Shown one piece after another: positions 1 to 64,000 of a stretch of DNA of 64,000 bases (positions are counted from its first letter, which is position 1; every line of letters starts with the position of its first letter). Made by a program: the position numbers and the translations under genes. The notes under the pieces were generated by a model. The model did not search any database. It was not told where the DNA came from and worked only from the letters and a program-made list of their open reading frames with translations. Source of the stretch: Eledone cirrhosa (taxonomy: Eukaryota); assembly GCA_964016885.1 (NCBI GenBank), contig OZ024742.1, positions 345,898,001-345,962,000 of the forward strand. The letters run 5' to 3'.

Positions 1-514
1 CAAGGAAATAAGTAATCGAAGGGCTTCTCACTCCTCTCGTACTGTAGTACCCTTAAATGGACGTACTAATTTGCATAGTGTTAGTGCTCGTGTTTGTAGT
101 TTCTCTCGGGTTTCGAATAATGCCCGCGCCCCACTGCTTATTAATTTTTAGATTTGTTCCACAACCCCCACCCCCAACCACCACCACCACCACCACCCCC
201 GCTTATTAAATTTAGCTAATCTATCTCCGGCGAAGTTTTATTTTAAGTGGTAGCATTCCTGCGACAATTCATTTTATTTCATACTTTAAAAAACATTAAA
301 TATGACCCCAAAAAGTACATTACTGGAAATCTCATATGTTATAAAATAAATAGGATGGGTTGGGTTCTCAGTATGTAAAATAAATCAACGAAGACGACCT
401 AGAAGAATTGCCGATTTTCCACCCATCCCCGTGCTTATTACAGCTTCCTGCTTATTCCAACTCCCTCGCTTATCATTACCCACTCCCCCTTCCCCGCTTA
501 CCCAGCTCCGCCTC

Positions 515-775
515 CGAGCATGCATTCATTGAAGTTCCGACGTCCGGCAATGGACTTGGTAAACACCACCAAAGTTATTAACTATCTGGCTAACAACAAC
601 CCTGAACACGTTTTTGATTTCCATGTGTCTAACACCTGTGGGCATGCCTACAAAATCAGAAAACAGCGCAGCTCCCATGACATTTTTTTCACGCTCACAG
701 TTGCAGAAGCATGGAAACAAACTACCTGCATCAGTTGTTAGCTGTCGAGACACTGCATGCTTTAAAACCTCCATG
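515..775 (+). mobile_element. 3' end of CR1/L2-like LINE ORF2 (degenerate, frameshifted)
   Basis: Joined frames read DLVNTTKVIN...GHAYKIRKQRSSHD.FFTLTVAEAW/NKLPASVVSCRDTACFKTSM, resembling the GH..K+...FF..RV...WN.LP C-terminus of CR1/L2 ORF2. Confidence 0.7.
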
Positions 776-1245
776 GAACAAACTACCTGCATCAGTTGTT
801 AGCTGTCGAGACACTGCATGCTTTAAAACCTCCATGGAACAAACTACCTGCATCAGTTGTTAGCTGTCGAGACACTGCATGCTTTAAAACCTCCATGGAA
901 CAAACTACCTGCATCAGTTGTTAGCTGTCGAGACACTGCATGCTTTAAAACCTCCATGGAACAAACTACCTGCATCAGTTGTTAGCTGTCGAGACACTGC
1001 ATGCTTTAAAACCTCCATGGAACAAACTACCTGCATCAGTTGTTAGCTGTCGAGACACTGCATGCTTTAAAACCTCCATGGAACAAACTACCTGCATCAG
1101 TTGTTAACTGTTGAGACACTGCATCCTTTAAAATCTCCATGGAAAAAACTACCTGCATCAGTTGTTAGCTGTCGAGACACTGCATCCTTTAAAACCTCCA
1201 TGGAACAAACTACCCGCATCAGTTGTTAGCTGTCGAGACACTGTA
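710..1245. repeat. 61-bp tandem repeat, ~9 copies, derived from the LINE 3' coding end
   Basis: Unit catggaacaaactacctgcatcagttgttagctgtcgagacactgcatgctttaaaacctc; register shifts by 1 base per 60-base line. Confidence 0.95.
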
Positions 1246-1625
1246 TCATAATATATATATATATACGTATATATGAAGAAGTGGGGAAGCAACACAAGAA
1301 AACAAGATATAAAAATATTTTACATTACTTCACATGATGTATCTATCGATTTATTCTGTATCTTATAATATTTTCTGCTCTTGTTTATGAATAAATGACC
1401 GTTTTTTATGAGTGTTTTCATGAGTGTATGTGTATATTTTCTTTTGTGTTTGTGTTTGTATGTTTGTGTGTACACATATGTTAATATAGTTTATATAAAA
1501 TGTGCGTGTATATATTCATATTGAAACACATTTCATGTTAAACTTGTATTTCTACATATAAATATAAAACCAATGTTGTCAACGAAATATTAAAAGTCGA
1601 CTTTATACATTACAATTCAATGCTA

Positions 1626-1830
1626 GGCTGGTGGAATGGCAAAATCGGTAGAGCGTTGAACAAAGTTATAGCACTTTAAATTCTGAGTTCAAATGGAGCC
1701 GAGGTCAGCTTAGCCTTTCAGCCATCCGGGCTCGATAAAATATAGTACCAGTCATGTATTGGAGTCGATGTAGTTGGGTCCCCTCCACCCCTTTCAAACT
1801 GTTGGTATTGTGCGTAAATTAGAAATCAAT
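1626..1830 (+). mobile_element. tRNA-derived SINE (diverged copy)
   Basis: Box A-like tggcaaaatcggtag, box B-like gagttcaaat, central gcctttca..c..gggctcgataaaa..agtaccagt shared with other copies in the window. Confidence 0.75.
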
Positions 1831-2312
1831 ATTCTAAGTTCATATAAGAGAAGGTATCAAAACAATATCAACAGTTGGTTATTTTTCTTATTGTTGGATA
1901 TGGTTGTTGTAGAATTATACACCACTAGCAGAAAAACCACCATTCGGGTGGTTTTTCTGCTAGCGTATGTAGTGTGTATATTGATATTATACGCAAGTAG
2001 ATATACATGTAGATATGATACATCAAATGAAATCGTAATTGACAACATATACAGAAATTGAACGAGGACTGCGTTGCACTGCTTATGTAATCAGTAACGT
2101 AATCCATGATATATTAAAAAAAGACGATATTATATATAAACTGCATTAGGAGAAAATTAGTGACGGAAATATATGAATGTTTATTTAAGCTAACCGGAAG
2201 TGTTGACATTTGAAATTTTTAAAGAAGTGAATCTTTAAATAAATAATAAAATATATTTAATGAACACCCACGAAATTTCGCAGACAGTGTATGTAATATC
2301 CATTCATTATTT

Positions 2313-2498
2313 AGTGGATTGGCAGTATAAGTAGAGAGTCGGAGCCATGCTTTCTAGCATAGAGTTACGTCCCTATACGGACTGAGTTCAAATCATTCCA
2401 AGGTTAACTTTGCCTTTCATCCTTACGGGGTCGATAAAATAAAGTACCAGTAATGTACTGGGTAATTGCTGGCCTTGTGCCAAAAGTAGAAACAATTA
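2313..2498 (+). mobile_element. tRNA-derived SINE
   Basis: gagttcaaat box B, gcctttcatccttacggggtcgataaaataaagtaccagt core (Meta/MESC-domain-like), 3' ggccttgtgccaaaagtagaaacaatt. Confidence 0.85.
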
Positions 2499-2689
2499 TT
2501 TATTGAAAGTAATCCAACTTATTTTACAAACTGGATAAAAAAATATATTCTGGACGCAGTCCCGCACTCCTTACTTGATTACATTTCATGAGAATGTAAT
2601 CAAATTTACAGCTACCATGTACATAGGGATAACTGTGGTCCTACATGAGTTCATCACATAGGAGATTTTTCAGTTGTTTTATTGACAGA

Positions 2690-2820
2690 GGTTCTAGTTC
2701 TATCATGGAAGGCAATATGAAATTAAGTGTTTAGCTCAAGAACTCAATGTGCCTTTCGATCAAAGATTCGAACACACAGTCTTAAGATCATGAGTCAAAC
2801 ATCTTAACTGCTTGGCCATG
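2690..2820 (-). mobile_element. Second SINE family fragment (CORE-SINE-like head)
   Basis: ttaagtgtttagctcaagaa...gattcgaac...cttaactgcttggccatg reads as the reverse complement of a tRNA head followed by CORE-like sequence. Confidence 0.55.
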
Positions 2821-2848
2821 TTTATATATAGCATTATATATTGATTTA

Positions 2849-3036
2849 GGCAGTGGATTGGCAGTATCGGTAGAGGGTCGGACGCCACTCTTTGACGCAT
2901 AGAGTTACGGCCCTTGCCATTCCGAGTTCAAATCCCGCCGAGGTTAACTTTGCCTTTCATCCTTACGGCGTCGATAACATAAACTACCAGTAATGTACTG
3001 GGATAATTGCTGGCCTTGTGCCAAAAGTAGAAACAA
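2849..3036 (+). mobile_element. tRNA-derived SINE with target-site duplication
   Basis: Full head-core-tail; attatatattgatttaggca repeated on both sides (~2834 and ~3036). Confidence 0.9.
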
Positions 3037-3049
3037 TTATATATTGATT

Positions 3050-3245
3050 TAGGCACAAGGCCAACAATTCTGTGAAAGGGAAAGTCGATTAAATCAACTC
3101 CAGTGCATTACTGGTACTTTATTTTATCGACCCCTATAAGGACGAAAGGCAAAATTAACTTCAGCAGCATTGAACTCAGATCGTAAAGGGGCTTAACCCT
3201 ATGCTATAAGGCATGTTGTCCGACGCTCCACTGATACTGCAATTC
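3050..3245 (-). mobile_element. tRNA-derived SINE, tail-to-tail with the previous copy
   Basis: ggcacaaggcc...ctggtactttattttatcgacccc...aaaggcaaa...tgaactcaga is the reverse complement of the same family. Confidence 0.85.
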
Positions 3246-3331
3246 AATCAATATATATGGGCAGACCACAATTTAATTTTCTAATGGGAGCTTTATCAGT
3301 GACTGCGAAGTTTCGGCGATGAATCCTTGTC

Positions 3332-3332
3332 A

Positions 3333-3367
<35 letters not shown>

Positions 3368-3368
3368 C

Positions 3369-3448
<80 letters not shown>
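3332..3448. repeat. (TA)n-(TG)n-(GA)n compound microsatellite
   Basis: Directly visible. Confidence 0.95.
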
Positions 3449-3450
<2 letters not shown>

Positions 3451-3559
3451 TACGGCCCTAGCTGTCATTGTTGTCGCTATTACAGTGGCTGACCTTGTTG
3501 TTGTCGCAGGTGTAGCAGTGGATATACAAACAATGGCCCATCCCTAAAGACAAATAGCA

Positions 3560-4310
3560 CCCCATGAATTCCTGCTGACTACTAATCAGGTTTGACGACA
3601 TTGGATGGCAACAGGCCACTTTACATGTCAGATATGGCGGCCTTGGCCTCCGGTCCCCGATCTATCTGGCTTTGCAGGCGTTTCTTTCGCCGGTAAGCTT
3701 ATGCCGCGTCCACGTCACCAGGGTTCTCCAAAACACAAGGGAACCTGAGGCCGCCCGTGAGACGTGGGACCGGCTGGGACTTAGCCCAGTAGACTCTTTC
3801 GGCCTCCACCCGCTTTCTGTCCCCACAGTGCCGGCCGCCTTCCACGCCATGCTACCCTCAACGAGGTCATAAAGCATGGCTTGGACGCTGCAGGCTTCCC
3901 TTCCTAGCTCGAGCCGGTGGGGCTGGACCGAGGGACGGTAAAAGACCAGACGGCACGACCATCTTCCCGTTCCGCGGTGGCAAACCCCTCGTCTGGATGC
4001 CACTTGCAGTGACACTTTCTTCAGCTGCAAGCTGATGCAGTCTGTGACTAACCCAAGTTCTGCTGCACTTCGGGCTGAGGAGGCTTAACTTTCCAAATAC
4101 CGGTCGCTCTCCGATAGGTTTTCGGTCGTACTCTTGGCAGTGGAGATTTCTGGTGTCCTTGGCTCTAGGGCTATCTCCCTACTCACCACCTTAGGCGCTG
4201 AGCTGGCCAGCCGCAGGTGTGAGCCTCGCGAGTTGGAATGGCTCTTCCAGCGCATCTCCCTTGCCATCCTCTGGGGAAACGCCTTCTACATTCTGTCAGC
4301 CGGGGATGTG
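3560..4310 (+). mobile_element. CRE-clade non-LTR retrotransposon 3' part (RLE endonuclease), degenerate
   Basis: WQQATLHVRYGGLGLRS...RHATLNEVIK...LEPVGLDRG/DGKRPDGTTIFPF..GKPLVW/DATCSDT...LAVEISGVLG...WLFQRISLAILWGNA; stops and frameshifts. Confidence 0.8.
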
Positions 4311-4550
4311 GGGAGGCCAGCATGTGGGACCACATTTGCTCACCATACGGAGAGATGGGGAGGGCCAGAGAAATGGAGGAGATGACAGTGGGGGTTCGGC
4401 TGTTCTTACTGGGCTCCTTGGACTCTAGGTTGATGTACTAACTGAACTATATATTAATCTAAGCCCTTTTCAAATGGAAATACTAAACCGTTGCCTGTCC
4501 TCTTTCCCTCTTGTTTCTCTCTCTCTCTCTCTATCTATCTCTCTCTCTCA

Positions 4551-4581
<31 letters not shown>

Positions 4582-4846
4582 ACTCTCTCTCTCTCTCTCT
4601 CTTGATCCTATTTTTCCCCCTTTCTCTCTTTGTATACCAATCCTATTGGCCAGCTGTACAATACTTTACAATTCCTTACAATTCCTCACTTCTGTGATAT
4701 TGAAAACCACCATTCACCATCTACCCACTGCCGTCTCCCACCCACCATAACCCAATAAGATGTATATAAAACGAACACGGGAAATATGTCAACAGTTTGG
4801 TTGGGACCTCCCATGTAAACTCTCATGTCTGAAGAAGTGTCAAGAG

Positions 4847-5275
4847 CAGCGGTTCCCAACCTTTTATAATAAATACCACCTTAATGATATAGCAAAACAG
4901 TATGGCCCCACAAACAAATTAAAATTTTTGATATCATTTTTTTATGTAGAAATAATTTCGGCATGTCTTTTTATTTCAATCTAATAATTTAAAATAAATA
5001 TGTATCCTGTTAAAGAAATAACTTTCTTTACTAAGTTTATTTACTAAAACATAAATTGTTATATCCAGATTTAAATAATTATCAAGTGAAGTAAAATCAT
5101 AATTAGAAAAGGTAGAAAGTTGACAAAAAGTTGAATATTAAAAATTTGAAGCAAGAAAAAGAAAAAATTATGTTAGGAAACTACTCTTCTTTTTTATGTA
5201 TGAAATTTTGTGATTTTTAGTTATTTCCCGTGGCTCCCCAATAACTTGCTATGGCTCACTGGTTGGGAACCAATG
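4847..5275. mobile_element. hAT-type MITE
   Basis: TIRs cagcggttcccaac / gttgggaaccaatg; perfect 8-bp TSD gtcaagag at 4839-4846 and 5276-5283. Confidence 0.9.
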
Positions 5276-5399
5276 GTCAAGAGTGTGTAGTTCTTTAGAA
5301 ATGTGTTAACAAAATGATGAAAAGATTGAAGATAACTGAAGAAGATAGATTTTACATTAAACACAACCACAAGGATATGGTCCGAACATGGAAAAGCCC

Positions 5400-5503
5400 A
5401 ACTCCCACTGTCATCGCCCCCATCTCTCTCACTCTCCTCATCCCACGGGCTGGCCTGTCCACAGCCCCGGCGGACAGAATGGAGAAGGCGTTTCCCCGGA
5501 GGA
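5400..5503 (-). mobile_element. Short 3' fragment of the same CRE-like element
   Basis: Reverse strand encodes LRGNAFSILSAGAV, matching 4270-4310 and 41520-41565. Confidence 0.75.
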
Positions 5504-5516
5504 GAGTAAGGAAGAT

Positions 5517-5590
<74 letters not shown>

Positions 5591-5673
5591 GGTGGTGGTG
5601 GTGGTGGTGGTAGTAGTAGTAGTAGTAATAGTAGTATTGGTGGTGGTGGTGGTGGTGGTGGTGATAGTAGTAA

Positions 5674-5743
<70 letters not shown>

Positions 5744-5769
5744 ACTGGTGGTGGTGGTGGTGGTAGTAT

Positions 5770-5827
<58 letters not shown>

Positions 5828-5847
5828 GGTGGTGGTGGTGCTGGTGA

Positions 5848-5936
<89 letters not shown>

Positions 5937-6287
5937 ATAGTGGTAGTAGTAGTAATAGTGGTAGTGGTAGTAGTAGTAGTAATAGTGGTAGTGGTAGTAG
6001 TATTAGTAGTAGTAGCAGTAGTAATATTGGCAGTAGTAGTAGTAGTAGTAGTAGTAGTAGCAGTAGTAATAGTGGTAGTGGTAGTAGTAGTAGTATTAGT
6101 AGTAGTAGCAGTAGTAATATTGGCAGTAGTAGTAGTAGTAGTAGTAGTAGTAGCAGTAGTAGTAGTAGTAGTAATAGTAGTAGTAGTAGTAATAGTGGTA
6201 GTGGTAGTAGTAGTAGTAATAGTGGTAGTGGTAGTTCTAGTAGTAGTAGTAGTAATAGTAGTAGTAGTAGTAGTAGTGGTAGTAGTC
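5517..6287. repeat. (GTA)n/(GTG)n trinucleotide microsatellite
   Basis: Directly visible; source of the poly-V and poly-T pseudo-ORFs. Confidence 0.97.
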
Positions 6288-6368
6288 TTGTATGACATAT
6301 GTAGTATGGTTAGAGAGATATTATGGATTGCCTCATGGCCGTCGGGAATAGTCTGAAGGGGCAATCTC

Positions 6369-7066
6369 GAACATGTAGTACTGTCTAGTCAGGGACCCAC
6401 AGTAACATGTAGTATTGTCTGATTAGGGTCCCCACAGTAACATGTAGTACTGTCTAGTCAGGGACCCACAGTAACATGTAGTACTGTCTAGTCAGGGACC
6501 CACAGTAACATGTAGTATTGTCTGATTAGGGTCCCCACAGTAACATGTAGTACTGTCTAGTCAGAGACCCCACAGTAGCATGTAGTACTGTCTATTCAGG
6601 GACCCCACAGTAACATGTATTGATGTCTGGTGAAGAACCCCACAGTAACATGTAGTACTGTCTGGTCAGGGACCCTACAGTAACATGTAGTACTGTCTAG
6701 TCAGGGTTCCCACAGTAACATGTAGTACTGTCTAGTCAGGGTCCCCACAGTAACATGTATTGATGTCTGGTTAGGGACACCACAGTAACATGTAGTACTG
6801 TCTGGTCAGGGACCCTACACTAACGTGTAGTACTGTCTGGTCAGGGACCCCACAGTAACATGTAGTACTCTCTAGTCAGGGTTCTCGCTGTAACATGTAG
6901 TACTGTCTGGTTAGAGACCCCACAGTAACATGTACTACTGTCTGGTTAGGGTCCCCACAGTCACATGTAGTACTGTCTGGTCAGGGACCCCACAGTAACA
7001 AGTTGTACTGTTAGGGTCCCCACAGTAACTGTAGTACTGTCTGGTCAGGGACCCCACAGTCACATG
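6369..7066. repeat. 34-35-bp minisatellite, ~20 copies
   Basis: Unit gtaacatgtagtactgtctagtcagggaccccaca; last copies grade into the adjacent LINE sequence. Confidence 0.95.
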
Positions 7067-7470
7067 CTGGACTGTCTTTCATTTTCCATCGAGGAAGATG
7101 AAGGTCTGTCCTGGCATGTGTTGTGTGGGTCCTATTAAGGGACACCCATTGCTTTTTGAGAAGGTCAAAGGCGACTGGTTTAGATATGAAGTCCTGGGCG
7201 AGGTTTTTGTTTAGATGTGAGGTCCAGCATGTAAGCTCAGTGAATAATATTAAGGACACACATGAGGTCCTGGATGAGGTCTTGGTTGGGAAATTTGGAT
7301 TCATTACATGATCTTCGCCACTCTTCCTTCAGACAAAGTTATTTTCTTGAAAGATCTTCACTGATACCCAGAATGGATTGCGTGATTTCAAGCGCATGTT
7401 GAGAAGGTTTTTCAGATATTCGTGGATGGGAAGGACAGGCTCGGGCTTGGTAAGAAGTGTAACATGCGAG
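7030..7470 (-). mobile_element. Vingi/Ingi-like LINE 3' fragment
   Basis: Minus strand: NMRLKSRNPFW ... WVSLNRTHTTHAR...RWKMKDSPACDCGVPDQTV (RLKSR motif and C-terminal zinc knuckle). Confidence 0.7.
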
Positions 7471-7487
7471 AAGAATCTATATGATAA

Positions 7488-7616
7488 ATGTTAGGCAAGT
7501 TAACTGGAAACTGCTGAGGGTCATATGCACACACACTCCGAACTGTGTGTTTACCATTTGCATACTCAGTTGCAGAGTACTGTTCAGCTGTCTAGGCTGG
7601 GAGTTGTCATTCCAAG
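7488..7616 (+). mobile_element. Inverted upstream piece of a Vingi-like LINE
   Basis: Plus frame KLTGNC*GSYAHTLRTVCLPFAYSVAEYCSAV*AGSCH matches the KL....WG....LR......YS.AEYC..VW motif; both W codons mutated to stops. Confidence 0.7.
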
Positions 7617-7619
7617 CAA

Positions 7620-7806
7620 TAATTGTTTCTACTATTAGCACAAGGCCAGCAATTATCTCAGTGCATTACTGGTACTTTATTTTACCGACCCCGTCAGGAT
7701 GTAGGGCAAATTTAACCTCGGCGGGATTTGAACTTAGACCATAAAGGGGCGTAAATCTAAGTTGGAAGGCATGGCGTTCGACCCTCTACCGGTACTGCCA
7801 ATTCAG
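7620..7806 (-). mobile_element. tRNA-derived SINE
   Basis: aattgtttctact..gcacaaggccagc...ctggtactttatttta...gggatttgaact...ctgccaa is the reverse complement of the main SINE. Confidence 0.85.
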
Positions 7807-7899
7807 CTCCGGCATACTGACATCTCCACCTATTCAGTGGCTTTCTAACCTGTCTCATATCAATCTGTCTACATTTCCTCACACGAGTCTGTCTACCCT

Positions 7900-10800
7900 G
7901 CTTTACATTGGGGGTTGTAATGTATCTGTCATTAAGTATATTTCACTCCCTCCCCTGTCTTACATAGGGGGTTGTAATGTATCTGTCATTAAGTATATTT
8001 TACTTCCCCCCCTACCTTACATAGGGGGTTGTAATGTATCTGTCATTAAGTATATTTCACTTCCTCCCCTACCTTACATAGGGGGTTGTAATGTATCTGT
8101 CATTAAGTATATTTCACTCCCTCCCCTACCTTACATAGGGGGTTTTAATGTATCTGTCATTAAGTATATTTCACTCCCTCCCCTACCTTACATAGGGGGT
8201 TGTAATGTATCTGTCATTAAGTATATTTTACTTCCCCCCCTACCTTACATAGGGGGTTGTAATGTATCTGTCATTAAGTATATTTCACTTCCTCCCCTGT
8301 CTTACATAGGGGGTTGTAATGTATCTGTCATTAAGTATATTTTACTTCCCCCCCTACCTTATATAGGGGGTTGTAATGTATCTGTCATTAAGTATATTTC
8401 ACTCCCTCCCCTACCTTACATAGGGGGTTGTAATGTATCTGTCATTAAGTATATTTCACTTCCTCTCCTGTCTTACATAGGGGGTTGTAATGTATCTGTC
8501 ATTAAGTATATTTCACTTCCTCCCCTACCTTACATAGGGGGTTGTAATGTATCTGTCATTAAGTATATTTCACTTCCTCCCCTACCTTACATAGGGGGTT
8601 GTAATGTATCTGTCATTAAGTATATTTCACTCCCTCCCCTACCTTACATAGGGGGTTGTAATGTATCTGTCATTAAGTATATTTCACTCCCTCCCCTACC
8701 TTACATAGGGGGTTGTAATGTATCTGTCATTAAGTATATTTCACTTCCTCCCCTACCTTACATAGGGGGTTGTAATGTATCTGTCATTAAGTATATTTCA
8801 CTCCCTCCCCTACCTTACATAGGGGGTTGTAATGTATCTGTCATTAAGTATATTTCACTTCCTCCCCTACCTTACATAGGGGGTTGTAATGTATCTGTCA
8901 TTAAGTATATTTTACTTCCCCCCCTACCTTACATAGGGGGTTGTAATGTATCTGTCATTAAGTATATTTCACTCCCTCCCCTACCTTACATAGGGGGTTG
9001 TAATGTATCTGTCATTAAGTATATTTCACTTCCTCTCCTGTCTTACATAGGGGGTTGTAATGTATCTGTCATTAAGTATATTTCACTCCCTCCCCTACCT
9101 TACATAGGGGGTTGTAATGTATCTGTCATTAAGTATATTTCACTTCCTCTCCTGTCTTACATAGGGGGTTGTAATGTATCTGTCATTAAGTATATTTCAC
9201 TCCCTCCCCTGTCGTACATAGAGGGTTGTAATGTATCTGTCATTAAGTATATTTCACTCCCTCCCCTACCTTACATAGGGGGTTGTAATGTATCTGTCAT
9301 TAAGTATATTTCACTCCCTCCCCTACCTTACATAGGGGGTTGTAATGTATCTGTCATTAAGTATATTTCACTCCCTCCCCTACCTTACATAGGGGGTTGT
9401 AATATATCTGTCATTAAGTATATTTCACTTCCTCCCCTGTCTTACATAGGGGGTTGTAATGTATCTGTCATTAAGTATATTTCACTTCCTCCCCTGTCTT
9501 ACATAGGGGGTTGTAATGTATCTGTCATTAAGTATATTTTCCTTCCCCCCCTACATTACATAGGGGGTTGTAATGTATCTGTCATTAAGTATATTTCACT
9601 TCCTCTCCTACCTTACATAGGGGGTTGTAATGTATCTGTTATTAAGTATATTTCACTACCTCTCCTGTCTTACATAGGGGGTTGTAATGTATCTGTCATT
9701 AAGTATATTTCACTTCCTCTCCTGTCTTACATAGGGGGTTGTAATGTATCTGTCATTAAGTATATTTCACTCCCTCCCCTACCTTACATAGGGGGTTGTA
9801 ATGTATCTGTCATTAAGTATATTTCACTCCCTCCCCTACCTTACATAGGGGGGTTGTAATGTATCTGTCATTAAGTATATTTTACTTCCCCCCCTACCTT
9901 ACATAGGGGGTTGTAATGTATCTGTCATTAAGTATATTTCACTCCCTCCCCTACCTTACATAGGGGGTTGTAATGTATATGTCATTAAGTATATTTCACT
10001 TCCTCCCCTACTTTACATAGGGGGTTGTAATGTATATGATATTAAGTATATTTCACTCCCTCCCCTACCTTACATAGGGGGTTGTAATGTATCTGTCATT
10101 AAGTATATTTCACTTCCTCCCCTACCTTACATAGGGGGTTGTAATGTATATGATATTAAGTATATTTCACTCCCTCCCCTACCTTACATAGGGGGTTGTA
10201 ATGTATCTGTCATTAAGTATATTTCACTCCCTCCCCTACCTTACATAGGGGGTTGTAATGTATCTCTCAATAAGTAAATTTCACTTCCTCCCCTACCTTA
10301 CATAGGGGGTTGTAATGTATCTGTCATTAAGTATATTTCACTCCCTCCCCTACCTTACATAGGGGGTTGTAATGTATCTGTCATTAAGTATATTTCACTC
10401 CCTCCCCTACCTTAAATAGGGGGTTGTAATTTATCTGTCATTAAGTATATTTCACTTCCTCCCCTACCTTACATAGGGGGTTGTAATGTATCTGTCATTA
10501 AGTATATTTCACTTCCTCCCCTACCTTACATAGGGGGTTGTAATGTATCTGTCATTAAGTATATTTCACTCCCTCCCCTACCTTACATAGGGGGTTGTAA
10601 TTTATCTGTCATTAAGTATATTTCACTCCCTCCCCTACCTTAAATAGGGGGTTGTAATTTATCTGTCATTAAGTATATTTCACTTCCTCCCCTACCTTAC
10701 ATAGGGGGTTGTAATGTATATGATATTAAGTATATTTCACTCCCTCCCCTACCTTACATAGGGGGTTGTAAAGTATCTGTCATTAAGTATATTTCACTCC

Positions 10801-13800
10801 CTCCCCTACCTTACATAGGGGGTTGTAATGTATCTGTCATTAAGTATATTTCACTTCCTCCCCTACCTTACATAGGGGGTTGTAATGTATATGATATTAA
10901 GTATATTTCACTCCCTCCCCTGTCTTACATAGGGGGTTGTAATGTATCTGTCATTAAGTATATTTCACTTCCTCCCCTACCTTACATAGGGGTTTGTAAT
11001 GTATCTGTCATTAAGTATATTTCACTCCCTCCCCTACCTTACATAGGGGGTTGTAATCTATCTGTCATTAAGTATATTTCACTCCCTCCCCTACCTTAAA
11101 TAGGGGGTTGTAATGTATCTGTCATTAAGTATATTTCACTCCCTCCCCTACCTTAAATAGGGGGTTGTAATGTATCTGTCATTAAGTATATTTCACTCCC
11201 TCCCCTACCTTACATAGGGGGTTGTAATGTATCTGTCATTAAGTATATTTCACTCCCTCCCCTACCTTAAATAGGGGGTTGTAATGTATCTGTCATTAAG
11301 TATATTTCACTCCCTCCCCTACCTTACATAGGGGGTTGTAATGTATCTGTCATTAAGTATATTTCACTCCCTCCCCTACCTTACATAGGGGGTTGTAATG
11401 TATCTGTCATTAAGTATATTTCACTTCCTCCCCTGTCTTACATAGGGGGTTGTAATGTATCTGTAATTAAGTATATTTCACTCCCTCCCCTGTCTTACAT
11501 AGGGGGTTGTAATGTATCTGTCATTAAGTATATTTCACTCCCTCCCCTACCTTACATAGGGGGTTGTAATATATCTGTCATTAAGTATATTTCACTTCCT
11601 CCCCTACCTTACATAGGGGGTTGTAATGTATCTGTCATTAAGTATATTTCACTTACTCCCGTGTCTTACATAGGGGGTTGTAATGTATCTGTCATTAAGT
11701 ATATTTCACTCCCTCCCCTACCTTACATAGGGGGTTGTAATGTATCTGTCATTAAGCATATTTCACTCCCTCCCCTACCTTACATAGGGGTTTGTAATGT
11801 ATCTGTCTTTAAGTATATTTCACTCCCTCCCCTACCTTACATAGGGGGTTGTAATGTATCTGTCATTAAGTATATTTCACTTCCTCCCCTACCTTACATA
11901 GGGGGTTGTAATGTATATGTAATTAAGTATATTTCACTCCCTCCCCTACCTTACATAGGGGGTTGTAATGTATCTGTCATTAAGTATATTTCACTCCCTC
12001 CCCTACCTTTCATAGGGGGTTGTAATGTATCTGTCATTAGGTATATTTCACTTCCTCCCCTACCTTACATAGGGGGTTGTAATGTATCTGTCATTAAGTA
12101 TATTTCACTTCCTCCTCTATCTTACATAGGGGGTTGTAATGTATCTGTCATTAAGTATATTTCACTCCCTCCCCTACCTTACATAGGGGGTTGTGATGTA
12201 TCTGTCATTAAGTATATTTCACTCTCTCCCCTACCTTACATAGGGGGTTGTAATGTATCTGTCATTAAGTATATTTCACTTCCTCCTCTATCTTACATAG
12301 GGGGTTGTAATGTATCTGTCATTAAGTATATTTCACTCTCTCCCCTACCTTACATAGGGGGTTGTAATGTATCTGTCATTAAGTATATTTCACTCTCTCC
12401 CCTACCTTCCATAGGGGGTTGAAATGTATCTGTCATAAAGTATATTTCACTCCCTCCCCTGCCTTACATAGGGGGTTGTAATGTATCTGTCATTAAGTAT
12501 ATTTCACTCCCTCCCCTACCTTAAATAGGGGGTTGTAATGTATCTGTCATTAAGTATATTTCACTCCCTCCCCTACCTTACATAGGGGGTTGTAATTTAT
12601 CTGTCATTAAGTATATTTCACTCTCTCCCCTACCTTCCATAGGGGTTGTAATGTATCTGTCATTAAGTATATTTCACTCCCTCCCCTACCTTACATAGGG
12701 GGTTGTAATGTATCTGTCATTAAGTATATTTCACTTACTCTCCTGTTTTACATAGGGGGTTGTAATGTATCTGTAATTAAGTATATTTCACTCCCTCCCC
12801 TACCTTTCATAGGGGGTTGTAATGTATCTGTCATTAAGTATATTTCACTCCTTCCCCTACCTTACATAGGGGGTTGTAATGTATCTGTCTTTAAGTATAT
12901 TTCACTCCCTCCCCTACCTTACATAGGGGGTTGTAATGTATCTGTCATTAAGTATATTTCACTTCCTCCCCTACCTTCCATACGGGGTTGTAATGTATCT
13001 GTCATTAAGTATATTTCACTCCCTCCCCTACCTTAAATAGGGGGTTGTAATGTATCTGTCATTAAGTATATTTCACTTCCTCCCCAGCCTTACATAGGGG
13101 GTTGTAATGTATCTGTCATTAAGTATATTTCACTCCCTCCCCTACCTTACATAGGGGGTTGTAATGTATCTGTCTTTAAGTATATTTCACTCCCTCCCCT
13201 ACCTTACATAGGGGGTTGTAATGTATCTGTCATTAAGTATATTTCACTTCCTCCCCTACCTTCCATACGGGGTTGTAATGTATCTGTCATTAAGTATATT
13301 TCACTCCCTCCCCTACCTTACATAGGGGGTTGTAATGTATCTGTCATTAAGTATATTTCACTTCCTCCCCTGTCGTACATAGAGGGTTGTAATGTATCTG
13401 TCATTAAGTATATTTCACTTCCTCCCCTGTCGTACATAGAGGGTTGTAATGTATCTGTCATTAAGTATATTTCACTTCCTCCCCTGTCGTACATAGAGGG
13501 TTGTAATGTATCTGTCATTAAGTATATTTCACTTCCTCCCCTGTCGTACATAGGGGGTAGTAATGTATCTATCATTAAGTATATTTCACTTCCTCCCCTG
13601 TCGTACATAGAGGGTTGTAATGTATCTGTCATTAAGTATATTTCACTTCCTCCCCTGTCTTACGTAGGGGGTTGTAATGTATCTGTGATTAAGTATATTT
13701 CACTCTCTCCCCTACCTTACATAGGGGGTTGTAATGTATCTGTCATTAAGTATATTTCACTTCCTCCTCTATCTTACATAGGGGGTTGTAATGTATCTGT

Positions 13801-16800
13801 CATTAAGTATATTTCACTCTCTCCCCTACCTTACATAGGGGGTTGTAATGTATCTGTCATTAAGTATATTTCACTCCCTCCCCTACCTTAAATAGGGGGT
13901 TGTAATTTATCTGTCATTAAGTATATTTCACTTCCTCCCCTACCTTACATAGGGGGTTGTAATGTATCTGTCATTAAGTATATTTCACTTCCTCCCCTAC
14001 CTTACATAGGGGGTTGTAATGTATCTGTCATTAAGTATATTTCACTCCCTCCCCTACCTTACATAGGGGGTTGTAATTTATCTGTCATTAAGTATATTTC
14101 ACTCCCTCCCCTACCTTAAATAGGGGGTTGTAATTTATCTGTCATTAAGTATATTTCACTTCCTCCCCTACCTTACATAGGGGGTTGTAATGTATATGAT
14201 ATTAAGTATATTTCACTCCCTCCCCTACCTTACATAGGGGGTTGTAAAGTATCTGTCATTAAGTATATTTCACTCCCTCCCCTACCTTACATAGGGGGTT
14301 GTAATGTATCTGTCATTAAGTATATTTCACTTCCTCCCCTACCTTACATAGGGGGTTGTAATGTATATGATATTAAGTATATTTCACTCCCTCCCCTGTC
14401 TTACATAGGGGGTTGTAATGTATCTGTCATTAAGTATATTTCACTTCCTCCCCTACCTTACATAGGGGTTTGTAATGTATCTGTCATTAAGTATATTTCA
14501 CTCCCTCCCCTACCTTACATAGGGGGTTGTAATGTATCTGTCATTAAGTATATTTCACTCCCTCCCCTACCTTAAATAGGGGGTTGTAATGTATCTGTCA
14601 TTAAGTATATTTCACTCCCTCCCCTACCTTAAATAGGGGGTTGTAATGTATCTGTCATTAAGTATATTTCACTCCCTCCCCTACCTTACATAGGGGGTTG
14701 TAATGTATCTGTCATTAAGTATATTTCACTCCCTCCCCTACCTTAAATAGGGGGTTGTAATGTATCTGTCATTAAGTATATTTCACTCCCTCCCCTACCT
14801 TACATAGGGGGTTGTAATGTATCTGTCATTAAGTATATTTCACTCCCTCCCCTACCTTAAATAGGGGGTTGTAATGTATCTGTCATTAAGTATATTTCAC
14901 TTCCTCCCCTGTCTTACATAGGGGGTTGTAATGTATCTGTAATTAAGTATATTTCACTCCCTCCCCTGTCTTACATAGGGGGTTGTAATGTATCTGTCAT
15001 TAAGTATATTTCACTCCCTCCCCTACCTTACATAGGGGGTTGTAATATATCTGTCATTAAGTATATTTCACTTCCTCCCCTACCTTACATAGGGGGTTGT
15101 AATGTATCTGTCATTAAGTATATTTCACTTACTCCCGTGTCTTACATAGGGGGTTGTAATGTATCTGTCATTAAGTATATTTCACTCCCTCCCCTACCTT
15201 ACATAGGGGGTTGTAATGTATCTGTCATTAAGCATATTTCACTCCCTCCCCTACCTTACATAGGGGTTTGTAATGTATCTGTCTTTAAGTATATTTCACT
15301 CCCTCCCCTACCTTACATAGGGGGTTGTAATGTATCTGTCATTAAGTATATTTCACTTCCTCCCCTACCTTACATAGGGGGTTGTAATGTATATGTAATT
15401 AAGTATATTTCACTCCCTCCCCTACCTTACATAGGGGGTTGTAATGTATCTGTCATTAAGTATATTTCACTCCCTCCCCTACCTTTCATAGGGGGTTGTA
15501 ATGTATCTGTCATTAGGTATATTTCACTTCCTCCCCTACCTTACATAGGGGGTTGTAATGTATCTGTCATTAAGTATATTTCACTTCCTCCTCTATCTTA
15601 CATAGGGGGTTGTAATGTATCTGTCATTAAGTATATTTCACTCCCTCCCCTACCTTACATAGGGGGTTGTGATGTATCTGTCATTAAGTATATTTCACTC
15701 TCTCCCCTACCTTACATAGGGGGTTGTAATGTATCTGTCATTAAGTATATTTCACTTCCTCCTCTATCTTACATAGGGGGTTGTAATGTATCTGTCATTA
15801 AGTATATTTCACTCTCTCCCCTACCTTACATAGGGGGTTGTAATGTATCTGTCATTAAGTATATTTCACTCTCTCCCCTACCTTCCATAGGGGGTTGAAA
15901 TGTATCTGTCATAAAGTATATTTCACTCCCTCCCCTGCCTTACATAGGGGGTTGTAATGTATCTGTCATTAAGTATATTTCACTCCCTCCCCTACCTTAA
16001 ATAGGGGGTTGTAATGTATCTGTCATTAAGTATATTTCACTCCCTCCCCTTCCTTACATAGGGGGTTGTAATTTATCTGTCATTAAGTATATTTCACTCT
16101 CTCCCCTACCTTCCATAGGGGTTGTAATGTATCTGTCATTAAGTATATTTCACTCCCTCCCCTACCTTACATAGGGGGTTGTAATGTATCTGTCATTAAG
16201 TATATTTCACTTACTCTCCTGTTTTACATAGGGGGTTGTAATGTATCTGTAATTAAGTATATTTCACTCCCTCCCCTACCTTTCATAGGGGGTTGTAATG
16301 TATCTGTCATTAAGTATATTTCACTCCTTCCCCTACCTTACATAGGGGGTTGTAATGTATCTGTCTTTAAGTATATTTCACTCCCTCCCCTACCTTACAT
16401 AGGGGGTTGTAATGTATCTGTCATTAAGTATATTTCACTTCCTCCCCTACCTTCCATACGGGGTTGTAATGTATCTGTCATTAAGTATATTTCACTCCCT
16501 CCCCTACCTTAAATAGGGGGTTGTAATGTATCTGTCATTAAGTATATTTCACTTCCTCCCCAGCCTTACATAGGGGGTTGTAATGTATCTGTCATTAAGT
16601 ATATTTCACTCCCTCCCCTACCTTACATAGGGGGTTGTAATGTATCTGTCTTTAAGTATATTTCACTCCCTCCCCTACCTTACATAGGGGGTTGTAATGT
16701 ATCTGTCATTAAGTATATTTCACTTCCTCCCCTACCTTCCATACGGGGTTGTAATGTATCTGTCATTAAGTATATTTCACTCCCTCCCCTACCTTACATA

Positions 16801-19800
16801 GGGGGTTGTAATGTATCTGTCATTAAGTATATTTCACTCCCTCCCCTACCTTAAATAGGGGGTTGTAATGTATCTGTCATTAAGTATATTTCACTTCCTC
16901 CCCTACCTTACATAGGGGGTTGTAATGTATATGATATTAAGTATATTTCACTCCCTCCCCTGTCTTACATAGGGGGTTGTAATGTATCTGTCATTAAGTA
17001 TATTTCACTTCCTCCCCTACCTTACATAGGGGTTTGTAATGTATCTGTCATTAAGTATATTTCACTCCCTCCCCTACCTTACATAGGGGGTTGTAATGTA
17101 TCTGTCATTAAGTATATTTCACTCCCTCCCCTACCTTAAATAGGGGGTTGTAATGTATCTGTCATTAAGTATATTTCACTCCCTCCCCTACCTTAAATAG
17201 GGGGTTGTAATGTATCTGTCATTAAGTATATTTCACTCCCTCCCCTACCTTACATAGGGGGTTGTAATGTATCTGTCATTAAGTATATTTCACTCCCTCC
17301 CCTACCTTAAATAGGGGGTTGTAATGTATCTGTCATTAAGTATATTTCACTCCCTCCCCTACCTTACATAGGGGGTTGTAATGTATCTGTCATTAAGTAT
17401 ATTTCACTCCCTCCCCTACCTTAAATAGGGGGTTGTAATGTATCTGTCATTAAGTATATTTCACTTCCTCCCCTGTCTTACATAGGGGGTTGTAATGTAT
17501 CTGTAATTAAGTATATTTCACTCCCTCCCCTGTCTTACATAGGGGGTTGTAATGTATCTGTCATTAAGTATATTTCACTCCCTCCCCTACCTTACATAGG
17601 GGGTTGTAATATATCTGTCATTAAGTATATTTCACTTCCTCCCCTACCTTACATAGGGGGTTGTAATGTATCTGTCATTAAGTATATTTCACTTACTCCC
17701 GTGTCTTACATAGGGGGTTGTAATGTATCTGTCATTAAGTATATTTCACTCCCTCCCCTACCTTACATAGGGGGTTGTAATGTATCTGTCATTAAGCATA
17801 TTTCACTCCCTCCCCTACCTTACATAGGGGTTTGTAATGTATCTGTCTTTAAGTATATTTCACTCCCTCCCCTACCTTACATAGGGGGTTGTAATGTATC
17901 TGTCATTAAGTATATTTCACTTCCTCCCCTACCTTACATAGGGGGTTGTAATGTATATGTAATTAAGTATATTTCACTCCCTCCCCTACCTTACATAGGG
18001 GGTTGTAATGTATCTGTCATTAAGTATATTTCACTCCCTCCCCTACCTTTCATAGGGGGTTGTAATGTATCTGTCATTAGGTATATTTCACTTCCTCCCC
18101 TACCTTACATAGGGGGTTGTAATGTATCTGTCATTAAGTATATTTCACTTCCTCCTCTATCTTACATAGGGGGTTGTAATGTATCTGTCATTAAGTATAT
18201 TTCACTCCCTCCCCTACCTTACATAGGGGGTTGTGATGTATCTGTCATTAAGTATATTTCACTCTCTCCCCTACCTTACATAGGGGGTTGTAATGTATCT
18301 GTCATTAAGTATATTTCACTTCCTCCTCTATCTTACATAGGGGGTTGTAATGTATCTGTCATTAAGTATATTTCACTCTCTCCCCTACCTTACATAGGGG
18401 GTTGTAATGTATCTGTCATTAAGTATATTTCACTCTCTCCCCTACCTTCCATAGGGGGTTGAAATGTATCTGTCATAAAGTATATTTCACTCCCTCCCCT
18501 GCCTTACATAGGGGGTTGTAATGTATCTGTCATTAAGTATATTTCACTCCCTCCCCTACCTTAAATAGGGGGTTGTAATGTATCTGTCATTAAGTATATT
18601 TCACTCCCTCCCCTTCCTTACATAGGGGGTTGTAATTTATCTGTCATTAAGTATATTTCACTCTCTCCCCTACCTTCCATAGGGGTTGTAATGTATCTGT
18701 CATTAAGTATATTTCACTCCCTCCCCTACCTTACATAGGGGGTTGTAATGTATCTGTCATTAAGTATATTTCACTTACTCTCCTGTTTTACATAGGGGGT
18801 TGTAATGTATCTGTAATTAAGTATATTTCACTCCCTCCCCTACCTTTCATAGGGGGTTGTAATGTATCTGTCATTAAGTATATTTCACTCCTTCCCCTAC
18901 CTTACATAGGGGGTTGTAATGTATCTGTCTTTAAGTATATTTCACTCCCTCCCCTACCTTACATAGGGGGTTGTAATGTATCTGTCATTAAGTATATTTC
19001 ACTTCCTCCCCTACCTTCCATACGGGGTTGTAATGTATCTGTCATTAAGTATATTTCACTCCCTCCCCTACCTTAAATAGGGGGTTGTAATGTATCTGTC
19101 ATTAAGTATATTTCACTTCCTCCCCAGCCTTACATAGGGGGTTGTAATGTATCTGTCATTAAGTATATTTCACTCCCTCCCCTACCTTACATAGGGGGTT
19201 GTAATGTATCTGTCTTTAAGTATATTTCACTCCCTCCCCTACCTTACATAGGGGGTTGTAATGTATCTGTCATTAAGTATATTTCACTTCCTCCCCTACC
19301 TTCCATACGGGGTTGTAATGTATCTGTCATTAAGTATATTTCACTCCCTCCCCTACCTTACATAGGGGGTTGTAATGTATCTGTCATTAAGTATATTTCA
19401 CTTCCTCCCCTGTCGTACATAGAGGGTTGTAATGTATCTGTCATTAAGTATATTTCACTTCCTCCCCTGTCGTACATAGAGGGTTGTAATGTATCTGTCA
19501 TTAAGTATATTTCACTTCCTCCCCTGTCGTACATAGAGGGTTGTAATGTATCTGTCATTAAGTATATTTCACTTCCTCCCCTGTCGTACATAGGGGGTAG
19601 TAATGTATCTATCATTAAGTATATTTCACTTCCTCCCCTGTCGTACATAGAGGGTTGTAATGTATCTGTCATTAAGTATATTTCACTTCCTCCCCTGTCT
19701 TACGTAGGGGGTTGTAATGTATCTGTGATTAAGTATATTTCACTTCCTCCCCTGTCTTACATAGGGGGTTGTAATGTATCTGTCATTAAGTATATTTCAC

Positions 19801-22800
19801 TTCCTCCCCTACCTTACATGGGGGTTGTAATGTATCTGTCATTAAGTATATTTCACTTCCTCCCCTACCTTACATAGGGGGTTGTAATGTATCTGTCATT
19901 AAGTATATTTCACTTCCTCCCCTACCTTACATAGGGGGTTGTAATGTATCTGTCATTAAGTATATTTCACTTCCTCCCCTACCTTACATAGGGGGTTGTA
20001 ATGTATCTGTCATTAAGTATATTTCACTCCCTCCCCTGTCTTACATAGGGGTTGTAATGTATCTGTCATTAAGTATATTTCACTTCCTCCCCTACCTTAC
20101 ATAGGGGGTTGTAATGTATCTGTCATTAAGTATATTTCACTTCCTCCCCTACCTTACATAGGGGGTTGTAATGTATCTGTCATTAAGTATATTTCACTTC
20201 CTCCCCTACCTTACATAGAGGGTTGTAATGTATCTGTCATTAAGTATATTTCACTTCCTCCCCTGCCTTACATAGGGGGTTGTAATGTATATGTCATTAA
20301 GTATATTTCACTCCCTCCCCTACCTTACATAGGGGGTTGTAATGTATCTGTCATTAAGTATATTTCACTTCCTCCCCTACCTTACATAGAGGGTTGTAAT
20401 GTATCTGTCATTAAGTATATTTCACTTCCTCCCCTGCCTTACATAGGGGGTTGTAATGTATCTGTCATTAAGTATATTTCACTCCCTCCCCTACCTTACA
20501 TAGGGGGTTGTAATGTATCTGTCATTAAGTATATTTCACACCCTCCCCTACCTTACATAGGGGGTTGTAATGTATCTGTCATTAAGTATATTTCACTTCC
20601 TCCCCTGTCTTACGTAGGGGGTTGTAATGTATCTGTCATTAAGTATATTTCACTCCCTCCCCTGTTTTACATAGGGGTTGTAATGTATCTGTCATTAAGT
20701 ATATTTCACTCCCTCCCCTGTCTTACATAGGGGGTTGTAATGTATCTGTCATTAAGTATATATCACTTCCTCCCCTACCTTACATAGCGGGTTGTAATGT
20801 ATCTGTCATTAAGTATATTTCAATCCCTCCCCTACCTTACATAGGGGGCTGTAATGTATCTGTCATTAAGTATATTTCACTCCCTCCCCTACCTTACATA
20901 GGGGGTTGTAATGTATCTGTCATTAAGTATATTTCACTCCCTCCCCTACCTTACATAGGGGGTTGTAATGTATCTGTCATTAAGTATATTTCACTCCCTC
21001 CCCTACCTTACATAGGGGGTTGTAATGTATCTGTCATTAAGTATATTTCACTCCCTCCCCTACCTTACATAGGGGGTTGTAATGTATCTGTCATTAAGTA
21101 TATTTCACTCCCTCCCCTACCTTACATAGGGGGTTGTAATGTATCTGTCATTAAGTATATTTCACTCCCTCCCCTCCCTTACATAGGGGGTTGTAATGTA
21201 TCTGTCATTAAGTATATTTCACTCCCTCCCCTACCTTACATAGGGGGTTGTAATGTATCTGTCATTAAGTATATTTCACTCCCTCCCCTACCTTACATAG
21301 GGGGTTGTAATGTATCTGTCATTAAGTATATTTCACTTCCTCCCCTGTCTTACATAGGGGGTTGTAATGTATCTGTCATTAAGTATATTTCACTCCCTCC
21401 CCTACCTTACATAGGGGGTTGTAATGTATCTGTCATTAAGTATATATCACTTCCTCCCCTACCTTACATAGCGGGTTGTAATGTATCTGTCATTAAGTAT
21501 ATTTCAATCCCTCCCCTACCTTACATAGGGGGCTGTAATGTATCTGTCATTAAGTATATTTCACTCCCTCCCCTACCTTACATAGGGGGTTGTAATGTAT
21601 CTGTCATTAAGTATATTTCACTCCCTCCCCTACCTTACATAGGGGGTTGTAATGTATCTGTCATTAAGTATATTTCACTCCCTCCCCTACCTTACATAGG
21701 GGGTTGTAATGTATCTGTCATTAAGTATATTTCACTCCCTCCCCTACCTTACATAGGGGGTTGTAATGTATCTGTCATTAAGTATATTTCAATCCCTCCC
21801 CTACCTTACATAGGGGGCTGTAATGTATCTGTCATTAAGTATATTTCACTCCCTCCCCTACCTTACATAGGGGGTTGTAATGTATCTGTCATTAAGTATA
21901 TTTCACTCCCTCCCCTACCTTACATAGGGGGTTGTAATGTATCTGTCATTAAGTATATTTCACTTCCTCTCCTGTCTTACATAGGGGGTTGTAATGTATC
22001 TGTCATTAAGTATATTTCACTCCCTCCCCTACCTTACATAGGGGGTTGTAATGTATCTGTCATTAAGTATATTTCACTCCCTCTCCTACCTTACATAGGG
22101 GGTTGTAATGTATCTGTCATTAAGTATATTTCACTTCCTCCCCTGTCTTACATAGGGGGTTGTAATGTATCTGTCATTAAGTATATTTCACTCCCTCCCC
22201 TACCTTACATAGGGGGTTGTAATGTATCTGTCATTAAGTATATTTCACTCCCTCCCCTACCTTACATAGGGGGTTGTAATGTATCTGTCATTAAGTATAT
22301 TTCACTCCCTCCCCTACCTTACATAGGGGGTTGTAATGTATCTGTCATTAAGTATATTTCACTTCCTCCCCTGTCTTACATAGGGGGTTGTAATGTATCT
22401 GTCATTAAGTATATTTCACTCCCTCCCCTACCTTACATAGGGGGTTGTAATGTATCTGTCATTAAGTATATTTCACTCCCTCCCCTACCTTACATAGGGG
22501 GTTGTAATGTATCTGTCATTAAGTATATTTCACTCCCTCCCCTGTCTTACATAGGGGGTTTTAATGTATCTGTCATTAAGTATATTTCACTTCCTCCCCT
22601 GTCTTACATAGGGGGTTGTAATGTATCTGTCATTAAGTATATTTCACTTCCTCCCCTACCTTACATAGGGGTTGTAATGTATCTGTCATTAAGTATATTT
22701 CACTCCCTCCCCTACCTTACATAGGGGGTTGTAATGTATGTCATTAAGTATATTTCACTCCCTCCCCTGTCTTACATAGGGGGTTTTAATGTATCTGTCA

Positions 22801-23849
22801 TTAAGTATATTTCACTTCCTCCCCTACCTTACATAGGGGGTTGTAATGTATCTGTCATTAAGTATATTTCACTTCCTCCTCTACCTTACATAGGGGGTTG
22901 TAATGTATATGTCATTAAGTATATTTCACTTCCTCCCCTACCTTACATAGGGGGTTGTAATGTATCTGTCATTAAGTATATTTCACTCCCTCCCGGCCTT
23001 ACATAGGGGGTTTTAATGTATCTGTCATTAAGTATATTTCACTTCCTCCTCTACCTTACATAGGGGGTTGTAATGTATATGTCATTAAGTATATTTCACT
23101 CCCTCCCGGCCTTACATAGGGGGTTTTAATGTATCTGTCATTAAGTATATTTCACTTCCTCCCCTACCTTACATAGGGCGTTGTAATGTATCTGTCATTA
23201 AGTATATTTCACTTCCTCCTCTACCTTACATAGGGAGTTGTAATGTATATGTCATTAAGTATATTTCACTCCCTCCCGGCCTTACATAGGGGGTTTTAAT
23301 GTATCTGTCATTAAGTATATTTCACTTCCTCCCCTACCTTACATAGGGGGTTGTAATGTATCTGTCATTAAGTATATTTCACTCCCTCCCCTACCTTACA
23401 TAGGGGGTTGTAATGTATCTGTCATTAAGTATATTTCACTTCCTCCCCTACCTTACATAGGGGGTTGTAATGTATCTGTCATTAAGTATATTTCACTCCC
23501 TCCCCTACCTTACATAGGTGGTTTTAATGTATCTGTCATTAAGTATATTTCACTCCCTCCCCTACCTTAAATAGGGGGTTGTAATGTATCTGTCATTAAG
23601 TATATTTCACTTCCTCCCCTACCTTACATAGGGGGTTGTAATGTATCTGTCATTAAGTATATTTCACTCCCTCCCCTACCTTACATAGGGGGTTTTAATG
23701 TATCTGTCATTAAGTATATTTCACTCCCTCCCCTACCTTAAATAGGGGGTTGTAATGTATCTGTCATTAAGTATATTTCACTTCCTCCCCTACCTTACAT
23801 AGGGGGTTGTAATGTATCTGTCATTAAGTATATTTCACTCCCTCCCCTG
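7900..23849. repeat. 57-bp satellite array, ~280 copies (~16 kb)
   Basis: Consensus cttacatagggggttgtaatgtatctgtcattaagtatatttcactccctcccctac; 19-codon periodic pseudo-ORFs. Confidence 0.99.
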
Positions 23850-24106
23850 CCACGTGTGTAATCTATCTTTCTCATTTTCTCATATAGGCAAAAGCTAATT
23901 TTCTTCTATATCCCGAAAACATCTGGGAAAAGTATTTATATCCGTGTATATGCATACTCAGACACAAACACACATATATATATATATTATATACACACAC
24001 ATATGTTTGTGTATGTGGGTGTGTACGCGCGTGCGCAGGTGTGTGTGTGTTTCCGCGAAATTAAAATTCTAAAGTAAACTTCCAGTCCGGCATTCAGTTG
24101 TTTTTA

Positions 24107-24188
<82 letters not shown>

Positions 24189-24437
24189 GTGTGAGTGAGT
24201 GTGTGTATACATATAAATATATATATATATATGTGTATATGCATATATATATGTGTGTGTATGTGTGTGTGTGCAAACAGCCTCTTTAATCCATATCAGT
24301 AGAATTTATGTTGGCGTGTAAACATAACTGCAGAGGCTAATGTTTCCTGGTGATTACCCTTCATCAGTACCGTATACTGTTTACCTGCCAATTGTCAGAT
24401 GTAGTGAAAATATATATTTTCTAAAATACACAGTGAC

Positions 24438-24540
24438 TGATCGGCCTGATTTGCATATTAGCAGACTGGCCGATCAGTCAGATCTGCATATTAACAGATC
24501 CATTGATCAGCCAGATTTGCATATCAGCAGATAGGCCAGT
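24438..24540. repeat. 33-bp tandem repeat x3 containing octamer ATTTGCAT
   Basis: gatcggcctgatttgcatattagcagactggcc / gatcagtcagatctgcatattaacagatccatt / gatcagccagatttgcatatcagcagataggcc. Confidence 0.75.
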
Positions 24541-24697
24541 CAGTTTCATCTATACCAGCAATTAATGGTCGGCTTTGCCATATTCAAATATCTAACAAAT
24601 AATTTATCGCTCTACATGGCTGAATACAATAAATGTAATCTGAGGTTTTGAATATTAATAATAATATTCGATTCGTTTGCAATTACGCCAACAGCTT

Positions 24698-24741
<44 letters not shown>

Positions 24742-25328
24742 CTAATTAATTTAATTAGAAAATTCTGTATTGGTTAATTATTTGTGTTTGTTTTATAAAA
24801 TCTTGTCGAGAGCTTGTCATGATGATTATCGGAAATTAAAATATTTTCTTTGTCACACAGTTTGAATGACCCGCCAAAAACCGGGGGTTATTTCCCTTGC
24901 TGGAATTAACACGTGACAGCTTAGGATACGATACGCTGCATCTAGCAGCAACATTTAGCCTATCACCCCTGTTCTGGGTAGAACGAAAACCTGTTGAAAA
25001 ACTGAATCCTCTATTCGATCATGAATACCACGAGCTTGCCAGTCACGTAAGTCTGATATTTGATTTCGGATTCAAAGAAACACTTTAAACGTATAATCGT
25101 TTGATTTATCCAGGTGTATTTTTCTCAACCTGTTAGTTCTATCGTTACTTTGGTATATTATTGTGTGTTAGATTTTCCCTACCACAATCTTCGATTTGTC
25201 AAGCTATTTAAACGTATGTTATTACTCTAAGGACCTACCTTATCGAGTGCTTTGCTAACTCATCATTTCATATAAGTAGGCCGTATTTGCTTGCAAACCG
25301 CCAGAGATTTGATTTTACTAAATTTCCA

Positions 25329-25451
<123 letters not shown>

Positions 25452-25603
25452 GAAGAGAGAAGAAACATTTAGATATAATTAGTAATAAAATGTATCATAC
25501 CTAAACTGCTCCTAGATTCCTCGACTACGTAGTTTCGTGGCATAAACAAAAACAATACATCATAAAGATGTAGATGCGTTCTTGAGACTAGTAAAATGAG
25601 GTA

Positions 25604-25693
25604 TCCTCTTGATAAGTCGGCAGACCTCGCAAGGACTCTATATCTTTATGATGTATTGTTTTTGTTTATGCCACGAAACTACGTAGTCGAGGA
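25604..25693 (+). ncRNA. Type I hammerhead ribozyme, U3-A8 core
   Basis: tcctc-TTGATAA-gtcggca[long loop]tgccac-GAAA-ctacgtag-TC-gagga; palindromic stem III ACTACGTAGT; GUC site at 25688. Confidence 0.8.
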
Positions 25694-26196
25694 ATCTAGG
25701 AGCAGTTTAGATATGATACATTTTATTACTAATTATATCTAAATGTTTCTTCTCTCCTCATAATGTATTTTTAACTCTGATACTGGTTCAGTCTAGTTCA
25801 ACCGGATTGGTCTGTCCCAGTCATTCATTGAGCAACATCGGTGAAGTTTACACCCTTAACTCACGGTTGGGTGCGGATGCATTCATGTATATGTGTGTGT
25901 CCGCATGTATCTGTGTGTTTCTAAATATATTGTTAATAACTCCCTCTGGTCGAGCAATCTTTGAAGTGTGGGGACTGCTGGAAAGCTTCCATTACTCATA
26001 CTTCTCTCCTCCTTCACCACCTCTTCTACGGCTTCGATATAAATACCCCCACCGCCTCCGTGGTATTTTCTTCGGGGTTATAAGAGGCTTAGCTCTGTTT
26101 CTCGACCGTTATATCGCGTGACTATCTCCCCCTCCGCCTTTTGGGATTCTTTCTCACGTCGTGTAGACGCGTTCTTGAGACTAGTAAAATGAGGTA

Positions 26197-26286
26197 TTCT
26201 CTTGATAAGTCGGCAGACCTCGCAAGGACTCTATATCTTTATGATGTATTGTTTTTGTTTATGCCACGAAACTACGTAGTCGAGGA
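26197..26286 (+). ncRNA. Type I hammerhead ribozyme, U3-A8 core (second copy)
   Basis: ttctc-TTGATAA-gtcggca...tgccac-GAAA-ctacgtag-TC-gagga; GUC site at 26281. Confidence 0.8.
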
Positions 26287-26517
26287 ATCTAGGAGCAGTT
26301 TAGGTATGATACATTTTATTACTAATTATATCTAAATGTTTCTTCTCTCTTCATAATGTATTTTTAACTCTGATACTGGTTCAGTCTAGTTCAACCGGAT
26401 TGGTCTGTCCCAGTCATTCATTGAGCAACATCGGTGAAGTTGGCACCCTTAACTCACGGTTGGGTGCGGATGCATTCATGTATATGCGTGTGTCCGCATG
26501 TATCTGTGTGTTTCTAA

Positions 26518-26696
<179 letters not shown>

Positions 26697-27342
26697 AAAC
26701 AATGAAATAAAAATTCAAGTCATTAGAAATATACTTCACTGCTTTACGATCGTTTCTAGGTGATAATAATACATCGTACGCATATTTCGTTATCGGTCAA
26801 TGTAGGGTTAGTATATACAAAATATATATATACAAAATATCAAATAAGGAATATATTTACCTACACGTATATCATCATCCGTTGTCAAAACCAATGAAAA
26901 TTTTATTCAAAATCAATAGTAAATTGAGTTCTATGACCTTATTTGGAGGTAGCTGAAGAACAAATCAATCCAATGGATTTTTGCCATATGATGTTAAGAT
27001 GAAATATAACTCACTTTAGTTGAGGTCATTGCCCTTTGAAAGGAATGGTTGAATGGTATTAAAAATAGAATTACTATAAAGAACCTATGAAGAAAAGGGA
27101 TTGTTTTATTGATAGTGAAATGTAGATGGTGGAGTGAAGTTTAAAAAGGAATGTAAAAATTAAATGTTGAGTTGTGTTATATGGAATTTTTAGGTGAATA
27201 TAAATAAGTAAATATAAAATATACAGAGATAACTAGGATAAATATAGATAGGTAAAGTAATATATATATAAGGAAAAAAGATGAAATCGAAAATGCAACT
27301 GGAGTCTTATTTAAAAATATATATATATATTTATTTTTGTTC

Positions 27343-27378
27343 CTTTACCGGTTTCGCAGTTCTTCTGCTTTTCAAAAG
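27343..27378 (-). ncRNA. Minimal hammerhead motif, U3-A8 core
   Basis: ctt-TTGAAAA-gcag aagaa ctgc-GAAA-ccgg-TA-aag; short stem I. Confidence 0.6.
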
Positions 27379-27785
27379 TAGAGTTGAGATGGAGGGTCTG
27401 TGTTTTTTCTCACATCTGGTTGCTCTTTGAATGTTTTATATGGAAAAAAGTGGCTCGAAACGCCATGTTTTTAGAGAAGTAATTTGAATGGTTGGTGAAT
27501 AAGTATAATAAATTTCGCGCCAGTTCGCGTTACAAAGTTCTTCAAACAAAGGGGGGTGGGGGGCTCAGGTTGTTTTTTCATATATGAGTGAAGTTTGGTT
27601 GGTTGATGCAGTCACGTGAATAAGCACATCAGCTTTCGCGCCAGTTTGTTTGAATTTCTTTTTACTTAAAAAAAAGTGGCACACGAAGGCTTTATTTTTC
27701 GAGCCACTTTTTTCCATATAAAACAAGTAACATTCAAAGGCCAACCAGATGTGAGAAAAACCACAGACCCTCCATCTGAACTCTA

Positions 27786-27822
27786 CTTTTGAAAAGCAGA
27801 AGAACTGCGAAACCGGTAAAAG
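27786..27822 (+). ncRNA. Minimal hammerhead motif, U3-A8 core (other arm)
   Basis: ctt-TTGAAAA-gcagaagaactgc-GAAA-ccgg-TA-aaag; weak stem I. Confidence 0.55.
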
Positions 27823-27953
27823 AACCAAATAAATATATATATATTTTTTTTAAATAAGACTCCAGTTGCATTTTCGATTTCCTCTTTTTTCCTTATACTT
27901 TCACTCGTGTAGGACACCTCGGTTATTTTTCATTTTGTAAAAAAAACCTCACT

Positions 27954-28094
<141 letters not shown>

Positions 28095-28647
28095 CTGTAT
28101 ATATATATATATATACATATTTATATCAAATGAAAAAAAGTAGTTAAAGACTCGCGTTAACCTTCGGTAATTTAATGAGCTCAAGGAATAAGTACCGGGC
28201 TTTTCATATTTTGGCACCTAATTTCCTCGTTAATTGGGCTTTTTAAGTTGAATGGTTATAGGCTGCCATTTCTAACGGTTTCTTGACCAATTCAAGCTAC
28301 TATGTACTGTCTGGCGCGCATGTTTTCGTTTCCCTCACTATGTGAGTTTTTTAAGTTGTCTAAAATCTCTTTAGAAGTGTTGTCTGTATCTTCTTTACAC
28401 CTGTTAACGAGCCTGAGAAGGTATGGTACCAACACTGTTTATGGCGAAACATTCTCTGCTCTGAGTTTATCCAGGTGTTTTATAGTTATGAAGGTGTGTT
28501 GGCACATTTTAATTTATCTTTTAAATATAATGTGTTTTCCACACTTTTCGTAGACTTTATATTCTTCACTCTAGTGGTTCTCTACCCCTCCTAATTGAAA
28601 ACTTACCCCTTTATGTGTTTTCTTCTCTATATACTGTATATATATAT

Positions 28648-29110
28648 ATAACGAAGGAAGTGTGGTAAGGAACCAGATGGACCATAACGCACCAGAGTAC
28701 TCAATACTTAGGGTAGTATAGTGGGTAACAAGAAAATGTTTAACCCCGACGGCAGAGCTCAAGCCGTTTCGAAACAACCAAATAGCCGCAAAAAATGCCT
28801 TCGAAGAATTTATCACCCCCAGAACTTCAGAATTCTATGTTACCGAGATAAATAAATATCTAACTAATTAGCAAAATATATACACATTCTAATGGTTTTT
28901 ATTTCGAACTATAAAGTTTATTCTGGATTCAGATATGTCGTTTTAAATTAATGTTTAAAGACCTACGTTAATTATAATTAACGTAGGTCTTTAAACAGCT
29001 ATTTCTGGACTAGAAATAGCTGTCGAAACGGCTTGAGCTCTGCCGTCGGGCTTCTGACTCTTTTCCTATTACTCACTCTACTACCCAAATTATCGAGTAC
29101 TCTTCTCCTA
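28648..29110. mobile_element. Fold-back element with the 3' half of a hammerhead (family shared with 50260-50462)
   Basis: cgacggcagagctcaagccgtttcga (28748) is inverted to tcgaaacggcttgagctctgccgtcg (29023); internal palindrome aaagacctacgttaattataattaacgtaggtcttt. Confidence 0.7.
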
Positions 29111-29677
29111 TATATATATATATATATGAAAGGCAGAAAGACATTGTGTATATACATTCACCATATATATATATATGTGTGTGCGAGAATGTCTATATAT
29201 ATTGATATATATTCATATATGCGTGTGTGTTTGTATACTTATATGTGTGTGTGTTTGAGTGTTTGTATGTGTGAGAGCGTGTGTGTGTGGAGGGGGGGCA
29301 GTATCCTTTATTAGAAATACGGTGCCGAAAGGGTTAACACGCGTTCCAGGCGTTCGTTTAACAATATTTATGTCAGAATATCCTGCGTGTTATCGCATGC
29401 AAATGAAAGGTGTCAGTTTATGAATTAACATTTAGAATTCGTTAACCTGAAGAACCCTAAAACAAATTAAATATTACGTGTAAACAAATAAAGCCATTCA
29501 TCTAAATAACAAGACAGCCATCTTAAGAAATAATCTCTTCAGAATATAGTATTATAGAATAATGTGCTGGATCATAGATAGTCATGGTATTATTATCTCG
29601 TTCGATTGAAATGTCATTCCTTATGACCCTACCTGATTACTAGGTTAATCTTTTCTGTTATACATATATACAAACCC

Positions 29678-29757
<80 letters not shown>

Positions 29758-29796
29758 GTATGTATCTAGGTATATATTTATATGTATATATGTATA

Positions 29797-29930
<134 letters not shown>

Positions 29931-30119
29931 CACACACAGTTCAAGAGTAACGAATCTTAAAGAGAGAGATGGAGATAGGAGAGGAGATAGGAGAGGAGAA
30001 GAGTGATTGGTGAATTAGTTAGAAGCCAAAGCGTAAAGGCATGTGGTCAATGTGCAATATGCAGTGGAAGACAGCTAGCTGGCTGGGTTCATGCAGAGGT
30101 TTGGTGCACAGAGCTGGAA

Positions 30120-30683
<564 letters not shown>

Positions 30684-30688
30684 ATATG

Positions 30689-30720
<32 letters not shown>

Positions 30721-30858
30721 TATATACGTGAAACTTCTATTTAAATTGTTGGGATACAACAAGCAAATATTTTTTATAACTGATATAAAGCACTCAACAA
30801 ATAATTGGAGTAAAAATACGATATTAACAAATGGAAACTATATTTATAAAACCATATT

Positions 30859-30923
30859 TATTTCATTATACATATTTCAAGGACACCAAGTTAAATTATG
30901 GTATGCTTTCATCAGATGAAATA
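30859..30923 (-). ncRNA. Type I hammerhead ribozyme, canonical core
   Basis: tatttcat-CTGATGA-aag..cca[loop]tgg..ctt-GAAA-tatgta-TA-atgaaata; 8-bp stem I. Confidence 0.8.
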
Positions 30924-32419
30924 TAATATAGAGCAGTTTTATAAATAGATATTGACATACCATTAAAGAATGCAACCATTACTGTTGGAAGCTCCCGGAT
31001 AGTGGAGTTATATCTTTAATTACACTATTAGGTAAGTTAGTATTGGATATTTTTAAATAAGCCGTTGGGTTACGGAAAAAGAGAAGGAGAGAGAGAGAGA
31101 AGAACAAGAGAGAGAAAAAAGAAAGAGAAAAAAGTAAAAAGAAAAAAGAAAAGAGAGAGAGGAGAAAGAGAAAGGAGATAGAGCGAAAACTCTAAGTGAT
31201 AGGTTGTTGAGTTATCTTAACATTTGAGATGAAATGATAAATAAAATTAGAAATGTAAATAATCATGAATGGAAGATACATATATAATATGAGAATTTTA
31301 ACCATTGTTTAAATATGATGAAATGTTTAGTTAATCAATTAAAATATTGAGATCAATACATTAAAAATTTAGATGTATATATTAAGGAATCTATATATTA
31401 TTATTAAGACTATATATTATTAAAAATCTATATATTATTAGAAGAATATAACACATATACACACGCAAATATACATACATATAAATATATATATACACAC
31501 ATATAAACATATATACATATCTATCTACGTATATAATATATACATACAAAATATAAAGGATTTTTTAATTTAAGATATAGGAATCTTATAAAATCAGAGA
31601 AAATCATTTCTATGTAATATCAAAGCAGCGTGAAGGAAAATTACGTTATTTAGTTATATAAATGTTACAATTGTTAAGATATTAAAGGAAATTTTATGTT
31701 ATACACACTTTATGTTATTATACAAATTTTTTTTTATATAAGTTTCATGTTTAATAAGATTACCTGTTATGTAGTTATGACTGTTATTATATATGTTTAT
31801 TTGTCGCGAACATTAGGATAATCCTTATAATTAAGTGCAATCGAATTGTATGCATATACACATATATATATATACACAATTCCCACATATACATACATAG
31901 ACGTACCCACACAAATAGGTAGATATGCATCACATATATATATACATAGAGATACCCATACACACATAAATATATGTACATGTATATCAATACACACACA
32001 TATATATATATACACACATCATAGAGAGAAATAGATATATAAATACAGTACATAGTATAATTGAAGTACATAAAATACAAAAGAATTATATTACGATTTG
32101 GAAATATAATTATAAGCAATATAACTTTAAAACAATATAACTTAAAAAATATTATAGAATATTTCAAGTTATAATTTTAAAATAATAATATATTTAATAA
32201 ATTTATTATAAAATTTTCTACGTATATTTAACTTAATTTTATATCCATAAGAGAAAGAAAAAGAAACTTTCAAAAATAGGAGAAACTATCAAAAAATATT
32301 TTCCCTTTTTCAGAGCTTTCAATATATTTCTCTAGAAGAGTTTATTATATTTATTTATATTTAGGAAGAAAAGTTTTTTTTACTTGAGTGTATAAGCAGT
32401 CAAAAAATGAAGGAATCTA

Positions 32420-33200
32420 ATGATTCTAAATAAAATTAAATACATTGATAATAATAATATAACAACTAACCATAATCTTAAAAATTTTAACTATTTTAAC
32501 AATTTTAACAACTATAATAGAAAACCTTACAATAATTCCGAAAAGAAAAAAAGAAATAGGACTAGGAATATATTATGGTTCGCTCCTCCTTTCTCATTAA
32601 ATATTAAAACGCCTATTGCTAAACTATTTTTTAAAGCTCTTGACGAATGCTTCCCTAGAACACATAGATATTACTCAATTTTTAATAGCCATACTATCAA
32701 ATTAACTTATTCTTCCACCAAACATTTAGCGCAAAATATTAATAGCATTAATAATAGAAATTTAAAACCAAACCAAAATACCACTAATAACCCAAGTAAT
32801 ATCCAATTTGATAAATGTAACTGTAGAAATAAATCTAACTGTCCGTTAAATAACAATTGCTTAGCTAAAAATATAGTATATAATTGTAATGTAAAAACTA
32901 ATTTAAATTCATTTAATTATGTGGGATCCACTTCCACAGAGTTTAAATCCCGTTTCAATAATCTTAAAAATTATTTTACGAATCCAAACAAAAAATCTTC
33001 AACTTCTCTATCTAGCTTATTATGGGACCTCAAACTAAAGAACGTTGAATATTCGTTGATTTGGAATATTATTTCAAAAGCTACTCCTTTTAACTCCTCT
33101 TCAGAAAATTGTGATCTTTTATAGAGGAAATATTCTTTATATTAAAGACCAAAAATTCCCTGAACCTAAGGAACAATTTATTCATTTGCTGTAGACATAG
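32420..33200 (+). pseudogene. Penelope-like linker plus GIY-YIG endonuclease (frameshifted at 3' end, RT missing)
   Basis: RNILWFAPPFS, CNCRNKSNCPLNNNCL (CxCx5Cx5C), NIVY...YVGSTSTEFKSRF, CDL, then CCRH in another frame. Confidence 0.88.
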
Positions 33201-34760
33201 TTTGAACTCAACGTTTAAATATAAATTTAAAATGTAATATATAATTAATTAATTAATTCTATTAATATATTGAACCTATCGATAAATCATTAGATTCCTT
33301 CATTTTTTGACTGCTTTTACACTCAAGTAAAAAAAACTTTTCTCCCTAAATATAAATAAATATAATAGACTCTTCTAGAGAAATATACTGAAAGCTCTTA
33401 AAAAGGGAAAATATTTTTTGATAGTTTCTCCTATTTTCGAAAGTTTCTCTTTTGAAAGTTTCTTTTTCTTTCTCTTATGGATATAAAATACGTAGAAAAT
33501 GTTATACTAAATTTATTAAACATATTATTATTTTAAAATTATAACTTGAAATATTCTATAATATTTTTAAAGTTATATTGTTTTAAAGTTATATTGCTTA
33601 TAATTATATTTCCAAATCGTAATATAATTCTTTTGTATTTTATGTACTTCAATTATACTATGTACTGTATTTATATATCTATTTCTCTCTATGATGTGTG
33701 TATATATATATATGTGTGTGTATTGATATACATGTACATATATTTATGTGTGTATGGGTATCTCTATGTATATATATATGTGATGCATATCTACCTATTT
33801 GTGTGGGTACGTCTATGTATGTATATGTGGGAATTGTGTATATATATATGTGTGTATATGCATACAATTCGATTGCACTTAATTATAAGGATTATCCTAA
33901 TGTTCGCGACAAATAAACATATATAATAACAGTCATAACTACATAACAGGTAATCTTATTAAATATAAACTTATATAAAAAACATTTGTATAATAACATA
34001 AAGTGTGTATCTTAACAATTGTAACATTTATATAACTAAATAACGTAATTTTCCTTCACGCTGCTTTGATATTACATAGAAATGATTTTCTCTGATTTTA
34101 TAAGATTCCTATATCTTAAATTAAAAAATCCTTTATATTTTGTATGTATATATTATATACGTAGATAGATATGTATATATGTTTATACGTGTGTATATAT
34201 ATTTATATGTATGTATATTTGCGTGTGTATATGTGTTATATTCTTCTAATAATATATAGATTTTTAATAATATATAGTCTTAATAATAATATATAGATTT
34301 CTTAATATATAGATCTAAATTTTTAATGTATTGATCTCAATATTTTAATTGATTAACTAAACATTTCATCATATTTAAACAATGGTTAAAATTCTCATAT
34401 TATATATGAATCTTCTATTCATGATTATTTACATTTCTAATTTCATTTATTCATTTCATCTCAAATGTTAAGATAACTCAACAACCTATCACTTAGAGTT
34501 TTCGCTCTCTCTCTCCTTTCTCTTTCTCCTCTCTCTCTCTTCTTTTTCTTTTTTCTCTTTCTTTTTTCTCTCTATTGTTCTACTCTCTCTCTGTCTCTTT
34601 CTCTTTCTCCGTAACCCAACGGCTTATTTAAAAATATCCAATACTAACTTACCTAATAGTATAATTAAAGATATAACTCCACTATCCCGGAGCTTTCAAC
34701 AGTAATGGTTCCATTCTTTAACGGTATGTAAATATTTATTCATAAAACTGCTCTATATTA

Positions 34761-34825
34761 TATTTTATCTAATGAAAGCACACCATAATTTAACTTGGTG
34801 TCCTTGAAATATGTATAATGAAATA
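34761..34825 (+). ncRNA. Hammerhead copy with G5>A core mutation (probably inactive)
   Basis: tattttat-CTAATGA-aag...ctt-GAAA-tatgta-TA-atgaaata. Confidence 0.65.
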
Positions 34826-34924
34826 AATATGGTTTTATAAGTATAGTTTCCATTTGTTAATATCGTACATATATATATATATAAATTTATATGTGTGTGT
34901 GTCTGTGTGTGTGTATATATGTAT

Positions 34925-35279
<355 letters not shown>

Positions 35280-35817
35280 TACACACACACACAAACACAC
35301 ACATATATATATACACACATATATATACACACACACAAACACACACATACACATATATACATATATACACACATATACACACACACACATGCACACACAC
35401 ATATACATATATATGTATATATACATATATATATATATTTATAAATATATGTATGAATATATATTTATATGTGGAATCTTGCATATATATGTATATATGT
35501 GTGTATGTGTGTGTGTGTCTGTGTATGCATGCATATATATGTGTGTGTATATATATATGTGTGTGTGTGTGTACCTTGTTCAGTAAATTAGTTTATGGCA
35601 GCAATGGGATCAGCTCTAAGTGTTATAACAGAATACAAATAGTTTGGAAATGATATTGGAGATTCACTTTAAAATAGTTTTATTGCATATCGAACGTTAC
35701 ATGTGATTCGTAGATGATTGTTTCTAGGTCTTTCGATCTAACCCCAGTATCGATCTGCTCATCCGACTTGTGGATTCAAATCAAAACATTTTTATTTCCG
35801 ATGAATTATGTTATAAC

Positions 35818-36005
35818 ATAATTGTTTCTACTTTTGGCAGTAGGCCAGCAATTACCCAGTGCATTACTGGTACTTTATTTTATCGACCCCGTAAGGATGA
35901 AAGGCAAAGTTAACATCAGCGGGATTTGAACTCAGAATGCAAGGGCCGTAACTCTATGCGTCAAAGCATGGCGTCCGACCCTCTACCGATACTGCCAATC
36001 CACCG
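35818..36005 (-). mobile_element. tRNA-derived SINE
   Basis: Reverse complement of the main SINE, full length. Confidence 0.9.
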
Positions 36006-36644
36006 AACATCTACTATATAAATTGGAAGTGGTAGGATGTTGTATATTTAAGTAAGTAGGTGTAGTCGGATAAATGTCGAAATAGCTTGGTGGAATGCAG
36101 CGAAAATGTACACAGTTATGCAGAATGATCCAAGGAGGCGTTGGGTCGAGTTTCAAGCTACTAGCTTCCATGGTTACGGAGAAAATCTATGAAACAGGAA
36201 TTTCCCATTCAAATTGAACTGAGAGTAAACTGTGAACGCAGAAGTAAATATTTCGAGAAACGTTGCAAGCGAAGGAAAACAGGAAGACGATATTTTGGTT
36301 CGTGAAGACGTTCCCTGGCAATGAACGGAAAAAAAGCGAGAATAATACGTCGTTATGTAGTGCGAGAAGAACAATTTCATGCAAAGACAAGACCAAGTTT
36401 ATGGTGTAAATGGAGTCGTTAGACTAATATTCTATTTAAAATAACAGAATGATTTCCAGCGCCGGAGTTTAAGAATGATGTAAATAAAATTGAAAACGAA
36501 AATGACAGAGGTTATTAAAATAGTAAAAGTAAATAGTGAAGATTTAGGCCAGTACATATGTATGCCCCGACGGACATACACATACATACGCCCACACAAA
36601 TACATACACACCCACGCATACACACATGCACACATACACACACA

Positions 36645-36692
<48 letters not shown>

Positions 36693-36879
36693 TGCGCGTA
36701 TGCATAAACCTTATGCATTTCTACAGTATTTTCCCCAAACTTAAGACATTGGTTACTTATGTACTCCAGATGGTCATGGGCACTTTCATTTTTCCAGATA
36801 TTGATTATAGGGCCTCCCGGCAGATAACCCCCTTTAACCACTTCCTTAGAGTCGACTGAAGCACTGCAGTGCAATGCAA

Positions 36880-37137
36880 CAAAACGTCATAACTTCTGGA
36901 GTTCGCAACCGATTTTCACAAAACTTGACACATGGGCTACGTTTGTCCTACAGATGAATGTGAACTCTCAAAATTGGCACATATTGAGTAGGAGACTCCT
37001 GGGGGCAGGAACCCCCTTTTGGAAAAAGCCGATGATTTTGTAAAAGTATAGTTTTCGAAGCAGCACTGAAGTATTGACATAAATGGTATACACAACTGCT
37101 ATTTAATACACGAGCAACGCCGGGTACCTCTGCTAGT
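36880..37137 (+). mobile_element. Non-autonomous Helitron/Helentron-like element 3' part
   Basis: ataactt...ccgattttcacaaaacttg body, and terminus gagcaacgccgggtacctctgCTAGt; followed at ~37150 by a 5'-type start atctatattata...ctgtccgtc. Confidence 0.55.
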
Positions 37138-37317
37138 TATATAATATAATCTATATTATACTAACAGCGTTGTCTGTCTTTCGTCTGTCCGTCACGCTCA
37201 TGTTATGTAGAGATAGGGAAGCGCCAAGGGAAAAATATGTACTTAAATAGAGAGAGAAAAGGAACATCCTTTGTTTAGAGTGAGAGGGAAAGAGAGAGAG
37301 AGAGTGTGTGCGTGAGC

Positions 37318-37371
<54 letters not shown>

Positions 37372-37437
37372 CAGAAAGCAGCAGAAGATGTCGCCCTCAT
37401 CTGGTATAATATATAATATTATATAATATTACATCAT

Positions 37438-37618
37438 ATTGGCAGTATCAGTAGAGGGTCTGACGCCATGCTTTATAGCAAAGAGTTACGGCCTTTTATG
37501 GTCTGAGTTCAAATCACGCCGAGGTTAACTTTGCCTTTCATCCGTACGAGGTCGATAAAATAAAGCACCAGTCACGTACTAGGTAATTGCTGGCCTTGTG
37601 CCAAAAGTAGAAATAATT
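37438..37618 (+). mobile_element. tRNA-derived SINE
   Basis: Head, box B gagttcaaat, core and tail as in the other copies. Confidence 0.88.
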
Positions 37619-38026
37619 ATATTATATATTATACTATATATAATACATGTCGTTGCAATGGCTTAAAATATCTCTACTTTAACCGTTTTCAATCACTGAA
37701 ATAATTGTATTCGTCTTTCTTTCTTGTTCCTGCATTCGAAATAATATTTCCGTTTTGTCAACTTTTCATTCTATCTACATTGACTTTGTTTTTGGTGGTT
37801 TCGATAGATTCTTTGTTTTTCTTGGGATTGTGTTGTCGCAGTTCTTCGAAACTATTCCCTATAATTATTTCTAGTGCTGTTTACTTGCTAGCAGTTATAG
37901 TGTTGTAAGTTACTAATGCAGCTATAGGGTCTGGGCAACCCATCGCTTTAAAAGTGAATTATGCAACCTATGGTGTGTGGCTGAAGAATTAATCATTGTT
38001 TCATGTATTGTCACCTCGGATCTGTG

Positions 38027-38056
<30 letters not shown>

Positions 38057-38060
<4 letters not shown>

Positions 38061-40569
38061 TATATTATATTTTGAGATTAAACTCTCAGTCGTTTACAAT
38101 TAATAAGCTCCAAGAAAGGGGCATTTCCGAGCAGTTAAATACATTAATATATATGATAAACACAAAATGTGTTTGCATTGTAACAGACAAAGTTAGCTAT
38201 CAATGAAATAAACTAATTAAAGTGAATACGATTTGTCTGTCTCGATATAAGTCAATAAAGACAAGCTTATATTGGCAAAGGCCGTGATTCCTGCACAAAT
38301 TTAAATTTCAAAATCCAAACCCGCTCCGTAGATGAATTTGAACTTCGAAACCCAAATATGTTTCGCAACGATGGTACATAAATTGAAAAATAAAGAGAAT
38401 CGAAATGGAATTGAAATAAAGAGTGAAATATCCAAATCTTCTGTGCTTATCGACAGGAATCCAGTAAAATTAGTACGTTTCACCATCAAAAATTTTGCAG
38501 GTCTGACTACACGTGTGTGTAGCCAGGCCAAACTAGCCGTCCCGCATTCCCGGTGCTAGAAATAACAGCCGTTTATACGGGATTAAAGATCAACTCTACA
38601 GTTAAGGAGCAATATACTTTTTATTTCAATTCCATTTCGATTCTCTTTATTTTTCAATTCATGTACCATCGTTGCGAAACATATTTGGGTTTCGAAGTTC
38701 AAATTCATCTACGGAGCGGGTTTGGATTTTGAAATTTAAATTTGTCCAGGAATCACGGCCTTTGCCAATATAAGCTTGTCTTTATGGACTTATATCGAGA
38801 CAGACAAATTGTATTCACTTTAATTAGTTTATTTCATTGATAGCTAACTTTGTCTGTTACAATGCAAACACATTTTATGTTTATCATATATATTAATGTA
38901 TTTAACTGCTCGGAAATGCCCCTTTCTTGGAGCTTATTAATTGTAAACGACTGAGAGTTTAATCTCAAAATATAATATAGTATATTGCTCCTTAACTGTA
39001 GAGCTGATCTTTAATCCTGCATAAACGGCTATTATTTCTACTACCGGGAATTCGGGACTGCTAGTTTGGCCTGGCTACACACACGTGTAGTCAGACCTGC
39101 AAAATTTTTGATGGTGAAATGTACTAATTTTACTGGATTCCTGTCGATAAGCACAGAAGATTTGGATATTTCACTTTTTATTTCAATTCCATTTCGATTC
39201 TCTTTATTTTTCAATTCATGTACCATCGTTGCGAAACATATTTGGGTTTCGAAGTTCAAATTCATCTACGGAGCGGGTTTGGATTTTGAAATTTAAATTT
39301 GTGCAGGAATCACGGCCTTTGCCAATATAAGCTTGTCTTTATGGACTTATATCGAGACAGACAAATTGTATTCACTTTAATTAGTTTATTTCATTGATAG
39401 CTAACTTTGTCTGTTACAATGCAAACACATTTTGTGTTTATCATATATATTAATGTATTTAACTGCTCGGAAATGCCCCTTTCTTGGAGCTTATTAATTG
39501 TAAACGACTGAGAGTTTAATCTCAAAATATAATATAGTATATTGCTCCTTAACTGTAGAGCTGATCTTTAATCCCGCATAAACGGCTGTTATTTCTAGCA
39601 CCGGGAATGCGGGACGGCTAGTTTGGCCTGGCTACACACACGTGTAGTTAGACCTGCATAATTTTTGATGGTGAAATGTACTAATTTTACTGGATTCCTG
39701 TCGATAAGCACAGAAGATTTGGATATTTCACTTTTTATTTCAATTCCATTTCGATTCTCTTTATTTTTCAATTCATGTACCATCGTTGCGAAACATATTT
39801 GGGTTTCGAAGTTCAAATTCATCTACGGAGCGGGTTTGGATTTTGAAATTTAAATTTGTCCAGGAATCACGGCCTTTGCCAATATAAGCTTGTCTTTATT
39901 GACTTATATCGAGACAGACAAATTGTATTCACTTTAATTAGTTTATTTCATTGATAGCTAACTTTGTCTGTTACAATGCAAACACGTTTTGTGTTTATCA
40001 TATATATTAATGTATTTAACTGCTCGGAAATGCCCCTTTCTTGGAGCTTATTAATTGTAAACGACTGAGAGTTTAATCTCAAAATATAATATAGTATATT
40101 GCTCCTTAACTGTAGAGCTGATCTTTAATCCCGCATAAACGGTTATTATTTCTACTACCGGGAATTCGGGACGGCTAGTTTGGCCTGGCTACACACACGT
40201 GTAGTCAGACCTGCAAAATTTTTGATGGTGAAATGTACTAATTTTACTGGATTCCTGTCGATAAGCACAGAAGATTTGGATATTTCACTTTTTATTTCAA
40301 TTCCATTTCGATTCTCTTTATTTTTCAATTCATGTACCATCGTTGCGAAACATATTTGGGTTTCGAAGTTCAAATTCATCTACGGAGCGGGTTTGGATTT
40401 TGAAATTTAAATTTGTCCAGGAATCACGGCCTTTGCCAATATAAGCTTGTCTTTATTGACTTATATCGAGACAGACAAATTGTATTCACTTTAATTAGTT
40501 TATTTCATTGATAGCTAACTTTGTCTGTTACAATGCAAACACGTTTTGTGTTTATCATATATATTAATG

Positions 40570-40572
<3 letters not shown>
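38057..40572. repeat. 557-bp unit: one forward monomer, then ~3.5 inverted head-to-tail copies, bounded by (TA)n
   Basis: Near-identical pseudo-ORFs start at 39265, 39822 and 40379 on the minus strand (period 557); mirror copy at 38332-38559; inversion junction at ~38616. Confidence 0.95.
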
Positions 40573-40600
<28 letters not shown>

Positions 40601-40669
40601 ATACACACACACACGCACGCACACACACACACACATACACACAAACATATATATATATATATAATACCT

Positions 40670-40870
40670 ATATATATTGAGAAGTGCGCTAGCACACATA
40701 CAGATATACCTTTATCATACATTCGGCTACTAGTGGATTTCTTTGTCGGCCGAAACCGCGGTATAATAACTAAATTTACTAAGAATAATGTAAGTGAAAT
40801 TGCGTTTGCCTTTAATCTACTTTTGCTTACTCTGCTTTTTTTTAATAAATATAAATATTATATTCCTCTA
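40670..40870 (+). mobile_element. Pseudo-LTR-like segment with hammerhead remnant
   Basis: GAAA-ccgcgg-TA-taata with possible TTGAGAA core at 40677; homologous to 43035-43200 (+) and 47805-47872 (-). Confidence 0.5.
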
Positions 40871-40943
40871 TATTGTATAAATATTATTATATCTTAATAT
40901 TGTATAAATATTATTATATCTTAATATTGTATAAATATTATTA

Positions 40944-41045
<102 letters not shown>

Positions 41046-41509
41046 TCATGTATGAATACGTTTGTTAGTAGTTTTACTTTCTTTAATATGAGTATGTATA
41101 CGTACATACATATATGTATGCAGACGTACAGTAGTATGTATATACATACATGCACATATATATATATGTACGTATGGGTTTACCGAACATTTATTATAAT
41201 GCTCGGTTTGTTTGTAAACAAACAGCCCGAATTATTAGCCGTACAGTGTTCGGCAACCATCGTTGCCATTTTGTTCAACACTGACAAAGGAACGATGAAC
41301 TAGTTTCTAGTTTATTAGCTGTCAGCAGCACCGCATACCTTCCTGTCAATTGATTGAACGTTTGAAAGTATATACTTTCCTTATGCATATTAACGGCTGA
41401 GTAGCCTAATTTGCATATCGAGTGAGTTAGTCGGCCGGGCGTACCGAAAACGATCCAGATAAATAAACAAGTTTTGTGTTTCGGATACCTAAATATGGAA
41501 TGTTACGCG

Positions 41510-41822
41510 ATGGGGCCCCCCACAGCCTCGGCGGACAGGATAGAGAAGGCGTTCCCGCGGAGGACGGGAAGGGAGACGCACTGGAAAAGCCACTCCAACT
41601 CGCGGGGCTCACACCTGCGGCTGGCCAGCTCAGTGCCTATGGTGGTGAGTAGGGAGGTAGCCCTGGGGCCGAGGACACCAGAAGTCTCCACTGCCAAGGG
41701 TACAACCGCAAACCTGTCGGAGAGCGACCGGTATTTGAAGAGCTTGGCCTCCTCAGCCCGACGTGCAGCAGAACCTGGGTTAGTGGCAGACTGCACCAGG
41801 TTGCGGCTGCAGAAAGTGTCGG
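41510..41822 (-). mobile_element. CRE-like retrotransposon RLE-domain 3' fragment
   Basis: DTFCSRNLVQSATNPGSAARRAEEAKLFKYRSL...PLAVETSGVLGP...WLFQCVSLPVLRGNAFSILSA; homologous to 4010-4310. Confidence 0.85.
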
Positions 41823-42692
41823 TATAAATATTATTATACCTTAATATTATATAAATATTATTATACCTTAATATTATATAAATATTATTATACCTCAATA
41901 TTGTATAAATATTATTATACCTTAATATTGTATAAATATTATTATACCTTAATATTATATAAATATTATTATACCTCAATATTGTATAAATATTATTATA
42001 CCTTAATATTGTATAAATATTATTATACCTTAATATTGTATAAATATTATTATACCATAATATTGTATAAATATTATTATACCTTAATGTTGTATAAATA
42101 TTATTATACCTCAATGTTGTATAAATATTATTATACCTTAATGTTGTATAAATATTATTATACCTCAATGTTGTATAAATATTATTATACCTTAATATTA
42201 TATAAATATTATTATACCTTAATGTTGTATAAATATTATTATACCTCAATGTTGTATAAATATTATTATACCTTAATGTTGTATAAATATTATTATACCT
42301 CAATGTTGTATAAATATTATTATACCTTAATATTATATAAATATTATTATACCTTAATGTTGTATAAATATTATTATACCTCAATGTTGTATAAATATTA
42401 TTATACCTTAATGTTGTATAAATATTATTATACCTCAATATTATATAAATATTATTATACCTTAATGTTGTATAAATATTATTATACTTCAATGTTGTAT
42501 AAATATTATTATACCTTAATATTATATAAATATTATTATACCTTAATGTTGTATAAATATTATTATACCTCAATGTTGTATAAATATTATTATACCTTAA
42601 TGTTGTATAAATATTATTATACCTCAATGTTGTATAAATATTATTATACCTTAATGTTGTATAAATATTATTATACCTCAATATTGTATAAA
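41823..42692. repeat. 27-bp minisatellite, ~32 copies (3 more at 40868-40950)
   Basis: Unit tataaatattattataccttaatattg (9-codon LRYNNIYTI periodicity). Confidence 0.97.
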
Positions 42693-43034
42693 CGATGATC
42701 TGAAAATTTGAATTTTAGTACTTAATGTTTATTGATCTTTTTATGACATCATTGGGTCGAATATTTATTTCGATCTATATTCTGTGATACTTGTTGTTCC
42801 CTTAATAAGTTAATTTTGATGGAGTTTTGATGCATTTTGATTGAGTTTTGATGCATTTGGTAAACTATTTTTAGTTTTTCTCTGAACCTCCAGCCATTTT
42901 AACTATAATTGAACTGACCACCTTTTTAAAGCAAAGAACTCGTGGGTTTTATATGAACATGCGTTGGCTTTGATATCAACACAAGTCAATACATTCGAAT
43001 CCCTTGTATAGGTTTATTTATCTGTTAAACAATG

Positions 43035-43129
43035 CTTACAGAGGACGAATTGTCTTGATTTACTAATTAACTAATTTAGTTATGGTAAATAGTATTTTTT
43101 TCTTTATCCTTCGAAACTGCGGTATAAGC
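43035..43129 (+). ncRNA. Degenerate hammerhead with long stem II insert
   Basis: tgctta-CAGAGGA-cgaa...ttc-GAAA-ctgcgg-TA-taagca; 6-bp stem I, U4>A. Confidence 0.55.
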
Positions 43130-43222
43130 AACTATGATTGGATTTAGTAATTATAATGTAAATAAAATTATGTTTGCTTTAAATGTATATTTGCTTACTT
43201 TACATTATTTTATTAAATATAA

Positions 43223-43424
43223 GGCGGTAAATTGGCAGTATCGGTAGAGGGTTGGACATCATGCTTTGGACGCCATGCTTTGACGCATAGAGTTACGGCC
43301 TTTGCCATTCTGAGTTCAAATCCCGCCTAGGTTAACTTTGCCTTTCATCCTTACGGGGTCGATAAAATAAAGTACCAGTAATGCACTGGGATAATTGCTG
43401 GCCTTGTGCCAAAAGTAGAAACAA
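43223..43424 (+). mobile_element. tRNA-derived SINE with TSD
   Basis: attattttattaaatataa at 43204-43222 and 43424-43442. Confidence 0.92.
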
Positions 43425-43893
43425 TTATTTTATTAAATATAAATATTATTATGCCTCAATAATATTCTGTAAATGATGCTCCGAAATTTTGGATTTTAGC
43501 CTTTAATGTTTAGTGATCTTTTTCTGGATCGAGATAATTTACTTCGATCTATATTTTGTGAAACACATATACCGTATATGTGGTTAAGGGAAATTGGATG
43601 TGATCTACACATGCATATTCATATGTGTGAACAGAAATGTGAATGTACTTATATTTTTTTATTTATTATTGGTTTTGATGTATTTTTTATTTTTGTTTTG
43701 TGATTTGTTGTGGGTTTTTTTAAGTTTAGAATTTTTTGAAATTTACGTTACAAAAGAATTTCATAGACATTCCTACTTCTACAAATAAATGGAGAGACTT
43801 GGCATCAGCACGCCCATTATTATTACTATGTATACTAATATACTCTTGCTTGCCTATCATTTCATATGATACAGATATAAATATATACGTCAC

Positions 43894-44093
43894 NNNNNNN
43901 NNNNNNNNNNNNNNNNNNNNNNNNNNNNNNNNNNNNNNNNNNNNNNNNNNNNNNNNNNNNNNNNNNNNNNNNNNNNNNNNNNNNNNNNNNNNNNNNNNNN
44001 NNNNNNNNNNNNNNNNNNNNNNNNNNNNNNNNNNNNNNNNNNNNNNNNNNNNNNNNNNNNNNNNNNNNNNNNNNNNNNNNNNNNNNNNNNNNN
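43894..44093. other. Assembly gap (200 N)
   Basis: Run of N. Confidence 1.
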
Positions 44094-44122
44094 CATCCTG
44101 GTTCCTTACCACATTTCCTTCG

Positions 44123-44154
<32 letters not shown>

Positions 44155-44236
44155 TAATAATAATAAATGTGTAGACTAAAACCCCCGTTAAGGGTAAAAG
44201 CAGCGATTCTGTCCTTATATATATATATATATATTA

Positions 44237-44294
<58 letters not shown>

Positions 44295-44408
44295 TAAGAG
44301 GAATTCCAACTTTGTCTGATTTACTCGTTTTATTTACAATCCTTTAAAATATATATAATGGTATTATAATGAAATAGTATGATAGAATATTAAATTCTAA
44401 GTGTTAAT

Positions 44409-44448
44409 TGAACAAGTACTTTCATGCTTTCGCAATCCTTCAGGTTCA
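44409..44448 (-). ncRNA. Minimal hammerhead in the Penelope 3' pseudo-LTR
   Basis: tgaac-CTGAAGG-attgc gaaa gcat-GAAA-gtac-TT-gttca; palindromic AGTACT; atypical position 9. Confidence 0.7.
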
Positions 44449-44830
44449 TGATATGTGGTGACAGTCGAGTTTGCAATTTTCAACTGTAATGAGATGGGTA
44501 AATTTCCTACCTTTTATACATTTTTATACAGAGAAAAGTGGCTCCAGAATGCAAAGCCCTGTGAAATGTATTTTGGACCAATCAGTGTGTAGTTTCACTG
44601 AATTACTACAGCTGATTGGTTTAAGCGTCACGGCTGGTTGAGCATGCCAACGACCAATAGTCATATCCAACGTATCAATTGTTTTGCTTTTTGAAGTGAT
44701 GAAAATAGCATTTTCTATTAATCATCATCATCAACATCACTTTTATTATTATTATTATTGTTGTTGTTGTTGTTGTTGTTGTTAGTGGTCGTGGTCATAG
44801 TGGTAGTAGAAGTAATACCCCTAGGCGTTA

Positions 44831-45280
44831 TTATTGTTCATTTAGCTTGGGTTTGAATTTATCAATAAAATTCTTTTCTTTGATTTTTCTCTTGATTTCA
44901 CTTGGGCTGTGTAATTTGTAGAATGGGAATATTATAAATATTCCCTGACCACATGTTGCCAGGTGGCCGCTTAGGGGTATCTGACGGACATTTGGGTCTC
45001 TGATTTGTTGACGGTGTACCCGTGCACGTTCCGATAGTGCATTTCCAGTTTGACCGACATATAGTTCTTCACAATTCGGGCATTTAATGCAGTAAATTAG
45101 ATTTCTGCTTTTGCAGTTCATATTTGCATTTGGGAATATTTTTCCAGTCTTTGTTTTCATATATTGACCGGCGTGTATGGATTGACATGTGCCGCATCGA
45201 TTATCATTGCATTTAGATACAGTGAATGATTGGTCTTTGTTGTTAAGGTCAAACTTTGCTTTTGTTAGTAATTGCTTCAA
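44831..45280 (-). pseudogene. Penelope GIY-YIG endonuclease with Cys-rich linker
   Basis: CNDNRCGTC...NCKSRNLIYCIKCPNCEELYVGQTG...ERARVHR...E..FI..F.P.LN. Confidence 0.92.
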
Positions 45281-46330
45281 ATTTTAATTCTTTACTTTGA
45301 GCAATGATCGGTAGGTTTGCTTTGGCAGTGTTGAAGATATTCTGGTGACATGGGTTGTGTGTCATTATAAATGGTATGACCAGTTCTTGGTTTCTTCTTC
45401 TTTGGGTTGTTCTAAGCTGTTGTATAGGTATTTTTATAGCCCGCTGTATGCCATTTTCTATAAGTAGAGATGGGTATTTTTGTTTGAGCAAAAATTCTCT
45501 TAGTTCTGTTAGGCGTTTGTACCTGGTATTCGTATCTTCTACAATGGTACAAATTCTTCTGGCTAGGCAGTATGGGATGTTGCGTTTTGTATGAGGTGGA
45601 TGGCACGACTTAAAATTCAGATATTGATGGGTGTCTGTGTGTTTATAATATATATCCGTGGTAATGGTGGTGTCGTTTTTTATTATCATTATATCTAGGA
45701 ATGGTAATTTGGTCCTACTCATCTCTTTTGTGAATTGGAGAGATGGGTGTAGGTTATTCAGGAGGATATTGATCTCATCCAGAGTATCTAGAGATTCTGT
45801 CCAGATGATGAAACAGTCGTCAAGGTATCTCTTCCAAGATTTTTCAATGTACTTTCTAAAGTCAGTACTATATTTTTCCTCTATTTCTTGGTAGAGTTGT
45901 TGTTCTAAGTATCCCATTACAGAGTTCGCGTAAACGGGAGCAAACTTCGTTCCCATCGCTGTGTCTCTAATTTGGATGTAATTCTTTCCATTGAAGAAGA
46001 AAGTGTTGTTTTCCAGAATAAGTTTAACTGCGTCTAATATAAATGGCGCTGTGAATCTAATGGGAATCACTTCTCTATGTTTTCCCACCCAGTATTTAAC
46101 CGCCTTTATTCCTAAATCATGTGTAATGTTGGTGTAAAGGCTTACCACATCAAAACTGAGTAGAAGTGAATTCGTTTCCGTGGTTTTGGGAAGATGGGAC
46201 AGGAAGTCGATATCATCCCGGATAAAACTGGGTATGTGAATACATAGTGGTTTCAAAATAATGTCAACAAAATTGCTTAGACGGTGAGTGGGGCATGTTG
46301 GACCAGCTATAATAGGTCTAAGTTTTAAGT
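45249..46330 (-). pseudogene. Penelope reverse transcriptase core and thumb
   Basis: SFDVVSLYTNI, TAMGTKFAPVYAN, RYLDDCF, LPFLD, YYKHT...YL...SCHP. Confidence 0.95.
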
Positions 46331-46372
46331 CTTTTGGGTGTAATAATTTAATGTACTCACTGTTTTGTTCTC

Positions 46373-46966
46373 TTACTGCCAGTTGTATTTCTTTTGATTT
46401 GTGAACTTTCGGTAGGCCAACAGGTTGCTGGGTTTCGGCTCAAAATTGGTGATGTAGTCTCTTTCCTTATCAGTAAATGAGTTGTGGTATTTTGAAGCCA
46501 GGTTGTTGATCTTCTTCATGATGTTGTGGTCTATATTTGACGGTATTTCATGATAGAATGTTGTGTCTTTCAGTTGTTTCTCAACCAAATCCTTGTAGTA
46601 TTCAGTATCCATTATAACAACTGCACCCCCTTTATCTGCTTGTTTAATTATTATTGTTTTATCATTTTGTATACGTTTAAGTGCAGACATTTCTGATTTG
46701 GTAATGTTTGGCCTAACATTAGTATTATGTCTAAGAGGAAATTTAGACAGGATGTCAATGTATTGGTCGAGATAGATATTTCTTCCTTTTGGCGGAGGGA
46801 AATTTGATTTATTCTTTACTAGTGATTCATCACTCTCATTATTTTTATCAGCGAAGAATTCTACAAGACGTAATTTTCGACAGAATTCTTGGGTATCCTC
46901 CTTCAGTTCTTGGTGGTTGATTGTTGGATTCGGTGTGAATTTCAGTCCTTTTGACAGAATTTGCAT
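46373..46966 (-). pseudogene. Penelope ORF N-terminal region
   Basis: LSKGLKFTP, IIIKQADKGGAVVIMD. Confidence 0.9.
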
Positions 46967-47914
46967 TTCATCATTGTCAAGATCTCTTTTAGATAAATTA
47001 ATTATTTTAGGATCTACGTGTACAGCTGTTTTGGGTATGTTTCCTCCTGGAGTTTTTCTTTTTCCTGTTTTTGTTGTCCTGACGTTAAAAAATGAATTTT
47101 TCTCTGTTCAGGATTTATATTCCTGTTGGTGTTCGCTTGATGAACTTTTGGTCGTGATATTATATTTGGTTTCGTTATGTATTTTGTCCTATTTTTGGTA
47201 TTCTGTATATTATTTTTCTTCCTGTTAGCATTATTTTTAACAATCTGGGAAAATGACCTAGGTTTGCTTTCAGGTTTAGATCGTTTTTTCGTCCAGTTTC
47301 TTGTGGGCAATCTCTGTTGAGATCTTGAGAGTGATCTGGTTATTCTACGTTTTGTTTCCACATTCCTTGTTGGTAGTCTCTGTTGAGATCTTGAGAATGA
47401 TCTCCTGGTTTTACTACTTCTCATGGTCTGGTCAAAGGAATACCTATCGTGTTTGTGCTTTTTGTTCATGTTGTGTGCGATAGGGTGTTTTTGTAGAAAA
47501 AGCGAAGAGTTATTACCGTAGTTCTTCTTTGATTCAAGGTAAGGTGAGTGTTTGTGTTGGCACGTGTTCTGGCGTATGTTGTGTTGATGAGATTGTCCAC
47601 TTTTAATGCTTTTTCTCAGGGTTCCAGAGTCTTTACCGTAATTTGCAGCATATTCATCGAGAAATAATTGTTTCTGCTGCCATACCTTTCTTGATTTGTT
47701 TTCTTCTTTTGAGATATCTCTGATCCATAGTTCTCGTAGTTTTTTCAGCTATAATACCAGTCGTTAGCTTTGAAATTTCAACTTCAATTTGGTCATCAAT
47801 AGCTTCATATTACATTATTCTTAGTAAATTTAGTTATTATACCGCGGTTTCGGCCGACAAAGAAATCCACTGGTGTGGATGGGGTGGGGGTAGTGGGACG
47901 GGGTGTATTTTTGT

Positions 47915-47984
<70 letters not shown>

Positions 47985-48142
47985 TTGGTGCTCTGAAATA
48001 GCGATATATATATGAGTGTATATATAGTGTATTTTGCAATACACTGTATGCTTAATTAAAAGCATTTGGAAGATCTTACGCTATTGTTTTAGAGTAGTGA
48101 CAGTCTCACTTACTTTAAATTTTCAGTAAATAGGGGAGATAA

Positions 48143-48187
48143 AGCTGACAGAGCTCTGTTTCGTACTTTTTGGTACTTATCAAAGCT
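48143..48187 (-). ncRNA. Type I hammerhead ribozyme, U3-A8 core
   Basis: agct-TTGATAA-gtac caaaaa gtac-GAAA-cagagctctg-TC-agct; palindromic stem III. Confidence 0.85.
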
Positions 48188-48363
48188 AAGTACTCCACCT
48201 GTTTGCTGAAAATCATGAGTGTTTGTTTCTTATAGAATTCTAGTAATTCTAATTTTTAATTTCTGCTTGACCGGCAACCGCTCTGTATAATCAGTTCCTG
48301 ATTATTACTAGAATTCTATAAGAATCAAACATTCATGATTTTCAGCAAACAGGTGGAGTACTT

Positions 48364-48408
48364 AGCTTCGATAAGTACCAAAAGGTACGAAACAGAGCTC
48401 TGTCAGCT
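48364..48408 (+). ncRNA. Hammerhead copy in the other arm (U4>C)
   Basis: agct-TCGATAA-gtacc aaaa ggtac-GAAA-cagagctctg-TC-agct. Confidence 0.7.
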
Positions 48409-48534
48409 TTAGCTCCCCTGTTTGCTGAACATTTAAAGTAAGTGAGACTGTCACAACTCTAAAACAATAGCATAAGGTCTTCGAAATGCTTTTAATTAAG
48501 CATACAGTGTATTGCAAAATACACTATATATACA

Positions 48535-48633
<99 letters not shown>

Positions 48634-48987
48634 GCGTTCGGCCAACCCCCTGTATCGTGAAAAGAAAATCTTTTTCGGCGAAATTATTGGATTTTTCCAA
48701 ATTTAAAGGTTTCTTAGGAGCTTTCAATGTTTATTTTAGGTTTTGCCGTCTGAAGAGCTCAGGCTATCCTAATTGATAGCCCTCAGTGAAATACGAAGTT
48801 TTAAATAAACCTGAATCAATTGGATATGGCCGCCGATCTTTTATTGATATATAATGCTCTGTCTTGTACGAGTTATACAGGTCGTTGACCGCTTCTTTTT
48901 ATCTACTTCAAAACCGACAGACTATGGTATGATCCAGACATCCGTATTCTGTTAACCCCATACTCTCTCTCTATCTATCTATCTCTT

Positions 48988-49051
<64 letters not shown>

Positions 49052-49194
49052 TCGAAGATTCGGCTGTAGCCAAGCTAGCGGAATACCACCAGGAAGTAAC
49101 AGCCAAGCACTCGATGAGCTGTGTTCAGAGTAATAACATACGTTAGATAGCAGGACAAATTGAAAACTATGGCAGGCAAGTCTAGCCCCAACAC

Positions 49195-50022
49195 CTCAGA
49201 CTCAGACTCAGAAGCTCCAGCGTCTTGCGACGCATGAGGCAATCATAGTATTCCACCGTGTTCGGTCAGCATCCAGTTGCACAGCGTCCCGCCATTGTCT
49301 GTTTGTCGCTCGCAGGTACCTCTCAACTGTCTGGCGCCAGTTCATTTTGGGTCGCCCTCTCCGTCTGCTTCCCTGTGGGTTCCATTTAAGTACTTGGTCC
49401 GCCAGTCTCTCCGGGGGAAGTCTCAAAGCGTGCCCAAACCAGCCCAGGCGTCGCTTGCAGATGGCAGAAGAGACCAGCTGCTGGTTGGTGCGGTTCCTGA
49501 CTTCCTGGTTTGTTACATGGTCACTCCATTTAATCCCCAGGATCTTTCGCAGACACCTGGAATCGAATGCGTCCAACTTCTTCTCTTGGCTGGTCTTAAG
49601 GTGCCATGTTTCACTTCCGTACAAGAGTATGGACAGCACGTTGCTGTTGTAGAATATCATCTTTGTTTTGAGGGTGAACTTCCTGCTCTTCCAGATCTTG
49701 ACAAGCTGGTTAAATGCTGCTGAAGCCTTTCCCATTCTACATTGCAATTCACTGTCCATGGCGCCCCCATTGTCAATGGAGCTTCCTAGGCAGGTGAAGT
49801 TGTCTACCATCTCCACCTCCCCCTTTTCAATGAAAACACTAGTTGGTGATGGGTGTGTCCCAGATAACATGCTTTTGGTCTTCTTAGCACTGATTTTGAG
49901 ACCTAAGCTTCCTGCTTCGACATTGATATTGTTCATAATGATTTGTAGGTCAGCTGTGCTCTCTGCAAGTACAACAATATCGTCCGCAAAGTCCGGGTCA
50001 GACAACTTTCCCTCTCCCACCC
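49195..50022 (-). mobile_element. 5'-truncated RTE-clade LINE (RT C-terminal half)
   Basis: DFADDI, MGKASAAF, VLSILLYGSETW, CLRKILGIKW, RRLGWFGH, GSRRRGRPK; (TCTGAG)3 tail. Confidence 0.92.
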
Positions 50023-50111
50023 AAGATATACACCGAAACAACGAAAATACTTTCAGGTTAAATCCTATCAATTTGAAAGGATATTGTACACAAGCGTGTA
50101 TGTATATATAC

Positions 50112-50196
50112 GGGTTGTAATTGGAAAAAAATGTCTTTAGATAAAAATGACAGGTCCATTCACGTTCACATCTCTTGCAAAACTGTTGGGGCTGGC

Positions 50197-50264
<68 letters not shown>

Positions 50265-50460
50265 AACGAGTAGGACCCCAACGGCTGAGCTCAAGCCGTT
50301 TCGACGGCCAATTCTGGACTCAGAGTCCAGAATTAGCCGTCGAAACGGCTTGAGCTCAGCCGTCGGAGTCCTACTCGTTCCTATTACCCACTCTACTACC
50401 CTAAGTATTGAGTACTTTGGTACGTTATGGTCCATCTGATTCCTCACCACATTTCCTTCG

Positions 50461-50494
<34 letters not shown>

Positions 50495-50581
50495 CGCCAG
50501 CCCCAACAGTTTTGCAAGAGATGTCAACGTGAATGGACATGTTATTTTTATCTAAAGACATTTTTTTCCAATTACAACCCG
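50112..50581. repeat. Nested fold-back: outer ~88-bp inverted arms, (TA)n spacers, inner hairpin
   Basis: 50112-50198 vs 50493-50581; inner 50260-50383 hairpin with ~60-bp arms. Confidence 0.9.
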
Positions 50582-50621
50582 CCCGTCCCCTCAATCTATC
50601 TTATTTCTCATTCTTTCTTCT

Positions 50622-50664
50622 GATTTCTTCTGATGAAGGACTAGCGTCTGAAACGTTAGAAATC
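50622..50664 (+). ncRNA. Minimal hammerhead motif
   Basis: gatttctt-CTGATGA-aggactagcgtct-GAAA-cg-TT-agaaatc; stem I with a bulge. Confidence 0.6.
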
Positions 50665-50783
50665 TCTTCCTGCTATATCAAGCGTTAACTTAACATATCC
50701 CTTCCATGTACTGTACCGATTGTGTTGTTATTTTTGTTCACCTTTTACATACATATTTACATACATATATATATATTTATATT

Positions 50784-50820
<37 letters not shown>

Positions 50821-50967
50821 CTCATGGTAGCTAAGATGCTTCCATAGGCGGTATGCCGGTTTAGCACTCTATGCTCTTACAGAGCAGAGTTTCCGTCGAA
50901 CCTGCGGGTCCAGAATCAGACAGATCCACGCAATGATCGTGTCTCGAGCTGTCCGCCGGCGAAACAA

Positions 50968-51016
50968 TTGTAACACACAATAAATTGAGTTCCGATGCAT
51001 CACTGATTTTTCGTTT

Positions 51017-51066
<50 letters not shown>

Positions 51067-51116
51067 AAACGAAAAATCAGTGATGCATCGGAACTCAATT
51101 TATTGTGTGTTACAAT
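50968..51116. repeat. Fold-back around (TA)n, ~50-bp arms
   Basis: ttgtaacacacaataaattgagttccgatgcatcactgatttttcgtttt mirrored after the TA tract; GAAA-caattg-TA at the left edge. Confidence 0.85.
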
Positions 51117-51119
51117 TTT

Positions 51120-51204
<85 letters not shown>

Positions 51205-51334
51205 ATACTTTGGGAGGGTCATGTTGCCAATAAGAAACACACGCACCAGTTACTTTCACTTCAGTTTATTATATATTTATAAATTTATAAATTTACAAAT
51301 TTACAAACTTATAAATTTCCGGTTGGTTCAGAAA

Positions 51335-51377
<43 letters not shown>

Positions 51378-51489
51378 TATACATATATATATACATATGT
51401 GTGTGTGTTCGGAAAAGGTTGTTTTCGTAAAAACAGGAGTAAGCAGGAGAAAGCTCTCAACAATCGTTGTTTTTAGTTACGGTGGAGAA

Positions 51490-52513
51490 TTTTATAAAAT
51501 AACAAAATAAGATTCTGAGGTTACATATATCGTTTAATCATAATAATTATTATCGAGATGTCCTTCATGCATTTGCTGTTGATTATGAGAACGGTATCCT
51601 CAGATGAAGATCGATATATTTGATATGTCGCTGGCAGGAGAAACACACACCCTAATGCCTGTGTGCCCAGAATACATGTGAGGTCCTTGAAGGGTTTGCC
51701 GGCCGTCGTGTTTGTTAGAAAAAGCTATCAACGAAAAAGACGAAAAGAACGAAGAACTGGGTGTAGCCAAACCCCAGTAGACTGTTGAAGCAATAAATGG
51801 AGCTCTGAGGGAGGGTGGGGTATATATTTTGTTGACATCCACCTATAGTCAAAACAACAACAACAACGACAACGACAACAACAATAATGACAATAACAGC
51901 AAACCGCCGACATATATTGTCCACACTGGTCGCAATTGTTGTAGTGATATAACCACACTACTGATAACGACAACTAAAGCAACAGCTACAGTAAACACAT
52001 ACAACAACAACAACAACAGCAACAGCGACAACAACAGCAAAAACATAGATCAGCGTCGTGTATACAGGCCGCCGCAACAGTCGTAGTGACGGTATCACGC
52101 TGTCGACAATAACAGCAATAACGCGAAAGCAATAAAAAGGAGTTAAGAGGTAGGTGGGTACAGAGTTGGTGGTATCAATCACCATATATAGCAACAACAA
52201 CAATGGTAGCGGCAACAAGCACCAACACCGCCTATCATCCATCCCGTTCGTCGTAGTAGTGGTGGTATAATTTATATTTGTATTAAGCCCATTGGTAACA
52301 CCACCAACAACAACAACAGCAGCACCAGTGATGATCCCAACACGGTGACAGCGGCAACAGCAGCGACATATCAAACATATCGATTTTCGTTTGAGGATAC
52401 CGTTCTCTAACAGCAAATGCATGAAGGACATCTCGATTGCATGAAGAACCGTGGGAATAAGTATGTTGATTAAACGATATATGTAACCTCAGCATCTTAT
52501 TTTATTATTTTAT
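51490..52513. mobile_element. Element with ~140-bp diverged inverted arms and (CAA)-rich interior; degenerate hammerhead-like motif in the arms
   Basis: 51490-51633 vs 52361-52513; composite tcttcat-CTGAGGA...GAAG..catctcgattg-C-atgaaga. Confidence 0.65.
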
Positions 52514-52569
52514 ATATATACACATCAGAGTATATATATACACATATATATATATATACATATATATAC

Positions 52570-52635
<66 letters not shown>

Positions 52636-52643
<8 letters not shown>

Positions 52644-52945
52644 ATACTTTGGGAGGGTCATGTTGCCAATAAGAAACACACGCACCAGTTGCTTTCACTT
52701 CAATTTAATTTATTATATATTTATAAATTTACAAATTTATAAATTTCTGGTTGGTTGGTTGGTTCCACAACCAGATAGTTGTTTATATATATATATAAAC
52801 AACTATCTGGTTGTGGAACCAACCAACCAACCAGAAATTTATAAATTTGTAAATTTATAAATATATAATAAATTAAATTGAAGTGAAAGCAACTGGTGCG
52901 TGTGTTTCTTATTGGCAACATGACCCTCCCAAAGTATAACAATAT
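52636..52945. repeat. Perfect ~310-bp palindrome centred on a short TA run
   Basis: Centre 52790/52791; plus and minus ORF translations are identical over 74 aa; the arm also occurs singly at 51199-51330. Confidence 0.95.
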
Positions 52946-52999
52946 CGGTTTCAACACACGATTTCAGATAAAGAATCTTGCTAAACAAATTCAGAAACG

Positions 53000-53587
<588 letters not shown>

Positions 53588-53773
53588 TTACGTTTGTGTA
53601 CAATATCCTTTCAAATTAATGGGATTCCATTTGGAGTTTTTAACCTACTCTCTACCCGAGAGCTCTAGCCGGTTTTTGCTGACATTCAAAATAATTGATT
53701 AGAAGTAATTTCTATCCACTGAGTGTAAGAATATCTTGCCGCAAAATCTTTACTTTGTTGCAGCTACATGTAT

Positions 53774-53869
<96 letters not shown>

Positions 53870-53959
53870 GGGGGGGTGTAAATATATATATATATATATA
53901 TATATAGTTAAAGAATGAAGAGTAACATGGTTGGCTGTACAATAAGGGCTTTATTTAAA

Positions 53960-54070
53960 GTACTGACAATTGTTTCGTTGATCAGGTGAGTCTAGAGTTC
54001 GCTAATCGCTTGAGGTTGCGTCACTCGATCTCCAATACATTATTTATCTCTGGTCAACACATCACAGTAC
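53960..54070 (-). ncRNA. Degenerate hammerhead with ~60-nt stem II loop
   Basis: gtact-GTGATGT-gttgacc...gatcaac-GAAA-caattg-TC-agtac. Confidence 0.6.
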
Positions 54071-54696
54071 GTAGATATGAAAATAATTCACTCGAGACAA
54101 GATTTATATAGAAAAATAGCGTATAATCAAAACAATAACATCAATAATAAAACATATATGGTAAATAGGTAGAGAAGTTACAGATGTAAAAAGTAAAAAG
54201 ATAAGATAGGGTACATTAAAATATAAGGAAATGAGAGAATGGAAAATATAAAGAAATAAATAAGTGAGAGCGTGTAAGTACATAGCATGTTCGTAGTAGT
54301 TTTTGAGTAAGTGTTCTTATAAGGATTCGTTGGTGGGTTTAGTGCTAACGTGGGAAACCAGATTCGAGATGTATATAGGTACGTGTAGAGGGGCCGATGT
54401 AGTGGCAGATAAAAGAAAAAAACAATAAATTAGAGATTAATTGGTGGATACATGTGTGAGATTTATGGGCTAGGGATGACGGGACGTTTGATAGACGCTT
54501 GTTGTAAATGTTTTGCTGATTATTCTATCTTAATAGGGTTGATGCTGTTTCAGGGTGAGAGGGTGAAAGAAATGTTCAGAGATTTATGAATCAGTGACCA
54601 GTTGGCCGTTTGACAACTAATAGCTGTGCGATGGTATATATTCTATATGTTAAAATCAAAGTGGTTCAGTTCTAATTTTGGGATTGCTGGTTCAAA

Positions 54697-55130
54697 TCAT
54701 GGTGGTTTGAAGTTTGTGAATCTAGGAGCTATTTTATGCCTACAGAAAATTGATCTTTTTATTTTGCTGTTAAGCAGCATCCCATCGTACCTTAAAATAT
54801 GTAGTAGTTCTAAATTACAAAGCCCGCAGTGGGACATTCCGTTGTTGTAGGCTCTTGCTACCGATAATTTTGACCAGTTAATCTTATATTCTCGGTTTTT
54901 GTCTTTAAGCTGCCAGATTTGATTGGCGAGCGTCGTAGAGTTCTCCATTTCACGGTTCTTCATGGAGTGTCTGTGGACGTACCATCTTTTCTTGAACTCC
55001 CCAGTTGTGGAACCTATGTAATGCCAAGTAGAGTTGCCTGAATTTACAGTATACAGGTATACCATACTCGAATCCAGATATCTATTCCGTAGTGGGCACT
55101 TATCCGATAGGTGGCAATTACAATTTGAAG
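54697..55130 (-). pseudogene. Penelope GIY-YIG endonuclease
   Basis: MVYLYTV...HYIGSTTGEFKKRWYVHRHS...STTLANQIW...CGLCNLE...LLN...CRHK. Confidence 0.9.
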
Positions 55131-55732
55131 TTTTATTTTGTGCAGGTTCATCGTTGCGATTTTTTAAGTTGTTGTGGGTGGGTTGTGATTTAGGCCTATT
55201 AATGTTTTGTTGTGATGCGTTCTGATGCGTTTGTGGTTGTGATGTTATGTTTTGTATTTGGTGCTATGGTGCATGTTGGTAGGTTAATTTCTTTAGAGAT
55301 ATTTTTGTGGTTGATCTTACGTATGTTCGATTCTATGTTGGCTGCAGTAGAGTAGGAAAGTTTTATAGTTTTTCTATTAAAGATTTTATGGTATTTGTGT
55401 AGCGTAGGGAAGTGCTTATCTATTAGTTTAAAGAATGTAGAAGGTAATTTAATTTTTATAGAGGAGTTGAATATTGGATTGAACCATAGGTACTTTCTAT
55501 CTCTGAATCTTCTATAGTTTTTGGGGTCCTTATATTAGTGTTTTGTTCAGTTATTTTTGGTGCTCGTTGTCTAATTCTATGCTTAGTCCTATGCTTGTTA
55601 TTTCTATATGAGCGGGTAGTGTTGTTGTCGTTAGTTTTGTTGTTGTTGTTGTTGTCTCTATCTAGTATGTATTCCAGCTTCTCCTTATGTCCATCCTTAT
55701 GGAAAGCTATGTTATAATAGTTTGCGTGTTCG

Positions 55733-56160
55733 TTAAAGATTTCTAGGTTTGAGGGATATACTATGTGCTATGGAGTTAATTATGGATCGGGGGTGGTTTG
55801 AGTTATAACTAATGTAGGTTTGATTTCCGTTATTCTTATGGAAAGGCTCTATTAATCCTGTGTTTAGGTTGAGAGTTATATCTAAGAAATTTGCTTTTTT
55901 AGAGTTAAGTTCGAAAGTGATGCCTAGGCCTAGTTTGTTGAAGAATACTCTAATGTTTTTTCGTAATCTTTCCATGTTTTGATTATTTAAACTTTTGGCT
56001 AGAAGGAGTGTATCGTCTCTGTAAATTCCTCCTTGGAGGTTATTGAATTCCTTATGTAAGTTGTGCGCTATATATATTCCCACCAAGTCCGTTACCTGCG
56101 CTGAGTCGTTAGATCCCATTGTGATATCGAAGCTATTCTGTCTGTTTTTTCGTTCCCAGT
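55733..56160 (-). pseudogene. Penelope RT C-terminal fragment
   Basis: TMGS.D, YRDD, NFLDITLNL, PFHK...YI...SNHP. Confidence 0.9.
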
Positions 56161-56402
56161 AACTATTTTCGAATCTACCAGAGGTAAATAATGTATTGGA
56201 GATCGAGAGACGCAATCTCAAGCGATTAGCGAACTAATATTATTACTCCAAGTATAACCTGCGTAGATATTACCGCGAACTCGCTGCATAACTATGGAAG
56301 CATCTTGTTGAGTCAAACAAAGCCGTACGTTAAAACTATCCACGACGCAGAGTACTCACAACCTCTAACTGGATTACCTATAACGATAACTTGTTATCCC
56401 AT

Positions 56403-56512
<110 letters not shown>

Positions 56513-57145
56513 TATTATATTATATTATATTATATTATATTATATTATATTATATTATATTATATTAGATATGAATCGAAGTTGTAGCTGCTGTATAGCA
56601 GGTTTGAGGCAATCACAAATTACTCCATAAAGCGATATGTTAATACAATACCGTCCAGAGTAAACACAACAGTTAAAACGTGTGACACCAAGAAAAACGA
56701 CCGAAGGCAGTGGCCATATTTATACCACAACCACGATAAATACAGAAAGGTTGAACACCTACCTGGACCTACTCATATTGATTAAAATCGATATAATCGA
56801 TAAAAATCAGAGACAGGTTTCTGGGACCTCTGAAAGTTATATAACAAGTTGCATAATGTCCATGCAATACACGTGTGCTCTTCCACGATGGAACCGGAGA
56901 TCCCTTCATCGGCAGGCTTTGTTCCTTACGTCCAAATTTCGGTCTGACAATAGAGGCATTTTCGTCATAGTAATAATCTTACCTGTGTTAACACGTGACC
57001 TATTCCAAAGGAGGAAGATCATGCTGGCCGAAATTGTGGCGGTTGTTTACAGGGTGTGAAAACAAGGGACTTTCACCGCCTCAATACAAGAGCTCTTAAC
57101 TAGTGTTTTAGCGTTATCGATCACCTATATGAATCTAGGACCATA

Positions 57146-57318
57146 CGGTAGAGGGTCGGACGCCATACTTTGCAGCAAATAGTCATGGCCCTTTATGGTC
57201 TGAGTTCAAATCCCACCGAGGTTAATTTTTCCTTTCATCCTTACGGGGTCGACAAAAATAAAGTACCAGTAATACACTAGGGTAATTGCTGGCCTTGTGC
57301 CAAAAGAAGAAACAATTA
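57146..57318 (+). mobile_element. tRNA-derived SINE
   Basis: Same family, slightly 5'-clipped. Confidence 0.88.
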
Positions 57319-57374
57319 TAGTAAGGAATGAATCGAAGTTATATATATATATATATATGCGCGTGTGTGTGTGA

Positions 57375-57478
<104 letters not shown>

Positions 57479-57509
57479 ATGTATATATATATATATATAT
57501 GTATAAAAA

Positions 57510-57921
57510 GCCACAGTATGACCCTCAATAAAAACATAGGGAAATGGAATTGTGAAGTGTGAGGTCGTCTACTGCTCCCTAAATCTGGGTACATCCCTCC
57601 TTTAAAATCACATACAAAGCCAACTATATGCAGCTTTACCCCTCCAATTCTGGGTGAGATAACATGTGAATTGTGCAAAAAAAATCTGCAAATCAACCTC
57701 TGGTCTTAAAAGGCATATGAGGGTACATAAGGATAACATCCCTGAAACTGACCCAATCAATCCATTAGAGGGAACATTGTTTGTCTGTCACATTTGCTGC
57801 ACACAGCGTAAATCAGCAGCTGGACTTAAAAGTCACATAAGAGACCATGAACGGACGTTTGGAGTGGGTGGCGGTCGATGTGGGTGCTTAGAGGAACAGC
57901 AATCAGCTGCAAAGATGAATC

Positions 57922-57925
<4 letters not shown>
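57510..57925 (+). mobile_element. LINE (probably RTE-type) 3' fragment with three C2H2-like fingers
   Basis: WNCEV*GRLLLPKSGY..LKSH; CEL/CKKICKSTSGLKRHMRVH; FVCHIC...KSAAGLKSHIRDH; no TGEKP linkers; last ~75 bp repeated inverted at 58055-58130. Confidence 0.55.
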
Positions 57926-57973
<48 letters not shown>

Positions 57974-58139
57974 AAGTAACTAAGTCAAATATTTAAAGTT
58001 TGGCTTCGTTATATACTCAAAAATAAAAAAATAATATATATATATATGCATGCATGGTGATTGCTTCATCTTTGCAGATGATTTCCGTTCCTCTAAGCAC
58101 CCCCATCGACCGCCACCCACTCCAAACGTATATATATAT

Positions 58140-58217
<78 letters not shown>

Positions 58218-58275
58218 AGAGGGACCGTGTATATATATGTGTGTGTGTGAGTATATATATATAGAGAGAGTGAGT

Positions 58276-58278
58276 AAT

Positions 58279-58360
<82 letters not shown>

Positions 58361-58822
58361 TTCTTTATTTGCCACAAGGGTGCACAAGAAAAGGGGACAA
58401 TACAAAGACACATGCCGGGGATTTTACATACAGTCGTGTAAAAATATTATTAAAAGAGACGAATTTAATAATCGAAATCCCCAATAGGGGGGAGGCGTTA
58501 CAAATGGGTTGTTTAATACCCCGTCGATAGAACAACCCTCAACTCCAGGAGCGTGTTGTGCAAGTCCTCCTTTCTTCCTTTTCCTCTCTTCTTCGACTTA
58601 CAGGTTTATATACAGAGAAAGCCCAATCACTCGGGCCATTTTTGCTACATTCACCCACCTCTCAGTAAATTTATTGGGGTGCAGTGCCTCTCCCTCCATT
58701 CTGATTCTCCTTCTAAAGTGGTACCTAAAGAAGGGAATGAGTTGTCCGGAGAGAAAGGCATGTGTCCTCAGTCCTCTCAATCTCAGTACGACGACGTGCT
58801 CGGAGAATTAGATAGATAGATG
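58276..58822 (-). mobile_element. Tx1/L1-like 3' fragment embedded in (GATA)n
   Basis: LSGQLIPFFRYHFRRRIRMEGEALHPNKFTERWVNVAKM, homologous to 59880-60030; shared terminus cccttgtggcaaataaagaaat; gata repeats on both sides. Confidence 0.8.
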
Positions 58823-59148
58823 TGTAAATTCTCGACTGCGTATATCTCTGTATATGTATATATACGCTATTTTGGTTTAGCTTTCATGTACTAATTAATA
58901 ATGCAAATCGTTTAAAAATGTCAACAATATAGTAATCATGTAAGAGTGGCAAAAAAAATGAGCTATTATTAAAAGAGACAACGTATTACTGTGTAATATA
59001 TAGAATAGGTTAGGATCATATTGTAATTAATATACATCAAACAGAAAAACAAACTCTCACGTATTTGTTTTATATATTAGCCTAAATATACAGGTGCAAC
59101 AATGTGTGACGTCAAGAAGTTGGTTTCATTAGCACGTTGTCATGGTAC

Positions 59149-59187
<39 letters not shown>

Positions 59188-59189
<2 letters not shown>

Positions 59190-59510
59190 TTAACAAAGTA
59201 TCGTTTAAGGTAATCCAGCTAGAGGTTGTGAGTACTCTGTGTTGAGGATAGTTTTAACGTACGGCGTTGTTTGACTCAATAAGAAGCTTCCTTAGTCAGG
59301 TGGCCAGTTTAAAACAGTTCCTAGGCAGGCGGTCCTTGAAGTAATAATAGTAAAAGAATGAAGAATAACATGGTCAGCTGTACAAAAAGTGTTTATTTAC
59401 AGTATTAACAATTGTTTCATTAATCAGGTGAATCTAAAAGCCGCTGATCGATAAGAATTACGTCACTTGACCTTAATTACAGTGTTGCCTGATCAAATTA
59501 TCAGAATATT
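59188..59510 (-). mobile_element. Solo pseudo-LTR of the 53906-56400 Penelope family, with hammerhead remnant (59401-59510)
   Basis: Direct similarity to 53906-54050 and inverted similarity to 56236-56400; tatt-CTGATAA-tttgatca...tgattaat-GAAA-caattg-TT-aata. Confidence 0.75.
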
Positions 59511-60010
59511 GGTGTGTGTATAACACAGGGGACTGGTATTTATAGATACATCGGAGAATAACATAAAAGTAAACAATAATAATAATAATAATAATAATAA
59601 TGATTTCTTTATTAACCACAAGGGTTTACATAAAGTAGACATTAAGGACAGTGCAGGACAATACAGGACGGTACAAATGGGCATTTCTGCGTGTAAAAAA
59701 CAAAAACAGAGGATGTAACAAAAAATAACAATGAAAAATTCCCCAATAGGGGGGAAACTTCGGAGGGACATTTGTGGAGAAAGCCCAGTAAAAGGCCACA
59801 ATGACCCTGACCACCAAGGCAAGTGCCCTCTCCCAGTTTTCCACCTTTAATTTACAGATATATACTCAGAGTAGGCCCATTCACTCGGGCCATTCTTGCT
59901 TCTCTCACCCATCTTTCAACAAAATGCTGGGAAGAGAGCACTTCCCTCTCTACTCTGATTTTCCTTTTCAAATGAAATTTGAAAAAGTCAATCAGAGCAT
60001 CACCGAAGAG

Positions 60011-60967
60011 TTAATGGCTCGTCTTCAGCCCTTTCAAACGTGTCCACCATACTATCTCTTTCGCCATGGCCACCAGACAGATAAAAACTGCCTGCCCTTC
60101 CCGGCTGAAGGAGGAGGGCTGGGCAATCCTCACGATGGACTCAGATGATAGCCGGATCCGTCCTAAACGCGACAGCAGGTGTTCGACATAAACCCACAAG
60201 TCAGCAATTTTCGGACACTGGACGAGTGCGTGCAGGACGGTTTCGTCGCCCTGCGCGCATCTCGGACATGCCCGGCTGACGGCACCTCCATGCCTGTAGA
60301 GTTTATCCCGAACTGGCAAGGCTCCTCGGTAGCACTGCCAGGCCAGAGATTTCTGGAAGTTGTCCATAGACCCCGGCCCGAAAGTTCTTCCGAAGAGATT
60401 GGCTAGTTGATTTTCGTCGACGCCTAGAGTTTCCCCAAGTACGTCGTCGCTCTTCCCCTCCACTAATCCTCTATAGAACGCCGAGGTGGAGTTTCCACCG
60501 ATCACATTGCCCGATTGGTCGAGGGCTGTGAGCGCCTGAAGACATTCCAGTCTCCAGGCGCTCCCTCTCGGTCTTCGCTTGACCCAGGACTGCAGCTCCG
60601 TCAAGGAAACGAGCTGGGGAAATACGTGTCTAGCAAACGGCGACCACACCTGATCACCGTGGCGGAAGAGGTGGAGATGTCGTAGCCTGAGCGCGTGCCT
60701 GTGCATCATCAGCCGCGGCATTCCCAGCCCTCCACGTAGCGGGTGTTGACAACAGATGGACCGCCTGAACATAGGAGCGCGTCCCTTCCACAAAAAGCGA
60801 AAGAGCAAACGCTCCAGCACAGTCAGGCGAGGCTTAGGACAGGGTACGACGGTCAGGCGGTAGCAGATGACAGACACGATGTACGCGTTAGCCACCTCCG
60901 CTCGACCTTTCAGGGATAGCTTCCTCTCCGCCCATCTCTGGGTGAGAGAAGCCACTCTGCTCGTCAC
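60011..60967 (-). pseudogene. Tx1/L1 ORF2 C-terminus with zf-RVT-like CCHC
   Basis: LSLKGRAEV, GGLGMP, ALPVRDKL...CPRC...ETVLHALVQCP. Confidence 0.9.
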
Positions 60968-61830
60968 CTCGTCCCAGTTTTTGTCCGTCTGGAGGTCCGG
61001 ACCGAACCAGACCCTAGCAATTTAACCGGTCCGTCCGTCCAGCGTCCGACGACGCTGTTGGACAGCATGGACCTGCCTCTCCAGGTGCCGAGCCGCAGGC
61101 CCACTGACTTTTCCTGGTTGATCATAGCTCCTGTCACCGCTTCGTATTCTCTTAGTGTAGTGCCGATTGCCTCGATGTGTTTGACGTTCGACACCACTAC
61201 GGTGACATCGTCCGCATATGCTGACACGGATCTTCCGCATCCTAGTTCGCGCGGGACGCCCCTCAACGTCTCCAGTTTGTGCAGTAATGGCTCGAGAGTC
61301 AATACGTACAAGAGGGACGAGAGGGGACATCCTTGGCGGACCGAGCGCATGATGTTGAACGGTTCCGACAGGTGACCGTTCACTCTCACCACAGAGCAGA
61401 TGTCGCTGTGCATGGCAGCGATCCAGCCTCTGAAGACGGGCCCAAAGCCAGCCGCCCTCAGGACTGCCGCTAGGTAACGATGGTCGATCCTATCGAAAGC
61501 TTTCGACTGATCTAAATTGATCAAGGACCCACCCGTGCTAGGTTCCCTAGCTACCCTCTCTACGATGTATCGCATGAGGTGGAGGTTGTCGTGGATGGAT
61601 CTGTCGGGAATGGCACATGTCTGCGCCTCTCCCACCAGACTACCAACGACAAGCGCCAACCTCTTTGCTAGCACCTTGGCCAAAATCTTGAACTCTGTGT
61701 TTAGCAGAGTTATGGGCCGGAAATTATCTATGTTATCCCCCTTGTTCGGATCCTTTCTCAGCAGTGCCACCGCTCCTCAGCTCACAGGACTGGGAATTCT
61801 CCCGTTCTGTTGCCAGTTGCAGTAGACATT
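60964..61830 (-). pseudogene. Tx1/L1 RT domain, copy 2
   Basis: NFRPITLLN, LDQSKAFDRIDH, VRQGCPLS, AYADD. Confidence 0.92.
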
Positions 61831-62750
61831 CGCCACCTCCGCCCGGCCTTTCAGGGACAGTTTCCTCTCAGCCCATTTCTGGGTGAGGGAGGCCACCCTG
61901 CTCGTCACCTCGTCCCAGTTTTTATCCATCTGGAGGTCCGGTCCGAACCAGACCCCGAGCAATTTAACCGGTCCGTCCGTCCAACGCCCGACGACGCTGT
62001 CGGACGATATTGACTTGCCTCTCCAGGTACCGAGCTGCAACCCCACCCACTTTTCCTGGTTTATCTTTGCTCCTGTCACCGCTTCGTATTCCTTGAGAGC
62101 GGTGCCGAGCATCTGGACGTGCCTGGTGCTCGCCACCACCACGGTGACATCTTCAGCGTAAGCCGACTCGGATTTCCCGCATCTTAGTTCACGTGGGACG
62201 CCCCTCATCGCCCCCAGTTTGTGCAGTAACGGCTCGAGAGCCAATACGTACAAGAGGGACAAGAAGGGACAACCCTGGCGGACTGAGCGCATGATGCTGA
62301 ACGGCTGCGACAAGTGACCGTTCACCCTCACAACTGAGCAGATGTCGCTGTACATTGCTGCGATCCAACCCCTGAAAACGGGCCCGAAACTGGCTGCCTC
62401 GAGGACCGCCGCCAGGTACCGATGGTCGACCCTATCGAATGCTTTGGATTGATCCAAGTTGATCAGGGCGCCACCCTTGCCAGGTTCCTTAACCACCCTC
62501 TCTATGATGTATCGCATGCAGTGGAGGTTGTCGTGTATGGATCTGTCCGGAATGGCGCGTGTCTGCCGTCCGGACCCTTGACGACAAGCGCCAACCTCGT
62601 TGCTAACACTCTGGCCAAAATCTTGAACTCTGCGTTTAGCAAGGTTATGGGCCTGAAATTATCGATAACAACCCCCTTGTTCGGGTCTTTTCTCAGCAGC
62701 GCCACTGCTCCCCGGCTCACAAAACTGGGAATGCTCCCGTTCTGCTGCTA
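61822..62750 (-). pseudogene. Tx1/L1 RT domain, copy 1 (frameshifted)
   Basis: NFRPITLLN, LDQSKAFDRVDH, VRQGCPF, AYAED. Confidence 0.92.
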
Positions 62751-64000
62751 GTTGCAGTAGACGTCTGCCAAGAGGTCACCGAACAAGTCTGGCATAAATG
62801 CATAAAGCTCGTAGGCCAGACCATCTAAACTTGGCGATTTACCCCTTTTGCAGTTAGCGATCGCTTCCCGTATTTCACCGGCTGTTATTGGCTTTTCACA
62901 ACACTGTGCTGCGGTCGTCGAGAGCCGAGGCAGTCTGTCGAGGTATGCACTGAAGTCCATGCCCCGATCCGGGCCGCCGCCGCTCCCGAACAGTTCAGCA
63001 AAGTGCTGCTGAAAAGCTTCACACATCCGCTCGGGTTCGAGCATCACGCACCCGTTTTGGTCAGACAAAGACCGAATTGTGGCTTTGTTGCCACGTCGCG
63101 CCTCTGCCACCCGGGCCCATTGGACGGCTATTGTCCCCTCGTGTTTCAGAGCACGCGCTCTAGCTCTGACAGCGCAGCCTTCGTGTTTTGCGTTGAAGAA
63201 TTGGTCGAGTGCCAATCTCGCCACAAGTACGTCGGTTGCGATGCCTGTCCCAAACGCCTCTTCTAGCTTTCTGACTAGCTCTCCCTCTACTCTATTTTCC
63301 TCTATCACTACTCCTTTACTAAACCTAATCGACTCTACTTTAATTGCCCTTTTCAGGGCGAACCACCACCTGTTGTTGACGACCGCTCCCGTCAACGCCC
63401 GCTTAACTAATACGCTAATCCGGTCTCTGTAGGCTTTGCGCGCCGGGAAAGACGCGTTCAGCTTCCAGTAACCAGGCCCTTGTCTATGAAGTCTGTCTAT
63501 GTCGATCTCACAGATCACAAATTTGTGGTCTGTGTAGTCGACTATTTTAAATTGTGGACAACTTATACTCTTATCTAGTTCTCTGCAGAATACCCTATCG
63601 AGATACGATCTGGATGACCCGATGCGGTTTGTCCATGTCCACATTGGCACATTCGGGTGATCCAGTCGATACCTGTCAGACAGTTCAAAACGTCTTAGCA
63701 GGTTGGTGAGGCTCTTGCACCCTCCTCCCCTATCCACTAGCCCCACACAATCCCAGCGTGCATCCAAGATACCGTTCCAGTCGCCCACTAACACTAAAGA
63801 GCGGGACGTTCCAAGAAAGGTCTCTAGACGTCTGAAGAAATCTGGCCGCCCTGCCCCTGTTGGGGCGTAGACGCCTACTAGCCTGAAAGCATTGCCATCG
63901 CTGCCGGTCACGTCCAGCACCACCGACTTACCTTCTGGGTCTAGGAAGATGGCCCGTATCGCGAGATCCAAGCTTCTCCGAAAAATGACGGCAACCCCTC
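62748..64000 (-). pseudogene. Tx1/L1 ORF2 apurinic-like endonuclease and linker
   Basis: VYAP, VGDWN, SRSYLDRVF, TDH, GPGYWKLN, KSPSLDGL. Confidence 0.92.

What the first reader, a model, noticed from the sequence alone, without database searches (positions are those of the whole stretch)
48011..48540. Compensated U3-A8 hammerhead core recurring in unrelated families
Seen: UUGAUAA at 48143-48187 (-) and 25609/26202, and UUGAAAA at 27343/27786, in place of CUGANGA. Both positions always change together. Known: C3-G8 is a tertiary Watson-Crick pair and U3-A8 is a tolerated but uncommon natural variant. Inference: the covariation argues for selected function, and standard CUGANGA searches would miss these families. 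The 48143 copy is the cleanest, in a ~530-bp near-perfect hairpin island with back-to-back ribozymes on opposite strands.
Basis: partly seen in the sequence, partly recalled or inferred. Interest (0 to 1): 0.75.

Follow-up and report, generated by a model that had tools for sequence, protein, structure and literature searches.

The report
Swapped-core hammerheads in Penelope-mobilised repeats
This is one back-to-back insertion of a 320-base repeat that carries a predicted self-cutting hammerhead RNA with a known swapped core pair (U3-A8) and is likely copied by Penelope-type jumping-gene enzymes; the swap is fixed in thousands of copies of several repeat families of this animal genome, but the variant and the layout are already in print and cutting is untested.

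Summary
Real, but of a known kind. All five cited U3-A8 type I hammerhead cores are present and are family consensus, not decay: 217 of 220 exact family-A copies, 99 of 100 listed in each of two unrelated families with 6,046 and 12,567 matches. Family A is a 320-bp tandem, non-coding retrozyme-like unit. Its U3-A8 arose once from C3-G8 relatives, with compensatory stem changes. The hairpin is an insertion footprint: two 5'-truncated arms, one with a tail (50 of 58 loci), as in Penelope-like elements. The two ribozymes lie on opposite strands, and the right one has a private U4C change. U3-A8 in Penelope hammerheads, its escape from standard descriptors and opposite-strand pairs were published in 2011-2014. 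This scan noted the same repeat type and footprint earlier on other DNA of this genome. Newer lead: U3-A8 was seen only with G10.1-C11.1 (6 of 6 families against 5 of 13), and that pair appears to have come first in family A. Cleavage is untested.

The parts
47978..48547 (.). Whole family-A insertion: two 5'-truncated arms, 5' ends joined, 3' ends pointing outward into (TA)n
   Evidence: BLAST to the 320-bp unit; arms 231 of 244 complementary
47978..48247 (-). Left arm: unit positions 220-320 then 1-169 (position 1 = first base after the predicted cut)
47978..48003 (-). One-sided 26-nt tail (unit 144-169), absent from the right arm
   Evidence: tail described for Penelope-like elements in PMC8557442 and PMC11167929
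48143..48187 (-). Type I hammerhead, core UUGAUAA (48183-48177), G10.1-C11.1, 12-nt palindromic stem III, predicted cut after C17 (48147)
   Evidence: Rfam HH9 26.3 bits, under its cut-off
48245..48547 (+). Right arm: unit positions 161-320 then 1-143; overlaps the left arm by 3 nt at the junction
48364..48408 (+). Second hammerhead copy, core UCGAUAA with private U4C at 48369; likely impaired
   Evidence: U4C lowers activity in vitro per PMC3088659
47918..47977 (.). (TA)n target, left flank
   Evidence: sequence
48548..48631 (.). (TA)n target, right flank
   Evidence: sequence
25443..26525 (.). Family B insertion (591-bp unit; arms end at +80 and +247); U3-A8 hammerheads at 25604-25693 and 26197-26286 (+)
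27265..27964 (.). Family C inverted pair (terminal repeat of an RT + GIY-YIG element); U3-A8 hammerheads at 27343-27378 (-) and 27786-27821 (+, stem I reduced to 2 pairs)

Best explanation
The island is one insertion of a 320-bp tandem, non-coding repeat whose type I hammerhead has the U3-A8 core as family consensus; the RNA is predicted to self-cleave as a dimer and is likely copied into (TA)n tracts by a Penelope-like RT-endonuclease. Shown: the unit, the core, its fixation in three unrelated families, one origin of U3-A8 from C3-G8 in family A, compensatory stem changes, and two fixed 3' ends with one per arm. Inferred steps: (1) tandem arrays are transcribed; (2) two hammerheads pair through the palindromic stem III and cut after C17, slowly or partly, with U3-A8 standing in for the C3-G8 tertiary pair; (3) uncut multimers or re-ligated circles are the template, because both arms run through the cut site; (4) the enzyme cuts both strands of a (TA)n tract and each end primes at a different one of two sites on the RNA (143 and 169-172); (5) the two truncated cDNAs are joined, which gives the hairpin. 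Selection on the fold acts on replicating master copies; single genomic copies such as the right arm decay.
For: Core fixed in families A, B, C. 320-bp head-to-tail units. U3-A8 is one branch, support 99/96 and 100/99 with the core columns removed, nested among C3-G8 subfamilies and a 70%-identical C3-G8 sister. 97.4% of cells paired and 4 pairs changed on both sides in 12 subfamily rows; slid controls 10-40%. The active dimer is the minimum-energy dimer (-50.1 against 2 x -21.6 kcal/mol), while the active monomer is 4.8 kcal/mol above a misfold. One short and one long end in 50 of 58 A-superfamily, 28 of 33 B, 18 of 20 C and 10 of 10 sister-family inverted loci (binomial p 1.5e-10 for A). Family C lies about 1,025 nt behind a GIY-YIG domain in L309 and L123, and L309 holds a 472-aa RT + GIY-YIG frame. 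Same layout and two RT start sites in print.
Against: No cleavage was measured. Copy 5' ends show no clear peak at the predicted cut (family A: 1 start at +1; family B: 7 of 96 starts over 26 positions, with +2, +9 and +13 as high, hand tally). No coding partner of family A was found; the RT + GIY-YIG element next to the island is unrelated. In family C the predicted active dimer is 8.8 kcal/mol above the best dimer fold. In PMC11167929 the hammerhead was not needed for insertion in vitro and cut only with protein present. The covariation sample was chosen by patterns that fix part of the core, and rows are related.
Confidence: 0.8

Rival explanations
1. The hammerhead fold is kept for structure or protein binding, and U3-A8 motifs cut little or not at all in vivo.
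For: No clear cut-site peak in copy starts. Both arms span the cut site. Low in vitro activity of Penelope hammerheads and cleavage not needed for insertion in vitro.
Against: A buried 3-8 pair and the unpaired catalytic bases are kept across 70%-identical sister families. U3-A8 is reported active in vitro. Exact-start test gave 22 against 9 independent junctions at +1 against +5 (one control position only).
Confidence: 0.12
2. U3-A8 is AT-biased decay of C3-G8, with the two positions changing independently.
For: Both changes are transitions towards A/T in a genome of about 35% GC; single-site variants exist.
Against: No C3-G8 among 220 exact family-A matches. 94 of 100 and 93 of 100 listed superfamily motifs are Watson-Crick at 3-8 (hand tallies). 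Mixed states form no clade. Copies are young, mean identity 96.5%.
Confidence: 0.03
3. The island is a selected host element or MITE-like foldback in which the hairpin and the two opposite-strand ribozymes work together.
For: Near-perfect 244-bp arms; very stable hairpin, -375.6 kcal/mol.
Against: Inner breakpoints differ from locus to locus. The arms are unequal at the outer ends. The hairpin buries the ribozyme. The right core carries U4C.
Confidence: 0.05

Closest known systems
Minimal type I hammerheads of metazoan Penelope-like elements, U3-A8 variant of Schistosoma mansoni Cercyon (Cervera and de la Pena 2014, PMC4209133; parts 1-2 of 4 read)
   Same: Type I topology, palindromic stem III, predicted dimer, U3-A8 core missed by the standard descriptor, pairs on opposite strands a few hundred bases apart, mostly truncated copies.
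   Different: Here at least six U3-A8 families and about 18,800 exact matches in three of them; family A has a 12-nt stem III palindrome and no ORF; the swap can be placed on a tree.
Metazoan non-LTR retrozymes (Cervera and de la Pena 2020, PMC7229834, part 2 and passages; Li, Clavereau and Pollet 2026, 10.64898/2026.07.22.740005, part 1 and passages)
   Same: 150-450-bp AT-rich tandem units, one type I hammerhead per unit, no ORF, proposed dependence on Penelope-like elements.
   Different: Expression and circles not shown here; core is U3-A8; family B is 591 bp; 'U3-A8' and 'tail' have 0 occurrences in the 2026 main text.
Endonuclease-bearing Penelope-like elements, insertion layout and tail (Craig et al. 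2021, PMC8557442, passages; Frangieh et al. 2024, PMC11167929, parts 1-2 of 4)
   Same: Inverted 5'-truncated copy, tail often at one end only, (TA)n bias, two RT start sites, both DNA strands cut and extended.
   Different: Family A is non-coding; tails here are 26-29 nt (A), about 62 nt (C) and about 165 nt (B) against the 30-40 bp described.
Natural U3-A8 hammerheads (Perreault et al. 2011, PMC3088659, passages)
   Same: Same covarying core pair, stated to be active in vitro.
   Different: Rare examples there; a fifth of descriptor hits here (17 of 83 Watson-Crick cores).

Membership tests
Hammerhead ribozyme, type I | Core N3-UGA-N-N8-A / GAA / A15.1-U16.1-H17 with 3-8 Watson-Crick | tested here: met
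   right-arm copy departs at U4
Hammerhead ribozyme, type I | Three helices supported by compensatory changes | tested here: met
   (rows related; 1 of 13 rows misaligned and set aside)
Hammerhead ribozyme, type I | Rfam gathering score | tested here: not met
   HH9 26.3 and 17.0 bits against 52; no other hammerhead family listed for 47950-48950
Hammerhead ribozyme, type I | Self-cleavage after H17 | not testable with these tools
   indirect genomic test inconclusive
Penelope-type minimal hammerhead | Palindromic stem III favouring a dimer | tested here: met
   for A, B and the sister family; not for family C
Non-LTR retrozyme | Head-to-tail units of 150-450 bp, one type I hammerhead each, low GC | tested here: met
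   320-bp units in L034, L035, L038; family B is 591 bp, above the range
Non-LTR retrozyme | No coding capacity | tested here: met
   no frame of 120 aa or more over the island; unit is 320 bp
Non-LTR retrozyme | Expressed as linear and circular monomer RNA | not testable with these tools
   needs RNA data
Penelope-like element (autonomous) | RT + GIY-YIG ORF linked to the repeat | tested here: not met
   family A: none linked. Met for family C
Penelope-mobilised insertion | Inverted 5'-truncated copy, one-sided tail, microsatellite target | tested here: met

The most novel reading that the evidence does not exclude
This genome records an ordered, epistatic path in a ribozyme active site: U3-A8 is viable only on a G10.1-C11.1 background, so the stem II closing pair changed first and opened the way to the core swap, independently in several mobile-element families. 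U3-A8 was seen with G10.1-C11.1 in 6 of 6 families against 5 of 13 C3-G8 families (one-sided Fisher p 0.017 by hand, 0.041 without the two families that suggested the idea), and the family-A tree gives that order (support 83/90, not firm).
Probability: 0.35. Interest if true: 0.55.

Novelty: new member of a known kind. Interest (0 to 1): 0.3.

Why it matters
It shows that CUGANGA descriptors and Rfam cut-offs miss about a fifth of this genome's type I hammerheads, tens of thousands of copies. It supplies natural sister ribozymes with identical stems I and II but different cores, ready for a kinetic test of context dependence at the 3-8 pair. It adds insertion-footprint support for the proposed Penelope-retrozyme partnership. 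The variant, the host element class and the layout are all published, so the gain is in scale and testability.

Tried and rejected
2. Cut-site scars: family B exact-start patterns gave 25 matches at +1 (22 independent junctions) against 10 at +5 (9), p 0.015. A wider pattern showed no sharp peak: of 100 listed of 199, 4 decayed copies dropped, 7 start at +1, 10 at +2, 7 at +9, 8 at +13; 2.1 per position upstream and 5.3 downstream (hand tally). RT stalling at stem I would explain this as well. Inconclusive. 3. Link to the neighbouring RT + GIY-YIG element (44831-47750): no similarity to unit A; rejected. 4. C3-G8 with G10.1 and the family-A stem III palindrome: 0 matches; the C3-G8 relatives have other stem III sequences. 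5. Exact twin-priming fit (short arm stopping at the tail site) holds here (161 against 169) and in L036, but short arms start at scattered positions elsewhere (by eye); not taken as a rule. 6. First random scan required G10.1-C11.1 and gave 17 U3-A8 to 18 C3-G8; this overstated U3-A8 and was redone without the filter. 7. Whole-window Rfam was swamped by (TA)n matches to miRNA models. 8. Lunse et al. (RNA Biol 14:1499), Przybilski and Hammann 2007 and Hammann et al. 2012 could not be read; only titles or citing passages were seen. They, and supplements of the papers read (none opened), may already hold the G10.1 dependence or further U3-A8 families.

Full report
1. Observation. All five cited cores are in the sequence. 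The 48143-48187 (-) motif is a complete type I hammerhead: stem I of 4 pairs, core UUGAUAA, stem II closed by G10.1-C11.1, GAA, a 12-nt palindromic stem III and C17. Its mirror on the + strand (48364-48408) has UCGAUAA, a U4C change seen in 1 of 43 motifs from 30 loci. The arms are 231 of 244 complementary. Rfam gives only HH9 at 26.3 bits, under the cut-off of 52. The window lies in a 3.0-Gb genome; earlier scan notes call it a mollusc, which I did not test.

2. Family consensus or decay. Exact 24-letter patterns give 217 U3-A8, 2 C3-A8, 1 U3-G8 and 0 C3-G8 for family A (A3 or G3 with A8 not searched). Family B has 6,046 matches with positions 3 and 8 free, and 99 of the first 100 are U3-A8. 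Family C has 12,567, again 99 of 100. Reversed-pattern controls were 0. The three units share no BLAST hit below E 0.09. In 120 evenly spaced 10-kb stretches a descriptor found 66 C3-G8, 17 U3-A8 and 7 other states, against 3 control hits. The U3-A8 hits fall in 6 families (7 clusters, two of them family B).

3. How often the swap happened. Copies are not events. Family A has relatives: a 310-bp sister at 70% identity with CUGAUGA and double changes in stems I, II and III, and closer subfamilies found with a pattern that leaves 3, 7 and 8 free (2,656 matches; first 100 by hand: 49 U-A, 45 C-G, 6 mixed). With stem II held nearly fixed, the first 100 of 109 are 68 C-G, 25 U-A and 7 mixed (by hand). 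Trees built without columns 3, 7 and 8 put all U3-A8 rows on one branch (32 of 82 rows, 99/96; 32 of 77 rows, 100/99). These trees used subsets of 215 units, Watson-Crick states only, partly chosen by pattern. With the sister as outgroup, C3-G8 is ancestral and U3-A8 arose once. On 12 subfamily rows 97.4% of cells pair and 4 pairs change on both sides, including 3-8; slid partners pair at 10-40%. The rows are related, so shuffle counts are not probabilities.

4. What the island is. Family A is a 320-bp head-to-tail unit with one hammerhead each and no long frame. Copies are 5'-truncated at scattered points and end at unit position 143 or 169-172 after the predicted cut, usually joined to (TA)n. 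The island is two such arms with 5' ends joined: left 220-320 + 1-169, right 161-320 + 1-143. Of 58 inverted loci of the superfamily, 50 have one short and one tailed end, 3 short/short, 0 tail/tail and 5 other; 26.4 mixed loci are expected by chance. The same holds for B (28 of 33), C (18 of 20) and the sister (10 of 10). Craig et al. describe this layout and a one-sided 30-40-bp tail for Penelope-like elements (passages). Frangieh et al. show that a Penelope protein cuts and extends both strands and starts at two sites that define the tail. Family C is tied to a coding element: a 472-aa frame with GIY-YIG (above cut-off) and RVT_1 (E 1.4e-6, just under cut-off) in L309, and the hammerhead about 1,025 nt behind the endonuclease in L309 and L123. 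No coding partner was found for A or B among the loci held.

5. Mechanism. Folding predicts that the 48183 motif misfolds as a monomer (active form 4.8 kcal/mol above the minimum), whereas the active dimer is the best two-strand fold (-50.1 against -43.2). This fits dimer-dependent Penelope hammerheads. Family C does not show this (active dimer 8.8 kcal/mol above the best fold). The two island motifs are on opposite strands, so one transcript carries one sense copy, buried in a long hairpin. The pair is a footprint, not a device. Both arms run through the cut site, so the template was uncut or re-ligated RNA (inference). Priming of both target ends at two RNA sites and joining of the truncated cDNAs is inferred from the end asymmetry. 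That the 3-8 pair positions the 2'-OH of residue 8, and that G10.1 helps bind a metal ion, is recalled and comes from no call. The test for copies starting at the cut site was inconclusive.

6. A lead. All 17 U3-A8 hits of the random sample, 6 of 6 families, have G10.1-C11.1, against 5 of 13 C3-G8 families (one-sided Fisher p 0.017 by hand, 0.041 without family A and its sister). In family A the change from A10.1-U11.1 to G-C maps below the core swap: one change, support 83/90 once those columns are removed too, which is not firm. The idea was formed after seeing family A, the sample is small and families may be related. It fits the title of Przybilski and Hammann 2007, which I could not read. 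My paper searches for the core variant and for the footprint did not show this dependence, but they were not aimed at it.

7. Comparison and verdict. Perreault et al. 2011 reported natural U3-A8 covariation, already proven active in vitro (passages). Cervera and de la Pena 2014 reported U3-A8 in Penelope hammerheads, about 1,300 hits after changing the descriptor, and opposite-strand pairs 100-700 bp apart. Non-LTR retrozymes and their link to Penelope elements are described. Earlier notes of this scan reached the same reading on other DNA of this genome; one of them prompted the search for C3-G8 relatives and another the cut-site test. Verdict: observation confirmed, interpretation partly supported, new member of a known kind, interest 0.3.

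Noticed in passing
window 44831-47750 (-): Frameshifted Penelope-like element (RVT_1 E 1.3e-5, GIY-YIG E 3.6e-7, CX4CXXC linker, so likely Neptune type) abutting the island; a 3' half hammerhead with palindromic stem III lies near 47840-47875.
   Followed up: partly
window 30817-34867: Inverted-repeat element with a canonical C3-G8 hammerhead at 30915 (-) around a 237-aa frame at 32411-33124 that looks like a Penelope endonuclease end; no Pfam hit.
   Followed up: partly
window 25443-26525; L108-L122, L314-L316: Family B's two 3' ends are about 165 nt apart and family C's about 62 nt, longer than the 30-40 bp tail described.
   Followed up: partly
L098, L103, L160, L317-L325: The C3-G8 sister family (310 bp) forms long arrays, up to 10 units per arm, while family A mostly has 1-2; the shared tail motif has 25,020 matches.
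   Followed up: partly
L053:6452-9824: Another U3-A8 family as an inverted pair just upstream of Penelope-like RT and endonuclease matches.
   Followed up: no
window 38055-40575: About 557-bp tandem repeat with an inverted copy; no type I hammerhead found by the descriptor.
   Followed up: no
window 28740-29100: Foldback element with the 3' half of a hammerhead (long palindromic stem III, GUC site near 29048) and no matching core.
   Followed up: no
window 7740-23900: 57-bp satellite, 279 copies at about 95% identity.
   Followed up: no
window 48740-48810: CUGAAGA core followed by a hairpin and GAAA, possibly a decayed C3-G8 hammerhead; read by eye.
   Followed up: no
family C, L088, L126, L136, L166, L221, L308, L326: 5' starts cluster at -72 to -62 from the predicted cut, a possible fixed start or truncation hot spot.
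   Followed up: no
window 43894-44093: Run of N (assembly gap or withheld stretch).
   Followed up: no
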